A program made the position numbers and the translations under genes. The notes under the pieces were generated by a model, which saw only the letters and a list, made by a program, of their open reading frames with translations, was not told where the DNA came from and searched no databases. Below, one piece after another: positions 1 to 64,000 of a stretch of 64,000 nt of DNA (its first letter is position 1; each line of letters starts with the position of its first letter). The DNA comes from Bacteroidota bacterium. Lineage in GTDB: Bacteria > Bacteroidota > Bacteroidia > Bacteroidales > GCA-2748055. The DNA lies in the NCBI GenBank assembly GCA_002748055.1, contig PDRI01000095.1, positions 3,081-67,080 on the forward strand, given 5' to 3'.

Positions 1-3000
1 ACCGTCTTTCCCGCTCTGTCGGCCCAGGTTTACATTCACCAGCTTCCTGGCAGGATTCGGATACAATGCCAATGAAGCAAGTGGCGAACCAAAGATTCCG
101 TCAGGTCCTTTCTTTTTGTAGGCTACATTGGCCTGAAGAATCCGTTTCGAATTTCTGTCCTGGATAAAAGCAGCGACCCCCAGATCATCGACATCCTCAA
201 CATAGCTCTTATAGTCCCAGGTATTTGTTCTCACATCACTTTGTCCGAAAGACCAGCTGCTGCCAATCAGTTTCCCGGAAGGAGTTGGCAACATATCCAG
301 TACCACGTTCCTGAACTCCGTATCGCCATTCTCGCCGGTATAGGCCGTCACTTCACGCTCAAATACAACAACATACAGCTGAAGATTGTCCACATAGCTG
401 GCCACCCGGCAAGTGGTTGTAGTCGTGGCCTCAAGGCCGGAATCCTCCCAGTTTACACTGAGATCGAGATCAAATTCGGCGGGGTAGAGCGTTAAGCGAA
501 GCCCCTGTTCAAGTGCCCGGGTTGCTTTAACTCCTGCAAAATCGAAGCGATACTCAGGCTCAAATCCCCCATCCATCACCGCATAGGGTACGGTGGGAAT
601 CCCGTAGTTAAAGGCCCTGGTCTCTGGGGCAATCTGGTTGTTCTGATTCATGGGATCGTTCCCGGGATAGTCCATGTGGTATTGCAGATCAATCACATCG
701 TTATGATTCTCTTCAGCAAAAGCATCTACCAGCTCATCGGCATTCCTGGCGCTTAAATCTGCCGAATTCGTAAAATACTCCAGCACAGCCTTTCTGGTCC
801 GACGCTTGAAACTCACATTATCAAAAGCAAAGCCCTGGTTGCCTATTCCCTCCCGACCCTGGGTGCCAAGAATAACCCTGAACATCACACCAGGCTCACC
901 TGCAAGCTCTTTCAAACCATGAACAGCTGTTTGCCAATCAGTATCAGGATTAAAGACTTCGAGCCCCCAGGCCTCCTCACTGCCGCCGGGTTTGTTCACG
1001 ACTTGTGGAATATTGTACCAGCCTATCCCACTCTCCAATTCTCCAACCGTCTGCCAGCCATCTTCCCGGTTTAATTGGTACTGTAACACAGCTCCATCCC
1101 GCTCGGGTGCAAAGCTCCGCATCAGATCCATGCTAATCATGGGCCTGTCTATTTCACTGAAATCGTAGCAGGGACTCTGCACCCAGGAATGCTCTTCATA
1201 CCCAATCTGGGTTTCGGGAAGCCTGGTAAAGAAGGCCCTGTCGCCACTCGCCCCTTCAAATCCATCGAAATCAGGGGTTTCCCAAACCCAGCTGGAGACC
1301 TGGTCCTCAGACTCCATGGTCCATCCTCCAGTGCTTAGATCAAAGGCTTCTGTAAAGCCCGATTCAGAAAGCTTAACGGTTTGGCGAAGGTTTACATCCT
1401 TGGTGATACTGTCCATACAGCCTTCTGCTGTTCCGGTTAGTAATTCAACCCGGTACAAACCTGCCTGAGCAAAATCAAATTTTACAGAACCTGAGTCGGC
1501 CGCAACACCAATCTGTTGCAGCAAGCTCCCATCCTCGGCCATAAAGCTCCAGATGGCGGTGTCTGCAGGAGACTGGCCGGAAAGGGTGCGATCCATGAAC
1601 ACGAGGCCATCATCCTCCGGAAGACAATCACTCGTCCATGTGAAGTCTGCACTCAGGTATGTACCTATATGTTTATCCATTCGCTTCTCCGATAAACAGC
1701 CACTGGAGTCAATCGCCGACAAGAAGATACTGTAGGTTCCCGCGCGCTCATAGTGGTGGTCGGGGCTCACTACCCTGCTGGTATCAAGTGCTCCGCTACC
1801 AGGATCCCCGAAGGTCCAGAGCCAGTGCTTAACCCCAAGTTTTCCTTTTGTCAGATTCCGAAACCCGACAATGCCTCCGGTATCGGCAATGCAGGTGGCA
1901 TTCAAGCTGAAATCAACGACCGGAGCAGAAAGAATATCCAATTCGGTAAGGGAAGATGCCGAACAGCCATTTCCGGTAGTCACCCGACACAAGATGCTGT
2001 GCACACCCGGACTCACCTCCAGCGGATCGAAATAGTAACCACTATCGCTACTGATTACACCCGGGCCTTCGAAAACAACATCTTCCACATCGGCCTGTAA
2101 GGCTAGTAACCCGCTGTTCTGACAATAGGATTCCTCCAGCCCCAGAATGATGGGTGGGGAAATGGTTTCGACCGTGAAAGTCCGGCTCAGATTGAGGGTA
2201 GCTCCCCGGTCAACATAGGTATAGTGAATCGTATACTCCCCTTCGCTCAGATTGGCAGGATTGATCGATGCGGTGTTGTTCCCGTTGTCGGTCAGACCTC
2301 CTACCGGATTGCCTGAAGCATTTGTAAGACTGAATTGGCCGACAATGCCCGTAACATTCGATGCTGATGCCAGAAAGACCCCCCCATTTGCACAGACCCT
2401 GTCGTCCGGAATATATAAACCACCATTGTTTCCCAGCACAAATACCAGTGCTGTATCGTAGCTTACGCAGCCGTTTTGATTCACATAGGAATAGACAATG
2501 TCGTGCGGCGAGTTAATGGTATCTGCAATAGCCGGATCAAAAGTCCCGCTACCACTAAAAACACCCGGCCCGCTGAAAATGCCACCCGGGATATTCGCTT
2601 CAAGAATCACCGGATCGGCATCATAAGGATAAGCCGATGCCAGGTTGGTAATCTCGACATCCGTTACGGGATTTACGTTCAAGGTCACCACTCCACTGCC
2701 GGTATTTTCGACACCATTCACATCCCTTACCAGCAGAATCTGATAGGTGGTCGTGTCATCAGGCATGACCGGAAGACTGTAATTACTGACCGACACCTCT
2801 GTGTAGCTCATGGTATCGGTACCATCGCTAAGCTCGATATACCAGGGCTCCCTTCCATTCAGAAAAATGGTCAACTCTGCAATGTCTCCCCTGCATACCT
2901 CTGAGGTTCCGGCGAGCAAAGCAATGGGAAGGTCTGTATAGATTTCAAGTTCGTTTAGCTCGAGATCTTCAGCAGCTTCACACTCATTCCCCGCAGGATC

Positions 3001-6000
3001 GATTAAAACAACGCTGATATCGAGCATTCCGGGTGCAACATCGACATCTCCTTCATCCACCTCGTAAGCCAGCTCATACAAGCCATCTCCAAATTCAGTG
3101 AATGTAACCCTGTCCGAACTAATGGGAACTCCATTAATGATGGTACCTGTAGCAACGCCATAGCCTTCATCATCGGCCGTAATCGTAACCTGAACGATAC
3201 CCCCGACGCCTACTTCCAGATCCGGTACCTCGAGACGATCGACCACGGGTGGATTGGCATCGATAATCACTGCACCCACATTCTGTAACAATGCATAAGG
3301 TTCTCCGATGTTCCCTGAAGGTTTTGCAAGCACTACCGAAGCTTCAAGCTCACCTGGCATCACATCCGTCTCACCCTCCTCGACCGTGTACAGCAGGCGG
3401 TAATGTCCACCCCCAAGTTCAACAAACTGAATATTAGCACTATCTGCACTAATCCCATTCACCTGTGATTCCTCCAGTAAGCTATAACTTTCGCCGTCGG
3501 CCTGAATCAATATTTCCACAACATCACCAATCTTATATATACCGGCTTGTACGCTCATGGTTGTAATTTCGGGGTTGGCAGCATCAATGGGGTCGCTATC
3601 CTGAGTGATGAGTTCGTTGTAGGCAATCCCGTTTACCGTTCCGTCGGAAAGCACGAGTTGGGCAACCGGAATGTCTTCCTCGGGAAGGAAGGAGTCTCCC
3701 CCTTCAACAACCTCGAAATTAGCCAGGTAAGTAGTCTCGTCAACACGCTGTAAGTTGTAAAGCGAATAGCCGCCCAACGTACCCGATACCAGACTATAGC
3801 TGCTTCCTCCATCATGGAAAACACGGATGGTGGCCGAGATAATGTCCCCGATTTTCATCGCTGCATTCGGAATGCTCACATTGGTGACAGTGGGCAAACG
3901 ATGACTGACCACCACATCGAAACTGCAGACACTTTCATTACCGGATAAATCCGTAGCTGTATAGCTTACTTCGGTCGTTCCCAGGTTGAATTCACAGCTG
4001 CCCAGATAGTTGATCCCTGTGCCTGGAGAGGATCCGATGGTAGCTCCGTCTAATTCCCAAACCAGGCTCAGCAGATCGCAATTGTCCTCAACAACGGGGT
4101 CCTCAACAAGAAGCAGCGAACTGTTTTCGTTCCTTTCGATGGTATCATGAACGTCTTCGGGACAGCTGGTGAACACCGGAGCTTCATCATCTTCTACTGT
4201 GATTGTCACAAAATTCGATGCGATCTCACCACATTCCACAGTGGCCATTCTCAGATAGAAGGTAGTCTCCGGGAGGCCTTCCGGAGGATCGTAGGAAAGG
4301 CCTGTTGCCCCTGCAATATCACTGAAAACACCACCAGCGGGACGCGATTTCCATTGATAGCTCCAATTACCGGAGCCTCCACTGGCTGCAGTCAGTGAAT
4401 TAATCTCTTCGGGATCACCCAGGGGACAGATCTCCTGGTCGCTTCCGATGGTTCCTCCATCCAGGACTTCGTTTACAACAACCGTTTCAACGGCTGAATA
4501 AGCGGAAGTTCCTGCCGAATTGTAGGCCAGAACCCGGTAGTAGTAGGTTGTCAGATTCTCTGTATTCAGATCTGTCCATTCCTCGCTATCTGCGGAGAGA
4601 TCCGCTACAACAGTGTAGGCTGCCACTCCCTGTTCCCTCCGCTGAACAATAAACCCGGCTTCGTTATCACTGTTATCGGTCCAGATCAGATCGACAGAAC
4701 AGACATTGTTCGCACTACCCTGTAAATCGCTTGGAGCTTCGGGTGGTGCAAGCTCGGTCATCGCATTTCCGGTAGCCGGGGCCGATGCACCTGCCAGGTT
4801 CTCGGCATACACCCTGTAGTAATAGCGCTTGTTGTCGTCCAATCCAGTGTCTTCAAAGGAAGTAACATTCTCGCCAACACTTCCGACTTCTGTATAACTG
4901 CCAAAAACCGAATTAGCCCTGTAAATGGAAAACTCATCCTCGTTGAAGGAATTGTCGTTCCAGGAAAGAACCATCGACGACGAGGTAATCTCACTAAAGT
5001 CCAGTCCGTCCGGAGCCACTGGAAGGGTAGGCATCGTTGTAGCCGATGCACTGGCATAGCTGTCCGAACTTCCTCCGGAATTAAATGCATAGACCCTGTA
5101 ATTGTAGCTGGTCTCTTCCAGAAGCGATGTTGAGACATAGCTAGTTACATTGGCTGCAACCTTCCCGTCTTTGACAAAGAGGCCTGATTCAGCAGTCGAG
5201 CGGTAAATCTCAAAGCCTTCTTCATCGTTTGAATTGTCTGTCCAGAACAATTCAACAGAGGATGCAGTAATCGATCCGGTGGATAGATTTGAAGGGCTGC
5301 TGGGGGGAAGTGGAAGGGTGCGCACTGAAGCCTGGCTAAAGTCTGAACTTCCTCCTGCATTCACAGCATAAACCCTGTAATAATAGCGCCGATAGGGTGT
5401 GAGGCCCGTATCAGTAAAACGCGTCACATCGGCCCCGACAGATCCTACAACCTGATACAAAAAGCTTGAATAGCGTGAGCGCTCAATCCGGAAGCCGGTT
5501 TCATTGTCAGAATTGTCCTCCCAGACAACATCCAGGCTGGTGCTGCCGATATTCTCAAAATCAACCAAAGAGGGCTTAGCAGGCGGATCGGGCAGGGTCG
5601 TCTCACTTCCGTGAGCATAGCTACTGGATTGTTCAAAGCCCTTATAAGCGAAAACCCTGAAGTAGTATTGGGTATTGCTGACCAGACCGGAAGCCAGATA
5701 GGTGGTCACATTTGCTCCGACACTCCCGATTAAAAGCCAGGAGCCGAAGATGCTTGTTCGGGCATAGATACGAAAACCTGTCTCATCCGTTGAATGATCG
5801 TCCCAGATGAGCTCAATCGAATTATTTGTTACTTCCCCAAAACGCAGATTACTTGGTCCGATTGGTGGTGCAGCCAGGGTAGTGACATTGCCGGAAGCCG
5901 GACCAGAACTACCTCCTGTGTTCACAGCATAGACCCTGTAGAAGTAGTCTGTCAATGGCGTTATTTCATTGGTATCCAGATAGCTTACTTCATCGGCCGG

Positions 6001-7455
6001 GGTGGTACCCACCTGATTGTAATCCCCCTCTTCAGAAAGTGCCCTGTGAATCGTGAACCAATCTTCATTGTCGGCATTGTCGGTCCAACTCATCGATACC
6101 GAAGCGCTGGAGACCCCTGAAAAGGCGAGATCTGTGGGTGCGGCTGGTGCCGACGGAAGGGTTGTTTCATTGCCCTCGAGAACCGAAGATGAACCGGCTG
6201 CATTCAGTGCTACAATGCGAAAATAATACGTGGTTTCTTCCGAAAGGCCCGTTACCGTAAAAGTCGTAACATCCGTTCCCACACTACCCTGGGAGCTAAA
6301 GCCCCCGGACGAACCGGTCGACATAAATATCTCAAAAGAATCCTCGTTATCGGAGTTGTCGGTCCAGTTTAAGGTAATCGATGAAGAAGTAACAGCACTA
6401 AAGACAAGATCGCCCGGGGCAGCAGGAATCTCGGGGTCTGTTGTGACTTCCAGCACTTCCGTATAGGCCGAAGGCCCGACATTATTCACAGCCCGGACAC
6501 GGAAATAATACGTGGTCGCTGCACTAAGCGAAGTAAGCGTATAAGATGTAAGATCCGGTTCCGTGGTATGGACCGGGCTGAAATCCCCGTCATTGCCTGT
6601 CAGTGACTGTTCAATTTCAAAGCCATTCTCATCCGATGAATTGTCGTTCCAATTCAACTCAATGCTGCTACTGGTGACCGCAGCACTCGCAAGCATATCC
6701 GGAGCATCGGGAAGGCCGTTCAGGTAGTCGGCCACGGCAAGGGCCCATGCCTTACCCATTTTGTCGTATCCCGATTGCAATAAGTGGATGCCATCAGCTT
6801 CAAAGTCTCCGGGATAGTCAATCCCTGCACCAAGTTCCATATCTACCAGAACAAGCCCTGGATCACCCCTGTCAGCTACCATCAGCGCAATATTGTCGTT
6901 CAGATCGCTAATGTCTGAACTGAGTGGATAGGTGTTTACGATACGAGCCACAAAGACCTGCACATGTTTTCCATTAGCCACTTCCCACGCGTCAATCTCA
7001 TCCAGAATCCGGGCGATGGTATCGGCCGAACTTCCCTCTCCATCCAGTACATCGTTCGTGCCAATATGCAACAGAACAATGTCGGGTGAATAGACATCCA
7101 GATAAGGCTGCCCTCCGGTGGAATAAGCTTCTTCGATGTCCTCCCCGGTCTGCAACAGGTTCAGCACATTGGAATCGGAAGTATTCGGAATACCCGCATG
7201 CTCGGTATCGGTCATCAAAAGAGAACCCGAGGACTTATGTCCGATCATATCGCTGCTGTACCCCTCCGCTGTGAGGCTGTCTTTTAAAACAAGACGATAG
7301 GAGACCCTCTCCTCCATCGGAAGAGAACCCCGGCCTTCGGTAAGCGAATTGCCCAGTGGAAGAATTTTTACAGATTGCCCCGCAGCAATCGCTGAAGACA
7401 GCAGGAGCAGAAACATTATCGGCGTGATCAGGGCCTGGATGTATGACTTTTTCAT
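1..7455 (-). CDS. Partial (3'-truncated by the window edge) giant secreted protein of at least 2485 aa. Order: signal peptide, SGNH/GDSL hydrolase, 8 FN3-like repeats, HYR-like domain, three ~95-aa Ig-like modules, PKD-like domain, and the start of a T9SS C-terminal sorting domain.
   Basis: Not in the supplied ORF track. Manual reverse-strand translation from the ATG at 7455..7453 stays in the frame that ends exactly at base 1 (7455 = 3 x 2485), and I saw no stop. The N-terminus MKKSYIQALITPIMFLLLLSSAIAAGQ looks like a signal peptide. SGNH blocks: LPLGNSLTEG, LLHIGTNDV, DGIHLLQSGYDKMG. There are eight ~93-aa units with W(T/N)DNS.(N/D)E.GF.I.R and YY(Y/F)RV.A.N..G.S. HYR-like: APVFTSCPEDV...VEDNCD...TATDLSGNESVCSFDVVV. 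PKD-like: WLWTFGDPGSG...HHYERAGTYSIFL. The tail LYPNPARKLVNVNL sits at bases ~1-60. Confidence 0.85.
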   Translation of the reverse strand, partial: MKKSYIQALITPIMFLLLLSSAIAAGQSVKILPLGNSLTEGRGSLPMEERVSYRLVLKDSLTAEGYSSDMIGHKSSGSLLMTDTEHAGIPNTSDSNVLNLLQTGEDIEEAYSTGGQPYLDVYSPDIVLLHIGTNDVLDGEGSSADTIARILDEIDAWEVANGKHVQVFVARIVNTYPLSSDISDLNDNIALMVADRGDPGLVLVDMELGAGIDYPGDFEADGIHLLQSGYDKMGKAWALAVADYLNGLPDAPDMLASAAVTSSSIELNWNDNSSDENGFEIEQSLTGNDGDFSPVHTTEPDLTSYTLTSLSAATTYYFRVRAVNNVGPSAYTEVLEVTTDPEIPAAPGDLVFSAVTSSSITLNWTDNSDNEDSFEIFMSTGSSGGFSSQGSVGTDVTTFTVTGLSEETTYYFRIVALNAAGSSSVLEGNETTLPSAPAAPTDLAFSGVSSASVSMSWTDNADNEDWFTIHRALSEEGDYNQVGTTPADEVSYLDTNEITPLTDYFYRVYAVNTGGSSGPASGNVTTLAAPPIGPSNLRFGEVTNNSIELIWDDHSTDETGFRIYARTSIFGSWLLIGSVGANVTTYLASGLVSNTQYYFRVFAYKGFEQSSSYAHGSETTLPDPPAKPSLVDFENIGSTSLDVVWEDNSDNETGFRIERSRYSSFLYQVVGSVGADVTRFTDTGLTPYRRYYYRVYAVNAGGSSDFSQASVRTLPLPPSSPSNLSTGSITASSVELFWTDNSNDEEGFEIYRSTAESGLFVKDGKVAANVTSYVSTSLLEETSYNYRVYAFNSGGSSDSYASASATTMPTLPVAPDGLDFSEITSSSMVLSWNDNSFNEDEFSIYRANSVFGSYTEVGSVGENVTSFEDTGLDDNKRYYYRVYAENLAGASAPATGNAMTELAPPEAPSDLQGSANNVCSVDLIWTDNSDNEAGFIVQRREQGVAAYTVVADLSADSEEWTDLNTENLTTYYYRVLAYNSAGTSAYSAVETVVVNEVLDGGTIGSDQEICPLGDPEEINSLTAASGGSGNWSYQWKSRPAGGVFSDIAGATGLSYDPPEGLPETTFYLRMATVECGEIASNFVTITVEDDEAPVFTSCPEDVHDTIERNENSSLLLVEDPVVEDNCDLLSLVWELDGATIGSSPGTGINYLGSCEFNLGTTEVSYTATDLSGNESVCSFDVVVSHRLPTVTNVSIPNAAMKIGDIISATIRVFHDGGSSYSLVSGTLGGYSLYNLQRVDETTYLANFEVVEGGDSFLPEEDIPVAQLVLSDGTVNGIAYNELITQDSDPIDAANPEITTMSVQAGIYKIGDVVEILIQADGESYSLLEESQVNGISADSANIQFVELGGGHYRLLYTVEEGETDVMPGELEASVVLAKPSGNIGEPYALLQNVGAVIIDANPPVVDRLEVPDLEVGVGGIVQVTITADDEGYGVATGTIINGVPISSDRVTFTEFGDGLYELAYEVDEGDVDVAPGMLDISVVLIDPAGNECEAAEDLELNELEIYTDLPIALLAGTSEVCRGDIAELTIFLNGREPWYIELSDGTDTMSYTEVSVSNYSLPVMPDDTTTYQILLVRDVNGVENTGSGVVTLNVNPVTDVEITNLASAYPYDADPVILEANIPGGIFSGPGVFSGSGTFDPAIADTINSPHDIVYSYVNQNGCVSYDTALVFVLGNNGGLYIPDDRVCANGGVFLASASNVTGIVGQFSLTNASGNPVGGLTDNGNNTASINPANLSEGEYTIHYTYVDRGATLNLSRTFTVETISPPIILGLEESYCQNSGLLALQADVEDVVFEGPGVISSDSGYYFDPLEVSPGVHSILCRVTTGNGCSASSLTELDILSAPVVDFSLNATCIADTGGIVGFRNLTKGKLGVKHWLWTFGDPGSGALDTSRVVSPDHHYERAGTYSIFLSAIDSSGCLSEKRMDKHIGTYLSADFTWTSDCLPEDDGLVFMDRTLSGQSPADTAIWSFMAEDGSLLQQIGVAADSGSVKFDFAQAGLYRVELLTGTAEGCMDSITKDVNLRQTVKLSESGFTEAFDLSTGGWTMESEDQVSSWVWETPDFDGFEGASGDRAFFTRLPETQIGYEEHSWVQSPCYDFSEIDRPMISMDLMRSFAPERDGAVLQYQLNREDGWQTVGELESGIGWYNIPQVVNKPGGSEEAWGLEVFNPDTDWQTAVHGLKELAGEPGVMFRVILGTQGREGIGNQGFAFDNVSFKRRTRKAVLEYFTNSADLSARNADELVDAFAEENHNDVIDLQYHMDYPGNDPMNQNNQIAPETRAFNYGIPTVPYAVMDGGFEPEYRFDFAGVKATRALEQGLRLTLYPAEFDLDLSVNWEDSGLEATTTTTCRVASYVDNLQLYVVVFEREVTAYTGENGDTEFRNVVLDMLPTPSGKLIGSSWSFGQSDVRTNTWDYKSYVEDVDDLGVAAFIQDRNSKRILQANVAYKKKGPDGIFGSPLASLALYPNPARKLVNVNLGRQSGKDG
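4474..6711 (-). repeat. In-frame tandem array of 8 fibronectin type III-like domains (~93 aa each) inside the giant minus-strand CDS.
   Basis: The signature recurs eight times in the manual translation: S(S/A)(I/V).L.W.DNS.NE.GF.I.R ... T.Y.(D/V)..L...T.YYYRV.A.N..G.S. 2238 bp / 8 = ~280 bp per unit. Confidence 0.8.
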
Positions 7456-7859
7456 GTGCTTGATTTTGCTTTCGAAATGCCTCCGGATTGGGTCCCTGGA
7501 GTGCACCTATACAAATCTAAAAGATTTTTGCTGCTGTCTGAGTCCTATTTGATTAACCCGATCAATTCTGCCATGAATTACGATGAAAAGCCCGGCAGAA
7601 AGAAATCTGTCCATCTGACAATTTATAAAATACTGTTATTCTGCGTATTATACAATCTCTCCCAAGCTTTATCCTGCACGAGTCAAAAACAGAAAAATCA
7701 ACAGCGATCAGAATTCATCAACGAAATTCTTCCATTTATACCGAAATTTTAACAGTTCGTCCAAATCAAGCTGTATCCGGAGAAATGCTCCCCGTGACGG
7801 AACAGCTATAACTGCACTTCGATGGCGACTTTTTCCATTGATTAGGACGGTGAGAATAC

Positions 7860-7867
7860 TATCTTTG
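7860..7867 (+). promoter_or_regulatory. Candidate Bacteroidota -7 promoter box (TAnnTTTG).
   Basis: TATCTTTG lies 34 bp upstream of the ATG at 7901, inside a 445-bp divergent intergenic region. Confidence 0.35.
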
Positions 7868-7900
7868 TACTCCCTTTGACGGAGTCAGGGGATCGTTGTT

Positions 7901-8923
7901 ATGAAAGAAGGCGTTAGTGTCATTATATGTTGCTACAACAGTGAGCAACGCATTGGAAAGGTGCTTTCCCACCTTTCGCTCCAGGAGGAAACCGATGGCT
8001 TCGATTGGGAAATCATCGTTGTGGACAATGCCTCAAGCGATCGCACCGCAGAGGTAGCCAGACAGAACTGGCAGAGAGCGGAGGTGGCTTTTCAGATCGT
8101 TCATGAGCCGGAGCCTGGCTTAAGCAATGCCAGAAAGCGGGGACTGGCTTCAGCTGCTTATGACATCATCGTTTTTGTGGATGACGACAATTTACTCGCA
8201 GCTCAATACATCGCCAGGGCCTATCAGATTATGAGGCAACACCCGGAGGTTGGTTTGGCTGGTGGATTGGGCAAAGCAGTATCCACCATTCCCCTGCCTG
8301 CCTGGTTCAGGGAATATGAGAGTGCTTATGCAGTAGGAGAGCAAAGCCATGAAGCGGGCTATCTGCCTTCTGAGAGGACCTACCTTCATGGCGCGGGTGT
8401 GGTCATGAGAAAAGATGCCTGGGACCGCATTCTGGACAGGGGCTTTCACTTCATGCTTTCCGGACGAAAGGGAAAATCGCTCAGCTCAGGTGAAGATTCC
8501 GAAATCAGTTATGCCTTTCGTTTAGCCGGCTACAGACTGTGGTACGATCCCAAGCTGTGCTTTGATCATCTGCTCGGAGAGAGCCGCCTGCAATGGCCCT
8601 ATCTGCTGAAACTTGCCCGGGCTTTTGGACACAGTTTCGTCGCATTGGAACTATACAGAAAAGAACTCATGGAGCTCAGAGGCTGGGAAGCACGTAAAAC
8701 GGATTCCCTTTGCCTGGGCTTTCTTGTCAACTTATACCATCTGCTTAAACTCTATCCCCGCTACCTTCGTTGTAAAACCAAAAATGCAGAAGGATGCCAG
8801 GATGAAATGAGTTTCCATTACAGAAAGGGGATTATGCAGGCGCAAGTTCAAAGCATCGGAAGCTTTGGCTCGTTAAAAAAAGAGCTGAAAACCCTGCACC
8901 GTCAGCTTGCCATAAAACCCTAA
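7901..8923 (+). CDS. Family 2 glycosyltransferase (GT-A fold).
   Basis: 340-aa ORF. N-terminus VSVIICCYNSEQRIGKVLSHL...WEIIVVDNASSDRTAEVA, followed by the DDD motif VFVDDDN. This is a typical GT2 signature. Confidence 0.85.
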   Translation: MKEGVSVIICCYNSEQRIGKVLSHLSLQEETDGFDWEIIVVDNASSDRTAEVARQNWQRAEVAFQIVHEPEPGLSNARKRGLASAAYDIIVFVDDDNLLAAQYIARAYQIMRQHPEVGLAGGLGKAVSTIPLPAWFREYESAYAVGEQSHEAGYLPSERTYLHGAGVVMRKDAWDRILDRGFHFMLSGRKGKSLSSGEDSEISYAFRLAGYRLWYDPKLCFDHLLGESRLQWPYLLKLARAFGHSFVALELYRKELMELRGWEARKTDSLCLGFLVNLYHLLKLYPRYLRCKTKNAEGCQDEMSFHYRKGIMQAQVQSIGSFGSLKKELKTLHRQLAIKP

Positions 8924-8963
8924 ATACAAAACCAGATTCCAGTTACAAAAATCCAACTTAGCT

Positions 8964-9875
8964 ATGTTTAACGACCTCACCATTGCACTTCCTGTATACA
9001 AAAGAACGGACTTCGTAAGAAAAGCTCTTGACAGTGCTGTAAACCAGACCGTAGCTTGTAAAATCGTATTAATCGACAACAACTCACCCCATGATGATTT
9101 CAAGCGCATCGTGGAAAGCTATAACAATCCGAACATCAAGTATGTCAAAACGGAAACAACCGTACCCCAGGATGAAAACTTCAACAACTGTTTCAGGTAT
9201 TCCGATACCACCTGGGTAACCGTTCTTCATGACGACGACATGCTTCATTGCCAATACGTGGAGTTTTGCCAGAAAATCATTCAGGAAAGGCAGGACCACA
9301 TTGGCGGTATTATTTACCAGTGCCATGTAAGTGAAGAAGAATGGAAAGAGGTGGATAAGCCCACCAGCCTCACCTCCTCGATCCGGAAGCTGAATCCGGC
9401 CTATTTTCACTTTCACAACATCCCCTTCCCTTCTGTACTTGTAAAACGCGAAACTGCGCTTGAGCTGGGGGGGTTTATTAACGACCTGCATCCCATTGCC
9501 GACTTCGATTTCTGGTACAGGTATACCAAACGGGAACAGGTTTACTTTGTGGATCAGCAAATGGCCTATTTCCGGATTTCCCCCATGCAATCGACCAACC
9601 ACCTAATTGAAGCCATGATCAATAACATCTACGACTACCGAATGCGGGAGATCGCCGCCAGTAAACACAATACCAAGAGGGCCAGACTCTGCGTGGAATA
9701 TGTGCGGGTGGTAAATATCGACTATTTCCTGGGCACCTATCCAAACCTGATCATCCCCGAATACATCCTGAACGATAAAAATGTTCAGCGCACCCGGAAG
9801 CGGATGAAATCGAGCCTGTACCGAAAATACATGGAACGTTATATGCGAAAGTTGTCCTTCGGCCCTCAATCCTAA
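8964..9875 (+). CDS. Family 2 glycosyltransferase.
   Basis: 303-aa ORF. LTIALPVYKRTDFVRKALDSAVNQT...IVLIDNNSPHDD and LHDDDM. It starts 40 bp after the previous GT2. Confidence 0.8.
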   Translation: MFNDLTIALPVYKRTDFVRKALDSAVNQTVACKIVLIDNNSPHDDFKRIVESYNNPNIKYVKTETTVPQDENFNNCFRYSDTTWVTVLHDDDMLHCQYVEFCQKIIQERQDHIGGIIYQCHVSEEEWKEVDKPTSLTSSIRKLNPAYFHFHNIPFPSVLVKRETALELGGFINDLHPIADFDFWYRYTKREQVYFVDQQMAYFRISPMQSTNHLIEAMINNIYDYRMREIAASKHNTKRARLCVEYVRVVNIDYFLGTYPNLIIPEYILNDKNVQRTRKRMKSSLYRKYMERYMRKLSFGPQS

Positions 9876-9897
9876 CCTATTAAAACGAAACATTACA

Positions 9898-12800
9898 ATG
9901 AAAAAAGGAATACTTACAACACTCTTCCTCTCCTTCTTCCTGTTCTTGTTTTTTGCCCCCGAAGCAGAGGCCCAAACAGTGGTCTTCGATCAGGAGATTT
10001 ACTGGGAGCACCCCATTCCAAAGCCCTATGGAGGTTACGGCTTTTACTGGTGGCACCGAACCGATGGTGGATACTACAACATCAATTACGGGAGCATGCC
10101 TTCGGACAACTGGAGCGCATACTATAACGGGGAATGGACGATTCGCTTCGAGATTCTCGACATGCCTTCCTCCGAGCCCTTTACCATCCAGTTTGGCATC
10201 TGGCAGGATCAAGATAAGGGAGGCGCGCATCCTGAAACGGTATCCGGACAACAGCAAATTGTCCCCGGTTCGGTCTATAGCGCAAGCCTGGGAAGCCCGA
10301 GCAGTTGGTGGAACAAAGAACCCGGAGACCCCGTCGACTTTAGCCGCCCTGGAGATTTCTACCGAATTGGTCTCGTACTCTGGAACCCGAATCCTTTGTG
10401 CCTGTTAAAAGGCCCTGAATGGGGAGGAGGCGGATGCCCGGAGAATGCATACAAGTATTTCCCCATGCGGGCCCGTGTCACGGTTACAGCCACCGGGGGA
10501 GAAGCTCCTCCCGTTGATCCGCCAAGTTATGGTATCGATTACCAGAATGAGCGAAGCGATGCCCCGGTTTCCTCCGATGACGAGTATGCCTACAATGCGG
10601 ACTTCTCGGATGCCGTAAGCGGCAGTGGCGCCTATCTTGGCCTCACACCCGGTCAAAACGTCTATTTCCGAAAGAAGGCCGATCATTCAAAGACCCAGAC
10701 CCTTGAGGTTCCCTCCAGGGCTGCTGCCCCTTCTTTCTCCATTAACTTTCAGAGTGAAGCAACGAATGAGGCTGTAAGCAATGCTCACGAATTTGCCTCA
10801 GCCAACGATTTTAGTGATGCACAGGATGGAAACGGGAACCCTGTGTCCATCGTTCCGGGACAGTCATTGTTCATTCGGACAAAAGCCACATCCTCGGCCT
10901 TTGCCTCCGAAACCCTGGCACTGACCCCCCCGGCACGACCGGCAGCTCCTGACTTTGGCATTGATTTTACGAACGAAGTGACAACGCTGGCCATTCCAGA
11001 GACCATGGAATATGCCAGCAGTGCCGATATGTCGGAAGCAGTCCAGGGCGTGGGCACTCCCCTCAGCCTAAGCCCCGGTAATGAGCTGTTTTTCCGCTAC
11101 CGGGCAACGGCAAGCGATTTTGCATCGGAACAGCTGCATTTAGAGGTTCCCGAAAGACCGGCTACACCGACATACAGTATTGATTATGCGAATGAGACAA
11201 CTGCTGAAGCCGTTTCCAGCAGCGACGACTACAGCCCGGCATCGGACATGAGTGGTGCCTCGGCAGGCAATAATGAGGTGCTCACGCTTACCCCGGGTTC
11301 CAACCTTTACTTCAGAACCAGGGCTACTTCAAACAGCTTCCAATCGGACATCCAGACCCTCGTGGTCCCCGGTCGTGCGGCAACACCCAGCTTCAGCATC
11401 AATTTCATTGCTGAAACCACAAACGAAGCGGCAGAAGATTACATGGCCTATTCGACCCAGGCCGATATGAGCAATCCGGAATTTGGCGGGGGTGACCCGA
11501 TCGCTTTGAACCCCGGAACCGACCTCTACATCCGGCAGGAATCCTCAGCTGCAGGCTTCCAGTCGGACATCCAGCATCTGCAGGTTCCGGAAAGGGAAGC
11601 CGCACCAGCGTTTGGTTTTGAATACCTTACAGAACAAACCAGTACGGCAGTCGGCAGCGATCATGAATATGCTGACAATTCAGATTTCCAGAACGCTACA
11701 AGTGGCAATGGTGAGCCTGCCCCGGTTATCCCCGGGCAGATCCTTTACATCAGGCTGAAAGCTACTGCTGTGGCCTTTGCATCGGCAAGCCAGCAGCTCG
11801 ACATACCTGCACGCCCCGAAGCCCCCGAAATCGGCATCGACTTTGTTGCCGAAGAAACAGACGATGTGATCAGCAGCTCCATGGAATACGCGACACTCCC
11901 CGATATGAGCGATGCTGTCAGTGGGGATGGAACAGCCATTGCCGTCGCACCAAATGCAGACATCTACATCCGGTACATCGCCACCCCCAGCAGCTTCAGC
12001 TCCGAAATTCAGCACCTGGATGCCCCCGGCCGGAGTCCAACACCGGCTTACAGCATCGATTTTGATCATGAAACGACCTTTCAGACCATTGACGAGCTGG
12101 ATGAGTACTCAAATGATCCGGGCATGGCAGGGGCCACTGCCGGTTCGGGGACTGTTCTGGCACTCACTCCGGGTAGCACGGTGTATTTCAGGACCACGGC
12201 CGGAACACACGGTTTCCTGTCGGAAATTCAAACCCTTGAGATTCCCGCACGCCCGGAAACCCCGGCCTTCAGCATAGACTACCTGAACGAATCAACCCTG
12301 GAAAGCCTGAACAACACCTTTGAATATGCGAGTCGGGCCGACATGGCTGATGCCGTTAGTGGCACAGGGAGTCCGGCTCCACTTAATCCCGGAAACCACA
12401 GCTATTTCAGGCAAAAAGCTTCGGCCTCGGAATTCCGCTCCGGAATTCAGGATCTGGATGTGCCCGGACGCCCCCAGGCACCGGAATTTGATTTTGACTA
12501 TCTGACCGAGGAAACCACCACTTCTGTTGGTCCCGGCTACGAATATGCTGCCAGCAGTGATTTCAGCGATGCCATCACCGGAAATGACAATCCGGCACCC
12601 GTTGTTCCGGGTCAGGCTTTTTACATCAGGGCAAAATCGAGTACCACTTCATTTGCTTCTGAAGCCCAGGTTCTGGCGATCCCCTCTCGACCAGATGCTC
12701 CTGCTGTAGGGATAAATTACCTGACGGAGAAAACGGATGTGCCCATTCCCGAAACCATGGCCTTCTCTGCGGATGCAGATATGACAGAAGCCGAAACCGG

Positions 12801-14772
12801 GACCGGCATGCCTCTGGATGTTCCACCGGGCACACAATTGTATTTCCGGTACCATGCGAGCAGCAGTAGTTTTGCATCCCATATTCAACATCTGGATGCA
12901 CCTGAGCGTGGGACACCGGCCTTCAACATCGACTTTGAGGAGGAACAAACGGTAGAAATTCTGACAGCCAATGATGAATATGCCACAAACATTGAAATGA
13001 GTGGTGCCAGAACCGGAACCGGAACCAGAATCGCGATCAGTCCGGGCACCAGTCTGTACTTTCGTTCAAAAGCCAGTGCTACGGCATATATGACGCTTGT
13101 CCAAACGCTTGTCGTACCCGAACGGCCCGAATTGCCGAACTTTGAGATCGACTACCAAAACGAAAGAACGAGCTCCATCGTCAGTTCCGGCTTCGAGTAC
13201 TCCAGCACTTCCGATATGCAGAATGCCTTAAACGGCACAGGATCCCATGTCGATCTGACACCCGGCAAGAACATGTATTTCAGGGTAAGAAGCGGTGCTT
13301 CTTCCTTCCACTCGGAGATTCAGACCCTGATTGTTCCTGGCAGGTCCGCGGCTCCGAACTTTGGCATTGATTTTATGGAAGAAGAAACGACTCCAGCACT
13401 TGGGAGTGAACATGAATATGCTTCCAATATTGATTTCAATGGTGCCATCAGCGGAAATGGAAATCCTGCCCCCCTTATCCCGGGCGAATCCATGTACATC
13501 AGGTTCAGGGCGCTTTCAGACGCATTTGCATCTGAGGCTCAACACCTGGTGGTTCCCGCAAGGCCCGACAGGCCATCCATCGGAATTGACTATGTGAGAC
13601 AGCGAACCGATGTAAGCATCCCTGCGTCTATTGAGTATTCGCTTCAGAGCAATATGCATGATGCAACAGCCGGCAGTGATGATTACCTCCAGGTACCTCC
13701 GCAAACCAATCTGTACTTCAGGGTAATCGGAACCACCACGACATTCAAGTCTGATGTTCAACACCTTTCCTCCCCTGCCAGGCCAGCGAAACCAGCTTTC
13801 GAAATCAATTATGCCCTGGAACAGACTAAAACAGCGGCAGCCGAAAACGTGGAGTACTCAACACAGAGCGACATGAGCAATTCCCTCATATCGGATGGCG
13901 ATTACATCCCCCTCACTCCCGGACAGGACTTCTATTTCAGATTTTTAGCTACAACCAGCTCTTACGATTCTGATATTCAACATCTTTCTGTTCCATCCAG
14001 AAGGCCTGCACCGGGATTTGGTTTTAGCTATGAGTCGGAACTGATCCTGCCGGCCATAAGCAGCAACTATGAGTATGCCGATAACCCGGAAATGACCAAT
14101 GCCCTAAGTGGCACTAACAACAGGCTAAGTGTGATTCCGGGACAGCCCCTCTATATCAGACAGAAGGCCGGTAACAATTCCTTTGCCTCTGAAACGCAAA
14201 TGATGGACATCCCTTCCCGACCGGTGCTCAGCAGCAGCGACACGGATACAACCGGCAGCAATCCACTGGTCCTGACCCTCACCTATCCGTCAAATATGAG
14301 TGATTTTGTCCAGGACAGCCTAAAGCTTGAAAATGCCAGCTTGCTTTCGGTCACAAAGATCTCCGAAGGAGACGATGCCAATGTCTATGAGCTTTCCTTA
14401 AACTGCACAGAAGGCGCGGTCAGGGCAGAACTGGCAGCCAACGCAATCCCGCAAGGCAGTTTCAGATCGGAACCCTTCAGCATCTATTACAAAGCAGGCT
14501 ATATCAATGGACTGCAGGAGTCCGGATCACTTTCGGTTAAACTCTATCCAAACCCGAACGCCGGAAGGCTCTTCCTGGAGTCCAATCAGGAGGCTGGCAG
14601 GCTTCAATACATTTGGATTTACAATGTTACAGGCAGCCTTGTACATACAGGCAGGCTTGATGGACAGTATCGTGCCGAGCTCAATCTCGAAGGATTGGAA
14701 AAAGGCATCTACTTCCTCAGAGTGGATACACAAAAGACAAGAATCCACTCCAAATTTCAACTTTATAAATAG
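9898..14772 (+). CDS. Giant secreted repeat protein (1624 aa). Order: signal peptide, unknown ~180-aa N-terminal domain, 17 tandem ~73-aa units, Ig-like module, T9SS C-terminal sorting domain.
   Basis: Signal peptide MKKGILTTLFLSFFLFLFFAPEAEAQ. Repeats have the consensus AP.F.IDY..E.T.......EYA...DMS.A..G.G....L.PG...YFR.KA....FAS..Q.L.VP.RP. The C-terminus KLYPNPNAGRLFLES...GIYFLRVDTQK..SKFQLYK matches the Por_Secre_tail pattern. Confidence 0.9.
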   Translation: MKKGILTTLFLSFFLFLFFAPEAEAQTVVFDQEIYWEHPIPKPYGGYGFYWWHRTDGGYYNINYGSMPSDNWSAYYNGEWTIRFEILDMPSSEPFTIQFGIWQDQDKGGAHPETVSGQQQIVPGSVYSASLGSPSSWWNKEPGDPVDFSRPGDFYRIGLVLWNPNPLCLLKGPEWGGGGCPENAYKYFPMRARVTVTATGGEAPPVDPPSYGIDYQNERSDAPVSSDDEYAYNADFSDAVSGSGAYLGLTPGQNVYFRKKADHSKTQTLEVPSRAAAPSFSINFQSEATNEAVSNAHEFASANDFSDAQDGNGNPVSIVPGQSLFIRTKATSSAFASETLALTPPARPAAPDFGIDFTNEVTTLAIPETMEYASSADMSEAVQGVGTPLSLSPGNELFFRYRATASDFASEQLHLEVPERPATPTYSIDYANETTAEAVSSSDDYSPASDMSGASAGNNEVLTLTPGSNLYFRTRATSNSFQSDIQTLVVPGRAATPSFSINFIAETTNEAAEDYMAYSTQADMSNPEFGGGDPIALNPGTDLYIRQESSAAGFQSDIQHLQVPEREAAPAFGFEYLTEQTSTAVGSDHEYADNSDFQNATSGNGEPAPVIPGQILYIRLKATAVAFASASQQLDIPARPEAPEIGIDFVAEETDDVISSSMEYATLPDMSDAVSGDGTAIAVAPNADIYIRYIATPSSFSSEIQHLDAPGRSPTPAYSIDFDHETTFQTIDELDEYSNDPGMAGATAGSGTVLALTPGSTVYFRTTAGTHGFLSEIQTLEIPARPETPAFSIDYLNESTLESLNNTFEYASRADMADAVSGTGSPAPLNPGNHSYFRQKASASEFRSGIQDLDVPGRPQAPEFDFDYLTEETTTSVGPGYEYAASSDFSDAITGNDNPAPVVPGQAFYIRAKSSTTSFASEAQVLAIPSRPDAPAVGINYLTEKTDVPIPETMAFSADADMTEAETGTGMPLDVPPGTQLYFRYHASSSSFASHIQHLDAPERGTPAFNIDFEEEQTVEILTANDEYATNIEMSGARTGTGTRIAISPGTSLYFRSKASATAYMTLVQTLVVPERPELPNFEIDYQNERTSSIVSSGFEYSSTSDMQNALNGTGSHVDLTPGKNMYFRVRSGASSFHSEIQTLIVPGRSAAPNFGIDFMEEETTPALGSEHEYASNIDFNGAISGNGNPAPLIPGESMYIRFRALSDAFASEAQHLVVPARPDRPSIGIDYVRQRTDVSIPASIEYSLQSNMHDATAGSDDYLQVPPQTNLYFRVIGTTTTFKSDVQHLSSPARPAKPAFEINYALEQTKTAAAENVEYSTQSDMSNSLISDGDYIPLTPGQDFYFRFLATTSSYDSDIQHLSVPSRRPAPGFGFSYESELILPAISSNYEYADNPEMTNALSGTNNRLSVIPGQPLYIRQKAGNNSFASETQMMDIPSRPVLSSSDTDTTGSNPLVLTLTYPSNMSDFVQDSLKLENASLLSVTKISEGDDANVYELSLNCTEGAVRAELAANAIPQGSFRSEPFSIYYKAGYINGLQESGSLSVKLYPNPNAGRLFLESNQEAGRLQYIWIYNVTGSLVHTGRLDGQYRAELNLEGLEKGIYFLRVDTQKTRIHSKFQLYK
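10519..14223 (+). repeat. Coding tandem array of 17 units of ~69-73 aa (207-219 bp), organised as a 4-unit super-repeat.
   Basis: The conserved aromatic anchor codon (F/Y of P.F.IDY) of the type-A units lies at 10735, 11611, 12487 and 13360, with spacings of 876, 876 and 873 bp. The last type-A unit is at 14017, a spacing of 657 bp (3 units). Unit 1 (anchor 10528) is a distinct variant ending DHSKTQTLEVP. Confidence 0.85.
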
Positions 14773-14798
14773 AAACAAGCATTTTTAATACACTGATA

Positions 14799-17273
14799 AT
14801 GAAAACAAAACATCTGATTCTCGCTTTTCTAAGCGTGCTCTTATCAATCGGTTTCGTGTCCAGGACAGAGGCCCAGACCACCGTTTTTGACCAGGAAATC
14901 TACTGGGAGCACCCCATTCCCAAGTCCTATGGAGGTTATGGCTTCTACTGGTGGCACCGGACCGATGGTGGCTACTACAATATTAATTACGGGAATATGT
15001 CTTCAACCGATTGGAGCCCCTACTATAACGGAGAATGGACCATCCGTCTCGAGGTTTTGGACATGCCTTCTTCCGAACCCTTCATCATCCAGTTTGGCAT
15101 CTGGCAGGATCAAAACAAGGGAGGCGCTCATCCCGAAACCGTATGCGGACAACAATTTGTAACCCCCGGATCGGTCTATACAGCAAGCCTGGGCAGTCCC
15201 AGCGGATGGTGGAACAAAGAATCCGGAGACCCGGTCGATTTTTACCGCCCGGAGGATTTTTACCGGATTGGCCTCGTGCTATGGAATCCCAATCCATTTT
15301 GCCTCTTAAAAGGCCCGGAATGGGGACCTGGTGGATGCCCGGAGAATGCATACAAGTTCTTTCCCATGCGCATGAGGGTTACTGTAACCGCCACGCAGGG
15401 TCCCGGCGGACAACCCATCAATCCCCCAAATTATGGCATCGACTACTATAGTGAAAGAACCAGCACTGTTGTTTCTTCGACTGACCAGTACAGCTATACT
15501 TCAGATTTCGCCACGGTTTATAACGGGAACAATGACTACCTAAACCTGACCCCGGGGCAAACCGTATATTTCAGAAAAGCCTCCGATCACTCGAAGACAC
15601 AGACCCTCAATGTGCCTGCGAGGCCGGCTGCACCCTCCTTCGCGATTGACTACGCAAACGAGGCGACAGCGACTGCCGTGTCCTCCGGCTATGAGTACGC
15701 TACCCAATCGAATATGAGTGATGCCGTCGACGGGAATGGCTCAGTTGTATCCATTGAACCCGGCTCCACCATTTACATCAGACAGAAAGCCACGAATTCC
15801 TCCTTCCTTTCCGACATCCAGACGCTTGCCGCACCGGCACGCCCTGCAGCTCCGGCTTTTGAAATCGACTACATGAGCGAACAGACCAGTACACCGGTGA
15901 GTGCCGACTACGAGTATTCTTCTGCTGCCGATATGACCGGGGCCGTTTCAGGTACTGGCCTTGCAGTGGCACTTACACCTGGTGAAACGAGCTACTTCAG
16001 ACAGAAAGCCAGTTCTTCTTCCTTCGCCTCTTCAATCCAGACCCTTGCTGCACCGGTAAGGCCGGCAGCTCCAGCTGCATTCTCTGTTGATTATCTGAAC
16101 GAGCGAACCGGCATACAAATTCCTGCAACAATGGAGTACAGCAGCAATCCGGCAATGGAGAACCCTACTGAAGGAAGCGGAACCTACCTGAGCCTCACAC
16201 CTGGCACCGACATGTATTTCAGAAACAAAGCCAGCGATGCGGCCTTTGCATCCGAAGCCTTCCATCTGGTTGTAGGAGCCCGTTCTTCTGCTCCAGGCTA
16301 TAGCATTGATTTTCTGAATGAAGCCACCACCGAAGCTGTAAGTGAGCAGGACGAGTATGCAACAAACCCGGAAATGACCGATGCACAGAGTGGAGAGAAT
16401 AAACCCATAGCGCTAATCCCCGACACTAGCATTTATCTCAGGACGAAATCAACCGTAACGGCCTTCGCCTCCGAAATCCAGACCCTCAGTGCACCAGCCA
16501 GGCCTGCAGGCCCGGTCTTTAGCATTGACTATGCAAATGAATCGACCGTGGAAGCTGTCAACAGCAACATCGAATATGCCGATAACGAGCAAATGAACAA
16601 TGCCCGTGCAGGGAGCGGAGAGACTGTCCCGCTTGTTCCCGGCACGACGCTGTACCTCAAAAGCAAAGCAAGCACAACGGCCTTTGCATCTTCGGTGAGC
16701 ATGCTTGAGGCTCCGGCACGACCTGTGATAAGCAGTAGTGAGTCGGAGAGTACGAGCAATAACCCCTTAGTCGTGAATTTCAGCTTTTCTTATACTGCAA
16801 GCGGCCTTACAACAGATGGAATCTCGGCTGAAAATGCCACAGTTAGCTCGATTAATCTGATCTCCTCTGAGCCTGATGGCAGCGTCTATGAATCGCTTAT
16901 TGTTGGCAATGCCAAAGGTGAAATCAGCCTGGTGGTCAATGCCAATGCCGTAAGTGAAGGCAATTTCAAATCGGATACCTTCAAGATAGATTACCTAACC
17001 AGCACAGGCCCGGAAAGGCCCGGAGAAAAGGCTTCGTTCAGGATCTATCCAAATCCGAGCTCAGGCAAGTTCTATATTAAAGGAAATCATTTTGACAATG
17101 AACAGATTGAGCTCTCGATCTATTCGGCAAGTGGCGTCCTTTCTTACAGAAACAGCAAGCTGAGAAGCGAAGATGAAATAGTCCTTCAGCTGGAAGGCCT
17201 GGAACCCGGTCTTTACTACCTGAAGGTAAAAGACGGAGACAGGATCCTGTCGGCCAAAATGGTGCTGGAGTAA
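14799..17273 (+). CDS. Paralog of the preceding gene (824 aa). Same N-terminal domain, 6 tandem ~72-aa units, Ig-like module, T9SS C-terminal sorting domain.
   Basis: Signal peptide MKTKHLILAFLSVLLSIGFVSRTEAQ. The N-terminal domain shows about 25 differences in ~177 aligned residues versus the upstream gene (manual count). C-terminus: RIYPNPSSGKFYIKG...GLYYLKVKDGDRILSAKMVLE. Confidence 0.9.
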   Translation: MKTKHLILAFLSVLLSIGFVSRTEAQTTVFDQEIYWEHPIPKSYGGYGFYWWHRTDGGYYNINYGNMSSTDWSPYYNGEWTIRLEVLDMPSSEPFIIQFGIWQDQNKGGAHPETVCGQQFVTPGSVYTASLGSPSGWWNKESGDPVDFYRPEDFYRIGLVLWNPNPFCLLKGPEWGPGGCPENAYKFFPMRMRVTVTATQGPGGQPINPPNYGIDYYSERTSTVVSSTDQYSYTSDFATVYNGNNDYLNLTPGQTVYFRKASDHSKTQTLNVPARPAAPSFAIDYANEATATAVSSGYEYATQSNMSDAVDGNGSVVSIEPGSTIYIRQKATNSSFLSDIQTLAAPARPAAPAFEIDYMSEQTSTPVSADYEYSSAADMTGAVSGTGLAVALTPGETSYFRQKASSSSFASSIQTLAAPVRPAAPAAFSVDYLNERTGIQIPATMEYSSNPAMENPTEGSGTYLSLTPGTDMYFRNKASDAAFASEAFHLVVGARSSAPGYSIDFLNEATTEAVSEQDEYATNPEMTDAQSGENKPIALIPDTSIYLRTKSTVTAFASEIQTLSAPARPAGPVFSIDYANESTVEAVNSNIEYADNEQMNNARAGSGETVPLVPGTTLYLKSKASTTAFASSVSMLEAPARPVISSSESESTSNNPLVVNFSFSYTASGLTTDGISAENATVSSINLISSEPDGSVYESLIVGNAKGEISLVVNANAVSEGNFKSDTFKIDYLTSTGPERPGEKASFRIYPNPSSGKFYIKGNHFDNEQIELSIYSASGVLSYRNSKLRSEDEIVLQLEGLEPGLYYLKVKDGDRILSAKMVLE
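15423..16724 (+). repeat. Coding tandem array of 6 units of the same ~72-aa repeat family.
   Basis: Units begin PPNYGIDY, APSFAIDY, APAFEIDY, AAFSVDY, APGYSIDF and GPVFSIDY. The first unit again ends DHSKTQTLNVP. Confidence 0.85.
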
Positions 17274-17305
17274 GCCCAGCCCAGGGGACAGACCAACAGA
17301 TCACG

Positions 17306-17341
17306 GCGCCGGGAGTAAGCTTCCGGCGCTGTCTTTTTTTG
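17306..17341 (+). terminator. Rho-independent terminator closing the 7901-17273 unit.
   Basis: GCGCCGGGA-gtaagc-TTCCGGCGC forms a 9-bp stem with one G-T wobble, followed by tgtcTTTTTTT. It sits between convergent genes. Confidence 0.75.
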
Positions 17342-17352
17342 GCTTCCCGAAA

Positions 17353-18942
17353 CTATCGGAGATACCTAAATGCAGCATCAATAACAAAGCTTCCCTCGCT
17401 CTGGTGCAGATGGTGGGTCGCAAGCAACCCCCGGTTAGAAGCCGGGTAAAAAACCCTTACAAGCTCTTCGCTGTATCCTTCAAGATCGAGTCTGACGATC
17501 CTGTTCAGGTTAAGGGCTTTTCCATAGATTCCGTCTTCGTTCCGTTGCGAAGGCCTGTAGAATTCCCCATTAAAGGAGAAGATCCTGCCTGCATTACGGG
17601 CCACCCGGCTATCAGTAATCACGGGATTCTGAGGATGGGGAATGATGCTGTTCAGTTTCAGGGAATCGACCTTATAAATATACAGCTCGCTGTCGACCGG
17701 ACTGTTTGGATCTGTTTGTTTGTTGGTAAACAACCATTTCTGCCCAAATTCATCATCAAAGAAAGAGGAATCGAAAAGGAGCTCCCCATGGAAAGCTGTT
17801 ACATAAAGCTCCCAGGAATCGGGAAAGCGCTTGCAGCGATAGATCTCCAGACGTTTATTCCCACTCGTTTCAGGCATTAAATACAACTCGCCCTGATCCT
17901 CAAAAATATTGGGATAGGACAAATGATAGGGTTTTACAAGTACATCTCTGATGTCGCTCAGTTCATGTCCCAGGAGCCTTCCACAGGAGATCTTGCCCAT
18001 CTGGCTTCTGTGATCGATGCTTTCAAAAAACACATACTGATCATCATTCTGCTTATACAGAAAAGGATCTGCCCATTCCTCACCTTTGCAGGGAAACACA
18101 ACATCGGTCCTGCATTTATCATGATCCAGAAAGTCGCCCTCTCCAAAGAACAGGGTCCAGCAAAAATAACGGCTGCTCCTGAGACGGTAATTCAGCCTGT
18201 GTAAAAGTTTGACAAAGAGGCCCGAATAGAATTGAAAGAGATAGTACAAGAAATGCCTTCCCCGTGGTAGTGCAGCATGCTGCTGTACTGAATCCGGGCC
18301 GGCATCTCTTCCTGCCGGAAGCTCGCCTGAAGCAAGCCTGCGCACTGCCTTCACCATTAGGGACACAGCCCCTTCCAAAGCCATCACCCTGCACTTTGAA
18401 ATGGAAAAACTCCGGTTGAAAAAGGCTTCATCAATAACAGACTGGGCCCCGAATTCCGATCCGCTGGCTATCAACCTGGCCCGTACACCCGCCTGCCTGT
18501 GCAACACCTCCCAGAAACCCACATGATGCTCATGTTTGTAGGCCTTCTCACCCAATTGCAGAGACAATGCTCCCAGGCGTGTTTTTACGACGAGAAGCTC
18601 CGGGGGCAGATCCAATTCAAGGCTGATGATAAGATCCGGACTGAAAGCACCGCTCAGGCCCTGCCCATCGTTCCCAAGAGCAACAATCTCGGTACCATCC
18701 AGCAAATCACCCGGCACTCTTTCTCCGGACTCGATCCCAAATAGTTGCCTTTCGAGCTTCATCTCCATCTCAAAGCAAGGCTCCCACCATCTTCCGGGTC
18801 GGAATTTGTGCCTGCATGAAGTTTCAAACCGATAAACAGTAGTCAGGCAAAGATCCGGATGCGCCAGAATCTCCCTGAGTATCCTCAACTTCCAGTTGGG
18901 AATCGCTTCGATGTCGTTGAGATATACGCCAAGGCTCAGCAT
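17353..18942 (-). CDS. Two-domain protein of uncertain function. The N-terminal half is formyltransferase-like. The C-terminal half resembles the bacterial family annotated as glucosamine inositolphosphorylceramide transferase (GINT1-like).
   Basis: The track ORF begins with TTG at 18945 and the ATG follows immediately at 18942. C-terminal motifs EEWADPFLYK, YVFFESID, HLSYPNIFEDQGELYLMPETSG, LEIYRCKRFPDSWE are recalled from that family. The assignment is from memory only. Confidence 0.45.
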   Translation of the reverse strand: MLSLGVYLNDIEAIPNWKLRILREILAHPDLCLTTVYRFETSCRHKFRPGRWWEPCFEMEMKLERQLFGIESGERVPGDLLDGTEIVALGNDGQGLSGAFSPDLIISLELDLPPELLVVKTRLGALSLQLGEKAYKHEHHVGFWEVLHRQAGVRARLIASGSEFGAQSVIDEAFFNRSFSISKCRVMALEGAVSLMVKAVRRLASGELPAGRDAGPDSVQQHAALPRGRHFLYYLFQFYSGLFVKLLHRLNYRLRSSRYFCWTLFFGEGDFLDHDKCRTDVVFPCKGEEWADPFLYKQNDDQYVFFESIDHRSQMGKISCGRLLGHELSDIRDVLVKPYHLSYPNIFEDQGELYLMPETSGNKRLEIYRCKRFPDSWELYVTAFHGELLFDSSFFDDEFGQKWLFTNKQTDPNSPVDSELYIYKVDSLKLNSIIPHPQNPVITDSRVARNAGRIFSFNGEFYRPSQRNEDGIYGKALNLNRIVRLDLEGYSEELVRVFYPASNRGLLATHHLHQSEGSFVIDAAFRYLR

Positions 18943-18981
18943 CAAAAGGCCTGTATTGGTCTCAGAGAGAGATGGAAGGAA

Positions 18982-19707
18982 TCATTTCTTCTGTAAAACA
19001 TAACGAAAAAAGCGCGGAGAGTAAACCAGGTAACGTCTCCACATGCGTTTAGGCTCTTTCACAAGCCGGAAAAACCACTCCAGACGAAGTTTTATCATCC
19101 AGGCAGGGGCCCGCTTCACAGTCCCTGCGTAAAAATCGAACACAGCGCCAATACTACAAATAACACCGGTGTCCAGGCTGTCTTTGTGCCTGTACGACCA
19201 AATCTCCTGCTTAGGCGCCGTCATACCAACAAAAAGGATATCGGGCTTAAAGGCATTCACAGCATCCAGCATTTGACGATTGTCCTCATCCGAAAACACG
19301 GGTTTATAGGGTGGAGAAAAGCATGAAAATGTAACATTCGGATACACTCTGCCAATCCTCTCCCCGATGGCTTCCAGGGTGGAAGGCATACTTCCCAGAT
19401 AGAATACCTTTAAGGCCTCTTTATTGGCTTTTTCCAGCAAATACTGGTGGATATCTGCACCGGCAATCTTGAAGATCTGCTCATTGCAAAACCGCTTCAC
19501 AGCCCAGACAATGGGAAAACCATCGGGCAATAAGAGGTCAGAAGCCTGCAAAGCCTTCTTAAACTCCTCATCCTCTTCTGCCACGACATAGGAGTATGCA
19601 TTGATGGTATTGATTAACTTCTGGCCCGGCTGATGCTTATAGGTCTTCAGGTTGATCCGGGCGACCTCATAATCGTGAAAGGGAATCCTTTTGATAGCGG
19701 ATGTCAT
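18982..19707 (-). CDS. WecG/TagA/CpsF family glycosyltransferase (GT26).
   Basis: 241 aa. LLLPDGFPIVWA, DILFVGMTAPKQEIW, GAVFDFYAGTVKRAPAWMIKLRLEWFFRLVKEPKRMWRRYL. Confidence 0.85.
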   Translation of the reverse strand: MTSAIKRIPFHDYEVARINLKTYKHQPGQKLINTINAYSYVVAEEDEEFKKALQASDLLLPDGFPIVWAVKRFCNEQIFKIAGADIHQYLLEKANKEALKVFYLGSMPSTLEAIGERIGRVYPNVTFSCFSPPYKPVFSDEDNRQMLDAVNAFKPDILFVGMTAPKQEIWSYRHKDSLDTGVICSIGAVFDFYAGTVKRAPAWMIKLRLEWFFRLVKEPKRMWRRYLVYSPRFFRYVLQKK

Positions 19708-19742
19708 AGCTTAATGTTTTTTTCTGAAAACCTTGATTCGCT

Positions 19743-20999
19743 TTAAGTTACCACCCTCTCGGGGCGAACTTTGCCCCGGAGCGGTTTACCGGACTTTTTC
19801 TGTGGCAGAAAAGGATAAGCCGAGAAAGCCTCATCGTTGCTGGAATACAGGTCAATCAGATAGAGCATTGTGCAGTTAATCAGAATGTTGGTACTCACAC
19901 TTCCAAAAGCCCCGGCACCAGTAACCAGGGTCAAAAGTATACCAAGAAAATTGAACTTAATAAAGCGTAACTTCTCGGGAAGCTTCTTCCGAAGTGCACG
20001 AACCAGAATAACAATGACCCCCAGAACAAAGAAGGCGCCATATTGGGTGTATTCACCAATCAGGCCAACGTCGGACTGAAAAAAATGATAGTGCTCCATG
20101 TAGTAGATCACCTTTCTCCCATAAGCTGAATGTCCGTCGGAAGCACCATTACCGGTAATATAGCTGAGCGGTGTTGGCATAAAATCTGTGAGAAAAAAGC
20201 GGCTTGCCAAAACCCTGATATTGCTGTCAACGCTCTCACTCTGGTCCCTGGTTACATCCAGCATCTCAAGAAAAACATCCTGAAACATGAAAAAGACAGG
20301 TAGTGCAATTGATGCACCCAGAATGAAAATCAAGAACTTCGATTTAATCACCTTACTCTGCAAAATGAATACGATGGTCAGGAGAATCATCGCTGCAAGC
20401 ATCTGTCTGGTTCCCAAAAGAACCAACACCACCAGGCTTAGCAATAAAAAAACGAGGTACTTAAATCGAAATGTCCGGAATGCCAGATACAACCAGATAA
20501 AATACGAAATGACAAAGAATCCCGCTCCGGGCATGAATATACGCAGGGTACCCCGGTCGATAAACATCTTGGCCGATGAAATCTGAACCGGGTACAGATT
20601 GTACTGGATCAGGTATATCAATATGTAGCTGACGCCAAGGGCTAAAATAACCCTGATAATGAATTCACCTTCAAGCTTCAGAAAATGCAGGAGGAAATAG
20701 AAGAGGTAAAAATAAAGCACTTTCTGTGCATAAGCTGTAGCTCCGACAGACTGGCCCTGAAAGGCTGAGGCACCAAACATGCTCAGCACCATTCCCGTCA
20801 TAATCAGGAGTATGGGCCCCCAGAACTGAAGCTTGTAAAACTCCTCGCGTCCATAAAACACAAACAGCACCAATAAGAGCAGTATCAAGGCAAGGGCAAT
20901 CCACTCTGCCAGCTTAAAAACCACCTCCGGGAAAACAACCAGATTGAAGAATTTAAGCGACAAAAGCATAACCAAAACAAACACAACCTTCTTGATCAT
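19743..20999 (-). CDS. wzy: O-antigen polymerase/ligase-like integral membrane protein (Wzy-type).
   Basis: 418 aa with many hydrophobic helices. It has a large loop with ITGNGASDGHSAYG...HYHFFQSDVGLIGEYTQYG, typical of Wzy_C-like proteins, and sits between the flippase and GT genes. Confidence 0.55.
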   Translation of the reverse strand: MIKKVVFVLVMLLSLKFFNLVVFPEVVFKLAEWIALALILLLLVLFVFYGREEFYKLQFWGPILLIMTGMVLSMFGASAFQGQSVGATAYAQKVLYFYLFYFLLHFLKLEGEFIIRVILALGVSYILIYLIQYNLYPVQISSAKMFIDRGTLRIFMPGAGFFVISYFIWLYLAFRTFRFKYLVFLLLSLVVLVLLGTRQMLAAMILLTIVFILQSKVIKSKFLIFILGASIALPVFFMFQDVFLEMLDVTRDQSESVDSNIRVLASRFFLTDFMPTPLSYITGNGASDGHSAYGRKVIYYMEHYHFFQSDVGLIGEYTQYGAFFVLGVIVILVRALRKKLPEKLRFIKFNFLGILLTLVTGAGAFGSVSTNILINCTMLYLIDLYSSNDEAFSAYPFLPQKKSGKPLRGKVRPERVVT

Positions 21000-21006
21000 G
21001 GCCTTC

Positions 21007-22452
21007 TTAATTCTTTCTTGATATGACCGATTTCATCGTCTCCAGCATGAATCTAAAACCATAAGCCGGAAACTCGTACAGATAGCGGAAGAATGGCCAT
21101 TTCATAAGCCTCAGCGACAGATAGGGCGCATACCAGTTGTTGGCCAGCCACTGAATAAAGAACTTGGAGAGAACCACACCCAGAAGGCCATAGTGCGGAA
21201 GTACAAGAAAACCGGCGAGCAGGATAAGCCCTCCCGAAACTGTTGAAGGAATCACAAAGGGCACATCGTTGGTCGAGGTAAAGACCGTAGCATGGAAAGA
21301 GGCATGAAGATCCAGAATCTCGGTTACCGCAATGATCATAAAAATCGTAAGCCCCACAAAACGGGTGTTCTCAATTCCGACCAGCTCCAGCACAGGATTC
21401 CCAATGAAAATGATCACCAAACTGGATGCAATGATAACCAGGAAGCCCAGGAACATGTATTCCGAGGATTTCTTTCTCAGATTGAGAATGTCCTTTTCGG
21501 CCGCAAGCACATAAATCTTTGGAACATTGGTATAAAACGGAGCCCTGGCTATATTGAGAACGAAGGTAAATATCCGCATGGTAAACAGGAAGTCGGCCAT
21601 TAGTTGCGCATCACTAATCTGGGAAGCAAGAATGGAGGTCCCGGACTGGATGGCGTAAGCCCCCCAGAATAACAGGCCCGTGCGCCAGGTAGCCGTCCAC
21701 ATCGAACGAAAGATTTCCTTATCGAAATAGTTGCGATGTTCAATAACAACCCCATGCCTTGTCAACCACCTCATAACAAACCACTTGACATAGAAGAACT
21801 TCATCAGGGCTTCCACCATCAAATAGGCGATGAGAAATGCGGGACCCAGCTTAAGGAGCAGAAGAACGACGAAAATGATTACACGCAGGACCCCCTGAAA
21901 TACGCCAAAGCGGGCCTCCTCGGCCACATAGCCCAATCCGCGCATAAAGGCCGTCCATTTAACAGCCAGCAGCATAAAGAAGCTATAAGGCACTACAATG
22001 AGAAATCCCACCCAAAGGTCCACCTGGTGATTCGACAATTCAAGAATGTTCCAGGCTGCTGCGAGTCCCCCGGTCGAAATCAGCACAACAGCAATCAGGG
22101 CCAGAAAGATATAGATCCGGTTCGACGTCGTGAGCAGATTCTTCAGTTTCTCAAGGTTGGGCGTCCCACTCTCCACCTTGTCGAACTTGTCATATTCCGC
22201 TTTGTTCCTCGGCAGATACTCCGCCCCGGCAAAGAAATAGCTCACTGCCCGAATCAGGGTATTCCCAAAACCGGAATCTGCCAACATCGCAAAGCCTATG
22301 ATGGTGTTGATAAAGAACCAGAAGGATTGCTCTATGGGGGTAAATAATTTGATCACCAGCGGCAGTACAAAAATAGCACTCCCAAAGCGCACAAAATAGG
22401 AAGCCCATGACATCATGGTCGGGCTGTCGTAGATCCTTTTGAAAAGCGACAA
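21007..22452 (-). CDS. wzx: Polysaccharide flippase (Wzx/MOP superfamily-like) membrane protein.
   Basis: 481 aa, roughly 12 or more hydrophobic segments, EPS-locus context. The track start at 22452 is TTG. An alternative ATG start lies at 22416 (MMSWASYF). Confidence 0.55.
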   Translation of the reverse strand: MSLFKRIYDSPTMMSWASYFVRFGSAIFVLPLVIKLFTPIEQSFWFFINTIIGFAMLADSGFGNTLIRAVSYFFAGAEYLPRNKAEYDKFDKVESGTPNLEKLKNLLTTSNRIYIFLALIAVVLISTGGLAAAWNILELSNHQVDLWVGFLIVVPYSFFMLLAVKWTAFMRGLGYVAEEARFGVFQGVLRVIIFVVLLLLKLGPAFLIAYLMVEALMKFFYVKWFVMRWLTRHGVVIEHRNYFDKEIFRSMWTATWRTGLLFWGAYAIQSGTSILASQISDAQLMADFLFTMRIFTFVLNIARAPFYTNVPKIYVLAAEKDILNLRKKSSEYMFLGFLVIIASSLVIIFIGNPVLELVGIENTRFVGLTIFMIIAVTEILDLHASFHATVFTSTNDVPFVIPSTVSGGLILLAGFLVLPHYGLLGVVLSKFFIQWLANNWYAPYLSLRLMKWPFFRYLYEFPAYGFRFMLETMKSVISRKN

Positions 22453-22626
22453 AGCGGTATATTTTTATTCGAAAAACTAAGCTAACAAAATGTTTTTGAC
22501 CAGGGAGGTAAAATCGCGAAAAGTTATCGTCGAATCAAGAGTCTTCTGGAAACGCCCTTCATGTTCGGAAGCACAAGCACCCTGCCTTCCGGACCGGGTA
22601 GATTTCCCCGCAGAAGAACCGGGACC

Positions 22627-23427
22627 TCATCCTGCCACAAGCAGGGGTATTTCATGAATCCTGGCAGCCACCTCAGAAAATGAACTGAAATAACTCCCAA
22701 TGATCTCGGAGGTATGCCCCAGACAAAACATATCGATCAGGGCATCCTCAATCCCTTCTCTGCTATTACGGGAAAGAACCTTTTTTGTTGCCATAATCTT
22801 GTCGCCAAACACCTCTCTCAAGGTCAACTCCTCGGCCTTCGAATCGGTCGAAAGGAAAAAACTGGTTTTTGGATTCCGGGCGACCTTATCCTCCATCAAA
22901 GAAATGAAAACAGAAGTTTTACTTCGATTGATTGAATGTACATTATCGGTTCGCCTGATATGAATTCCTATGGTATCGGGACTGAAGTTGCCGGTCATCT
23001 CCTTTATCTGTTCATCCAGTTTGGGAACTGGTCTGAAACCGAAAAAAGGCCTGTCGCCGGGATAAAAATCATGCACCGAAGCCAAAAAGACCCTATCGAA
23101 GGAGGCAAGAGCTTCTTTAGCAAACTCTTCCGGCCTGATCTTATCCTCATCGAGGAGATTAATCGCACGGTCATAACGGAGGGCCTTCAGTCCAAAATAG
23201 AACTTGTAAAAACGATTTTCATGAAAAGGTGTAGCTGACTGTTCCCTTACCTCAAACTCTTCGGGAGGCTGAAAGAGATCCGAAAACCGGCAGTTAAGCC
23301 CTTTATAGGGGGTCCAGGTCACGCGAAGATCCTTCTCCACATCCCGGGCAAGCCAGTAAGCCGCATTAATTACCCTCAGGCGGTTTGCCAGGCCCGCCAG
23401 GGCTTCCACCTCTATAAACGATCTCAT
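22627..23427 (-). CDS. Putative fucosyltransferase-like glycosyltransferase (HxRRxD motif), 266 aa.
   Basis: The track ORF (to 23595) overlaps the upstream gene. The likely start is MRSFIEVEALAGLANRL at 23427, which forms an ATGA overlap with the upstream stop. Motifs: GIHIRRTDN, FFLSTDS, DMFCLGHTSEIIGSYFSSFSEVAA. Confidence 0.45.
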   Translation of the reverse strand: MRSFIEVEALAGLANRLRVINAAYWLARDVEKDLRVTWTPYKGLNCRFSDLFQPPEEFEVREQSATPFHENRFYKFYFGLKALRYDRAINLLDEDKIRPEEFAKEALASFDRVFLASVHDFYPGDRPFFGFRPVPKLDEQIKEMTGNFSPDTIGIHIRRTDNVHSINRSKTSVFISLMEDKVARNPKTSFFLSTDSKAEELTLREVFGDKIMATKKVLSRNSREGIEDALIDMFCLGHTSEIIGSYFSSFSEVAARIHEIPLLVAG

Positions 23428-24326
23428 ATTTCTTTCTTTTTCAATCCAAGCTTGTACTTGATCACACTGCCAGTTTCCATGGCATAGGATACAAGCAGGG
23501 CCTGGTAAGCAAGAGGTGAACGAGCATGCCTCCGGTAAAATTTGCATGCCTTTCTGATGTTCAGATTTGATCGAATGTCGGTACATGCCTTCCAAAGCCC
23601 CTTAAAACTACCTCCATGATCAAGTCCGGTAGTATTGCTGTCGTTGAAAATCCTCAGCTGCCCGTAAACGGTCTGGGTATAACCAGCCTTTTTAGCCCTT
23701 AGGGTATAATCGCTGTCGCCATGATACTGTGGAAAGACCTTTGCATCCCACAAGCCAACAGTCCGAAGCACCTCGATGGGAACCAGGGTCCCCATCCCGG
23801 GCAGCCAGTCAACGTTCTTGGGTTTTAAATACTCCTCCGTATCGGCCGCTTCATAGCCATACATCCCCCGTTTCCCATTTCGCGGATTAAAGTAACCGCC
23901 ATAGGACCAGATCAGATTTTCGCGTTTGGGATCTCCGAAAAAGTAAATCTTTGATCCCAGAATCACCGGTCCATCCATTTGTCCCACAAGGGCATCCAAC
24001 TCCTGAAAATAGTCATCCGCTGCAAGGATGTCATTATTCCACAAAAGCACATAGTCTGCCTTCATCTCATCAAGGGCATACCGGGCCCCCATATTAATTC
24101 CACCGCTCCACCAAAGATTCCCGTCGCCCTGCAGGACGAGGACCTCGGGATGGTGCTCTGCAAGCCAATCGGAGGTACCGTCACTGGACCCGTCATCGAT
24201 CAGCACAATCGTAAAATCACTGTAGCGAAAACTGGCCAAACTAACCAGCTTATGAAGCTGAGCAATGCACTGTTTTGTATTTTCCAGCCGGTTAAAGACC
24301 GGAATCAGAATGGCAATCTTCTTCAT
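23424..24326 (-). CDS. Family 2 glycosyltransferase, paralog of 34080..34982.
   Basis: IAILIPVFNRLENTKQCIAQL...IVLIDDGSSDGTSDWL...LWWSGGINMGA...LLWNNDI...GDSDYTLRAKKAGY. Confidence 0.85.
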   Translation of the reverse strand: MKKIAILIPVFNRLENTKQCIAQLHKLVSLASFRYSDFTIVLIDDGSSDGTSDWLAEHHPEVLVLQGDGNLWWSGGINMGARYALDEMKADYVLLWNNDILAADDYFQELDALVGQMDGPVILGSKIYFFGDPKRENLIWSYGGYFNPRNGKRGMYGYEAADTEEYLKPKNVDWLPGMGTLVPIEVLRTVGLWDAKVFPQYHGDSDYTLRAKKAGYTQTVYGQLRIFNDSNTTGLDHGGSFKGLWKACTDIRSNLNIRKACKFYRRHARSPLAYQALLVSYAMETGSVIKYKLGLKKKEI

Positions 24327-25429
24327 CTAAGCACGCTTTTAAATACCGCTATTTGATAGTCGGGGTTGTAATACTCATCCACCACCTCATAACAGGCCTC
24401 AAGCAGGTCCTTCGATTTTTCCGGGTGCTGAGCAAGCCACTCCCTGGTCACTCTAAACAGATCATCCTCATCATTCTCCTGAAAGAAATCTCCGGTAATG
24501 CCCGGTTTAATGGCTTCAAATTCGGGCATCTGAAGATAGAAATTATTGTGCGTGATCGCCGGAGTCCCATAACCGAGTGAATGAATAACCGTTAATCCAA
24601 TGTTTCCGGGTGACACGCAAAGGGAGGCATTGAATAAAAGCTCTCCGATCCTTTTCTCATCATAACAGGCCCCGTAAAACCATGCCCGATCCTCCAGAGC
24701 CAGTTCTTTGGCCAGAGAGAGCAGGGCATTACGCTCAATGCCATCTCCAACAAATACCACGTTCACCGGACTGCCTGCATCCAGCAGGCGCCTTTGCAGA
24801 CGGAGAATCATCGGCAGCTTCTTAACCGGCTCGAGGCGACCAATAAAAATCAAAACAGGATCGTCATTGTTAAAATGAGACCTGAAAACTTCGGTCTGCT
24901 GAAGCCCGATCCTGACCAGGCCCTGGCTTGAATAGGCAAGGGAATTGTAGATTACATGCAGCTTTTCGGGCTTAAAGCCCCGCCCGATCATCAGCTCCCT
25001 GGCATAATTTCCATAGAGAAAATGGCCATTAAATATCCTGAAATACAAACCCTTAATCGTCCTTACAAGCCATCTATCCTTCACAAACTTCCCATGGGTC
25101 CAGGTATAAACCTTTTTGCCTAATAAGCGGCAGGTAAGGCCAACAAGCCAGGACGAGATATCTTTAGGCTGGCCTTCCACGATATAGCAGCTATACGCTT
25201 TGAAACAGAGTCGCAGAGACCCCGCTAAATAGTACTTGCCCTTGATAAATGTGCAGCGAAGTTCATGAACGGGCCTCTTAAACAAGCTGTAATCGAGCTT
25301 CTTGATAGGTGTATCCAGCTTATCCCCAAAATAAAAATCACATCCGAGCCCATCCTCCATATGCAGAAAAATCTCCTTTCTGTAATGAGGCGCATAATTG
25401 AATATGCAACAAATGCTGGAAGAAGCCAT
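24323..25429 (-). CDS. GT-B fold glycosyltransferase (GT4-like).
   Basis: 368 aa. VLIFIGRLEPVKKL...VVFVGDGIERNAL...ASLCVSPGNIGLTVIHSLGYGTPAITH. The stop overlaps the next gene's ATG (ATGA at 24323-24326). Confidence 0.7.
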   Translation of the reverse strand: MASSSICCIFNYAPHYRKEIFLHMEDGLGCDFYFGDKLDTPIKKLDYSLFKRPVHELRCTFIKGKYYLAGSLRLCFKAYSCYIVEGQPKDISSWLVGLTCRLLGKKVYTWTHGKFVKDRWLVRTIKGLYFRIFNGHFLYGNYARELMIGRGFKPEKLHVIYNSLAYSSQGLVRIGLQQTEVFRSHFNNDDPVLIFIGRLEPVKKLPMILRLQRRLLDAGSPVNVVFVGDGIERNALLSLAKELALEDRAWFYGACYDEKRIGELLFNASLCVSPGNIGLTVIHSLGYGTPAITHNNFYLQMPEFEAIKPGITGDFFQENDEDDLFRVTREWLAQHPEKSKDLLEACYEVVDEYYNPDYQIAVFKSVLR

Positions 25430-25558
25430 CGCCTTTTTTACAAATGAAGGCCTAAGATAATGTAAAGATATAAGAAATTGTATGGAAGTATTTCACTAAT
25501 TTAGCGTTCCGCAACGAGTATGGCCCCTGAACCCGGCACAGGGGCAACAGGATATCAA

Positions 25559-26680
25559 ATGAAAGCAAAAAAGATACTGTTTATACTGCATCTTCCTCCT
25601 CCGGTCCATGGAGCTTCCCAGATTGGTCAGTTCATCCGGGATAGTAAGAGCATCCGGAATGCTTTCGATTGTCATTTTATCAGCCTTTCGAGCGCCAAAA
25701 AGCTTTCCGAAATCGGAAGATTCAGCATCCTGAAGATTCTCCTCTTGCTGAAATTGTATTGGCGGGTCTTCCGCTTTTTGCTCCTTAACAGGACCGACCT
25801 GTGTTACATTACCCTGAATTCTCACGGGGGTTCATTTTTCAAGGATGCGGGAATTGCGCTCATTACGCGCATGTTCAGGCGAAAAACCATTTACCATTTT
25901 CACAACAAAGGGATTCGCGATTATCAGGACAAATTCATCTACAACCTGGCCTACAAAGCGGTCTTTAAGAAAGCCCATGCCCTGCTCCTTTCCCCCCTGC
26001 TCTATCCCGACATCAAAAAATACCTGTCCCCGGATCGGGTTCATTATTGTGCAAATGGCATTCCTGTCCACCCTGTGAAGCCGCATTCGCCGCAACAGGA
26101 GAAATGCAGGATTCTCTTTCTTTCCAACATGATGAAAGCCAAGGGCGTTCTCGATCTGATAGAGGCCTGCAAGCTTTTGAAAAAAGAGGGCCTCAGTTTT
26201 CATTGCGATTTTGTCGGAAAATGGTTTGATGTGGACGAAGCCCAGTTCAAAAGCCTTGTATCGAGGCATGAACTGGATGATTATGTCTGTTCACACGGTG
26301 CACAATTCGGGAACGATAAGGAAGTCTTTTATTCAGAAGCCGATCTTTTTGTATTTCCTTCCCGTAACGAAGCCTATCCCCTGGTCCTTTTGGAAGCGAT
26401 GCAGCATAAGCTACCCGTAATCTCGACCAAGGTAGGAGCCATCCCCGAAATTGTGGACGAAGAACATACCGGACTCCTGGTAGAATCGCAAAACCCCGCG
26501 CAACTGGCCCTGGCTATGTCTCGCCTGATCAGGGAGCCCCAAACCAGAGATCGCTTTGGTGATGCCGGTTATAAGAAGTTTTGCGAGCACTACACCCTGA
26601 ATATTTTTGAACAAAAACTAAAAATCATTCTTTCAGAAATCACCGGTGCTGATGAAGGTGATCCTCCATCCCTTCGTTGA
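25559..26680 (+). CDS. Group 1 (GT4) glycosyltransferase.
   Basis: The likely start is MKAKKILFILHLPPPVHGAS at 25559 (the track ORF starts at 25520). C-terminal motif: LFVFPSRNEAYPLVLLEAMQHKLPVISTKVGAIPEIVDEEHTGLLV. Confidence 0.85.
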   Translation: MKAKKILFILHLPPPVHGASQIGQFIRDSKSIRNAFDCHFISLSSAKKLSEIGRFSILKILLLLKLYWRVFRFLLLNRTDLCYITLNSHGGSFFKDAGIALITRMFRRKTIYHFHNKGIRDYQDKFIYNLAYKAVFKKAHALLLSPLLYPDIKKYLSPDRVHYCANGIPVHPVKPHSPQQEKCRILFLSNMMKAKGVLDLIEACKLLKKEGLSFHCDFVGKWFDVDEAQFKSLVSRHELDDYVCSHGAQFGNDKEVFYSEADLFVFPSRNEAYPLVLLEAMQHKLPVISTKVGAIPEIVDEEHTGLLVESQNPAQLALAMSRLIREPQTRDRFGDAGYKKFCEHYTLNIFEQKLKIILSEITGADEGDPPSLR

Positions 26681-26882
26681 AAAAGAACGGATGGGTTCCG
26701 GGAATCCCTAAGTTGCAAACCTGCCATCCGAATTGGATCGAGAGCCCTAACCAGGGCTTGCTGAAAAAGGCTGTAGTGCATCAGATACAAGACAGCAAAA
26801 CCTAGCTGTATAGGAATACTGCAAGTTGCAGCTAAGGCAGTAGATGATGTGCGACAGACGAATGATGTATAATTCCAGATTA

Positions 26883-26926
26883 AAATGCAAGCTTCATCCG
26901 ATGATAGGATCATCATGCTTGCATTT
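26883..26926 (-). terminator. Candidate hairpin terminator downstream of wecB.
   Basis: AAATGCAAGC...GATGAT-agg-ATCATC...GCTTGCATTT forms a two-part stem. On the minus strand it is followed by TTTTA. It lies 67 bp beyond the wecB stop. Confidence 0.45.
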
Positions 26927-26992
26927 AGCTGTTCCTATATTCTTCTAAATGACTGAATATATGCTAGAATCATGTTTTTCAGCAGACCCTAA

Positions 26993-28138
26993 CTAAGCTT
27001 TTAGTATAGCCTGCAGACAGCGCATGGCCGTTTGCCCATCCCATAAATCCGGACGAACCGGTTTTCGAACCTTTTTGAGTGCCGCGACGTACTCCTCACG
27101 GATTCGCTCGACATTGTTGCCAACCAACACACTCGCTCCGCCATGCTTCCGAAGTGTTATAGGACGTTCCGTATTCCACCTTAGTGTAAGACACGGGGTT
27201 CCCAGCACCGTACATTCCTCCTGTAATCCACCCGAGTCTGTCAGGAATAGTTTTGCAGACATATTGAGTCGGAGCATCTCATGGTAACCAATGGGGCGCA
27301 TAAGGACAAGATTCGTAGTTGAAGCTACTTTATCCCAAAAACCGAAGCTTTCCAACTGCTTACGGGCTCTTGGATGAATAGGCCAGAGGAGTGGCATTTC
27401 AGCAGCAACCTCATTTGTCAGAAAATCCACAAGAGCTGAAAAAACCTCTTTTTGATCTACATTGGATGGCCTGTGAAGAGTCATCACTGAAAACCCTTCA
27501 TCATTCAGTTCTGGAATCTCTTTTTCAGGATCCAGCAAGTTCTGCCTAACCAACTCATCTTTCAAAAACCCGGCTGCCTTCTCCCTTTGTTCCTCCAGCG
27601 TATCGATCATAATGTTCCCGACAAATTCTATTCTTTCATCACTCACCCCTTCCTTCTTCAGATTTTCATTCGACATAATATCCGGTGTCAATAACAGATC
27701 CGAAAGCCTGTCGGTAACCAAACGGTTTATCTCCTCCGGCATGGTTATATCGCCAGATCGCAATCCAGCTTCAATATGGCAACACTTTATATGCATCTTT
27801 TTTGCAGTGACTGAACAGGCAAGGGTTGCATTTACATCACCAACAACCACAACCCAATCGGGTTTCTCTGCCATCAACACTTTTTCAAAAGCAATCATCG
27901 TATTCCCAACTTGCTCTGCATGAGTTCCGGATCCAACTTCCAGATGAATATCAGCAGGGGGGATATTCAAATCATCAAAGAATTTCTGGGACATCTGGTG
28001 ATCATAATGCTGACCTGTATGAACCAGAAGGTGTTCAAGCTTGTCCCTGCTATTCTCGTTGTACCGGTCAATGGCTCGAATAAAAGGGGCAATTTTCATA
28101 AAATTCGGTCGGGCACCTACCACAGAAATTATTTTCAT
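26993..28138 (-). CDS. wecB: UDP-N-acetylglucosamine 2-epimerase (non-hydrolysing).
   Basis: MKIISVVGARPNFMKIAPFIRAI...HLLVHTGQHYDHQMSQKFFDDLNIP.ADIHLEVGSGTHAEQ...TDSGGLQEE. Confidence 0.9.
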   Translation of the reverse strand: MKIISVVGARPNFMKIAPFIRAIDRYNENSRDKLEHLLVHTGQHYDHQMSQKFFDDLNIPPADIHLEVGSGTHAEQVGNTMIAFEKVLMAEKPDWVVVVGDVNATLACSVTAKKMHIKCCHIEAGLRSGDITMPEEINRLVTDRLSDLLLTPDIMSNENLKKEGVSDERIEFVGNIMIDTLEEQREKAAGFLKDELVRQNLLDPEKEIPELNDEGFSVMTLHRPSNVDQKEVFSALVDFLTNEVAAEMPLLWPIHPRARKQLESFGFWDKVASTTNLVLMRPIGYHEMLRLNMSAKLFLTDSGGLQEECTVLGTPCLTLRWNTERPITLRKHGGASVLVGNNVERIREEYVAALKKVRKPVRPDLWDGQTAMRCLQAILKA

Positions 28139-28187
28139 AAAATTGAATTAAGTAACACTATCTATGCAAAAAACAATTCCGCGAAGC

Positions 28188-31100
28188 TTAATGGACCAGT
28201 AACCTGCGCGTAACGGCCCTGTCTCCGACGATGAGCATAACTGCATATACACCATCCTCCAAAAACGAAGATAAGGAAAATGACAATTCAATTGAATTCG
28301 TTGCTTCGCCCCCTGAAAAAGAATCAAGCGGTTCATCTGCATTTGAACAAAGGTCGCCAAGCTCCAGCTTCTGCACATAAACAATTTGTCCCATCATATC
28401 GGAAATCCTTAAATAAGCCGGACCTGAATTACTTAGTGAACACTCTATATGCATCCTGAAATCACCACTATTGGGATTTGGATAGAGGACCATATACAAA
28501 CTATCATTGTAGTAATCTGGCAATACATTCTCCAGAATCAACTCTTTCATCTCCCCCAGGACGTAACCCTGGTCGGTCTTCGCAAAGGGAGTTACCTCAT
28601 AGGAAGTATTCTCATCCACAAAAAGGCTGGTAGTGTAGTTAATCTCTCCGGGACCGGCATCGTAATTCCTTAGAATTTCTTCGTCGCTCAAAGCTCTGCT
28701 GTATATTGCTGCCAAATAGAAAATTCCACGCCAGGGCCTTTCTCCTGTAAGTTCATTCGCAAATACGAGCTCATAATTATCCGAAAAGCTCGAGAAATCC
28801 CCGTCCCTTCGTCCGCTATAAACCTTGTCCCCATCAATAAAGATGGATTCCTCCCCACCTGATCCACGCTTATACACCACATGGTAAAGCCCCGGAACCG
28901 TATGATTCTCTTCGGTCAGAATCTCGGGAAACCCATTCTCCGTAGACGATGTTGTATTCAGGCGGGAGGCAAAATTAAAGAAAGCCTGGTTTCCGCTCTG
29001 CCCCAACATGAAAGCCCGGTTATTATTGTCTAACGACAGTCCCATAATCCGGGCAGGGCCGCTCTGACTTACCTCCGATGGTCGAATCCAGGTTTCAAGT
29101 GTTAACTCGTTTGTAGATTTCAAACTGGCAATTAGTTCCTTTGGGATAGCTTCAGATTTGATGATTGTATTCCCGTCTACCTTCAGTCCCTGCCCCGGGA
29201 GCCATGAGGTACCCAATGGGTTTATAATATCCAGGTTGATTGGGTCATCACGATCACTGCGATCATATACCCGCATCCCATTTCCATGCGAAAAATCATA
29301 GAGTAATTCCAAACCACGGCTGACACGCTTTTCGTGCCCAACTTCGGAAAATTCCTGATCTGCATAAATGACCCTGTCTTCGTATTCAACGATATTGTTC
29401 GTATCTCGTTTGGTAACCAACAAGCCGTAGTTCTGCAAATTGGTATGCCCGTGAGTTTCCATCTGAGAAACAGCCGCAGCTACGTTGGGCGAAAGCGTAG
29501 ATAAAAATTCAACAATTTGCACCTCAGGTAAGCTTGCGACAACTAAGCCCTGACTTTTCGTTGTTTCTACAATCTCATTGGAAGGCAGACTTTCATTCAG
29601 TGCATGATCATAAGCCACAACCCGTATAGCATAGCTAATGCCCGGACTGAGTCCGGTAAGCGTATAGTTATTCCCCGTCGACTCTCCTCTGGCGAAGCCA
29701 TTAACGATGATACTATAACCAGTAACCCCGACATTGTCAATGGAGGGGGTCCATTCAATTGATATCGAGGTTTGTGAGACAAGCGTAGATTTGAGATTTC
29801 CTGGTGGAGAAGGAGGATCTACATCTGGCGCCCGAGTCCTCACCCGTAGCATCTCACTTGGAGCGCTCATATTTACAGATGCATCAACCGCAACTATATA
29901 CACATCGTATTGGGAGCTGTGATTCAGCCCCCTGAGATCAAAATAAGTATAAGGTGTTGTGCCATGCCACCTGTCCTCAGGTTCCTCAACAGAATAAATC
30001 ATGTACCCCCCCATTTCTGCGTCATCCGTAGACGCATCCCAAGAAAGTGTAACAGAATTTTCCGTAGAATCTGTTGCGAGCAGATTCTGAGGGACCGTTG
30101 GCGGGGTTATATCAAGATCTGTAGTCGAGACATAGAGCTCTGTGCTTCGACCGCTCTCATTTCCTGCCTTATCATAGGCGCTGACCGAAAATGAATAGGG
30201 AGAATTCGGCTCAAGACCAGCAACCCTGCAAGTCCTTGTACTCGTGGTAGTCACTTCGACTCCTTGCTTGTAAACACGGTATCCGGCAACACCAACATTA
30301 TCGATGGATGCTCCCCATTCCAAGTCAATAAAAGTACCCGTCACATTACTGGTTTTCAGACCTCCCGGGACTGATGGCGGACTGTTATCAACCTCTGGCT
30401 CCTGATGCTGGGTCTTCATATTGGGCAGCTCCAGAACCCTGCCGGGGGGGCTTACAACATTCCCTCTGGGAACATTCATGTCGTCTCCGTAGGTAAAACA
30501 GACGAAATCATCCAACAAGGTCCATTCCTTGCGCACAGGTTTCCAAATAGAGGTGTTCCCTCCAAAAAAATGCCCCAAAGAAATCTGGTTCACCCCCTTA
30601 TCGATATCAGAAGCTGTTAGCAGATACATCCCTGATTTGGATTCAACCAGCTTTCCATCAATAAAGCCTTCCATGATCCCGTCAGAATTGGGAACGCCTC
30701 CCGTGAAAGAATTGATAACAACACGAATGGTTATGTTATACCATCTTGGCTCCGAAACATCAAACTTAAAACGCCCATTATCATAGTCGAGGCCTTCGGG
30801 TTGATAGGTATCCCAGAAGTCTGTCTCCCCCCACTCATCCCGATTCTGATTCTGGTAGAAACAGTAAAAGGCCAAACCTCCATAGGGCTGAAACATAATT
30901 GCAGTTGAATAGCCTTCCCCTTCTCCCGGACGAACGCAATTCTGCTGAGTAGCTTTGTTTAAAGGAGACCCACCATTGGTCGCCGGAAGCTTTCCTCCCA
31001 TCGCAAAATCAAAACCAGGCCTGAAAAACACATTATAGGAAAGGTACATTTCTTTCGGTTCTGCACCAATGTTCACCTTCCAGTAATCTCCACCCCTGTA

Positions 31101-31514
31101 TGGTGACTCCCCTGAATAGCCTCCCACCACAGTATCGGTGAAATTAAACTTCATCGCAACACTCCCGGTGAGTGGATCCAATACAATGCTGTCTTTAATA
31201 TGGTTTGCAAACCAGGAAGGCCAGCGGTTATCACCATCTCTCCATCCGGGATAACTCCAATCGGGATTCCAAAGATCCGTTGTATACTCAAAAGGGATTT
31301 GACGATTCCGGTGATGCTCCAGGTCCTGCGAATAGATGATATTAAAACTGGCCGGCTTTTTCCCGCCATCTTCGGTTTTACCAACATTCTCATCCAGTCT
31401 GCCCGGCTGTGACCATCCACTACCTACCATTGCCAAAAAGGCCAGGCCCCATCCAAGTCGTAGACTCCTCCACCTCCCCTTGCGCTTACCCATACAAATC
31501 TGAACCATCACCAT
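28188..31514 (-). CDS. Large secreted protein (1108 aa). Order: signal peptide, jelly-roll domain tentatively PL14-like (polysaccharide lyase), 3 FN3 domains, LamG (Laminin_G_3-like) domain, T9SS C-terminal sorting domain.
   Basis: N-terminal domain: YLSYNVFFRPGFDFAMGGKLPATNGG...C, which resembles the GGKLPGLYGG motif I recall for PL14. FN3 x3 at ~29560-30385 (IDLEWGASIDNVGVAGYRVY..., VTLSWDASTDD..., ISIEWTPSIDNVGVTGYSI...). LamG-like: LTLETWIRPSE...FANELTGERPWRGIFYLAAIYSRALSDEEI. Tail: LYPNPNSGDFRMHIE...VMLIVGDRAVTRRLLVH. Confidence 0.8.
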   Translation of the reverse strand: MVMVQICMGKRKGRWRSLRLGWGLAFLAMVGSGWSQPGRLDENVGKTEDGGKKPASFNIIYSQDLEHHRNRQIPFEYTTDLWNPDWSYPGWRDGDNRWPSWFANHIKDSIVLDPLTGSVAMKFNFTDTVVGGYSGESPYRGGDYWKVNIGAEPKEMYLSYNVFFRPGFDFAMGGKLPATNGGSPLNKATQQNCVRPGEGEGYSTAIMFQPYGGLAFYCFYQNQNRDEWGETDFWDTYQPEGLDYDNGRFKFDVSEPRWYNITIRVVINSFTGGVPNSDGIMEGFIDGKLVESKSGMYLLTASDIDKGVNQISLGHFFGGNTSIWKPVRKEWTLLDDFVCFTYGDDMNVPRGNVVSPPGRVLELPNMKTQHQEPEVDNSPPSVPGGLKTSNVTGTFIDLEWGASIDNVGVAGYRVYKQGVEVTTTSTRTCRVAGLEPNSPYSFSVSAYDKAGNESGRSTELYVSTTDLDITPPTVPQNLLATDSTENSVTLSWDASTDDAEMGGYMIYSVEEPEDRWHGTTPYTYFDLRGLNHSSQYDVYIVAVDASVNMSAPSEMLRVRTRAPDVDPPSPPGNLKSTLVSQTSISIEWTPSIDNVGVTGYSIIVNGFARGESTGNNYTLTGLSPGISYAIRVVAYDHALNESLPSNEIVETTKSQGLVVASLPEVQIVEFLSTLSPNVAAAVSQMETHGHTNLQNYGLLVTKRDTNNIVEYEDRVIYADQEFSEVGHEKRVSRGLELLYDFSHGNGMRVYDRSDRDDPINLDIINPLGTSWLPGQGLKVDGNTIIKSEAIPKELIASLKSTNELTLETWIRPSEVSQSGPARIMGLSLDNNNRAFMLGQSGNQAFFNFASRLNTTSSTENGFPEILTEENHTVPGLYHVVYKRGSGGEESIFIDGDKVYSGRRDGDFSSFSDNYELVFANELTGERPWRGIFYLAAIYSRALSDEEILRNYDAGPGEINYTTSLFVDENTSYEVTPFAKTDQGYVLGEMKELILENVLPDYYNDSLYMVLYPNPNSGDFRMHIECSLSNSGPAYLRISDMMGQIVYVQKLELGDLCSNADEPLDSFSGGEATNSIELSFSLSSFLEDGVYAVMLIVGDRAVTRRLLVH

Positions 31515-31579
31515 CTTCTACAATTTCTCTCTATAGCCTCCTTTAGCAAGACAAGTCCCACGTTATTAATGCATTTTTG

Positions 31580-31587
31580 CAAAAATA
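31580..31587 (-). promoter_or_regulatory. Candidate -7 promoter box (TAnnTTTG on the minus strand).
   Basis: Plus-strand CAAAAATA equals minus-strand TATTTTTG. It lies ~66 bp upstream of the ATG at 31514 and is embedded in the 12-bp palindrome TTTTTGCAAAAA. Confidence 0.35.
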
Positions 31588-31612
31588 TCTCTTTTCTTTA
31601 ACCCCGGAACAA

Positions 31613-31633
31613 ACATGGGCAATAAACCCATGT
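31613..31633 (-). terminator. Weak candidate hairpin downstream of the GT4 gene at 31653..32789.
   Basis: ACATGGG-n7-CCCATGT. On the minus strand it is followed by TTGTT only. Confidence 0.3.
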
Positions 31634-31652
31634 ATTTAACAATCTTTTAGCA

Positions 31653-32789
31653 CTATACCAGCCTTCTGAACGCCGCAAGAAACTCCTCCACCATTTTATT
31701 GGTATTGCTCTTAGTCAGAATAATCTCCCTGGCACTTTCCGACATAACAGCCTTCTCTTCTTCGCTCAAACTAATGTATCGAACCATGGCATCCTGCAGG
31801 CTTTCCTGCTTATGAGCCCGAAAGCGAAATCCGGTTTTACCATCGATAACCAAGTCATCTTCAGTTCCATCTGCTTCACTAACAATACATGGCTTTCCCC
31901 ATATCATAGCCTGGTTTAGTGCAAGCCCCCCGATACCAGGCAGAACCATGCAATCGGCAGCAGCAAAATACGCGTCCACGCCATCCACAATTCTCCCTAG
32001 CCAGTTGATATTAGGATCATTGGCCGCATCAAGCATCTTCAGCATGTCGGCCCTTTCCGGTCCATCCCCAATGATCAATAAACGAATCTCGTCATACTTC
32101 TTCCTCAGCTGTAAAAAGGCCGCAATCAACAAGTCAATCCTTTTCTCGGGGATCAGACCTCCCACGTAAATAAAGGTCTTCTTCCCATCCAGTTTCAGTT
32201 CTTCTCTGACCTTCTTGGCGCTCTGTTTAATCTCCTTTTCATTTTTCAAGAGATCATCAATCTCTATCCCGTTATAACAAGTCGTAATCAGCCCCTTGGC
32301 GACCCCCAAACTCTCAACATAATCGCTTGCCTTCGTGCTATAGGTTAAATGGCAATCCCCTTTTCGAAACATCCTGGAAACCATATGGTTTTTCATCGCT
32401 AACAGGAGCCCCTTTGCTCTACCGGGTTCCCATCCACAACTCCAGATAATCAGCTTCTTCTGTCTGCGTTTTGCCCATGAAGCAATCCGTCGGTTTGTAA
32501 CAATTCCCGCTATACCAGGTAACACAATAATATCCGGATCAAAAGCCCTAACCTTTTCCATAAGCCCTCTGTTCTCCACCACGCTAAAGGGACCTACCTG
32601 TCTCTTGTGCTCTTCAAAAATCTCATTTGCAAAACTAACCTCACCACTGTAAGAAGGGCGGCCATCATTCTTCTGGTGAACACCATGATATACCCTAATT
32701 TCAAAACCTTTCTCCCTTGAAAGCTTCTCATAAAAACTGAGCCTGTAGTGCTGAAGAGTAACGGTAATGAATGCAACTTTTACTGCCAT
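31653..32789 (-). CDS. Group 1 (GT4) glycosyltransferase.
   Basis: 378 aa. FIYVGGLIPEKRIDLLIAAF...LLIIGDGPE...ADCMVLPGIGGLALNQAMIWGKPCIVSEADGTEDDLVIDGKTGFRF. Confidence 0.8.
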   Translation of the reverse strand: MAVKVAFITVTLQHYRLSFYEKLSREKGFEIRVYHGVHQKNDGRPSYSGEVSFANEIFEEHKRQVGPFSVVENRGLMEKVRAFDPDIIVLPGIAGIVTNRRIASWAKRRQKKLIIWSCGWEPGRAKGLLLAMKNHMVSRMFRKGDCHLTYSTKASDYVESLGVAKGLITTCYNGIEIDDLLKNEKEIKQSAKKVREELKLDGKKTFIYVGGLIPEKRIDLLIAAFLQLRKKYDEIRLLIIGDGPERADMLKMLDAANDPNINWLGRIVDGVDAYFAAADCMVLPGIGGLALNQAMIWGKPCIVSEADGTEDDLVIDGKTGFRFRAHKQESLQDAMVRYISLSEEEKAVMSESAREIILTKSNTNKMVEEFLAAFRRLV

Positions 32790-32954
32790 AAGTATAGCTG
32801 GTTTCAGATATCAAGAATCCAACAGATGAATTTAGTGCTTTATATCAAGTCCACAAAATCCATGTACGGACAAACGAGCATGAAGTTTCCAAAAAATATT
32901 GCGATCTTTCCGTTGCGCTAAAAAAATATCTGCTCATAGCGAAGGTGCAAAACA

Positions 32955-33031
32955 ATGAAAAACCTAAAGCCTGCATATTATTTATCCTCCATCTTCCTCC
33001 ACTCATTCGTGGATCAGTATTAAAAATGTGA
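32955..33031 (+). pseudogene. Frameshifted 5' remnant of a GT4 glycosyltransferase gene, related to the N-terminus of 25559..26680.
   Basis: ATG at 32955 gives MKNLK. After a +2 shift at 32972 the frame reads CILFILHLPPLIRGSVLKM*, stopping at 33029-33031. Compare MKAKKILFILHLPPPVHGASQI in the intact gene. 15 consecutive codons align at DNA level. Confidence 0.55.
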
Positions 33032-33039
33032 AATTGCCT

Positions 33040-34059
33040 ATGAAAGAGACGATGTATCTTTACCCGATAACGGGCAGAAGGAACGAGACCGTTACCAATC
33101 CCTATGTATACAGGCTGGCCGATGTCCTGTCGAAGGATTTTGAGATTCTAAATCTTGAAACTCCTTCCACAACAGGCATCATCGACTTACTGAAGTACCT
33201 TCGGAGGGTAAAAATCATCTATTTAAACTGGATCGAAGACCTGCCGGAAAAGCATATGGGTGTAATCCAGACAATTTTCTTCATCCCCCTTGCCATTCTG
33301 TTAAAAATCTTTGGTAAAAGACTGGTATGGACCCTTCACAACAAAAGATCTCATTCGAAAAAATATCCGCATCTAAAGCAGCTTCTATTCAACTTCATGC
33401 GCAGGCAGAGTGATCTGGTCGTTACCCATGCCAGCGAAGGTTTGGACTGTATACCGAACAACAAAAGGAAGGCATATTTCCCTCATCCTGTATACAATTC
33501 GACCCTAAAAACAGGTACAAAGAAACAATACGATCTGATAATTTGGGGCTCTATTACTCGATACAAAGGGGTTGACAGTTTTATCCAATTCATGGAGAAG
33601 GAAGATCGCCTGAATCAGATGGATATTCTCATTGCAGGAAAGATTAGTCACAGCGATATTGAAAACTATCTCATTAAAATGAGTAAAGAATACACGCGGC
33701 TGACGGTCATCAATCGCTTCATCGAAAATGAAGAACTAGATGCCTTCATCGCCAGGTCAAAGATCATCCTCTTTACGTATCACGCAAAATCTATTCTCAG
33801 CTCAGGTGCCCTGATGGATTCACTTAACTACAAGTCTTGGATTATCGGCCCCAAGGTTGGTGGATTCCTCGACCTTCAAAAAGAAGGCATCATTCAAACC
33901 TACGACACCTTTGAAGACTTACCTGCACTAATCGACATGCTTCTGAGGAAGGAGCTTGAAAATGACTCTTCCCTTGAAAAAAGAATCTCTTTCATGGAAA
34001 AACACAGCTGGGATGCCTATGGAGCCTGGTTAAACAACGAAATCAAAGCATTGATCTAG
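33040..34059 (+). CDS. Probable GT-B fold glycosyltransferase.
   Basis: The track ORF starts with GTG at 33028. ATG candidates are at 33040 (MKETMYLYP) and 33052. Motifs: LVWTLHNKRSH, DLIIWGSITRYKGVDSFI, ILFTYHAKSILSSGALMDSL. Confidence 0.5.
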   Translation: MKETMYLYPITGRRNETVTNPYVYRLADVLSKDFEILNLETPSTTGIIDLLKYLRRVKIIYLNWIEDLPEKHMGVIQTIFFIPLAILLKIFGKRLVWTLHNKRSHSKKYPHLKQLLFNFMRRQSDLVVTHASEGLDCIPNNKRKAYFPHPVYNSTLKTGTKKQYDLIIWGSITRYKGVDSFIQFMEKEDRLNQMDILIAGKISHSDIENYLIKMSKEYTRLTVINRFIENEELDAFIARSKIILFTYHAKSILSSGALMDSLNYKSWIIGPKVGGFLDLQKEGIIQTYDTFEDLPALIDMLLRKELENDSSLEKRISFMEKHSWDAYGAWLNNEIKALI

Positions 34060-34079
34060 AAAACGCTAATATTTTGATA

Positions 34080-34982
34080 ATGTATAATATAGCTATACTG
34101 ATACCGGTATTTAACAAGCTTGAATATACCAAGAGGTGTATTGCCCAGCTCAGCGAATTCAGGATAGATCCGGAGCTGCAACACAGCTGTTTAAGTATCG
34201 TCCTCATAGATGACGGCTCGAGCGATGGAACCAGTGAATGGGTCAGGAAACAACACCCGGAAGTTCATCTGCTTGAAGGAGATGGCACGCTCTGGTGGAG
34301 TGGAGGAATCAATATGGGTGCAAAATATGCCATCGAAACGCTGAAGGCAGACTTTCTGCTACTCTGGAACAACGATATTCAGGTAGCCGCTGATTATTTC
34401 AAAAAACTTGATCTGCTGCTCCCCGACCTGGCAAAAGACACCGTGGTTGGCTCGAAGGTATACGAAGCGATAGGAAGCGACATCATCTGGGCTTTTGGAG
34501 GATATTTCAACGCTAAAACAGGAACGAATTACATGATCGGTACAAGACAAAAAGATGGTGAAGCTTACATGAGTGCCAGGGAAGTTGACTGGATTCCCGG
34601 CATGGGCACCATGTTCCCCGTAGCTGTCGTTCAAAAGATCGGCTTCTGGAACGATGAAGACTTTCCTCAATACTATGGTGACAGTGATTACACCCTCAGG
34701 GCAAAGAAAGCCGGATACCACAACATTGTTTACCCTCAGCTGAGGATATGGAACGACAACAGCAGCACAGGCCTCACCCACCAGGGGAGCTTTAGAGGCC
34801 TGTGCAGAACCCTGACAGATATGAAGTCCAGTTCAAAACTCAGTACGAACATCCGGTTTTACCGGCTGCATGCCACCTCTCCACTAGCCTATCAACGACT
34901 AATTGCACATTATTTCAAAATGATCGGAGGATTTTTTAAGTGGAAAATACTCGCCATGTTCGGGATGAAAAAGAAACGGTGA
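34080..34982 (+). CDS. Family 2 glycosyltransferase, paralog of 23424..24326.
   Basis: The track ORF starts with TTG at 34074 and the ATG is at 34080 (MYNIAILIPVFNKLEYTKRCIAQL). Motifs: IVLIDDGSSDGTSEWV, LWWSGGINMGA, LLWNNDI, GDSDYTLRAKKAGY. Confidence 0.85.
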   Translation: MYNIAILIPVFNKLEYTKRCIAQLSEFRIDPELQHSCLSIVLIDDGSSDGTSEWVRKQHPEVHLLEGDGTLWWSGGINMGAKYAIETLKADFLLLWNNDIQVAADYFKKLDLLLPDLAKDTVVGSKVYEAIGSDIIWAFGGYFNAKTGTNYMIGTRQKDGEAYMSAREVDWIPGMGTMFPVAVVQKIGFWNDEDFPQYYGDSDYTLRAKKAGYHNIVYPQLRIWNDNSSTGLTHQGSFRGLCRTLTDMKSSSKLSTNIRFYRLHATSPLAYQRLIAHYFKMIGGFFKWKILAMFGMKKKR

Positions 34983-35000
34983 GGCGCTGCCTCACCGTTT
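34974..35000. terminator. Bidirectional intrinsic terminator between convergent operons.
   Basis: AAACGGTGAGGC-gct-GCCTCACCGTTT is a perfect 12-bp stem, A-rich on the 5' side and T-rich on the 3' side. The TGA stop of the plus-strand gene lies within the stem. Confidence 0.75.
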
Positions 35001-35024
35001 CTTTAACATCGCTCACCCTGCAAT

Positions 35025-36197
35025 CTACAAACCAAGCATTTCGGGATCAACACCCCGCTCATTGAGCATCTTGCGTATCTCCTCCATGTAAACCGAATTC
35101 ATCACAATAACCACATCCGGCTTGTATTCTTCCATGAAATCAGGACCAACATACTGAAGCCCAATCCCCGGAATATAGTTCCCGTGCATGTGGGGATTGA
35201 TGTCTACAACGTGTTCAATGACCCCTATGTCGTTGAACTGGGTCAGAAAGCCAACAGACTTTGAGCCGCCGCCCCAGACAACCACTTTCTTCCCTTCCTG
35301 CTTGTAGCGGTTCAGTCGTTCCCTCCATTCGCCAAGCTGAAGGTTGATCTTTTCAACGAAAACCCTGGTCAGTTCTTTCAGCTCCTCAACCGATTCCTCG
35401 AGCGGATGAATCTTTGTGGAAATCTCTTTTACCGGTTTTGCCTCAATAAAAAGATACTGTTCGTCGTACTCGAGATACATATCCAGCACCTCGAAACCAT
35501 TCATGCGGAACAATCTGGCCAGGGAACCAGGACTCAGATAGGTACAGTGCTCATAAAAGATATCCCAGAAAGCCTGGATCTTCAGAATACGGACAATACA
35601 GGGAATCTCGAAGAACAGCACTACTTTTTCATTGTCCTTGATCGACTTTCTGATGGTTTCCAGAAATCCGTAGGTATCATGAATATGCTCCAGAGTGTGC
35701 CTGCAGGCAATACAGTCGGCCTGAAGGTCGCCATGTTCCTCCGAATAAAACTCCTTAATAAAACGCAGCCTCGGGTTTTCCTTGGTCCGTCCGGGCACCC
35801 AGGCAGGATCGATCCCGATCCCATTGTTATCGCCCAGCTCGCACATCAGGGAGATAAAGTCGCCTTTCCCGCAGCCAATTTCAATCACATCCTTCTTCTT
35901 GATATCGTATTTGTCGATAAAGCGCTGAGTGACTCCGGTGATAAACTTCACAAAGGTGGGAGAAAAACCCTGCTGATCCTCATAACCCTGGGTATAGTAG
36001 TCCAGGGTGGTATCAAAGGAACTGTTAAAGATAAAGCCACAATGATTACAAATGGCCAGATCAATGGGCTTGGTGGGAATGGAAAGTGCTTCTTCCTTGT
36101 CCTTAATGGTCACAAGGCTGTGCACCGGTGCAGCCGGTATGCTGAAGAAATCTTCATAATCGGCCTTCCGGCAGTTTGGGCAATGGCTATGTTTCAT
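35025..36197 (-). CDS. SAM-dependent NDP-hexose C-methyltransferase-like enzyme (TylCIII/TcaB9-type architecture).
   Basis: 390 aa. The N-terminal four-Cys zinc ribbon is CPNC...CNHC. SAM motif I: VIEIGCGKGDF. The extended C-terminal domain is as in sugar C-methyltransferases. Confidence 0.7.
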   Translation of the reverse strand: MKHSHCPNCRKADYEDFFSIPAAPVHSLVTIKDKEEALSIPTKPIDLAICNHCGFIFNSSFDTTLDYYTQGYEDQQGFSPTFVKFITGVTQRFIDKYDIKKKDVIEIGCGKGDFISLMCELGDNNGIGIDPAWVPGRTKENPRLRFIKEFYSEEHGDLQADCIACRHTLEHIHDTYGFLETIRKSIKDNEKVVLFFEIPCIVRILKIQAFWDIFYEHCTYLSPGSLARLFRMNGFEVLDMYLEYDEQYLFIEAKPVKEISTKIHPLEESVEELKELTRVFVEKINLQLGEWRERLNRYKQEGKKVVVWGGGSKSVGFLTQFNDIGVIEHVVDINPHMHGNYIPGIGLQYVGPDFMEEYKPDVVIVMNSVYMEEIRKMLNERGVDPEMLGL

Positions 36198-36229
36198 TGA
36201 AATCTGATTTTATCGGTTTGTTCTGCTAA

Positions 36230-36775
36230 CTATTTATTAAAGGTATTCACATCGAAATCGGGATGCCCCAGATCCTTTTCAGACACATGTTCTACCGGAA
36301 TGGGCCAATCGATATCAAAAGCAGGATCGTTATAACGGATGCCCCGTTCGGCACCAGGCGTATAGAATTCGGTCACCGGATAGTAAATCTCGCAATCGTC
36401 CTCCAGTGCCAGCATAGCATGGGCAAAATTCTCAGGAACATAGGCCATTCTGCAATTCTCGGCACTCAATTCCTGCCCCACCCACTCCATAAAAGTTGGT
36501 GACTCCGGCCTAAGGTCGATCATCAGATCCCAGATCCTTCCTCGGGTACAGCGGATAAATTTCGATTCCTGATAAGGATCAATCTGATAGTGCATCCCCC
36601 TGATGGTCCCCTTTTTCAAGGTCCTGGAGGTATTAATCTGCTTAATACGGCCATTGATCCCATGGTCCTCAAATTCCTTTTGGCACCAGGCACGTCCGAA
36701 AAAGCCCCTTTCATCCTCAAGCTTCTTTATCTCAACGAGAAAGGCCCCTTTTAGTTTTGTTTCATGAAAGATCAT
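36230..36775 (-). CDS. dTDP-4-dehydrorhamnose 3,5-epimerase family (RmlC-like cupin) sugar epimerase.
   Basis: The likely start is MIFHETKLKGAFLVEIKKLEDERGFFGRAW at 36775 (the track ORF extends to 36826 and overlaps the upstream gene). Motif: IRGMHYQ...ESKFIRCTRGRIWDLMIDLR. Confidence 0.85.
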   Translation of the reverse strand: MIFHETKLKGAFLVEIKKLEDERGFFGRAWCQKEFEDHGINGRIKQINTSRTLKKGTIRGMHYQIDPYQESKFIRCTRGRIWDLMIDLRPESPTFMEWVGQELSAENCRMAYVPENFAHAMLALEDDCEIYYPVTEFYTPGAERGIRYNDPAFDIDWPIPVEHVSEKDLGHPDFDVNTFNK

Positions 36776-36803
36776 CTTCCTTGGTTTTAAATGATTCCGG
36801 GGG

Positions 36804-37847
36804 CTACAGCCACTCCAGGTTTTCATTGATCAAATTCTTCTCCTGGAGGTAATTCAGTACCTGCAGCCTGATCAGTCGGGATTCCCGGAAATTGGGATCA
36901 TTGAATTCCATGGCCACAAGATTATCCCTGATCTCGGCAATGGTTGTTTTCAGGTCCCACACGGGCTGGTGGTCGGGAGCTATCGATTTATAGAAATCGA
37001 AATTCACCCTGTAGGAGCGTTTGTCGGGAGCCGCATCGGGATTTACACTTACTTTTACTCCCGGAATCTGTGAAGCAACCGCCTCTGCCAGTGGAGCAAT
37101 CTGGTTATTCCATTCATTGCTACCGGTATTTACAGCAACAAAATTCCCTCCCTGATCTTGTCTTCGAACAACCCCCCACTCAAATGCACGGGCCATGTCC
37201 TTCGTATTGATCATCGGACGCCACGGTGTGCCATCGCTCAGGATCCCGATTTCTTTGTTAACCAGAGCTCCCGCAACAAAATCATTCAGCACCAGGTCCA
37301 GACGCAAACGGTTCGACCAGCCACAGGCTGTAGCAAAACGCAGGCAGGTTACCATGAAATGGTCATCGGCCAATGGCTCCAGATCACGCTCGGCGGCAAC
37401 CTTCGAACGCGCATAGGCGGTAAGGGGATTAAGCTCATCATTCTCTTTCTTCGGATACTCACTGGCAGCACCATACATGCTGCAGCTGGAAGCGTAAACA
37501 AAGCGTTTAACACCATTCTTCTTGCACTTTTTTGCCAGTTCAACAGCCGCCTTGTAATTCACCTCCATGGTAATGTCCTCGTACTTTTTCCCCATCGGAT
37601 CGTTCGAAATCGCTGCGAGGTCGAGAACTGCGTCCACATCTTTCAGAAGGGCTTCGGGAAACTTCCGTATATCCCCAAAAACCTGGCTGTCGAGTTTTAC
37701 CTCGGGAAAGAATGCCGGGTTCGTCAGACTGTGGGCAAAATAACCAATATCAAAACCAATCAATTCTGCATCGGGAAAAGTTGAACGCAATTGCTGGCTT
37801 ACACTTGGGCCGATATAACCCAGATTTCCTGCTATAATAATCTTCAT
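36804..37847 (-). CDS. NAD-dependent epimerase/dehydratase (extended SDR).
   Basis: 347 aa. MKIIIAGNLGYIGPSV (Rossmann), SSCSMYG, YARSK (YxxxK). Confidence 0.8.
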   Translation of the reverse strand: MKIIIAGNLGYIGPSVSQQLRSTFPDAELIGFDIGYFAHSLTNPAFFPEVKLDSQVFGDIRKFPEALLKDVDAVLDLAAISNDPMGKKYEDITMEVNYKAAVELAKKCKKNGVKRFVYASSCSMYGAASEYPKKENDELNPLTAYARSKVAAERDLEPLADDHFMVTCLRFATACGWSNRLRLDLVLNDFVAGALVNKEIGILSDGTPWRPMINTKDMARAFEWGVVRRQDQGGNFVAVNTGSNEWNNQIAPLAEAVASQIPGVKVSVNPDAAPDKRSYRVNFDFYKSIAPDHQPVWDLKTTIAEIRDNLVAMEFNDPNFRESRLIRLQVLNYLQEKNLINENLEWL

Positions 37848-37866
37848 ATCCTTGTGATTTTAGTTG

Positions 37867-38655
37867 TTAATCATTCCATACTTTCCAGGGAGCCTCGCCA
37901 TTCTTCCAGAGGCCGTCCAGGAGGTTTTTGTCTCTAAGGGTATCCATGGGCTGCCAAAAATCGGTATGCTTAAAGGCATTCAGCTGGCCATCTCGTGCCA
38001 GGGCCTCCAGGGGCGCCTTTTCAAAAGAAGTGGAATCCCCCTCAATGTACTTAAAAATACCCGGTTCAAGGACGAAGAAGCCCCCGTTGATCCAGGCCGT
38101 TTCATCGCCGTCTCCCTCCGGTTTTTCCTTAAAGTAATTTATGCTCGATTCGCCGGGTTTCAGATTGAAAACCCCAAAACGACCGTGCTGCCTCACCGAG
38201 GTCAGGGTCGCGAGCTGCCCCATATTCTGATGGTGCATAATCAGCTCGTTAATGTTTACGTTACTGACCCCGTCTCCATAGGTCAGGCAGAAAGTCTCAT
38301 CCTCCACATAGTCCTGTATCCGCTTGATCCGTCCCCCCGTCATGGTCATCTCTCCGGTATCGACCAGGGTAACTTTCCAGGGTTCGGAATGCATAGAGTG
38401 TACCTGCATTTTGTTGTTCTTCATGTCGAAAGTGACATCAGAATTGTGCAGGAAGTAGTTCGAGAAATACTCCTTGATAATGTTGCCTTTATACCCGCAA
38501 CAAATCACAAAATCGTTCAGACCGTAGTGGGAATAAATCTTCATAATGTGCCAGAGAATAGGCCTTCCGCCAATCTCTACCATGGGCTTGGGACGAATAC
38601 CACTTTCTTCACTGATACGCGTACCGAAGCCTCCTGCTAATAATACAACTTTCAT
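37867..38655 (-). CDS. rfbF: Glucose-1-phosphate cytidylyltransferase.
   Basis: [57 protein letters not shown]...[22 protein letters not shown]. Confidence 0.9.
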
Positions 38656-38659
38656 ATGC

Positions 38660-39742
38660 TCAGTAATTAATCGTTAGGCTTTGAAAAAGATCCAGGGTAT
38701 TGGCCAGCGCAATGTCCAGACCACTTTCCCTCCAATGGGTATCTGTACCATAATAGAGTAGCTCATCGGATTCCATAAAGTCCTCATAAAGCCGAATGAC
38801 GGGCATTCCCCTTTCTTCAAGGCCGGCATACAACCTGGGTAGGAAATCATTATAAGGATCATTATTGATCAGATCGTGATAGATCGTATACTTCGAGGGA
38901 ATGGCCATAAAGACCATTTTCAACTTATAGGTCTCGTATAATTTCTCCGACAAATCCACCATGTTATCACAATAAGTATTGATCTCATCATCGCTGTACT
39001 GGTAATAAAAACTGCCGGGATCGTCTCCGAGCTGGTCGTGGTAAAAAACCCACGGGGTTTCCTCCTCCAGGGTATAGACCGGTGTCATGTCGGTAATATA
39101 GCCAAAGACATCGAATTTCATCGTGGCAGCCATTGAATACAGGTCGCAGGTGAGTACATTTCTCGATAGCAGTGTACTGTACAACGCATCCGTATTGTCC
39201 TGAAATATCACATCCCTGGTATTGGCCAGAGCTTTCCGGACCCCACTCCTCTCGTCTGCCAAATGCCCAAGCTGATGCGGCGTTGTAAATCGGGTAGGAA
39301 TGTAGCGTTCTGCCGATTCAAACAAGAGGATTTTCTCCTCCTCATTGCGGTATTCATTCTCTGCCAGAAGCGTTAAAGGCCTGTCCATCCTGGCATAAAA
39401 GACCCGCTTGTTTAGGCTGTCCGAGAGCCTTTCCGGGAAGGTAGTCATCCGGGTAAAATCGAAGAAACTATCACCAAAAAGCAATACATCGGCCTCCTGC
39501 AGGCTCGGATGCCGGTCGGTAAAACGATACTTCACCGAATACCCGGGAAGGTTCTCTTCCCTGAAATGCTTAATATAATTAAAGTAATACAACTCACCAT
39601 ACTTTGTATTCTCCCAGTATTCGGGAATAATCTTTTCTTTGAGAACGGCATTAAACATGGAGGGTACCCTCACGGCAATAAAAGCATAGAGGCAAATCAC
39701 ACCCGCAACGTAAACCAATATTTTTAATAAGCGCTCACTCAT
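38660..39742 (-). CDS. AlgJ/AlgX-like (DHHW-type) SGNH-fold O-acetyltransferase partner protein.
   Basis: 360 aa. It has an N-terminal membrane anchor, [10 protein letters not shown] and YYGTDTHW (DxHW motif), and lies directly downstream of the MBOAT gene. Confidence 0.65.
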
Positions 39743-39753
39743 GACTCCTTAGC

Positions 39754-41196
39754 TTAAAACTGAAAATACAGAAAATCGGATCCCTGCCATACACCGAGTA
39801 TCGCAATTGCAATGATCAAAACGGATAAAACCAGCCACTTCACCGGCCTGGATAGATTGGCCTTTAAGCGGGCATACAAACCCGTATACTCTTCCAGGGA
39901 TTCAACCAGCAAGAGAATGCCAATCCCCAGAAAGGCAAGCAGAAAATCGACCCGGAAATGGAAAAGATTTAGCTGTCCGCTTCCAGTAAAACGAAAGGTA
40001 TCCCCAATAATCTGAAAGGCATCATAGGTATTGTTTGCCCGGAAAAAGATCCAGGAAAAATAGACCAGCACAAAAGTAATCAGGATCTGACTGGTCTTAT
40101 ACAGCCCGTTAAATTTCGTAAGGCCGATCCCCTTATTGAACCGATCTCTGAACTTCTTGGTCATGATCGCAAAAACCAGGTAAAACCCATGCAGGGCACC
40201 CCATATCACAAAGGTCCATTCGGCACCGTGCCATAAACCACTTACAAGGAAGGTAATAAAGAGGTTATAGTACCAACGCCATTTCACAACCCTGTTCCCG
40301 CCAAGCGAAATATAGACATAGTCCTGGAACCAGGTCGATAGTGAGATATGCCAGCGTTTCCAGAATTCCCTGATACTCATGGCAAAATAGGGCCTCCTGA
40401 AGTTTGTCATCAGCCGGTAACCCAGAATAAGTGCAGCTCCGATGGCAATATCGGAATACCCCGAAAAGTCGCAGTAAATCTGGAAGGAAAAGAAAAAGGT
40501 AGCGATCATGTTCTGGAAGCCACCATAATCGCCCGGATTATTATAAACGATGTTCACATACTCGGCAAGACGGTCGGCGATGACCACCTTCTTAAAGAAG
40601 CCCCAGACCATCAGAAAAACGCCCTCCTTTACCCGCTCATATTCGAACTTATAGTCCTGACGGAATTGCGGAAGGAGATTTACAGAACGCTCAATTGGTC
40701 CTGCCACAAGCTGTGGGAAAAAGGACACAAAAAGCGCAAAACGTCCAAAATGGTATTCCGGTTCCTGCTTGCGACGATAAATATCAATCGTATAACTCAG
40801 GGTCTGGAAGGTATAAAAGGAGATTCCTACCGGAAGCAGAAAATGATAGGCCGGCACTTCCCTGAAAATATTGAACTGGTCAAAGAAGAAATTCACGGTA
40901 TCGCCAAAAAAATTGAAGTACTTAAAAAAGAACAACAAGCCAAGATTCGTCGTCAGACTTGCCATAAGCAGGAGCTTTCTTGGCGTTTTCTTTTCAAGCT
41001 TGTGCATCAGGATGCCGGCAAAGTAATCTACCACCGTAGAGAACATGATCAGGACGATGTACTTGTAGTTCCAGCACATGTAAAAATAATAGCTGGCAAT
41101 CAACAGCAGAATCCACCTGTACCTGGGATTCATTGCAAAATAAGCTGCTACAACAATGGGGAAGAAAATGAGAAATTCAAGCGAATTAAAGAGCAT
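39754..41196 (-). CDS. MBOAT family O-acyltransferase (AlgI/DltB-like).
   Basis: 480 aa, polytopic. MLFNSLEFLIFFPIVV..., FWKRWHISLSTWFQDYVYISLGGNR, SGLWHGAEW (conserved His). Confidence 0.9.
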   Translation of the reverse strand: MLFNSLEFLIFFPIVVAAYFAMNPRYRWILLLIASYYFYMCWNYKYIVLIMFSTVVDYFAGILMHKLEKKTPRKLLLMASLTTNLGLLFFFKYFNFFGDTVNFFFDQFNIFREVPAYHFLLPVGISFYTFQTLSYTIDIYRRKQEPEYHFGRFALFVSFFPQLVAGPIERSVNLLPQFRQDYKFEYERVKEGVFLMVWGFFKKVVIADRLAEYVNIVYNNPGDYGGFQNMIATFFFSFQIYCDFSGYSDIAIGAALILGYRLMTNFRRPYFAMSIREFWKRWHISLSTWFQDYVYISLGGNRVVKWRWYYNLFITFLVSGLWHGAEWTFVIWGALHGFYLVFAIMTKKFRDRFNKGIGLTKFNGLYKTSQILITFVLVYFSWIFFRANNTYDAFQIIGDTFRFTGSGQLNLFHFRVDFLLAFLGIGILLLVESLEEYTGLYARLKANLSRPVKWLVLSVLIIAIAILGVWQGSDFLYFQF

Positions 41197-41223
41197 AAAA
41201 CCTAGTACTTCAAGATAAAACTT

Positions 41224-43428
41224 TTAATTTCCAGATAGTTGCAGAATTAGTCTGCCGGTTTTCAATATTTTGGTGCATCCCTTTTCGGATAGCCTGTAAA
41301 AGTACATTCCATTTCTGAGGCTGCCGGCCCTTAGATCAATCGACGAGGAAGCCCCGGAGAGTTCCCTTTGCAGGATCACTCGTCCATTCATGTCGATCAA
41401 TTCAAAACTGACAGAACGACCCGGATCTTGGGGCAACTCCACACGTATCAAATCACGCACCGGATTGGGGTAGACCCTCAATGCTTCTGCTTCAAACCGA
41501 TTGCCTGCCGATGTAGATTCAAACACGCGAAGGTTGAAGGACTGGAAGCTGGTGTCAATTCCATCACTTACCCCAAGGGTTACCAGTGTTTGTCCGAGAT
41601 CTGCTTTGGTCGGGGTGCCAATCAGCACCTGTGAAGCGGGGTTGAAATCGAGCCAGTCCGGAATGCTGTAATCGAAATAGACCAGCGGATCGTTTTCATT
41701 GTCGCTGGCTGTTATTCCGTAGCTATAGGTATTCCCTACCTCTGCCGAGTCCTTGGGCACCGATCCGATTTCCGGCGGATAGTTGTAATAAACAACAGCA
41801 AGTTGGAAGGCCTGGGTGGTAGTAGCAATGCCGTCGGAGACCGTAAGCACAATGCTCTCGACCCCGGCCTGATTTCTGGCAGGTGTTCCGCTGACCAGAC
41901 CGGTGGAGGGATGAATCGTCATCCAGCCAGGCTTCTGGTTGGCCCCGTATTGCATCACATCCTCCGGGTCCTGGTCGGAAACAACCAACTGGTAACTATA
42001 GGTGTGCCCCGTCTTAACACTCAGGGGGGGAGATGAGAGGATGATGGGTGGATAGTTCACAACATCCACGCTGATTACCAGGTTATAGACATTCGATTCC
42101 CGCCCATTGGCAATAGCCTTTACCGGAACCTGCAGTTCACCATTAAAACTCAGATCGGGTATAATAGTCTGCCCCTGAACAGTATAGTTCGATCCGTTTC
42201 CGACTATCAGGACCATTCCGGCAGGAGCCTTCTCGTTCTCGACCAGTATGAGGTCAGCTGGTGTAATCGTATGTGTCGCCCCTTCTGCAATCGAAATGTT
42301 TTGCTGACCAATAATCTCGGGAATCCAGTTTACCGTAAAATCCACCAGGCAGGATGAAGACTTCCGGAGAATCTCCAGAACCCTTCCATCATCCGTGGCT
42401 ACAAACTCAATGGTCTCCATTCCGCTCCATTGCTCATTGCGCGGAACAACCGTAGCCACATGGCTCACCGGATCGATGCTCACTGAAAAATGCTCGGGGG
42501 AAGCAGGGGATACTGACCAATCAATGTTGGCAGCAGGTGTTTCCGGATCGGATACATAGGCATCAAGGGAAATGGTCGAAAAAGCCTCTCCCCGATCCGC
42601 ATCCTGGTTCGCAATCTGACTAAGCGTCGGCGTGCTGTTATAATTGTCAATCTCCTCAAACCATAAATCGGCCATCTTGTCGTAGCCGTTCTGGTTGGGA
42701 TGCAGCTCATCCGTCATATCATTAGTATAATCAATGCCTGCCGCACACTCCATATCGACCAGCTCAAGATGGTCGCCCATTGCGATTCTGCTCTGCACCA
42801 GCGATGTCAGATTGTTGTTAAAAGCAACCACACCGGACCGGGTATTGCAAGCATAGCCCTTTTCACTAATAACCTTGGAAACAAAGACCAGCACCGGATT
42901 TCCACTCGACTGCTCATATGTATCTACGGCATCCAGAATAGCTTCCACATGATTCACCCCGGTCTGCCCCTGCTGAATATCATTCGTACCAATATGCAAA
43001 AGAATGATATCGGCCTGGTTCGATGCCGTATTCAGATAGGGGCCCGGGCTGACTACTCCGGTGTGCGAAGAAGTTCCCGTTTCCATCACAGCGGCGAGCT
43101 CCCAGCTGTGAATTCCGGCAAAACCTCCATGATAGGGATCTGACATTACACTTTGTCCACTGCGTTCGCTCCCCACGAAATCGGGATTGTACCCGGCATC
43201 TGCCAACAGGTTATAAAGGTGGTGGCGATAGCCTATTGCACTGGCATCTGCCAGGGGCTGACAGGATCCTATCGCGCCATTCGTGCACCAAACCCCCTTG
43301 GTAATTGAATTTCCAAGTGGCAGAACCTTTAACTGGGCCCGGCTATCAACTGTTGTAAAAGCCAGGAAAAAGACCCAAAGTACAAGGAAAAAAGAAAAGG
43401 CATTTATCGAACGGGGCGATTTCTTCAT
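41224..43428 (-). CDS. Secreted SGNH/GDSL hydrolase fused to Ig-like and dystroglycan-type cadherin-like repeats and a T9SS C-terminal sorting domain.
   Basis: 734 aa with a signal peptide. SGNH blocks: VLPLGNSITKG, LLHIGTNDI, DELHPNQNGYDKMA. Cadherin-like repeats: PGWMTIHPSTGLVSGTPARNQAGVESIVLTVSDG and IPDWLDFNPASQVLIGTPTKADLG. Tail: RVYPNPVRDLIRVEL...GMYFYRL. Confidence 0.85.
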   Translation of the reverse strand: MKKSPRSINAFSFFLVLWVFFLAFTTVDSRAQLKVLPLGNSITKGVWCTNGAIGSCQPLADASAIGYRHHLYNLLADAGYNPDFVGSERSGQSVMSDPYHGGFAGIHSWELAAVMETGTSSHTGVVSPGPYLNTASNQADIILLHIGTNDIQQGQTGVNHVEAILDAVDTYEQSSGNPVLVFVSKVISEKGYACNTRSGVVAFNNNLTSLVQSRIAMGDHLELVDMECAAGIDYTNDMTDELHPNQNGYDKMADLWFEEIDNYNSTPTLSQIANQDADRGEAFSTISLDAYVSDPETPAANIDWSVSPASPEHFSVSIDPVSHVATVVPRNEQWSGMETIEFVATDDGRVLEILRKSSSCLVDFTVNWIPEIIGQQNISIAEGATHTITPADLILVENEKAPAGMVLIVGNGSNYTVQGQTIIPDLSFNGELQVPVKAIANGRESNVYNLVISVDVVNYPPIILSSPPLSVKTGHTYSYQLVVSDQDPEDVMQYGANQKPGWMTIHPSTGLVSGTPARNQAGVESIVLTVSDGIATTTQAFQLAVVYYNYPPEIGSVPKDSAEVGNTYSYGITASDNENDPLVYFDYSIPDWLDFNPASQVLIGTPTKADLGQTLVTLGVSDGIDTSFQSFNLRVFESTSAGNRFEAEALRVYPNPVRDLIRVELPQDPGRSVSFELIDMNGRVILQRELSGASSSIDLRAGSLRNGMYFYRLSEKGCTKILKTGRLILQLSGN

Positions 43429-43460
43429 CTGGGGATAATTATCTGGTCTTTGACGGATAT

Positions 43461-43495
43461 AAAATAGGGTGCCAATCGTTCCGACACCCTATTTT
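43461..43495 (-). terminator. Hairpin terminator or attenuator between two co-oriented T9SS cargo genes.
   Basis: AAAATAGGGTG-n13-CACCCTATTTT is an 11-bp perfect stem. On the minus strand it is followed by TTTTAT. Confidence 0.55.
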
Positions 43496-43517
43496 TCTTT
43501 CATACTTTTCAGCCTCC

Positions 43518-45917
43518 TTATTCAATGATCAGTTTACGCGTTGCATACTGTCCGTTTTCATGAACCCGCAGGAAGTAAACCCCGGATTGCAGATCGGAAA
43601 CATCAAGGCGTATCCTGCCCTCACCCGGATTAAGGGACTTCTGGAAGACAAGTTTACCGGCAATATCTGAAAGCTCGACCCTTTCCGGATTTCCGGTGAA
43701 CTCGGCAAAGATGAAGTCCTTCGCCGGGTTTGGATAAACACGGCTGAGCACAGACTCACCCTTTTCAATTCCATTTGGCCAGTTATGGACTGTAAGAATA
43801 AACTGGTGGTTTACAGAAATCTGCCCATCACTAAGGGTAATCATCACCGTATGCACTCCCACATCGTCCAGTCCGGGGGTACCGCTCAATACCTTGGATC
43901 CCATATCGAAAGTCAACCAGGACGGAATAACTGCCGGAATGTAGGTAATGGGGTCATTCTGGTGATCAACCGCAGTGAGCAGATAGGTATACAGGCTGCC
44001 GCGCATAGCACTGTCGACCGGAGTTGAAAGCACTTCCGGAGCCGTATTGACTGCATTAACCGTGATGGAAAAGTCCTGAAGGGTTTCTACATATCCATCC
44101 GAGACATAAAGTGAAACCGGATTCTGTCCTGCATTTGCTGCTGCAGGTGTACCACTCAGGGTTTGGGTTTCCGGATCAAAGGTCAGCCAGCTGGGCAGCA
44201 CCTTGGCACCATAAGTCAGGACATCGCCATCCTGATCATAGCCAGCCATCACATAGGTGTATTCGCTGTAGTTATCGATCGTAGTAGCCGGGGTTGAGGT
44301 AACCTGCGGAGGATGATTATCGGAGGTTACCGTAATTGTAAATTCATGTATTACAGACAACTGACCATCAGAAATCGTGATGCTCACCAGATGGTCCCCA
44401 ACGTCTTCCCGGGCAGGCTGGCCACTCAGGGTATGGGAAACGGGGTCGAAACTCAACCAGGCCGGAATCGTTGTTGCCTCATAACTCAGGGGATCCTGAT
44501 CCGGATCGGTCGCCAACACCGTATAAACATAGATACTCCCTTCCAGAATAGAGGTAATCGGGTTAGAGCTCACGACAGGGGCGTCATTCACATTGATCAC
44601 CTGAAGTGTGAAATCCTGATAGACTGTCGTAATGCCATCGCTGGCACTCAGCCTTATCGCATGGTTTCCGACATCGCTGTCCTGAGGAGTACCGCTCAGC
44701 ACACCCGTAGAAGCATTAAAGCTCAGAAAATCGGGAATATTCTCATCATTGAGGGTAAGGGGATCGTTTTTGTAGTCACCGGCCTCAAAGGTGTAAGAAT
44801 ACAAATTCTCCTCGGAAACGGTGTCGATGGGTACCGACTTAATAATGGGGAAGTAGTCCTGGGGCTTGCAGTGCATGCGACCATTCAAGCCATCCTGATA
44901 GGCCTCGTTCACTTCAGCGTTGGTCATCGCCTTCCCGTAAACGAAGATATCGTCCATGGCGCCATTCAGGGGATAGAGGTTAGAGGGGTGAGCCGACCAG
45001 TAGCCAATGTCCAGCTGATCGTCCCCGTCTCCTTCAAAACCTGCTGAACCATAATTGAAGCTTTGAGTTGTCTTAGCTCCATTCAGGTACAGGGCAATTA
45101 CCTTGCCGATCCCGTCATAAGTCACAACCAAATGGTTCCACTGGTTATTAATGACAGAGGAATTGCTCCACAATGTGGTGTAATTAGCGGCGGGAACATT
45201 TTTTGGCTTGATCTGCCAGAACGCCTTGTTACCATAAGTGGGTGCAATTCCCGTCAGCCAGAAAAACGTATTATCAGCAACAGTACCGCGGGCCATAAAG
45301 ACCTGGTTGTTGGGGTCACCGAAATTCTCGTAATTGCCCTTGGAATAGAACCAAAGTGAAATCGAAAAGCCTTCATTTGCAGCAAAGTCGTACTGGCCGT
45401 TGTCATTCACACTCATAAAATAGGAATTGGTCCGGGTATCAGGTGTAAAGACCTTTCCACCAGCAACCATGGCTGTGGTATCCTTCAGGCTGGTGGTAGT
45501 CTGCCCGTCATACCCCCCTTTAAAATCTGTTAAATCGCCGTCCAACTGCCAGTAGGAAATAAGGTCGTTATCACAAACAATCTGACCGGCAAGGTAGATG
45601 TAAAACGAGCGAACCGACTCTCCGATCGCATTGCGGGCCTTCACCGTAACGATACCGCCCTGGCTACTGGCGTTGGGAAACCAGCTGATCACTCCTGATG
45701 TAGCGTCGATAGACATGCCCTGAGGGGCATTCACAAGTGAATAAATCTCTGGCGGATCCGCATTCTCGGCATCCACGTCATAGGTAAACCACTGTCCAAG
45801 AATGGCCGTCTGATCGGCTATCGGGCCAATATAGGGTGCCTCAGCAGCAAAAGTAGTGCTGAGGGCAGCAAACAGCAGCAACACTGCCATTAGGTTTGTA
45901 AGGTATTTCTTTCTCAT
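43518..45917 (-). CDS. Secreted adhesin-like protein. Order: signal peptide, one Ig-like repeat, LamG (Laminin_G_3-like) domain, four dystroglycan-type cadherin-like repeats, T9SS C-terminal sorting domain.
   Basis: 799 aa. LamG-like region: FSISLWFYS...WNHLVVTYDG...LYLNG...MDDIFVYGKAMT. Repeats: IPDFLSFNASTGVLSGTPQDSDVGNH, IPAWLSFDPVSHTLSGQPAREDVGDH, LPSWLTFDPETQTLSGTPAAANAG, IPSWLTFDMGSKVLSGTPGLDDVG. Tail: RVYPNPAKDFIFAEF...GVYFLRVHENG. Confidence 0.85.
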   Translation of the reverse strand: MRKKYLTNLMAVLLLFAALSTTFAAEAPYIGPIADQTAILGQWFTYDVDAENADPPEIYSLVNAPQGMSIDATSGVISWFPNASSQGGIVTVKARNAIGESVRSFYIYLAGQIVCDNDLISYWQLDGDLTDFKGGYDGQTTTSLKDTTAMVAGGKVFTPDTRTNSYFMSVNDNGQYDFAANEGFSISLWFYSKGNYENFGDPNNQVFMARGTVADNTFFWLTGIAPTYGNKAFWQIKPKNVPAANYTTLWSNSSVINNQWNHLVVTYDGIGKVIALYLNGAKTTQSFNYGSAGFEGDGDDQLDIGYWSAHPSNLYPLNGAMDDIFVYGKAMTNAEVNEAYQDGLNGRMHCKPQDYFPIIKSVPIDTVSEENLYSYTFEAGDYKNDPLTLNDENIPDFLSFNASTGVLSGTPQDSDVGNHAIRLSASDGITTVYQDFTLQVINVNDAPVVSSNPITSILEGSIYVYTVLATDPDQDPLSYEATTIPAWLSFDPVSHTLSGQPAREDVGDHLVSITISDGQLSVIHEFTITVTSDNHPPQVTSTPATTIDNYSEYTYVMAGYDQDGDVLTYGAKVLPSWLTFDPETQTLSGTPAAANAGQNPVSLYVSDGYVETLQDFSITVNAVNTAPEVLSTPVDSAMRGSLYTYLLTAVDHQNDPITYIPAVIPSWLTFDMGSKVLSGTPGLDDVGVHTVMITLSDGQISVNHQFILTVHNWPNGIEKGESVLSRVYPNPAKDFIFAEFTGNPERVELSDIAGKLVFQKSLNPGEGRIRLDVSDLQSGVYFLRVHENGQYATRKLIIE

Positions 45918-46213
45918 AGCAAATAATTGTTTTTGTAATTGACTGTAATCTCTTACGGAAATCTTTCAAGAAGGTTTGTAAATCGTAAATAAATATTTTA
46001 ACACTAACATCTAAGGCTCACTACTTAAATACCTAAAGATAAAGATTTGGGTTGCAGCTTGCCTTCTCATTTTGACCGGCTTGCGGTATTCGATGACATC
46101 CCGGCTCAATTGCTTTCACCCTGATGGCAAAGTGCCAAGCACTAAAAAACAGCCATTCGTCCAGCGGGAATCGCCATTGGTCACAAGATAATACAATTCT
46201 AACACTCCCAAAA

Positions 46214-48637
46214 CTAGGACGGTTTCTTTTTGGGCTTGTTTAATGCCGGAATTCTGTTGAACAGTCCCTTCCTCTTTTGTTGCGTATAGTACTTTCCATG
46301 TGCCCCTTTCTTTGGAATGTCTCCATTGATGAGCAAATGCAGGTTCTTAATGTCCTTGGCCTCAATATCGTCGAGGGTCTGCAACAGCATTCTTTTTTTC
46401 ACAATGCCCAGACGCGATACATAAATGTTGATGTCGGAGTAGCGCATCAGCACAAACGAGTCGGTCAACAGCCCATAAGGTGGTGTATCTATGATGATGT
46501 AGTCGTACTTTTTACGCAGTTCTTCAAACAAAATCCTGGTCTGATCCCCGGAAATCAACTCAATGGGATTGGGAGGAATCTGCCCTGCAAGCATAATGTC
46601 CAGATTGGGCACCCCCGATGAGATGGTAATCTCTTCCATGGAAGCCTTGTTGATCAGATAGGAGCTAACACCCACCAAACCTCTAATACCAAGGGTATTG
46701 TAAATGTCGCTTGGGCGTCTAAGGTCAAATTCCACCAGGATGGTTTTATTGTTGGTGACCGCCAGAGAACTCGCCAGATTCAGGGCCGAAAAAGACTTCC
46801 CCTCTCCTTCCATGGTTGAGGTAACCAGAATCACCTGGTTCGACTTCCCCATCAAATAGTAAATAATATTGCTTCGAAGCGAATGGAAAGCCTCAGCAGC
46901 AATGGAATTAGGCTGGTCCCTGATGACATTGATGGTGCCCCTGGCATGCTGCGGAATACTGCCCACCTGGTTGAGGCTCGTATAGCGCCGGAGCTCCTCC
47001 TTATTGGCAACACGATTGGTAAACATCTTCCGGATCAGAACGAAGGTGATGGGGATGAGTAAGCCAAAAAGAAAGGCCCCGATCAGCACCAGTACTTTCT
47101 TTGGCGCTGCAATTCCGGCATACTGCGGAGGTTCGACCAGCTCACAATCGGAAAGCGTAGAGGCCTTGATGATTTGCGCCTGAATACGTTGCTCCAACAA
47201 GGACATATAGACCCCTTCACTCAGGTTAAACTTCCGCTCTATCCCCAGCAACTGCCGCTGGGTATAGGGCAGGCTTTTGTACTCCCTGTCCAGTTGGCCG
47301 ATCCGGCTGTTAAGCTCCCTGAGCTCGGCATTTGCCGTATTCAGGCTGTACGAGATATTCTCCATAATCAGCCGCTCCAGATTGGCGATGGTAATATTCA
47401 GGGTCTTCAGCCTCGGGCTTCTCAACTGCTTATTATTGATCAGCTGCTGCCTCTCGGTGGCCATAGAGGTTAGTTCCTCAATCAATGCAGTAAGCTGGGG
47501 ATCGTTTATACCCGCAGCTGAAGGGGCAAGCATGCCTGTCGATTCATTGGATGCAAAATAGTCCTGCATTTGCTGCAGGTAATTACGTCTGCGTTCGATG
47601 TCGTCACGCTCCAATTCCGATTCCTGCAACTGGTTATAAACATTCCCTGCCTTCTCATCGATATTCATTACACTGGAGCTGCGCCTGATGTTTTGCAATT
47701 CCTGTTCCGAACTGCCCAGGGATTTGGAAATATCGGCCAACTGGAAATCGAGATGCTCTATCGTCTTCTCTGCCAGATGATTCTTTTTCTCAAGATTGTT
47801 CTCGATATACTTCTCCACTAAATGGTTCAGAAAATCAATTCCCTTTTGAAGGTTTCCGGAACGCATAGACATATCCACCATTGTCGCATCAACGGAAGAG
47901 GCTTCAACCTTCAGGGCCTGCTTAAACTGCCCCGTCAGCGCAGCCTTCGAATTAAATCGGAAAAAGAGATCCTTGCCCTGGTAAGCATCTGCATTGTAAT
48001 TTGAATTCAGAACGAGCTTGAATGAGGCATATTCATTCTCTACCACATCGCCGAATTTATACTCTCCCCCAAGTTGAAATGAAGTGGAAGGAATCACATA
48101 CTCATCACTCTCGAAATTGACTATACTCACCTCATTTCCATTCGCGGCTATCGAGTAACGCTCATCATCCAGTATCTTCACATAGAATAAAACATCCACA
48201 ACCTGCAGGTGCTTCTTATCCGGAAAAACCAGAAAAGGGGATTCGGTATAAAGCTCTTTCATACTGAATTCCATCTCTTTCGGAATCCTGTCTTCCTGGA
48301 GATAATAAGATACCTGCACATCCATTTCCTCTACGACCGACCGAATCAGGGGAGTGGAACCCATCAGGTAGATTTCGTTTTGCAGGTTCTTGTCCTGTTC
48401 AATCAGTTCATTCACCCTCATCATATCCTCGGATCCGCCTCCATAGGCATTGGAACGCTCCATTTTCAGGACAACCGAGGCGGCCACATTGTATTCCCTG
48501 GCGGCAAACTTCACATAGAACATCCCGATCCCCAGGGTCAGCCCCATGGAGATAACCACCACATACCAGAACTTGAACAGATCCCGAATAAACTCGATCA
48601 GATAGCTCAGGACATTCTCATTGATACTATTCGTCAT
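46214..48637 (-). CDS. wzc: Polysaccharide co-polymerase / tyrosine autokinase (Wzc/GumC-like, PCP-2a).
   Basis: 807 aa. It has an N-terminal TM segment, a long coiled-coil periplasmic region and a second TM segment. Walker A: LVTSTMEGEGKSFSALNLA. Walker B-like: YIIIDTPP. Confidence 0.85.
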   Translation of the reverse strand: MTNSINENVLSYLIEFIRDLFKFWYVVVISMGLTLGIGMFYVKFAAREYNVAASVVLKMERSNAYGGGSEDMMRVNELIEQDKNLQNEIYLMGSTPLIRSVVEEMDVQVSYYLQEDRIPKEMEFSMKELYTESPFLVFPDKKHLQVVDVLFYVKILDDERYSIAANGNEVSIVNFESDEYVIPSTSFQLGGEYKFGDVVENEYASFKLVLNSNYNADAYQGKDLFFRFNSKAALTGQFKQALKVEASSVDATMVDMSMRSGNLQKGIDFLNHLVEKYIENNLEKKNHLAEKTIEHLDFQLADISKSLGSSEQELQNIRRSSSVMNIDEKAGNVYNQLQESELERDDIERRRNYLQQMQDYFASNESTGMLAPSAAGINDPQLTALIEELTSMATERQQLINNKQLRSPRLKTLNITIANLERLIMENISYSLNTANAELRELNSRIGQLDREYKSLPYTQRQLLGIERKFNLSEGVYMSLLEQRIQAQIIKASTLSDCELVEPPQYAGIAAPKKVLVLIGAFLFGLLIPITFVLIRKMFTNRVANKEELRRYTSLNQVGSIPQHARGTINVIRDQPNSIAAEAFHSLRSNIIYYLMGKSNQVILVTSTMEGEGKSFSALNLASSLAVTNNKTILVEFDLRRPSDIYNTLGIRGLVGVSSYLINKASMEEITISSGVPNLDIMLAGQIPPNPIELISGDQTRILFEELRKKYDYIIIDTPPYGLLTDSFVLMRYSDINIYVSRLGIVKKRMLLQTLDDIEAKDIKNLHLLINGDIPKKGAHGKYYTQQKRKGLFNRIPALNKPKKKPS

Positions 48638-48645
48638 TGTTCTTT

Positions 48646-49422
48646 CTACCTTACGTAATTAATCATGAAAGTCATTACCACTATCGAGAGTGAAGCGATG
48701 GACAGGAGCAGGTCATACGGGAAGACATCCAGGCCCCATTTCTTCGAATTCAGTGGTTTAACATAGATGATGTCATTCGATTTAACCATGTACAACTCGG
48801 AGGTCAGAAGATCGTCCCGGGTCAGATCTATCTCGTATTTAGACCTGTACTCACCCTCTTCCCTGACGATAAGCACATGGTTTCTATCGCCGAAAACGGC
48901 AATATCTCCCGCATAACCAATGGCCTGCAGAATATTTACACTTTTGTAGTTGAAAACATAGACCCCAGGGCGATTTACCTCACCCAAAATCGTCACTTTG
49001 TTATTTACAAAACGAATAAAGACCGATGGGTTCAGAAGGTACTGTGACAATTCCGCCTCAATCAAATCCGATGCTTCGAGCAGGGTAAGCCCGGAAACCT
49101 TGGTACGGTTGATATAGGGAAGCTTAATGAAACCACCATCATCCACGGTATGGCTCAATAAAGAGGGATCGTGAACATTCTGATTCGCCTGCTGGCTAAA
49201 ATTGGTCTGTGTTTCATCATCGCTCGTCACCCGGATATAAATCTCATCACCCTGGCGGATCTTATTGTCCATATTCTGGTCGATGAAGTACATATTGTCT
49301 TCCTGCTGAGCAAGCATTTCCTTTGTTTCTTGCACGTACATTACCTTCCTATTCGGAACGCAGGCTGCCAGCAACAGCAGTGCCAGCAAACTGAGAATAA
49401 CAGGCCCCTTGTTTCTTTGCAT
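48646..49422 (-). CDS. wza: Polysaccharide export outer-membrane protein (Wza-like, Poly_export plus SLBB).
   Basis: 258 aa. Lipoprotein-type signal LLLLAACVP. Motifs: IRQGDEIYIRV and VTILGEVNRPGVY. It lies 8 bp upstream of wzc. Confidence 0.8.
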   Translation of the reverse strand: MQRNKGPVILSLLALLLLAACVPNRKVMYVQETKEMLAQQEDNMYFIDQNMDNKIRQGDEIYIRVTSDDETQTNFSQQANQNVHDPSLLSHTVDDGGFIKLPYINRTKVSGLTLLEASDLIEAELSQYLLNPSVFIRFVNNKVTILGEVNRPGVYVFNYKSVNILQAIGYAGDIAVFGDRNHVLIVREEGEYRSKYEIDLTRDDLLTSELYMVKSNDIIYVKPLNSKKWGLDVFPYDLLLSIASLSIVVMTFMINYVR

Positions 49423-49533
49423 ACTAAAACGATTTAAACCGATTTAAAACTACCGCCTAAATTAACAGAATATACCCGAAGTGCATGAAAATCGCTGTGA
49501 AAAAAAAGGAGGAAAGCTGCCCGGGCAAAACAA

Positions 49534-50961
49534 TCAATGCCCCCCGGCTATAAAAAAGGTCTTTACCGTCTTTATAAACAAACCGATGTCCTTCCCGATG
49601 TTCCAGTTGTCGATATAGTGCATGTCCAGCATCATCCACTCTTCGAAGGAAACATCATGCCGGTTCGGAACAATTTGCCAGGAACAGGTAATCCCGGGCT
49701 TCACCGACAGCCTTCGGAGTTGCCAACGCTCGTATTGCTTCACTTCAGACTCCAGCGGAGGCCGCGGGCCAATCAAAGACATATCCCCTTTTACGACATT
49801 CAAGAGCTGGGGAAGCTCATCAAGACCTGTTTTCCGGAGAAACTTACCTATGCCCGTAATCCGGGGATCATCCTTCATTTTAAAAACAGGCCCGTCCGCT
49901 TCATTCCTGGCCTTTAGCTTCTTCAACTGGGCTTCGGCATCCACCACCATTGTCCTGAACTTATAGAGCTTAAACTTCCTGCCACGCAGGCCAATTCTTT
50001 CCTGCATAAAGAAAACCGGCCCCTTGGATGTGAATTTAATCATGATGGCAATCAGCAGGAAGAAGGGAGAAAGAAGCACCAGGGCAAGCATGGAAAAATA
50101 CACATCCCCCATGGATTTCAGAACCAGGGAAAGATTGTTGGAAGGGGCATCAATGATGGACAGGTCATTGGTTTTGTTCAGGGTTTTAAGCTGGAATTCA
50201 GTGGGATCAAGTGGTGAAACTGAAGACTGAAGGCGGAAAACTACACCAATCTCGTTACAGGCATCCACAATCTCCTTAATGAATTCAATGTCTACGTCCC
50301 TCCGACAGTACAGGACCTCATCAATAACCGTATTGTCTAGCTCCTTTTTCAGGGACGCGTCCGGGGGGAGAATCGTAATGTAGGACCCATATTTGGCCCT
50401 GATCAACTTGGAATCGGTCAGTATGGAAACAATATTAAACCCCCACTCCTTTTGCTTCATCAGGTTCTCGATCGTACCATCGGAAAAAGCATCGGCGATG
50501 AGCAGCACATTGTGAAAGCTTTTGCCGCTCGACCGGTAACTCTTCAGAACCTTAAAAACGAACATCTTGAAAATAAGGAGCAGCACATATAAGACCCCGG
50601 AATAAACCGCTACCAGCATCACCGGGATAGAGGTCAGTCTGAAAACGACCTTAAACAACAATAAAAGGATGAAAATCAGAAAAATCCCACGGCCAAACTG
50701 GAAAGCCAGTGTCAGATAGCGCTGGGTTCTGGGTACCCTGGCCATGCCCGTAATACGGGAAAGCACAAACCAGGACATCAGAATAAAAATAAAAAATACC
50801 ACAGCCTGGAAATCCTTCAAAACCATATCGACCACGTAGAATTGTGTGATCCAGATGGCAACGGGAAACGCAAGGCTGGCAAGAAGCATTTCAATCACAT
50901 CAATGATGAAGTGCCCCTTCTCCTTCTTTGGCTCGGTTATGCCTTTGTGCGTTTTTGACAT
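49534..50961 (-). CDS. Polyprenyl-phosphate sugar phosphotransferase (WbaP/bacterial sugar transferase family), the initiating enzyme.
   Basis: 475 aa with N-terminal TM helices. C-terminus: FMQERIGLRGRKFKLYKFRTMVVDAE...DPRITGIGKFLRKTGLDELPQLLNVVKGDMSLIGPRPP. Confidence 0.9.
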   Translation of the reverse strand: MSKTHKGITEPKKEKGHFIIDVIEMLLASLAFPVAIWITQFYVVDMVLKDFQAVVFFIFILMSWFVLSRITGMARVPRTQRYLTLAFQFGRGIFLIFILLLLFKVVFRLTSIPVMLVAVYSGVLYVLLLIFKMFVFKVLKSYRSSGKSFHNVLLIADAFSDGTIENLMKQKEWGFNIVSILTDSKLIRAKYGSYITILPPDASLKKELDNTVIDEVLYCRRDVDIEFIKEIVDACNEIGVVFRLQSSVSPLDPTEFQLKTLNKTNDLSIIDAPSNNLSLVLKSMGDVYFSMLALVLLSPFFLLIAIMIKFTSKGPVFFMQERIGLRGRKFKLYKFRTMVVDAEAQLKKLKARNEADGPVFKMKDDPRITGIGKFLRKTGLDELPQLLNVVKGDMSLIGPRPPLESEVKQYERWQLRRLSVKPGITCSWQIVPNRHDVSFEEWMMLDMHYIDNWNIGKDIGLFIKTVKTFFIAGGH

Positions 50962-51110
50962 TTAATCGATTAGATTATGGCTGTTTCGCCGAAGCTAAAT
51001 TGCGAAAATTCTACAGTTATATACGCTAATCTGCTGCGAACGTTGTGCAAAATTTGACAAATTCTGAAATTGTCAGCCTGAATCGCAGTAAAATAGTGAC
51101 AAGCCGGAGC

Positions 51111-51139
51111 AATTCCGGAATTTTTGATTTTGTACAAAA
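51111..51139. promoter_or_regulatory. Two adjacent perfect 12-bp palindromes, candidate operators in a divergent promoter region.
   Basis: AATTCCGGAATT (51111-51122) and TTTTGTACAAAA (51128-51139). They lie ~150 bp from both the WbaP-like ATG (50961, minus) and the SiaC-like ATG (51282, plus). Confidence 0.3.
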
Positions 51140-51281
51140 CGAAACTTAGCCCAAGTTATTCCGGCTATTGACCATTGAAAAACGCTCGTTCGTCAATTCC
51201 TTAAAAAAAACTCCAAAAGGGCATAAACAATCTTTGCTACCTTTACTTTCTCGAACAACGCACCCTTTTGAAGCAGTATTT

Positions 51282-51650
51282 ATGGAAGACCTACTGATTA
51301 AAGCGACCGACAAAGCAATGGGCGTCGACCTGTCCTATGGGATTCTGAACTTCACCGGTCGATCTATTCTCACCGATCCAAAAGTGTTTTTTGAACCGGT
51401 AAATGCCTGGGTTACGAAGTATTTGAAAAAACCGGCAGAAGAAACAGTGGTCAATGTAAAACTGGAGTACATTGACACGGCCTCCACCCAAGCCCTCTAT
51501 CAAATGCTGAGGCAGCTGAATGGCCTGAGAAAGAAAGGGCTTGTTCTTATGGTAAACTGGCACATCGAAGATGACGACCCCGAAATGAAAGAGTTGGGCG
51601 AGATGATTGAACAGCGCCTGGGGCTGGAGTTTCAATTCATTTCTTTCTGA
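51282..51650 (+). CDS. DUF1987 / SiaC-family small regulatory protein (122 aa).
   Basis: The track ORF starts with TTG at 51168. The ATG at 51282 gives MEDLLIKATDKAMGVDLSYGILNFTGRSILTDPKVFFEPVNAWVTKYL...VNVKLEYIDTAST...WHIEDDDPEMKELGEMIE. This layout matches DUF1987 as I recall it. Confidence 0.7.
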   Translation: MEDLLIKATDKAMGVDLSYGILNFTGRSILTDPKVFFEPVNAWVTKYLKKPAEETVVNVKLEYIDTASTQALYQMLRQLNGLRKKGLVLMVNWHIEDDDPEMKELGEMIEQRLGLEFQFISF

Positions 51651-51679
51651 GGGGGTGAAAAAAAACGTATTTTGGACCC

Positions 51680-52489
51680 ATGGCAGATGACCGCCCTAAA
51701 CTGAGCCGTAGCGAACTTGAGGAAGCCTGTCTGCGGCAAAACATCATTATCCAACGCAAAGATCCCCTGACCGGGTCAAGCATCAACCTTCCCAACATTG
51801 AGAAAGTAAACAAGATGATCCGGGAGTTCGACATACTGGTGGATGGAGCCTCCCGCGGAAAGTCGGTTAATGAGATTAGTAAGATTGAACGTTTCTTATA
51901 CGAGCACGAAGATGATCCCGAGAAGCAGAGCGAATACCTGGCTTCCTGCTACAGTAAGGCATCGATGTACATCGAAGCACAGCGGAGTCTGCTGAATGAC
52001 AAGCATTCGGAGAACTGGAAATACTTGTTTGTCAGCTACTTTAAGTTAGAAGACATCTATTACTACTTCAACAAAGGGATCAGTGCCTCCGTTTTTTTCA
52101 AGGATTTCACCCTGTACAAGGACATGGTAGAGCTGACCTACCACGTCAAGCTTATGAATTATCTGCGCAGCCAGGTCCAGCTTCAAATCCTTCCCGAAGC
52201 CGAGAAGGATCTTCCTTCACCCATTGAGGATGTTAACCTGAAACTGGCTATCATCCACCTGCTGGGCATAAGTGATCTTTTAACAAAGCGCAGTACTCAG
52301 CAGGGGCTGGCCGGCCTTGCCCGCTTTTTTACGGTCATTTTTGGAGAGGATCCGGCTTCATGGCGCAGTCTGCTGAAAAAGCTGGAACAAATTGGAAGCG
52401 GAAGTGACAAGGACATCCTGAATGAGCTAAACCTGTGTAAAGCCAAAGAAATCATCTCCGTATTCGGAATTGATTTGGAAAAAGACTAA
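51680..52489 (+). CDS. Hypothetical protein (269 aa), apparently helical, with no recognisable motif.
   Basis: Clean ORF with 29-bp and 39-bp gaps to the flanking SiaC-like genes. No signal peptide or TM segment is evident. Confidence 0.6.
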   Translation: MADDRPKLSRSELEEACLRQNIIIQRKDPLTGSSINLPNIEKVNKMIREFDILVDGASRGKSVNEISKIERFLYEHEDDPEKQSEYLASCYSKASMYIEAQRSLLNDKHSENWKYLFVSYFKLEDIYYYFNKGISASVFFKDFTLYKDMVELTYHVKLMNYLRSQVQLQILPEAEKDLPSPIEDVNLKLAIIHLLGISDLLTKRSTQQGLAGLARFFTVIFGEDPASWRSLLKKLEQIGSGSDKDILNELNLCKAKEIISVFGIDLEKD

Positions 52490-52528
52490 TTGCTATATTT
52501 GTAATTAATTACGAGAAATAGAATAACC

Positions 52529-52900
52529 ATGGAAAAAATTAGTATTGAACCCACAAAGAAATCACTGGAAGTTGAATGCGCACCTGGTTACTTTAAACTC
52601 TCTGGGAACTCAATACTGTCCGATCCACGGAAATTCTTCAAGCCCATCGTCGAATGGGTCGAAGTCTATGTTCAGCAACCAGAGGAGTTAACCACGATCG
52701 ACCTGAAGCTTGAGTATGTCGATACAGCATCCGTCCAAAGCGTATTCGACATTATGCGTATGTTCAAGCCCCTCCAGGAACAGGACAAAGAGGTTGCGGT
52801 CAACTTCTATTTCGAATTCGATGATCCGGAATTGCTCGAACTGGGTGAGATCATGGAAGGCAGACTTGGTATCAAATTCAATTTCATCGAATACCAGTAA
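52529..52900 (+). CDS. Second DUF1987 / SiaC-family small regulatory protein (123 aa).
   Basis: MEKISIEPTKKSLEVECAPGYFKLSGNSILSDPRKFFKPIVEWVEVYV...IDLKLEYVDTASV...FYFEFDDPELLELGEIME. It is collinear with 51282..51650. Confidence 0.7.
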   Translation: MEKISIEPTKKSLEVECAPGYFKLSGNSILSDPRKFFKPIVEWVEVYVQQPEELTTIDLKLEYVDTASVQSVFDIMRMFKPLQEQDKEVAVNFYFEFDDPELLELGEIMEGRLGIKFNFIEYQ

Positions 52901-52982
52901 GCCCCTGAAGCCCCTGCGGCTCCATTGCTCTCATGGAAGATAATTGTACTTTTAGGCTATCATCCCCTAAACGAACTGTTTC

Positions 52983-53144
52983 ATGAACCCAAACTTCTCC
53001 CACAGGTCCTTTTCCGGGACAGCAGCCACTTTTGTCGCAGGAAGCCTGACGGCGCCCCCCCTTTCAAGAGCGGCTCTTGATCAGGGACGGAAAATAAATG
53101 CAGTTCCGGCAGGTAGTGTTGTTCATCGGACTCACCGACCTTGA
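52983..53144 (+). pseudogene. 53-codon ORF resembling a decayed TAT-signal N-terminus. It may be a gene remnant or may be spurious.
   Basis: MNPNFSHRSFSGTAATFVAGSLTAPPLSRAAL... has a hydrophobic A/G-rich stretch after HRSF, like a degraded SRRxFLK signal. It is below the track's length cutoff. Confidence 0.2.
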
Positions 53145-53212
53145 ACCCCGGAGCAAAAGACTTATTTAAGCAGCTTTAGTAACACTTTAATTCACAAACA
53201 AAAACCAATACA

Positions 53213-54181
53213 ATGATTGATCGCAGACGTTTTATTCAGGCAGGAGCAATGACCGTTGCAGGTGCGGCACTGGCCGGATGTACCACCAGTGGAAACCAGG
53301 AAGCTCCGGAAGCCAGTAAACCAAAAAATATCCGTCATAATCCCATTGGGGTTTCGACCTATTCTTTCTGGCAGTTTAACCGGCCAAAAAATGACCCCCC
53401 CATTGAAGAAATCATCGATAAGGTTGCAGCCATGGGCTTCGACGGAGTTGAACTGCTTCTGGTACAGATGGCCGCCGAAGATACACCCTACCTGAATAGT
53501 TTGAAGCGAAGAGCTTTTCATGCAGGTCTCGACCTGATGGGCTTTTCCACTCACCAGGGTTACGTCAGACCCGATAAAGCCTACCGTGACGAAAACATCG
53601 CACTGACCATCCACCAGATTGAGCTGGCCTATCAACTTGGCATCCCCACCATGCGGATTAATACCGGCCGCTGGGGCACTTCGGAATCCTTCGATCATTT
53701 GATGGAGAACAGGGGGATTGAACCTACCATTGAAGGCTACACCGATGAGGATGGCTTCAAGTGGGTAATCGATGCCATGGAGCAGATCGTACCTGTAGCC
53801 GAGAAATGTGGGGTTACACTGGGCCTTGAAAACCACTGGGGACTGGGACGCACAGCCGAAGGTGTCAAGCGCATTGTTGACGCTATTGACTCACCGTGGC
53901 TGAGCGTAACACTCGACACAGGAAACTTCCTGGAAGAGCCCTATGATGAGCTTAAGAAACTGGCTTCAATGGCCAGTCTCATGCAGGCGAAGACCTATTA
54001 TGGAGGTGGAAAATGGTACACCCTTGATCTGGACTATCCGCGCATTGGTGCCATTATGAGAGATGCAGGTTACAAGGGCTATATCTCCCTCGAAATGGAA
54101 GGTAAGGCCGATCCGATGGAAGCCGTACCCCAGAGTCTGGAAGTCCTGCGCGACGCCTTCTGGTATGAAGTCGGGGCATAG
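53213..54181 (+). CDS. Xylose isomerase-like TIM-barrel protein (sugar phosphate isomerase/epimerase family) with a TAT/lipoprotein signal.
   Basis: MIDRRRFIQAGAMTVAGAALAGC (twin-arginine plus Cys). Motifs: GFDGVELL, LGLENHWG, DTGNF, ISLEMEG. Confidence 0.85.
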   Translation: MIDRRRFIQAGAMTVAGAALAGCTTSGNQEAPEASKPKNIRHNPIGVSTYSFWQFNRPKNDPPIEEIIDKVAAMGFDGVELLLVQMAAEDTPYLNSLKRRAFHAGLDLMGFSTHQGYVRPDKAYRDENIALTIHQIELAYQLGIPTMRINTGRWGTSESFDHLMENRGIEPTIEGYTDEDGFKWVIDAMEQIVPVAEKCGVTLGLENHWGLGRTAEGVKRIVDAIDSPWLSVTLDTGNFLEEPYDELKKLASMASLMQAKTYYGGGKWYTLDLDYPRIGAIMRDAGYKGYISLEMEGKADPMEAVPQSLEVLRDAFWYEVGA

Positions 54182-54236
54182 ACCGGCTCGATGAAAATCC
54201 AATGCCCGGAAAGCTAAGCCGGGCAGGCTAAAAAAG

Positions 54237-54267
54237 GCTCCCGGCTTACCCCCGGGAGCTTTTTTTT
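54237..54267 (+). terminator. Rho-independent terminator.
   Basis: GCTCCCGG-cttaccc-CCGGGAGC followed by TTTTTTTT, and preceded by an A-tract. Confidence 0.8.
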
Positions 54268-54369
54268 GTTCCACTGCTCCTTTCAAATGCCCGATCACGT
54301 GCAAAAAAGTGCAAATGCCAACGAAATGTTAATCCCGGACACAATCAATGTTTTATAACATAATTTCTA

Positions 54370-54377
54370 TACTTTTG
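54370..54377 (+). promoter_or_regulatory. Candidate -7 promoter box (TAnnTTTG).
   Basis: TACTTTTG lies 20 bp upstream of the ATG at 54397. Confidence 0.4.
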
Positions 54378-54396
54378 TGGTAAAATTATTCAGCTT

Positions 54397-56340
54397 ATGA
54401 CAGAAAATCTGTTCACCATTCTTAAAGAAAAGAAAATCAAGCTCTCCGATCGCATCACCGATCTGCTTGAAAACTGCCAGGGCTTCAGCGTAGCCGATAC
54501 CACCCTGGAACTGGCCGACGCCTCCACAGGCGGAAAAGACAAGATGTCCTTTGATGTCGTTTATGACATCCCTGGCAAAGGGCCTTATACCGAGGCTGTA
54601 GTGCACAGGGTTCAGAACGGTATTTCGGCAAATTATACGGAACCCTATATGCGCCGCCGCGATCCCGAAACCATGGTCATCGCCGATGACAAACCCTCCG
54701 ATAAAACCAGATTCAAGGACAAATATGGCTACGATTTTGCCAGCCTGCAGGAAGAAACCCTGGCCTGGATGAAGGAGAGGAAACTGTCGGTTTTCTTTTA
54801 CTATGCGGGCCGGATGGGAATTGGTTCCCTGGGAATTGCAATCGTTCCGGATAACGCAGCTTTCTTCGCCATGGGATTGTCCATGCTACAGGAGATGGTT
54901 CCGGTGGCCAAGCTAAAAAAACACAGCGAGATCGCTTCTTCCATTCTTGTTGCACCTGTCTTCAGGCACACCCATTTCGAAGGGAAACAGGTCGTGGTGC
55001 ACAACCGGACCGACGAGATGCACGAATTGTATGCCTACAACCTCTATCCGGGGCCAAGTGCCAAAAAGGGACTCTATGGCGTGTTGCTTACCAAAGGAGA
55101 AAGAGAAGGTTGGGTAACAGCCCACTGTTCGGCCGTACAGTCGATCAGCCCCTACGACAATATATCCACCTTCATGCATGAAGGAGCCAGCGGAGGCGGA
55201 AAAAGTGAAATGCACCAGCATATTCTGAGGGAACCCGATGGAAGGGTTCTTCTTGGGGAGAACCCCAAAACCGAAGTGCTGCGCTACATCACCATTCCCC
55301 GGTTTTGCTCATTCAATCCGGTTGCAGACGATATGGCTTTCTGCCACCCTTCACTCCAAAGAAACGATGGTAAACTCCGGATCATTGATGCCGAGAATTC
55401 ATGGTTTGTTCGCGTGGACAGCGTACATCGCTATGGCGATGACCCTTCACTCGAACGGGTTACCATTGATGCCCGGGACCCGCTCCTTTTTCTGAACATC
55501 GACACCACTCCGGGTTCAACCGCCCTGATCTGGAATCACATCGAAGATGAACCGGGCAGGCCCTGCCCCAACCCCCGCGTTGTACTCCCCCGTAATACAG
55601 TTGAGAATGTGGTGGATGGCCCTGTGTCGGTCGACATACGCAGCTTTGGACTTAGAACACCTCCCTGCTCCAGCGAAGATCCTAACTACGGCATACTGGG
55701 ACTCTTCCATATCCTTCCTCCGACCCTGGCCTGGTTGTGGCGGCTGGTTTCGCCCCGGGGACACAAGAACCCCAGTATCGTGGGCTCGGACAGTATGGAA
55801 AGTGAAGGAGTGGGCTCCTATTGGCCTTTTGCCTCGGGCCTGCAAATCGACCATGCCAACATGCTGCTTAAGCAAATCATAGAGAGCCCGAGAACCACCT
55901 ATACCTTAGTCCCTAACCAGTACATCGGGGTATGGAAGGTGGGCTTCAAACCCCAGCTTCTGATGAGGGAATACCTGACCCGGAGGGGGGTGGCCAAACT
56001 CAAAAAAGAACAATACCAGTCGGCCCGTTGTCCGTTGCTGGGCTATGAACTGAACTACCTCACGATCGAAGGATCCAAAATACCTTCGCGCTTCCTGAAA
56101 GTATACAAACAGGACGAGGTAGGTACTGAAGGCTATGATGCGGGGGCGGAGATTCTGACCAAGTTCTTCAAAGAAGAACTGCAGAAATACCTGAAAAAAG
56201 ACCTGCTGGCCACCGGTAAGCGCATCATTGATGCCTGTCTCTCGGATGCCACAGCAGAGGAGTACAACCAGATAGTCCCGATGAGCTATTCCTACTCCTT
56301 CCAGCACCTTTCGGACTACGAGGAGAGCAACAGCCATTAG
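54397..56340 (+). CDS. Uncharacterised 647-aa cytoplasmic protein with an HprK/PEPCK-like P-loop. It may belong to the family annotated DUF4914 in Bacteroidota.
   Basis: No signal peptide. Walker A-like HEGASGGGKSEM at 55183-55206 fits GxSGxGKSE. The family assignment is from memory only. Confidence 0.6.
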   Translation: MTENLFTILKEKKIKLSDRITDLLENCQGFSVADTTLELADASTGGKDKMSFDVVYDIPGKGPYTEAVVHRVQNGISANYTEPYMRRRDPETMVIADDKPSDKTRFKDKYGYDFASLQEETLAWMKERKLSVFFYYAGRMGIGSLGIAIVPDNAAFFAMGLSMLQEMVPVAKLKKHSEIASSILVAPVFRHTHFEGKQVVVHNRTDEMHELYAYNLYPGPSAKKGLYGVLLTKGEREGWVTAHCSAVQSISPYDNISTFMHEGASGGGKSEMHQHILREPDGRVLLGENPKTEVLRYITIPRFCSFNPVADDMAFCHPSLQRNDGKLRIIDAENSWFVRVDSVHRYGDDPSLERVTIDARDPLLFLNIDTTPGSTALIWNHIEDEPGRPCPNPRVVLPRNTVENVVDGPVSVDIRSFGLRTPPCSSEDPNYGILGLFHILPPTLAWLWRLVSPRGHKNPSIVGSDSMESEGVGSYWPFASGLQIDHANMLLKQIIESPRTTYTLVPNQYIGVWKVGFKPQLLMREYLTRRGVAKLKKEQYQSARCPLLGYELNYLTIEGSKIPSRFLKVYKQDEVGTEGYDAGAEILTKFFKEELQKYLKKDLLATGKRIIDACLSDATAEEYNQIVPMSYSYSFQHLSDYEESNSH

Positions 56341-56410
56341 GAGGGACATTGATAGCCTGTGAACAGAAAGATTCTTGTTAACTTCACATCCAACTAAAAC
56401 CACTTGTAAA

Positions 56411-57010
56411 ATGAGAAAAACATTGTTTCTTACGCTGGCTGTTGTATGCGGACTGCAGGGCATGGCCCAGGCACAAGGTAAAAAGCTGTTCAATGGCAAA
56501 AACCTGGATGGCTGGATCATCTACGGCACCGAAAAATGGTATGTAGAAGATGGACTCCTGATCTGTGAAAGCGGGCCCGACAAAGCTTACGGCTATCTGG
56601 GCACCAGTGAGACTTTCAAGGACTTCGAACTCACCCTGGAATTCAAACAGGGAGCAGATGGGAACTCAGGGGTCTTCTTCCGCTCATCCATCGAAGGCAC
56701 GAAGATTACCGGCTGGCAAGCCGAAGTGGCCCCTCCCGGCTCCAACACAGGCGGTATCTACGAGTCTTATGGAAGAGGCTGGCTTATCAAGCCGGATCCT
56801 GAGCTGGACAAGCACCTGAAATTTGGCGAGTGGAACAAAATGAAGATCCGGGTGGTTGGCGACAACGTAGAAACCTGGCTAAACGGTCAGAAAATGATCA
56901 GCCTGGAGGACGAGAAAATCGGTCAGGCTGAAGGCTGCATTGCGCTTCAGATCCACAGTGGAGGCGGCATCAGGGTGATGTGGCGGAACATAAAGATCAC
57001 GAGCCTGTAA
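56411..57010 (+). CDS. DUF1080 (3-keto-disaccharide hydrolase-like) secreted protein.
   Basis: The likely start is MRKTLFLTLAVVCGLQGMAQAQ at 56411. Motifs: LFNGKNLDGW, W.VEDGLL, NSGVFFRS, GWQAEV, EWNKMKIRVVGDNVETWLNGQK, IALQIHSGG. Confidence 0.85.
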   Translation: MRKTLFLTLAVVCGLQGMAQAQGKKLFNGKNLDGWIIYGTEKWYVEDGLLICESGPDKAYGYLGTSETFKDFELTLEFKQGADGNSGVFFRSSIEGTKITGWQAEVAPPGSNTGGIYESYGRGWLIKPDPELDKHLKFGEWNKMKIRVVGDNVETWLNGQKMISLEDEKIGQAEGCIALQIHSGGGIRVMWRNIKITSL

Positions 57011-57040
57011 ATTTTATAAAACTGTGGACCTGGGCTTCTC

Positions 57041-57059
57041 AGGCTGACAGCCTTTTTTG
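57041..57059 (+). terminator. Weak candidate terminator.
   Basis: AGGCT-gac-AGCCT is only a 5-bp stem, followed by TTTTTTG. Confidence 0.3.
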
Positions 57060-57101
57060 TATCTTGTCCACGACATTAAGCAACGCACGAAAATTTTTAT
57101 C

Positions 57102-58049
57102 ATGAAACAAGTACGCAATAGACGCGATTTTCTGAAGGTTTCCGCAGCCGGAAGCCTGGGTGTAATGGCCCTGGGCGCCATGGCATGTAAGAGTGGAACA
57201 GGAAAAGTTGCCGCAGGCCATGAGGCTGCTGCCGCTGTCGATTTGAAAAGCTTTGAAATTGGGCTTCAGCTCTACACCATCCGTGATGCCATTGCAGCAG
57301 ACCTTCCCGGTTCCCTGAAAAGGGTTTCTGAGTTGGGTTATAAGAATCTGGAGCTGGCAAACTATGCCGACGGAAAGTTCTATGGTTATGCCCCGGAAGA
57401 GTTCAAGGCAATGGTTGAGGATCTTGGCATGGCGATCATCAGTTCTCATACCAAGGTTGAAGCAGCGGGGATTACGCTTGACAATGCAAAATTCATGGCC
57501 GATGCGCATGCCAAATTGGGAGTTAAGTACTGTATTCAGCCCTGGGTAAACGAAGAAGAGCGGAATGTGGAGTCTTACAAACGGATGATCGCCGATTGGA
57601 ACAAGGTGGGTGAAATTATGAAAGAATTCGGCATCCAGTTCGGGTACCACAATCACAATTTTGAATTTGCAAATCTCGACGGCATTGTTCCCTATTATGA
57701 GCTTTTCCTGAAAGGACTTGATCCCGAGCTGGTTATCATGGAACTTGATCTTTACTGGGCCAGCAAAGCCGGCCAGGACCCGGTAGAGTTGTTCAGGAAC
57801 TATCCTGGTCGCTTCCATCTCTTCCACATGAAAGACATGACCACAAAGGGCGAACCCTACTATGACATTGTCAAGGATGACATCACCTCGGTTGGAGCCG
57901 GAGTAATCGACTTCAAGCGCATCCTCGCAGAGAGGGAAACGGCCGGCCTGAAGTACATGTTCGTTGAAGACGACAACCAGGGCAACGGGCACCCCTTTAA
58001 AGGCATCGAAACCAGTATTACGAATCTGACCTCAGATATCCTGGTTTAA
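57102..58049 (+). CDS. Second xylose isomerase-like TIM-barrel protein with a TAT/lipoprotein signal.
   Basis: The likely start is MKQVRNRRDFLKVSAAGSLGVMALGAMAC at 57102 (the track ORF starts at 57057). Motifs: GYKNLELA, FGYHNHNFEF, LFHMKD. Confidence 0.85.
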   Translation: MKQVRNRRDFLKVSAAGSLGVMALGAMACKSGTGKVAAGHEAAAAVDLKSFEIGLQLYTIRDAIAADLPGSLKRVSELGYKNLELANYADGKFYGYAPEEFKAMVEDLGMAIISSHTKVEAAGITLDNAKFMADAHAKLGVKYCIQPWVNEEERNVESYKRMIADWNKVGEIMKEFGIQFGYHNHNFEFANLDGIVPYYELFLKGLDPELVIMELDLYWASKAGQDPVELFRNYPGRFHLFHMKDMTTKGEPYYDIVKDDITSVGAGVIDFKRILAERETAGLKYMFVEDDNQGNGHPFKGIETSITNLTSDILV

Positions 58050-58065
58050 GCAACGCTTTTGTTGT

Positions 58066-58110
58066 AAGGGGAGTATGCAGCATTGACTGGGTACTCCCCT
58101 TCCTTGTTTT
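58066..58110 (+). terminator. Hairpin terminator.
   Basis: AAGGGGAGTA-n16-TACTCCCCTT is a 10-bp perfect stem, followed by ccTTgTTTTa. Confidence 0.55.
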
Positions 58111-58274
58111 ATCCGCCCGACAACAAGTCTTACAAAAACACCTGAATACCGCTCTTTATATAAGCCAATCGTGGCATTCATCAATTCTCATTTGCTAAAA
58201 ATGAAATTATTCCTACTTTGCAGGGATATTACGCGGGCTTTGAATGCCCATGAAGGGATTAGCTAGCACACAAA

Positions 58275-59426
58275 GTGGCGGAAGATCACAAGCAAGACAT
58301 CGTTATCGTTACCAATGGGTTCCAGACCGATTACATGTGGAACCTGGTGAATGGCATTTCAAAACACTGCCGTGTGCTGTTGATTTGCTCCAACGACCTG
58401 GCCCGGCTTACTTTCGATTCAAATGTAGTTGTCAATAACCTGAGAGGGGATGTCAACAGCAATGTGGCATTTCGGAAGAAGATTGCCCGTTTACTCAGGT
58501 ATTATCGGCGGCTCTTTTCCTTTATCGCGAAGTCAAGGGCTAAAGTCCTGCACATTCAATGGCTCAGAGTCTATGTCATCGACGGCATCTTCCTCACCCT
58601 CTTTGCACGGGCCAGAGGGAAAAGGGTCATCTATACAGCCCACGACGTGCTGCCCCACGACAAAGACACCCTCACGAACAGACTGCTGTTCCGCATGATC
58701 TACAAGCTTCAGAATGAAATTATTGCCCATACAAATTTTATTCGAAAACGGCTGATCAATGAATTTGGACTACGCGAATCAAAAGTTCATTTCATCGAGC
58801 ATGGCGTCTATGAGGTAGAAGAAAAGAAAGAAATAAGCGTTCAAAAAGCCCGGGAAAAGTACGGAATAGAAGCGAACGATTTTGTTATTCTTTTTTTCGG
58901 CAGAATTGCGCGTTACAAGGGGGTTGAACTGGTAGCTTCCATCCTGGACCAGATTGATTCAGATCGTCAGCGGGTCAGGCTCATTATTGCCGGGAGGGCC
59001 TCTAAGGACTATGAAGCTGATTTTATGCGCTTTTACGAGAGCGTAAAATCGGATAAAATCATCCCCAGGTTTGGTTTCATTGAGGACCAGGAGCTTGAAT
59101 GGTTATTCAAGGCATCAAGCCTTACGGTATTGCCATACCAGGAAGCCAGTCAGAGCGGCGTGCTGTTTATGTCCTATGCCTTTGGAATCCCGGTTGTTGC
59201 ACCCAGACTTGGAGCCTTCCCGGATTATGTTTCAGAACCGGAAACCGGAATTCTTTATCATCCCGATTCTGAGAACGGACTTTTGAACGCACTGCTGGAA
59301 GCCCGTCGTCACTACGGCCAACCCGATGAATCCAGAAGAGACCATATAAAATCCTTTGCCCATAAGAATTTTGCATGGGATTCGAGTGGAAAGCGATTGT
59401 ATAGTCTTTACATGAAAAACCAGTGA
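58275..59426 (+). CDS. Group 1 (GT4) glycosyltransferase.
   Basis: 383 aa with a GTG start (no in-frame ATG nearby). Motifs: VIYTAHDVLPHD, ILFFGRIARYKGVEL, LTVLPYQEASQSGVLFMSYAFGIPVVAPRLGAFPDYV. Confidence 0.75.
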   Translation: MAEDHKQDIVIVTNGFQTDYMWNLVNGISKHCRVLLICSNDLARLTFDSNVVVNNLRGDVNSNVAFRKKIARLLRYYRRLFSFIAKSRAKVLHIQWLRVYVIDGIFLTLFARARGKRVIYTAHDVLPHDKDTLTNRLLFRMIYKLQNEIIAHTNFIRKRLINEFGLRESKVHFIEHGVYEVEEKKEISVQKAREKYGIEANDFVILFFGRIARYKGVELVASILDQIDSDRQRVRLIIAGRASKDYEADFMRFYESVKSDKIIPRFGFIEDQELEWLFKASSLTVLPYQEASQSGVLFMSYAFGIPVVAPRLGAFPDYVSEPETGILYHPDSENGLLNALLEARRHYGQPDESRRDHIKSFAHKNFAWDSSGKRLYSLYMKNQ

Positions 59427-60403
59427 ATATGGCCGACGCGAACAACCCATTCATCTCAGTCATTATTCCCTCCTACAATGCTTACCGTACAATTGGTCGT
59501 ACGATAACGGAAATTAAAAAACAGCGTTCCGGAGGGATGTTGCTGGAGATTATCGTTGTTGATTCCTCTGATGATGAGCAAACCAAAACACTGCTGAACA
59601 GTTTTGAGGGAGACGGGCTTAGGGTAATCACTTCGGGGATCAGGGTTATGCCGGCCATACAGCGTAACATTGGAGCCAGGGCTGCAAAGGGAAAACTCCT
59701 GGTGTTTATCGACTCAGATGCCTATCCTGATCCGGATTGGCTTCAAAAAATCAGTGAAGCCTACTCGAAGGGCTATCGTGTGGGAGGCGGGAGCTATCTT
59801 GTTCCTGAGGAGCAGCTCAAAAACAAGCAGATCGTCGCTCAGTACTATTTCGAGTTTGGAGAGTATATCCCCGCAGGACGAATCAGGAAGAAGAAGATGG
59901 CCCCAACCTGCAATCTTTTCTGCGATCGGGAATTGTTCTTTGAAGCAGGAGAAATCCCCGTAATCCGGGCTTCAGAGGACACCCTTTTTGGCCTGAATGT
60001 GAACAAAATCAGTCCCCTCTACTTCTTTCCCGAAATCAAGGTATACCATGTCTTCCGTGAAGATCCAAAGCACGCCTTGTCGAATCAGAACCTGATTGGC
60101 AAATTTATCATCATCTACCGGAGAATCTATTACAAGGGAATCTACGGATCGAAGATCAGCTTGCTGGTCCTTTACCCCATGATCATCTGTTACAAGTTTT
60201 TCAATGTCTATCTGAGAAACCTCTTCCCCGAACCCCGGCATTTTCTGAAGCTTAATACCGTGTTATTCAAATTTATCCAATGCACCTGGTACTGGGCGGG
60301 AGGAGCCTTTCAAGGCATCTTCTACGATGTGATCAATGACCCGGACAATTCCATGCCGGATGAAATAAAGTCGGTGTCTTCCTCCCCTAGTGTGCAAATG
60401 TAG
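59423..60403 (+). CDS. Family 2 glycosyltransferase.
   Basis: ISVIIPSYNAYRTIGRTITEI...EIIVVDSSDDEQT...VFIDSDA. The GTG at 59423 overlaps the upstream stop (GTGA). An alternative ATG lies at 59429. Confidence 0.8.
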   Translation: MNMADANNPFISVIIPSYNAYRTIGRTITEIKKQRSGGMLLEIIVVDSSDDEQTKTLLNSFEGDGLRVITSGIRVMPAIQRNIGARAAKGKLLVFIDSDAYPDPDWLQKISEAYSKGYRVGGGSYLVPEEQLKNKQIVAQYYFEFGEYIPAGRIRKKKMAPTCNLFCDRELFFEAGEIPVIRASEDTLFGLNVNKISPLYFFPEIKVYHVFREDPKHALSNQNLIGKFIIIYRRIYYKGIYGSKISLLVLYPMIICYKFFNVYLRNLFPEPRHFLKLNTVLFKFIQCTWYWAGGAFQGIFYDVINDPDNSMPDEIKSVSSSPSVQM

Positions 60404-60433
60404 AACCTCCCGTTTCTCAGCCTAAATGCCATC

Positions 60434-61288
60434 CTAAAGCGGCACATCCTTCACCCCGGCCAGACTATAGGTCTTCTCCTTTACCCACTTGGCCCATGCA
60501 AGCGGACGCCTGGAACTGTCAAAGGTCTGCCATGGGATGGGGTCCCCAACTGTAACGGTGATGTGCTTACCCCAGTGCTTGTAGGTTTCATCAATCAAAT
60601 AGAGCATCTCGATATTGGCTTTGATACCCAGCGCCTTTCGAATACTGGCCAGCCGATAGAAGAAATTGGTATTGGCCCCTCCCACATGGATGGGAACAAT
60701 GTCGCGCTGGTACTGTCTGGCCTTATTAATAAAACTCTTTTGCCATTCCAGATCCATTACCTCGCCCTTGATTCGACGACTGACCAGGCCGGCAGGGAAG
60801 GTCAGAATCTGCACCTCGGATTTGAATGCTTCATCCAGTTTCCTGGCCAGTTCAGTTCCCTGCCTTCCATGCTTATTCACCGGAATAAACACCCCGTGAA
60901 GGTTCTTCAGGTTCATCAGAAGGTCATTTACCAGACACTTATAGCTATCCGGCCCGTATTTTCTTCCGAGCATGACCATGACAATATGGCCGTCCAGGCC
61001 TCCCCAGGGGTGGTTGGCCGCAAAGATGTAACGGCCATCATCGGGCAGCCTCTCCTCACCAACAAAATCAATCTTCAGCTCGAATAACTCGAGCATGGCC
61101 ACGCTGAAATCGTAGCCCTGCAGGTGACCGTAGTCCCTGATGATTTGATTAATCAAATCCTGGTGAAAAATTCGCCTCAGATAGCGATAGACAAAACCCG
61201 GAATCCATCTGGCCAGCCTTGGATTCTTATCGTAGAACAAATCCTTAAAGTCAATTTCCCTGATGTCGTTTTTCGTTCCCTTATCCAT
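60434..61288 (-). CDS. Lysophospholipid / 1-acyl-sn-glycerol-3-phosphate acyltransferase family (PlsC-like).
   Basis: 284 aa. HX4D motif in [12 protein letters not shown], followed by FPAGLVSRR. Confidence 0.7.
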
Positions 61289-61417
61289 AGTACGGCAATC
61301 ATATCTGTAACCAAAAGTATAAAATCAGCTGAAAAAGGGCCAAAAGATTCGCCTGATGCTTACACCCGGGCATATTTTGCTTTGAATCGAAGTGGAATCG
61401 CCTTATATTTGGATACT

Positions 61418-62152
61418 ATGACTATCCGAATAGCCGACAGCGTGGAGGAAATGGGAAGGCAGGCCGCCCTTGAAGGATCCGCGCTAATCCGTCAGGCAAT
61501 CAATGAAAAGGGCTCAGCACGCATCATTCTTGCCACTGGCGCTTCCCAGTTCAAGGTCCTGAAGCACCTGGTACAGGAAGAGATTGACTGGGCAAAGGTA
61601 ACCGGCTTCCATCTCGATGAATACATCGATTTGCCCCTGAATCATCCGGCTTCATTCCGGAAATACCTAAAGGAACGCTTTGTAGATCTGGTGCCGATAG
61701 GCACCTTCCACTACATAAACGGAGAACATGACCCGGCCAAAGAATGCAGGAAACTTGGCGAACTGATTGCAGAAGCCCCTGTAGATGTGGCTTTTGTAGG
61801 TATCGGGGAAAATGGTCACCTGGCCTTCAATGATCCTCCGGCCGATTTCGAAACGGAAGAGGCCTATCTGGTAGTGGAGCTGGATGAGCTGTGCCGGCAG
61901 CAGCAACTTGGAGAAGGCTGGTTCGAACAGATCGGAGAAGTGCCCGGAAAGGCCATCAGCATGTCTGTTCGGCAGATCATGAAAAGCCGCCACATCATCT
62001 GTTCGGTGCCCGATGCCCGTAAGGCCAAAGCTGTGAAAGCGACCGTGGAAGGAGAAATTGGCCCCATGCTTCCGGCATCAGTCTTACGCAGGCACCCCAG
62101 GACTCATTTGTTTCTCGACCGGGAGGCAGCTTCCCTGCTTTCCGATTCTTAA
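61418..62152 (+). CDS. nagB: Glucosamine-6-phosphate deaminase / 6-phosphogluconolactonase family protein.
   Basis: The likely start is [17 protein letters not shown] at 61418 (the track ORF from 61124 overlaps the divergent gene). Motifs: [31 protein letters not shown]. Confidence 0.8.
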
Positions 62153-62162
62153 AGCCGGCAAC

Positions 62163-63404
62163 TTGAGTTTTTTTAGGAAACCGGCTTTGTTCATTGCCTC
62201 GATTGCACCGGGGCTCTTTCTGATCGGATACAACATTGGTACCGGCAGCATTACCACAATGGCCTCCTCGGGGGCGGCCTACGGCCTTACCCTTACCTGG
62301 CCCCTGCTGCTGTCGTGCCTTTTCACCTATTTCCTCATCATGCTTTTCGGACGCTACACCGCCACGACCGGTCGCACCATTCTGGGAAGCTTTCGGGAAT
62401 ACACCGGCACCGGGGTTACCGTATTCGTGCTCGTTTCCCTGCTGGTAAGTGAATGGGTATCCTGCATGGGCGTTATGGGGGTCGTCACTCAGGTTGTACA
62501 GGAATGGTCGAGACCCCTGACCGCCTCGCACAAGGGGTTTTCCCCGGTACTTACCGCACTCATCTTCGGGGGACTGCTCTACTACCTTTTCTGGAACGGA
62601 AAACACCGGGTATTCGAGAAGGTACTTGCGATCTTCGTCGGCATTATGGGGCTCAGCTTCGTACTCACCATGTTCATGGTGATTCCGGAACCGGCCGAAG
62701 TGCTCCAGGGCCTCGTCCCCCGTATACCAGATGATCCGGATGCCCTGCTGATCATGGCCGGCATGGTGGGCACCACCATGGGAGCCATCCTCTATGTGGT
62801 GCGCTCCATCCTGGTGCAGGAAAAAGGCTGGGGTCCGGGTGACGAAAAGGAGGAACGCCGCGATGCCATTCTCTCGGTTTCACTGATGTTCCTGCTGTCG
62901 GTTGCAGTCATGGCCGCTGCAGCAGGGACCCTCCATCCGCATGGACTCCGGGTCGACAATGCCATCGACATGGTTAAGCTCATGGAGCCGCTTGCAGGAC
63001 GTTTCGCAATATCCATCTTTGTCGGAGGCATTGTAGCTGCCGGACTCTCCTCCCTGTTTCCGATTGTTCTGCTGGCTCCCTGGCTGCTGGCCGATTTCAC
63101 TAACCGACCCCGGAACATGCGTTCCACTTCGAGCCGGCTGCTTGTACTCTTCGGAGTCCTGCTTGGGCTGGTTGTACCGGTATTTGGCGGAAGGCCCGTC
63201 CTGGTCATGATCATGTCCCAGGCCATGGCTGCGATCGTCACCCCCCTGGTGCTGGGCCTCATGTTCTACATCTACAACAACAAAAAAATTATGAAGGGCC
63301 AGACCCCAGGCCTGAGGACAAACCTGCTGCTGGGATTCATCTTTCTTTTTACGTTGGCCATGGCAGTAGCCGGCATCATTGGTATCGCCGGCCAGTTTCA
63401 ATAA
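62163..63404 (+). CDS. NRAMP-family divalent metal transporter.
   Basis: APGLFLIGYNIGTGSITTMASSGAAYG is the Nramp signature region, followed by about 11 hydrophobic segments. The start is uncertain: TTG at 62163 sits just after the nagB stop, while the track start at 62058 would overlap nagB by 95 bp. Confidence 0.75.
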   Translation: MSFFRKPALFIASIAPGLFLIGYNIGTGSITTMASSGAAYGLTLTWPLLLSCLFTYFLIMLFGRYTATTGRTILGSFREYTGTGVTVFVLVSLLVSEWVSCMGVMGVVTQVVQEWSRPLTASHKGFSPVLTALIFGGLLYYLFWNGKHRVFEKVLAIFVGIMGLSFVLTMFMVIPEPAEVLQGLVPRIPDDPDALLIMAGMVGTTMGAILYVVRSILVQEKGWGPGDEKEERRDAILSVSLMFLLSVAVMAAAAGTLHPHGLRVDNAIDMVKLMEPLAGRFAISIFVGGIVAAGLSSLFPIVLLAPWLLADFTNRPRNMRSTSSRLLVLFGVLLGLVVPVFGGRPVLVMIMSQAMAAIVTPLVLGLMFYIYNNKKIMKGQTPGLRTNLLLGFIFLFTLAMAVAGIIGIAGQFQ

Positions 63405-63579
63405 TAGGCTGTTCCGCGAAGAAGCCTGAAAGGCAAAACCAACAGGCCTTTTGAAGGTATGATTTCCATTTGCCTCCCCAAAATAGTGTACCTTTTTTAG
63501 AATATATCAAACCCGGGTACACCCCCGTTTGGATAAGTTTGTTTATGTATATTTCATTGTCAAACCTAATCTTATTCCT

Positions 63580-64000
63580 ATGAAGAAACTTGCTACTCTT
63601 TTACTATTCTCCCTCTTTACAGTGGGAGCCTTTTCGCAGGCATTCACCGGGGTTTCCTGGGTTGCATGGGGCGATGAGCCCGATTATGAAGGCGTCGCAG
63701 GCTATGCCGACAACCCATATCAAACACCTGTGCTTGCAATTCCCATGAATGTAAAGGGTGTGGTCCCCGCCAACATCTCCGATGCAGCAACATTTGATGC
63801 AGCATGGGATCTGCTTGGCGATGAGCAGGTCATGGCAAAAATGATCACCGACGGCAGCATTGATTTCTACGATCTGGACGGTGACAGAACCTTCGGTGCA
63901 TCCTGGAAGGGCATGCACGATGGATCGAATCTCTACATTTTTGCTAAATACTATGACACCAATGCCCAACTGGATGCTGGTACACATAATTTTGAGGTAA
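63580..64000 (+). CDS. Partial (3'-truncated) secreted protein, possibly with a CBM9/DOMON-like carbohydrate-binding domain.
   Basis: Not in the track because it runs off the window. ATG at 63580 gives MKKLATLLLFSLFTVGAFSQ (signal peptide), then ...FDAAWDLLGDEQ...FGASWKGMHDGSNLYIFAKYYD. The domain guess is weak. Confidence 0.6.
   Translation, partial: MKKLATLLLFSLFTVGAFSQAFTGVSWVAWGDEPDYEGVAGYADNPYQTPVLAIPMNVKGVVPANISDAATFDAAWDLLGDEQVMAKMITDGSIDFYDLDGDRTFGASWKGMHDGSNLYIFAKYYDTNAQLDAGTHNFEV

Follow-up and report, generated by a model that had tools for sequence, protein, structure and literature searches.

The open reading frame running from ATG to stop at 54397-56340 on the forward strand of the window (the whole stretch of 64,000 nt that was analysed) encodes a 647-aa protein that is a full two-domain PEPCK homolog, very diverged and with nearly all PEPCK catalytic residues kept. 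Its identity as a PEPCK-superfamily phosphotransferase is near certain. The gene and the elements preceding it are:

54237-54267 (+): GC-rich hairpin (GCTCCCGG-7 nt-CCGGGAGC) followed by T8, read from the sequence
54370-54377 (+): TACTTTTG, a weakly supported promoter candidate that fits the Bacteroidota -7 consensus TAnnTTTG and lies 20 nt upstream of the ATG
54397-56340 (+): DUF4914 gene, for a diverged PEPCK-superfamily protein of two domains (open reading frame, PF16260, AF2 model and Foldseek)

The hairpin sits between DUF4914 and the TIM-barrel gene upstream of it, and the scan gives the same stem on the minus strand. Together with the T8 tract it forms a likely terminator of the TIM-barrel gene, so that DUF4914 would be its own transcription unit. 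In the window this promoter motif occurs 35 times against 35.7 expected, so there is no enrichment, and TACTTTTG is suggestive by its position only.

The protein matches Pfam PF16260 (DUF4914) with E = 4.6e-283 and 940.4 bits against a gathering cut-off of 25.7, residues 16-626 covering profile positions 1-611 of 612; the family membership suspected in the preliminary description is thereby confirmed. That description also called the polypeptide otherwise unrecognisable, which holds at the level of the single sequence: no NCBIfam model matched, searches of PDB sequences with the whole protein or with its 128-residue P-loop region alone gave no matches, and neither the PEPCK models of Pfam (PEPCK_ATP PF01293; PEPCK_N/PEPCK_GTP PF00821/PF17297) nor Hpr_kinase_N and Hpr_kinase_C matched even at E ≤ 1. 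A literature search returned no paper mentioning DUF4914, and nothing relevant on PEPCK-like or carboxykinase-like relatives. With the family profile, by contrast, a complete two-domain PEPCK homolog becomes visible. Searched against PDB sequences, the DUF4914 profile found the T. thermophilus ATP-PEPCK (E = 4.6e-10), 1ytm (E = 4e-7) and 1ii2 (E = 1e-4); PEPCK is thus reached by sequence only with the profile, and not in single-sequence searches.

The predicted structure agrees with this assignment. The AlphaFold (AF2) model of the protein has a pLDDT of 92.9 and a pTM of 0.90, and all 50 Foldseek matches listed in the PDB are PEPCK entries, of the ATP, GTP and PPi types, matched over both domains (610-650 aligned columns among the matches listed). 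The best of them, E. coli PEPCK 6at3, has E = 1.6e-23 and a TM of 0.75 on the target. Profile-profile alignment by hhalign gave 91% probability against E. coli PckA (E = 1e-6, 396 columns) and 93% against a GTP-PEPCK (E = 3e-7, residues 124-379 only). Global hhalign against PckA aligned the tails alone. A greedy local alignment (mact 0.01) reached the N-terminus but paired the PEPCK DD with G282-E-N; we dismissed this pairing because G282-E-N is unconserved and D311/D312 are invariant, and because the PEPCK E-to-K/R spacing of 6 fits D311/D312 only.

These alignments place the following active-site features along the gene:

54652-54660 (+): R86-R87-R88 in MRRRDP; R86 and R88 at least 98% conserved
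55045-55071 (+): YPGPSAKKG (Y217, K223, K224), matching the PEPCK-specific YGGEMKKG (E. coli Y207, K212, K213)
55120-55137 (+): AHCSAV with H243, matching PEPCK MHCSAN (E. coli H232, a Mn2+ ligand) in profile alignments
55183-55209 (+): Walker A/kinase-1a GASGGGKSE (S265, K269, S270, E271), aligned to E. coli GLSGTGKTT (S250, K254, T255)
55210-55311 (+): about 28 inserted residues peculiar to the family (within 272-305), separating the P-loop from the metal-binding DD strand
55327-55332 (+): D311-D312, kinase-2 metal ligands by alignment (E. coli D268/D269; DD of ATP- and GTP-PEPCK)
55393-55413 (+): E333...R339 (DAENSWFVRV), corresponding to E. coli E282...K288 (FEGGCYAK) and to NPEAGFFG in GTP-PEPCK
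55570-55578 (+): N392-P393-R394, corresponding to E. coli N331-T332-R333 with its substrate-binding Arg; invariant
55753-55830 (+): PRGHKNPSIVGSDSMESEGVGSYWPF (residues 453-478), aligned by hhalign to a 21-residue E. coli segment in the mobile active-site lid region of PEPCK

The P-loop lies in HEGASGGGKSEM (residues 261-272, nt 55177-55212). The preliminary description had placed the GxSGxGKSE loop at 55183-55206; the loop is indeed there, and the trivial offset is that this interval covers GASGGGKS only. YPGPSAKKG was aligned both to the Thermus, Anaerobiospirillum and T. cruzi PEPCKs (hmmsearch) and to E. coli PckA (hhalign), and N392-P393-R394 to T. cruzi KNTRVAYP (hmmsearch) and E. coli ENTRVSYP (hhalign). 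The metal residues K224, H243 and D311/D312 align to E. coli K213, H232 and D268/D269, and the substrate and CO2 residues Y217 and R394 to the E. coli Y207 and R333. R86/R88 are a candidate counterpart of the substrate-binding Arg of PEPCK (E. coli R65, in the GRSPKDK loop), an equivalence that we can only infer because profile alignments are unreliable before residue ~110. By their PDB titles, E. coli Y207, K212, K213, S250, K254 and D269 have been targets of mutant structures, and all six have counterparts in DUF4914. The P-loop K and DD are spaced 42 residues apart in this protein, compared with 14 in E. coli PckA and 20 in a GTP-PEPCK; the insertion is modelled as two beta-strands, 284-288 and 295-298. 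Within the lid segment, conservation reaches at least 98% at P453, R454, G455, S460, G471, G473 and F478, and residues 451-470 are the lowest-confidence block inside the AF2 model (pLDDT 77-82), which fits a mobile loop. For the adenine-binding R449 and T455 of E. coli, low-confidence alignments give K518/F517 and M523, or delete the segment. As the adenine contacts of ATP-PEPCK appear unconserved in these alignments, the phosphoryl donor could be ATP, GTP or PPi.

Conservation was scored over 147 full-length homologs of 26-77% identity. In this set at least 98% conservation is seen at S265, G266, G268, K269 and E271 of the P-loop, and 90-98% at G263, A264, G267 and S270. The same level of at least 98% applies to Y217, K223/K224, H243, D311/D312, E333, R339 and R394, so that the P-loop Lys and the acidic residues downstream, whose conservation the preliminary description had singled out for checking, are both retained. 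It had also named an unrelated fold, an unconserved P-loop and a match to a characterised enzyme as outcomes speaking against it; none of the three was found. A further group of residues, E66, R86, R190, Q198, H202, H261, E271, D331 and R420, is invariant and specific to DUF4914. Together with the 28-residue insertion, these invariant residues could reshape the substrate site.

DUF4914 is a large family under strong constraint. A word-index search yielded at least 8,000 candidates, with every protein scored among them at E ≤ 1e-5, and an exhaustive search among 50%-identity representatives returned 630. Members occur in Bacteroidota, Chlorobiota, Cloacimonadota, Fibrobacteria, Spirochaetes, Omnitrophica and Actinomycetota (for example Cellulomonas and Rarobacter), so the earlier label of a Bacteroidota family was too narrow. 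Across Bacteroidota, Chlorobiota and Cloacimonadota, identity holds at 70-79%. The family is frequent in anaerobic and gut-type Bacteroidota. A few apparent fusions (an 831-aa form, DUF4914 + MFS, and Cyclase + DUF4914) were treated as gene-calling or assembly artefacts, because they are truncated DUF4914 pieces or domain-less extensions on short contigs.

What does this protein do? Because nearly all of the PEPCK catalytic set is kept, it is most likely a CO2-linked enzyme of the carboxykinase type and not a sugar kinase. Our best explanation, put forward tentatively, is that DUF4914 may be a metal-dependent carboxykinase working at the oxaloacetate/PEP node or close to it; by the same tentative account the gene product would be a cytoplasmic enzyme. 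In a mechanism modelled on the biochemistry of E. coli PEPCK, K269 and S270 of the P-loop would hold the beta and gamma phosphates of the donor and Mg2+, and K224, H243 and D312 would hold the catalytic Mn2+. R394, probably with R86/R88, would grip a small alpha-keto or enol acid by its carboxylate or phosphate, with Y217 placed beside the CO2/enolate site, and a mobile lid (residues 453-478) would shut over the reaction. That reaction would be oxaloacetate + phosphoryl donor <-> PEP + CO2 + acceptor, or its equivalent with a closely analogous substrate. In many genomes an adjacent XRE-cupin regulator would control DUF4914, which may be co-transcribed with CO2-dependent enzymes.

We surveyed 167 loci, 145 of them with 1 kb or more of sequence downstream of the gene; the counts that follow are not phylogenetically independent. 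A CO2-linked gene lies within 4 kb of DUF4914 in 44 of the 145 loci, nearly always on the same strand. By locus count these neighbours are Sua5 (32), PurE (29), beta-carbonic anhydrase (14) and canonical GTP-PEPCK (3). Among the 29 PurE neighbours 26 carry the class II SAHK motif, the best PDB match being T. denticola PurE 3rg8. The XRE-cupin regulator is another recurrent neighbour, and the CO2-gene context is seen both in the relatives of 70-79% identity and in a branch at ~55% identity. In most loci, the window included, DUF4914 stands alone among unrelated neighbours. A search of the window and of 80 related genome loci turned up no canonical pckA. From the XRE-cupin and CO2-enzyme context, DUF4914 may serve carboxylation or CO2 economy beside canonical PEPCK. 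A bolder proposal, which we consider improbable, would make DUF4914 a fourth functional class of carboxykinase serving CO2 economy, which would either dispense with ATP and GTP as donors (using PPi/Pi, for instance) or carboxylate with higher affinity. It would fix CO2 into oxaloacetate under scarcity, or release and channel CO2 from oxaloacetate to the CO2-dependent class II PurE and Sua5 encoded immediately downstream, with the XRE-cupin sensor over the unit; if true, the latter option would be a PurK-like supporting role performed by a wholly different fold.

It is conceivable, although we think it rather unlikely, that the PEPCK scaffold has been turned to other chemistry or another substrate, phosphorylating, or decarboxylating and phosphorylating, a different small anionic metabolite such as another beta-keto or 2-oxo acid, a sulfopyruvate-like sulfonate or bicarbonate, with the extra Arg and His residues and the insertion forming a new site. 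Indeed R86, R190, Q198, H202, H261, E271 and R420, each conserved at 98% or more, have no PEPCK counterpart, the insertion adjoins the P-loop, and PEPCK active sites accept sulfonates (PDB titles 6at3, 6asn and 9e35). The genome contexts also offer some encouragement: a canonical GTP-PEPCK adjoins DUF4914 in loci L085, L115 and L145, which tells against mere redundancy and would allow a different substrate, and in ten Prolixibacteraceae/Mariniphaga-type loci DUF4914 lies between an SLC13-type transporter with XRE-cupin and cysD/cysNC. However, the cys context is limited to one lineage, and all alignable PEPCK residues for oxaloacetate/PEP, Mn2+ and CO2 are kept. Moreover, the three known types, ATP-, GTP- and PPi-PEPCK, share one reaction although they are just as diverged from one another.

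A kinase of the PEPCK/HprK type acting on a sugar or sugar acid, as the preliminary description proposed, appears very unlikely. That proposal rested on the window neighbours alone: an AP_endonuc_2 TIM barrel upstream (53213-54181), a PF06439 (DUF1080, 3-keto-disaccharide hydrolase) gene 34 nt downstream (56375-57010) and a second TIM barrel (57057-58049), both barrels being xylose-isomerase-like. These two immediate downstream genes are absent from 80 of 80 related genome loci, and the upstream TIM barrel is found in six of the 80, at a distance of 3.5-7.8 kb; not being conserved, the window neighbours were dismissed as functional partners. In addition, the hairpin and T8 part the upstream TIM barrel from DUF4914. 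GntP permease, RidA and D-Ser-dehydratase-like genes do follow DUF4914 in three related loci, but on the contigs of Cellulomonas, a spirochaete, Fibrobacteria and Micrococcales the gene is standalone, with no common sugar context. The conserved active site, finally, is the PEPCK set for oxaloacetate/PEP, metals and CO2, typical of an enzyme of C3/C4 keto acids.

We give equally little credence to a regulatory phosphotransferase, whether an HprK/P-like protein kinase/phosphorylase or one of another kind, with a protein as its target and ATP or PPi as its donor. The GxSGxGKSE wording of the Walker A, the invariant E271 where PEPCKs carry T or N, and an unannotated ORF of ~296 aa with a kinase-like 'DHKPRH' loop that follows DUF4914 in nine metagenome loci all point that way, but against them stand the absence of Hpr_kinase matches given above and the retention of the whole N-terminal PEPCK domain and small-molecule residues, which HprK/P lacks.

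If DUF4914 is a carboxykinase, as we tentatively prefer, it would act in a central part of metabolism. PEPCK stands at the PEP-pyruvate-oxaloacetate node, and in anaerobic and gut-type Bacteroidota succinate/propionate fermentation is driven by CO2-dependent formation of C4 acids. As class II PurE, Sua5 and carbonic anhydrase recur in an operon with DUF4914, the enzyme may be tied to the CO2 requirement of these bacteria. For central metabolism DUF4914 hints at a flux, a donor specificity or a level of regulation that has gone unrecognised, and with the PEPCK catalytic residues kept, a family so far known only as a DUF offers an enzyme hypothesis that can be tested directly.

To our knowledge, only three PEPCK classes are recognised, using ATP, GTP and PPi. 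With ATP-PEPCK (PckA, EC 4.1.1.49) DUF4914 shares the two-domain fold (TM 0.72-0.78 on the target), the motifs YxGxxKKG, HCSA, GxSGxGK[ST], DD, E...K/R and N-x-R, the lid segment and a C-terminal helical region. It differs in having ~14-17% identity, ~100 more residues, the 28-residue post-P-loop insertion, a P-loop ending in GKSE instead of GKTT and extra invariant Arg/His residues; the PROSITE-type signature LIGDDEHxW is replaced by PVADDMAFCH. GTP-PEPCK (EC 4.1.1.32) has the same fold by Foldseek, its DDIAWM...GRLYAINPEAGFFG resembles the DDxAxx...G+L..xxxE.G.F of DUF4914, and both have a longer spacer from P-loop to DD than the ATP type. As the two occur side by side in three loci, they are not orthologues.

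The PPi-PEPCK of Propionibacterium freudenreichii (8e1u) also matches in fold (E = 6.9e-21), with the highest query-normalised TM among the matches listed (0.70, against 0.63 for ATP-PEPCK), a difference that may merely reflect target size or conformation. It is ~1,100 residues long, against 647 here, and the DUF4914 profile gave no similarity to it among PDB sequences at E ≤ 10. A 2020 FEMS review names PPi-dependent PEPCK solely as lacking an InterPro family (PMC8100219).

HprK/P resembles DUF4914 in its Walker A (G263-E271 here) followed by a DD motif. GxSGxGKSE is the Walker A consensus of HprK/P, whose catalytic domain is itself PEPCK-like. HprK/P is about half the size, however, and does not have the full N-terminal PEPCK domain or the substrate residues. 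Of the HprK/PEPCK-type label in the preliminary description, which had called for a fold comparison with both, the PEPCK part is therefore upheld by the AF2 model and Foldseek, while the likeness to HprK/P is confined to the Walker A wording, no HprK/P structure being among the 50 matches listed. Taken together, DUF4914 forms a separate clade of the PEPCK superfamily, roughly equally distant from ATP-PEPCK and GTP-PEPCK.

The 647-codon open reading frame of the preliminary description is present from ATG to stop (54397-56340, forward strand), and its product matches DUF4914, the family to which it had been assigned, nearly end to end (PF16260, E = 4.6e-283, 940 bits, profile positions 1-611 of 612). 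The P-loop lies within HEGASGGGKSEM (residues 261-272, nt 55177-55212); the GASGGGKSE motif described earlier is there, and the coordinates reported for it, 55183-55206, span its GASGGGKS core only. A database protein identical to the query is labelled 'MAG: DUF4914 domain-containing protein [Bacteroidetes bacterium]'. No NCBIfam model matched the 647-aa protein, PDB chains gave no match to the single sequence, and neither Pfam model of phosphoenolpyruvate carboxykinase (PEPCK) was reached at E <= 1.

The suspected kinship with PEPCK is borne out by the fold. An AlphaFold2 model computed from 44 aligned sequences (mean pLDDT 92.9, pTM 0.90) retrieved PEPCK entries only among the 50 Foldseek matches listed against the PDB. 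Those matches include E. coli ATP-PEPCK (E = 1.6e-23, target-normalised TM 0.75), the ATP-PEPCKs of Thermus, Actinobacillus and Anaerobiospirillum, the GTP-PEPCKs of rat, chicken, Mycobacterium and Polaromonas, and the PPi-PEPCK of P. freudenreichii (query-normalised TM 0.70). These alignments are 610-650 columns long and therefore cover both domains. A 10-sequence DUF4914 profile reached T. thermophilus ATP-PEPCK at E = 4.6e-10, matching N-terminal and C-terminal parts, and two more ATP-PEPCKs at E = 4e-7 and 1e-4. With hhalign, E. coli PckA aligned at 91% probability (E = 1e-6, 396 columns) and a GTP-PEPCK at 93% (E = 3e-7, 225 columns), similar scores that place DUF4914 about equally far from both nucleotide classes. 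By fold model and sequence profiles, DUF4914 is a complete PEPCK homolog. The predicted structure (model m2c4381f26f2e) has a query-normalised TM of 0.70 to the 1,100-residue PPi-PEPCK 8e1u versus 0.63 to ATP-PEPCKs, despite no detectable sequence similarity to 8e1u; shared insertions, or an effect of size or conformation, could account for this.

The profile search and hhalign alignments pair the following residues of DUF4914 and E. coli PckA (residue numbers of the latter verified on the MG1655 pck gene):

Y217-PGPSA-K223-K224-G with Y207-GGEM-K212-K213-G
A-H243-CSA with M-H232-CSA
G-A-S265-GGG-K269-S270-E271 with G-L-S250-GTG-K254-T255-T256
A-D311-D312 with G-D268-D269
E333...R339 with E282...K288
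N392-P-R394 with N331-T-R333
P-R454-G...EGVGSYWPF with E-R-G...SACFGAAF (lid region)

In the E. coli enzyme K254 and T255 contact the nucleotide phosphates and Mg2+, K213, H232 and D269 are Mn2+ ligands, R65 and R333 hold oxaloacetate/PEP, and Y207 lines the CO2 site; several PDB entries for mutants at Y207, K212, K213, S250, K254 and D269 are among the Foldseek matches listed. Either R88 or R86 probably corresponds to R65, both being candidates in a region where the N-terminal alignment is unreliable; their loop, M-R-x-R-D-P, is invariant in DUF4914, and the next strand resembles YIVRDD.

An alignment of 147 full-length members, which share 26-77% identity with the query, has 44 positions with conservation of at least 98%. 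They include the P-loop residues S265, G266, G268, K269 and E271, as the proposal of a functional P-loop had called for, together with D311/D312, Y217, G219, K223, K224, H243, E333, R339, N392-P393-R394, R86, R88, R190, H202, R420, R454 and R524. We consider it near certain that DUF4914 is a metal-dependent P-loop phosphotransferase of the PEPCK superfamily.

The family is large. A word-index search, in which every scored candidate passed, found at least 8,000 relatives at E <= 1e-5, the best 120 of them at 72-79% identity. In a genome scan, relatives at 70-79% identity occurred in Bacteroidales, Marinilabiliales, Cyclobacteriaceae and Flavobacterium and, outside Bacteroidota, in Chlorobiota (Prosthecochloris, Chlorobium) and Cloacimonadota. 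An exhaustive search of 50%-identity representatives gave 630 DUF4914 proteins, only about 10 of them full-length distant members (26-53% identity), and a profile of the distant members reached proteins of Cellulomonas, Rarobacter, Micrococcales, Fibrobacteria, Spirochaetes and Omnitrophica.

For gene context we clustered the ORFs of 80 genome loci together with those of 87 others (80 metagenome loci at about 55% identity and 7 from an exact-protein look-up), annotating cluster representatives via Pfam, NCBIfam and PDB. A recurrent order is XRE-HTH + cupin regulator, (HAD-IIIA phosphatase), DUF4914, PurE, Sua5/TsaC and beta-carbonic anhydrase. Neighbours within 4 kb, in loci that are not phylogenetically independent, were:

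XRE-cupin regulator, 44 loci, upstream in 43
Sua5, 32 loci, downstream on the same strand in 32 of 32
PurE, 29 loci, class II SAHK motif in 26
beta-carbonic anhydrase, 14 loci
HAD-IIIA phosphatase, 10 loci
cysD, 10 loci of a single lineage, with cysNC
unannotated ORF of about 296 aa, 9 loci
adenylate kinase, 6 loci
canonical GTP-PEPCK, same strand, 3 loci: L085 (3749-5605), L145 (9916-11703) and L115

The PurE neighbour best matches T. denticola PurE in the PDB (3rg8, E = 1.3e-36), with human PAICS behind, and the GTP-PEPCK neighbours carry the canonical PEPCK_N and PEPCK_GTP domains. The row in L145 reads regulator, HAD, DUF4914, PurE, Sua5, GTP-PEPCK, the last taking the row-end slot held elsewhere by beta-carbonic anhydrase. 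At least one CO2-linked neighbour occurs in 44 of the 145 loci with enough downstream flank, kinship among loci being ignored. Most loci, including those of Cellulomonas, a spirochaete, Fibrobacteria and Micrococcales, have DUF4914 standing alone among unrelated neighbours.

Several other arrangements recurred. Class II PurE (T. denticola/human-type, SAHK), Sua5 and beta-carbonic anhydrase, all using CO2 or bicarbonate, form a same-strand trio (for example at about 12-14 kb in each of L029, L032, L056 and L065) that may itself be an operon for adaptation to low CO2. In Mariniphaga/Prolixibacteraceae-type loci (L021, L022, L030, L035, L042, L053-L055, L060) DUF4914 sits inside a sulfate-activation operon, with an SLC13/CitMHS transporter and the XRE-cupin regulator on one side and cysD-cysNC and an NAD-epimerase on the other. 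In nine metagenome loci (L101:9309-10196; also L095, L096, L100, L108, L123, L146, L156, L158) DUF4914 adjoins an ORF of roughly 200-350 aa that Pfam does not match; it lies downstream in 8 and shares the strand of DUF4914 in 8, and judged by eye, its 'LDHKPRHLIV...LVDYELL' resembles a protein-kinase-like catalytic loop.

The likeliest reading, which we put forward tentatively, is that DUF4914 would run a PEPCK-type reaction on oxaloacetate/PEP and so be a further carboxykinase next to the canonical enzyme, with ATP, GTP or PPi as candidate donors. CO2 is a direct substrate of class II PurE, and Sua5 takes bicarbonate/CO2; the PurE/Sua5 context points to CO2-linked chemistry, as the PEPCK active site would predict. 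Rather less probable is a PEPCK scaffold acting on another small anionic substrate. Favouring it are a real PEPCK encoded next door, extra invariant Arg/His residues (the invariants without PEPCK equivalent are E66, R86, R190, Q198, H202, H261 and R420) and about 28 residues inserted between the P-loop Lys and the DD, where the model shows two strands; this Lys and the DD stand 42 residues apart in DUF4914 versus 14 in E. coli PckA and 20 in the GTP-PEPCK aligned. More doubtful still is the specific proposal that the carboxykinase serves CO2 economy, uses a non-canonical donor and works in functional coupling with class II PurE and Sua5.

The sugar or sugar-acid substrate first proposed found no support, and a kinase of this kind is very unlikely: the sugar-gene context is local to this genome when 80 related loci are compared. 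The features around the gene are:

53213-54181, AP_endonuc_2 TIM barrel, upstream
54237-54267, GC-rich hairpin with T8 tail, 3' of the TIM-barrel gene
20 nt before the ATG, TAnnTTTG box
56375-57010, PF06439 '3-keto-disaccharide hydrolase' (DUF1080), downstream
57057-58049, second xylose-isomerase-like TIM barrel (AP_endonuc_2), downstream of the PF06439 gene

The hairpin and the box suggest that the DUF4914 gene probably has its own promoter. The TIM barrels, both xylose-isomerase-like, have weak NCBIfam matches to psicose epimerase and IolE-like models; together with the PF06439 gene they resemble a module for processing 3-keto-sugars. This module has no linkage to DUF4914 in other genomes: the PF06439 gene and second TIM barrel occur in 0 of the 80 loci, and the upstream TIM barrel in only 6, there 3.5-7.8 kb away.

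Further out in the window, two SiaC-family regulatory phosphoprotein ORFs (PF09345) flank an ORF of 269 aa that matched neither Pfam nor NCBIfam (51168-52900), a three-gene block kept at 62-89% identity in four DUF4914 loci (L001, L003, L004, L011). An exopolysaccharide-type locus (43518-50961 and 58275-60403) encodes a T9SS-sorted He_PIG/Laminin_G_3 protein, a Wzc-like tyrosine kinase (GNVR + AAA_31), a Wza-like exporter and an initiating Bac_transf sugar transferase; genes for GT4 and GT2 glycosyltransferases follow at a distance. Two ORFs, 60434-61288 (reverse strand) and 61124-62152 (forward strand), between them encode a Glucosamine_iso-family protein and an acyltransferase. Taken from its GTG start, the Glucosamine_iso ORF overlaps the convergent acyltransferase ORF by about 165 nt; its Pfam match begins only at residue 107, and its real start codon probably lies downstream of that GTG.

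The invariant Glu that ends the Walker A motif of DUF4914 is shared with HPr kinase/phosphorylase (HprK/P), whereas PEPCK has Thr or Asn there; an HprK/P-like protein kinase is nevertheless very unlikely, given that the N-terminal PEPCK domain is kept and no Hpr_kinase Pfam match was obtained. In the alignments, whose confidence is low in that region, no conserved residues pair with R449 and T455, the adenine contacts of the E. coli enzyme. DUF4914 was already catalogued as a DUF, and our literature search found no functional study of it. Standard remote-homology tools can detect its relationship to PEPCK, so the system is not new in kind; DUF4914 forms a separate clade, widespread and under strong constraint, alongside the PEPCK classes that use ATP, GTP and PPi.
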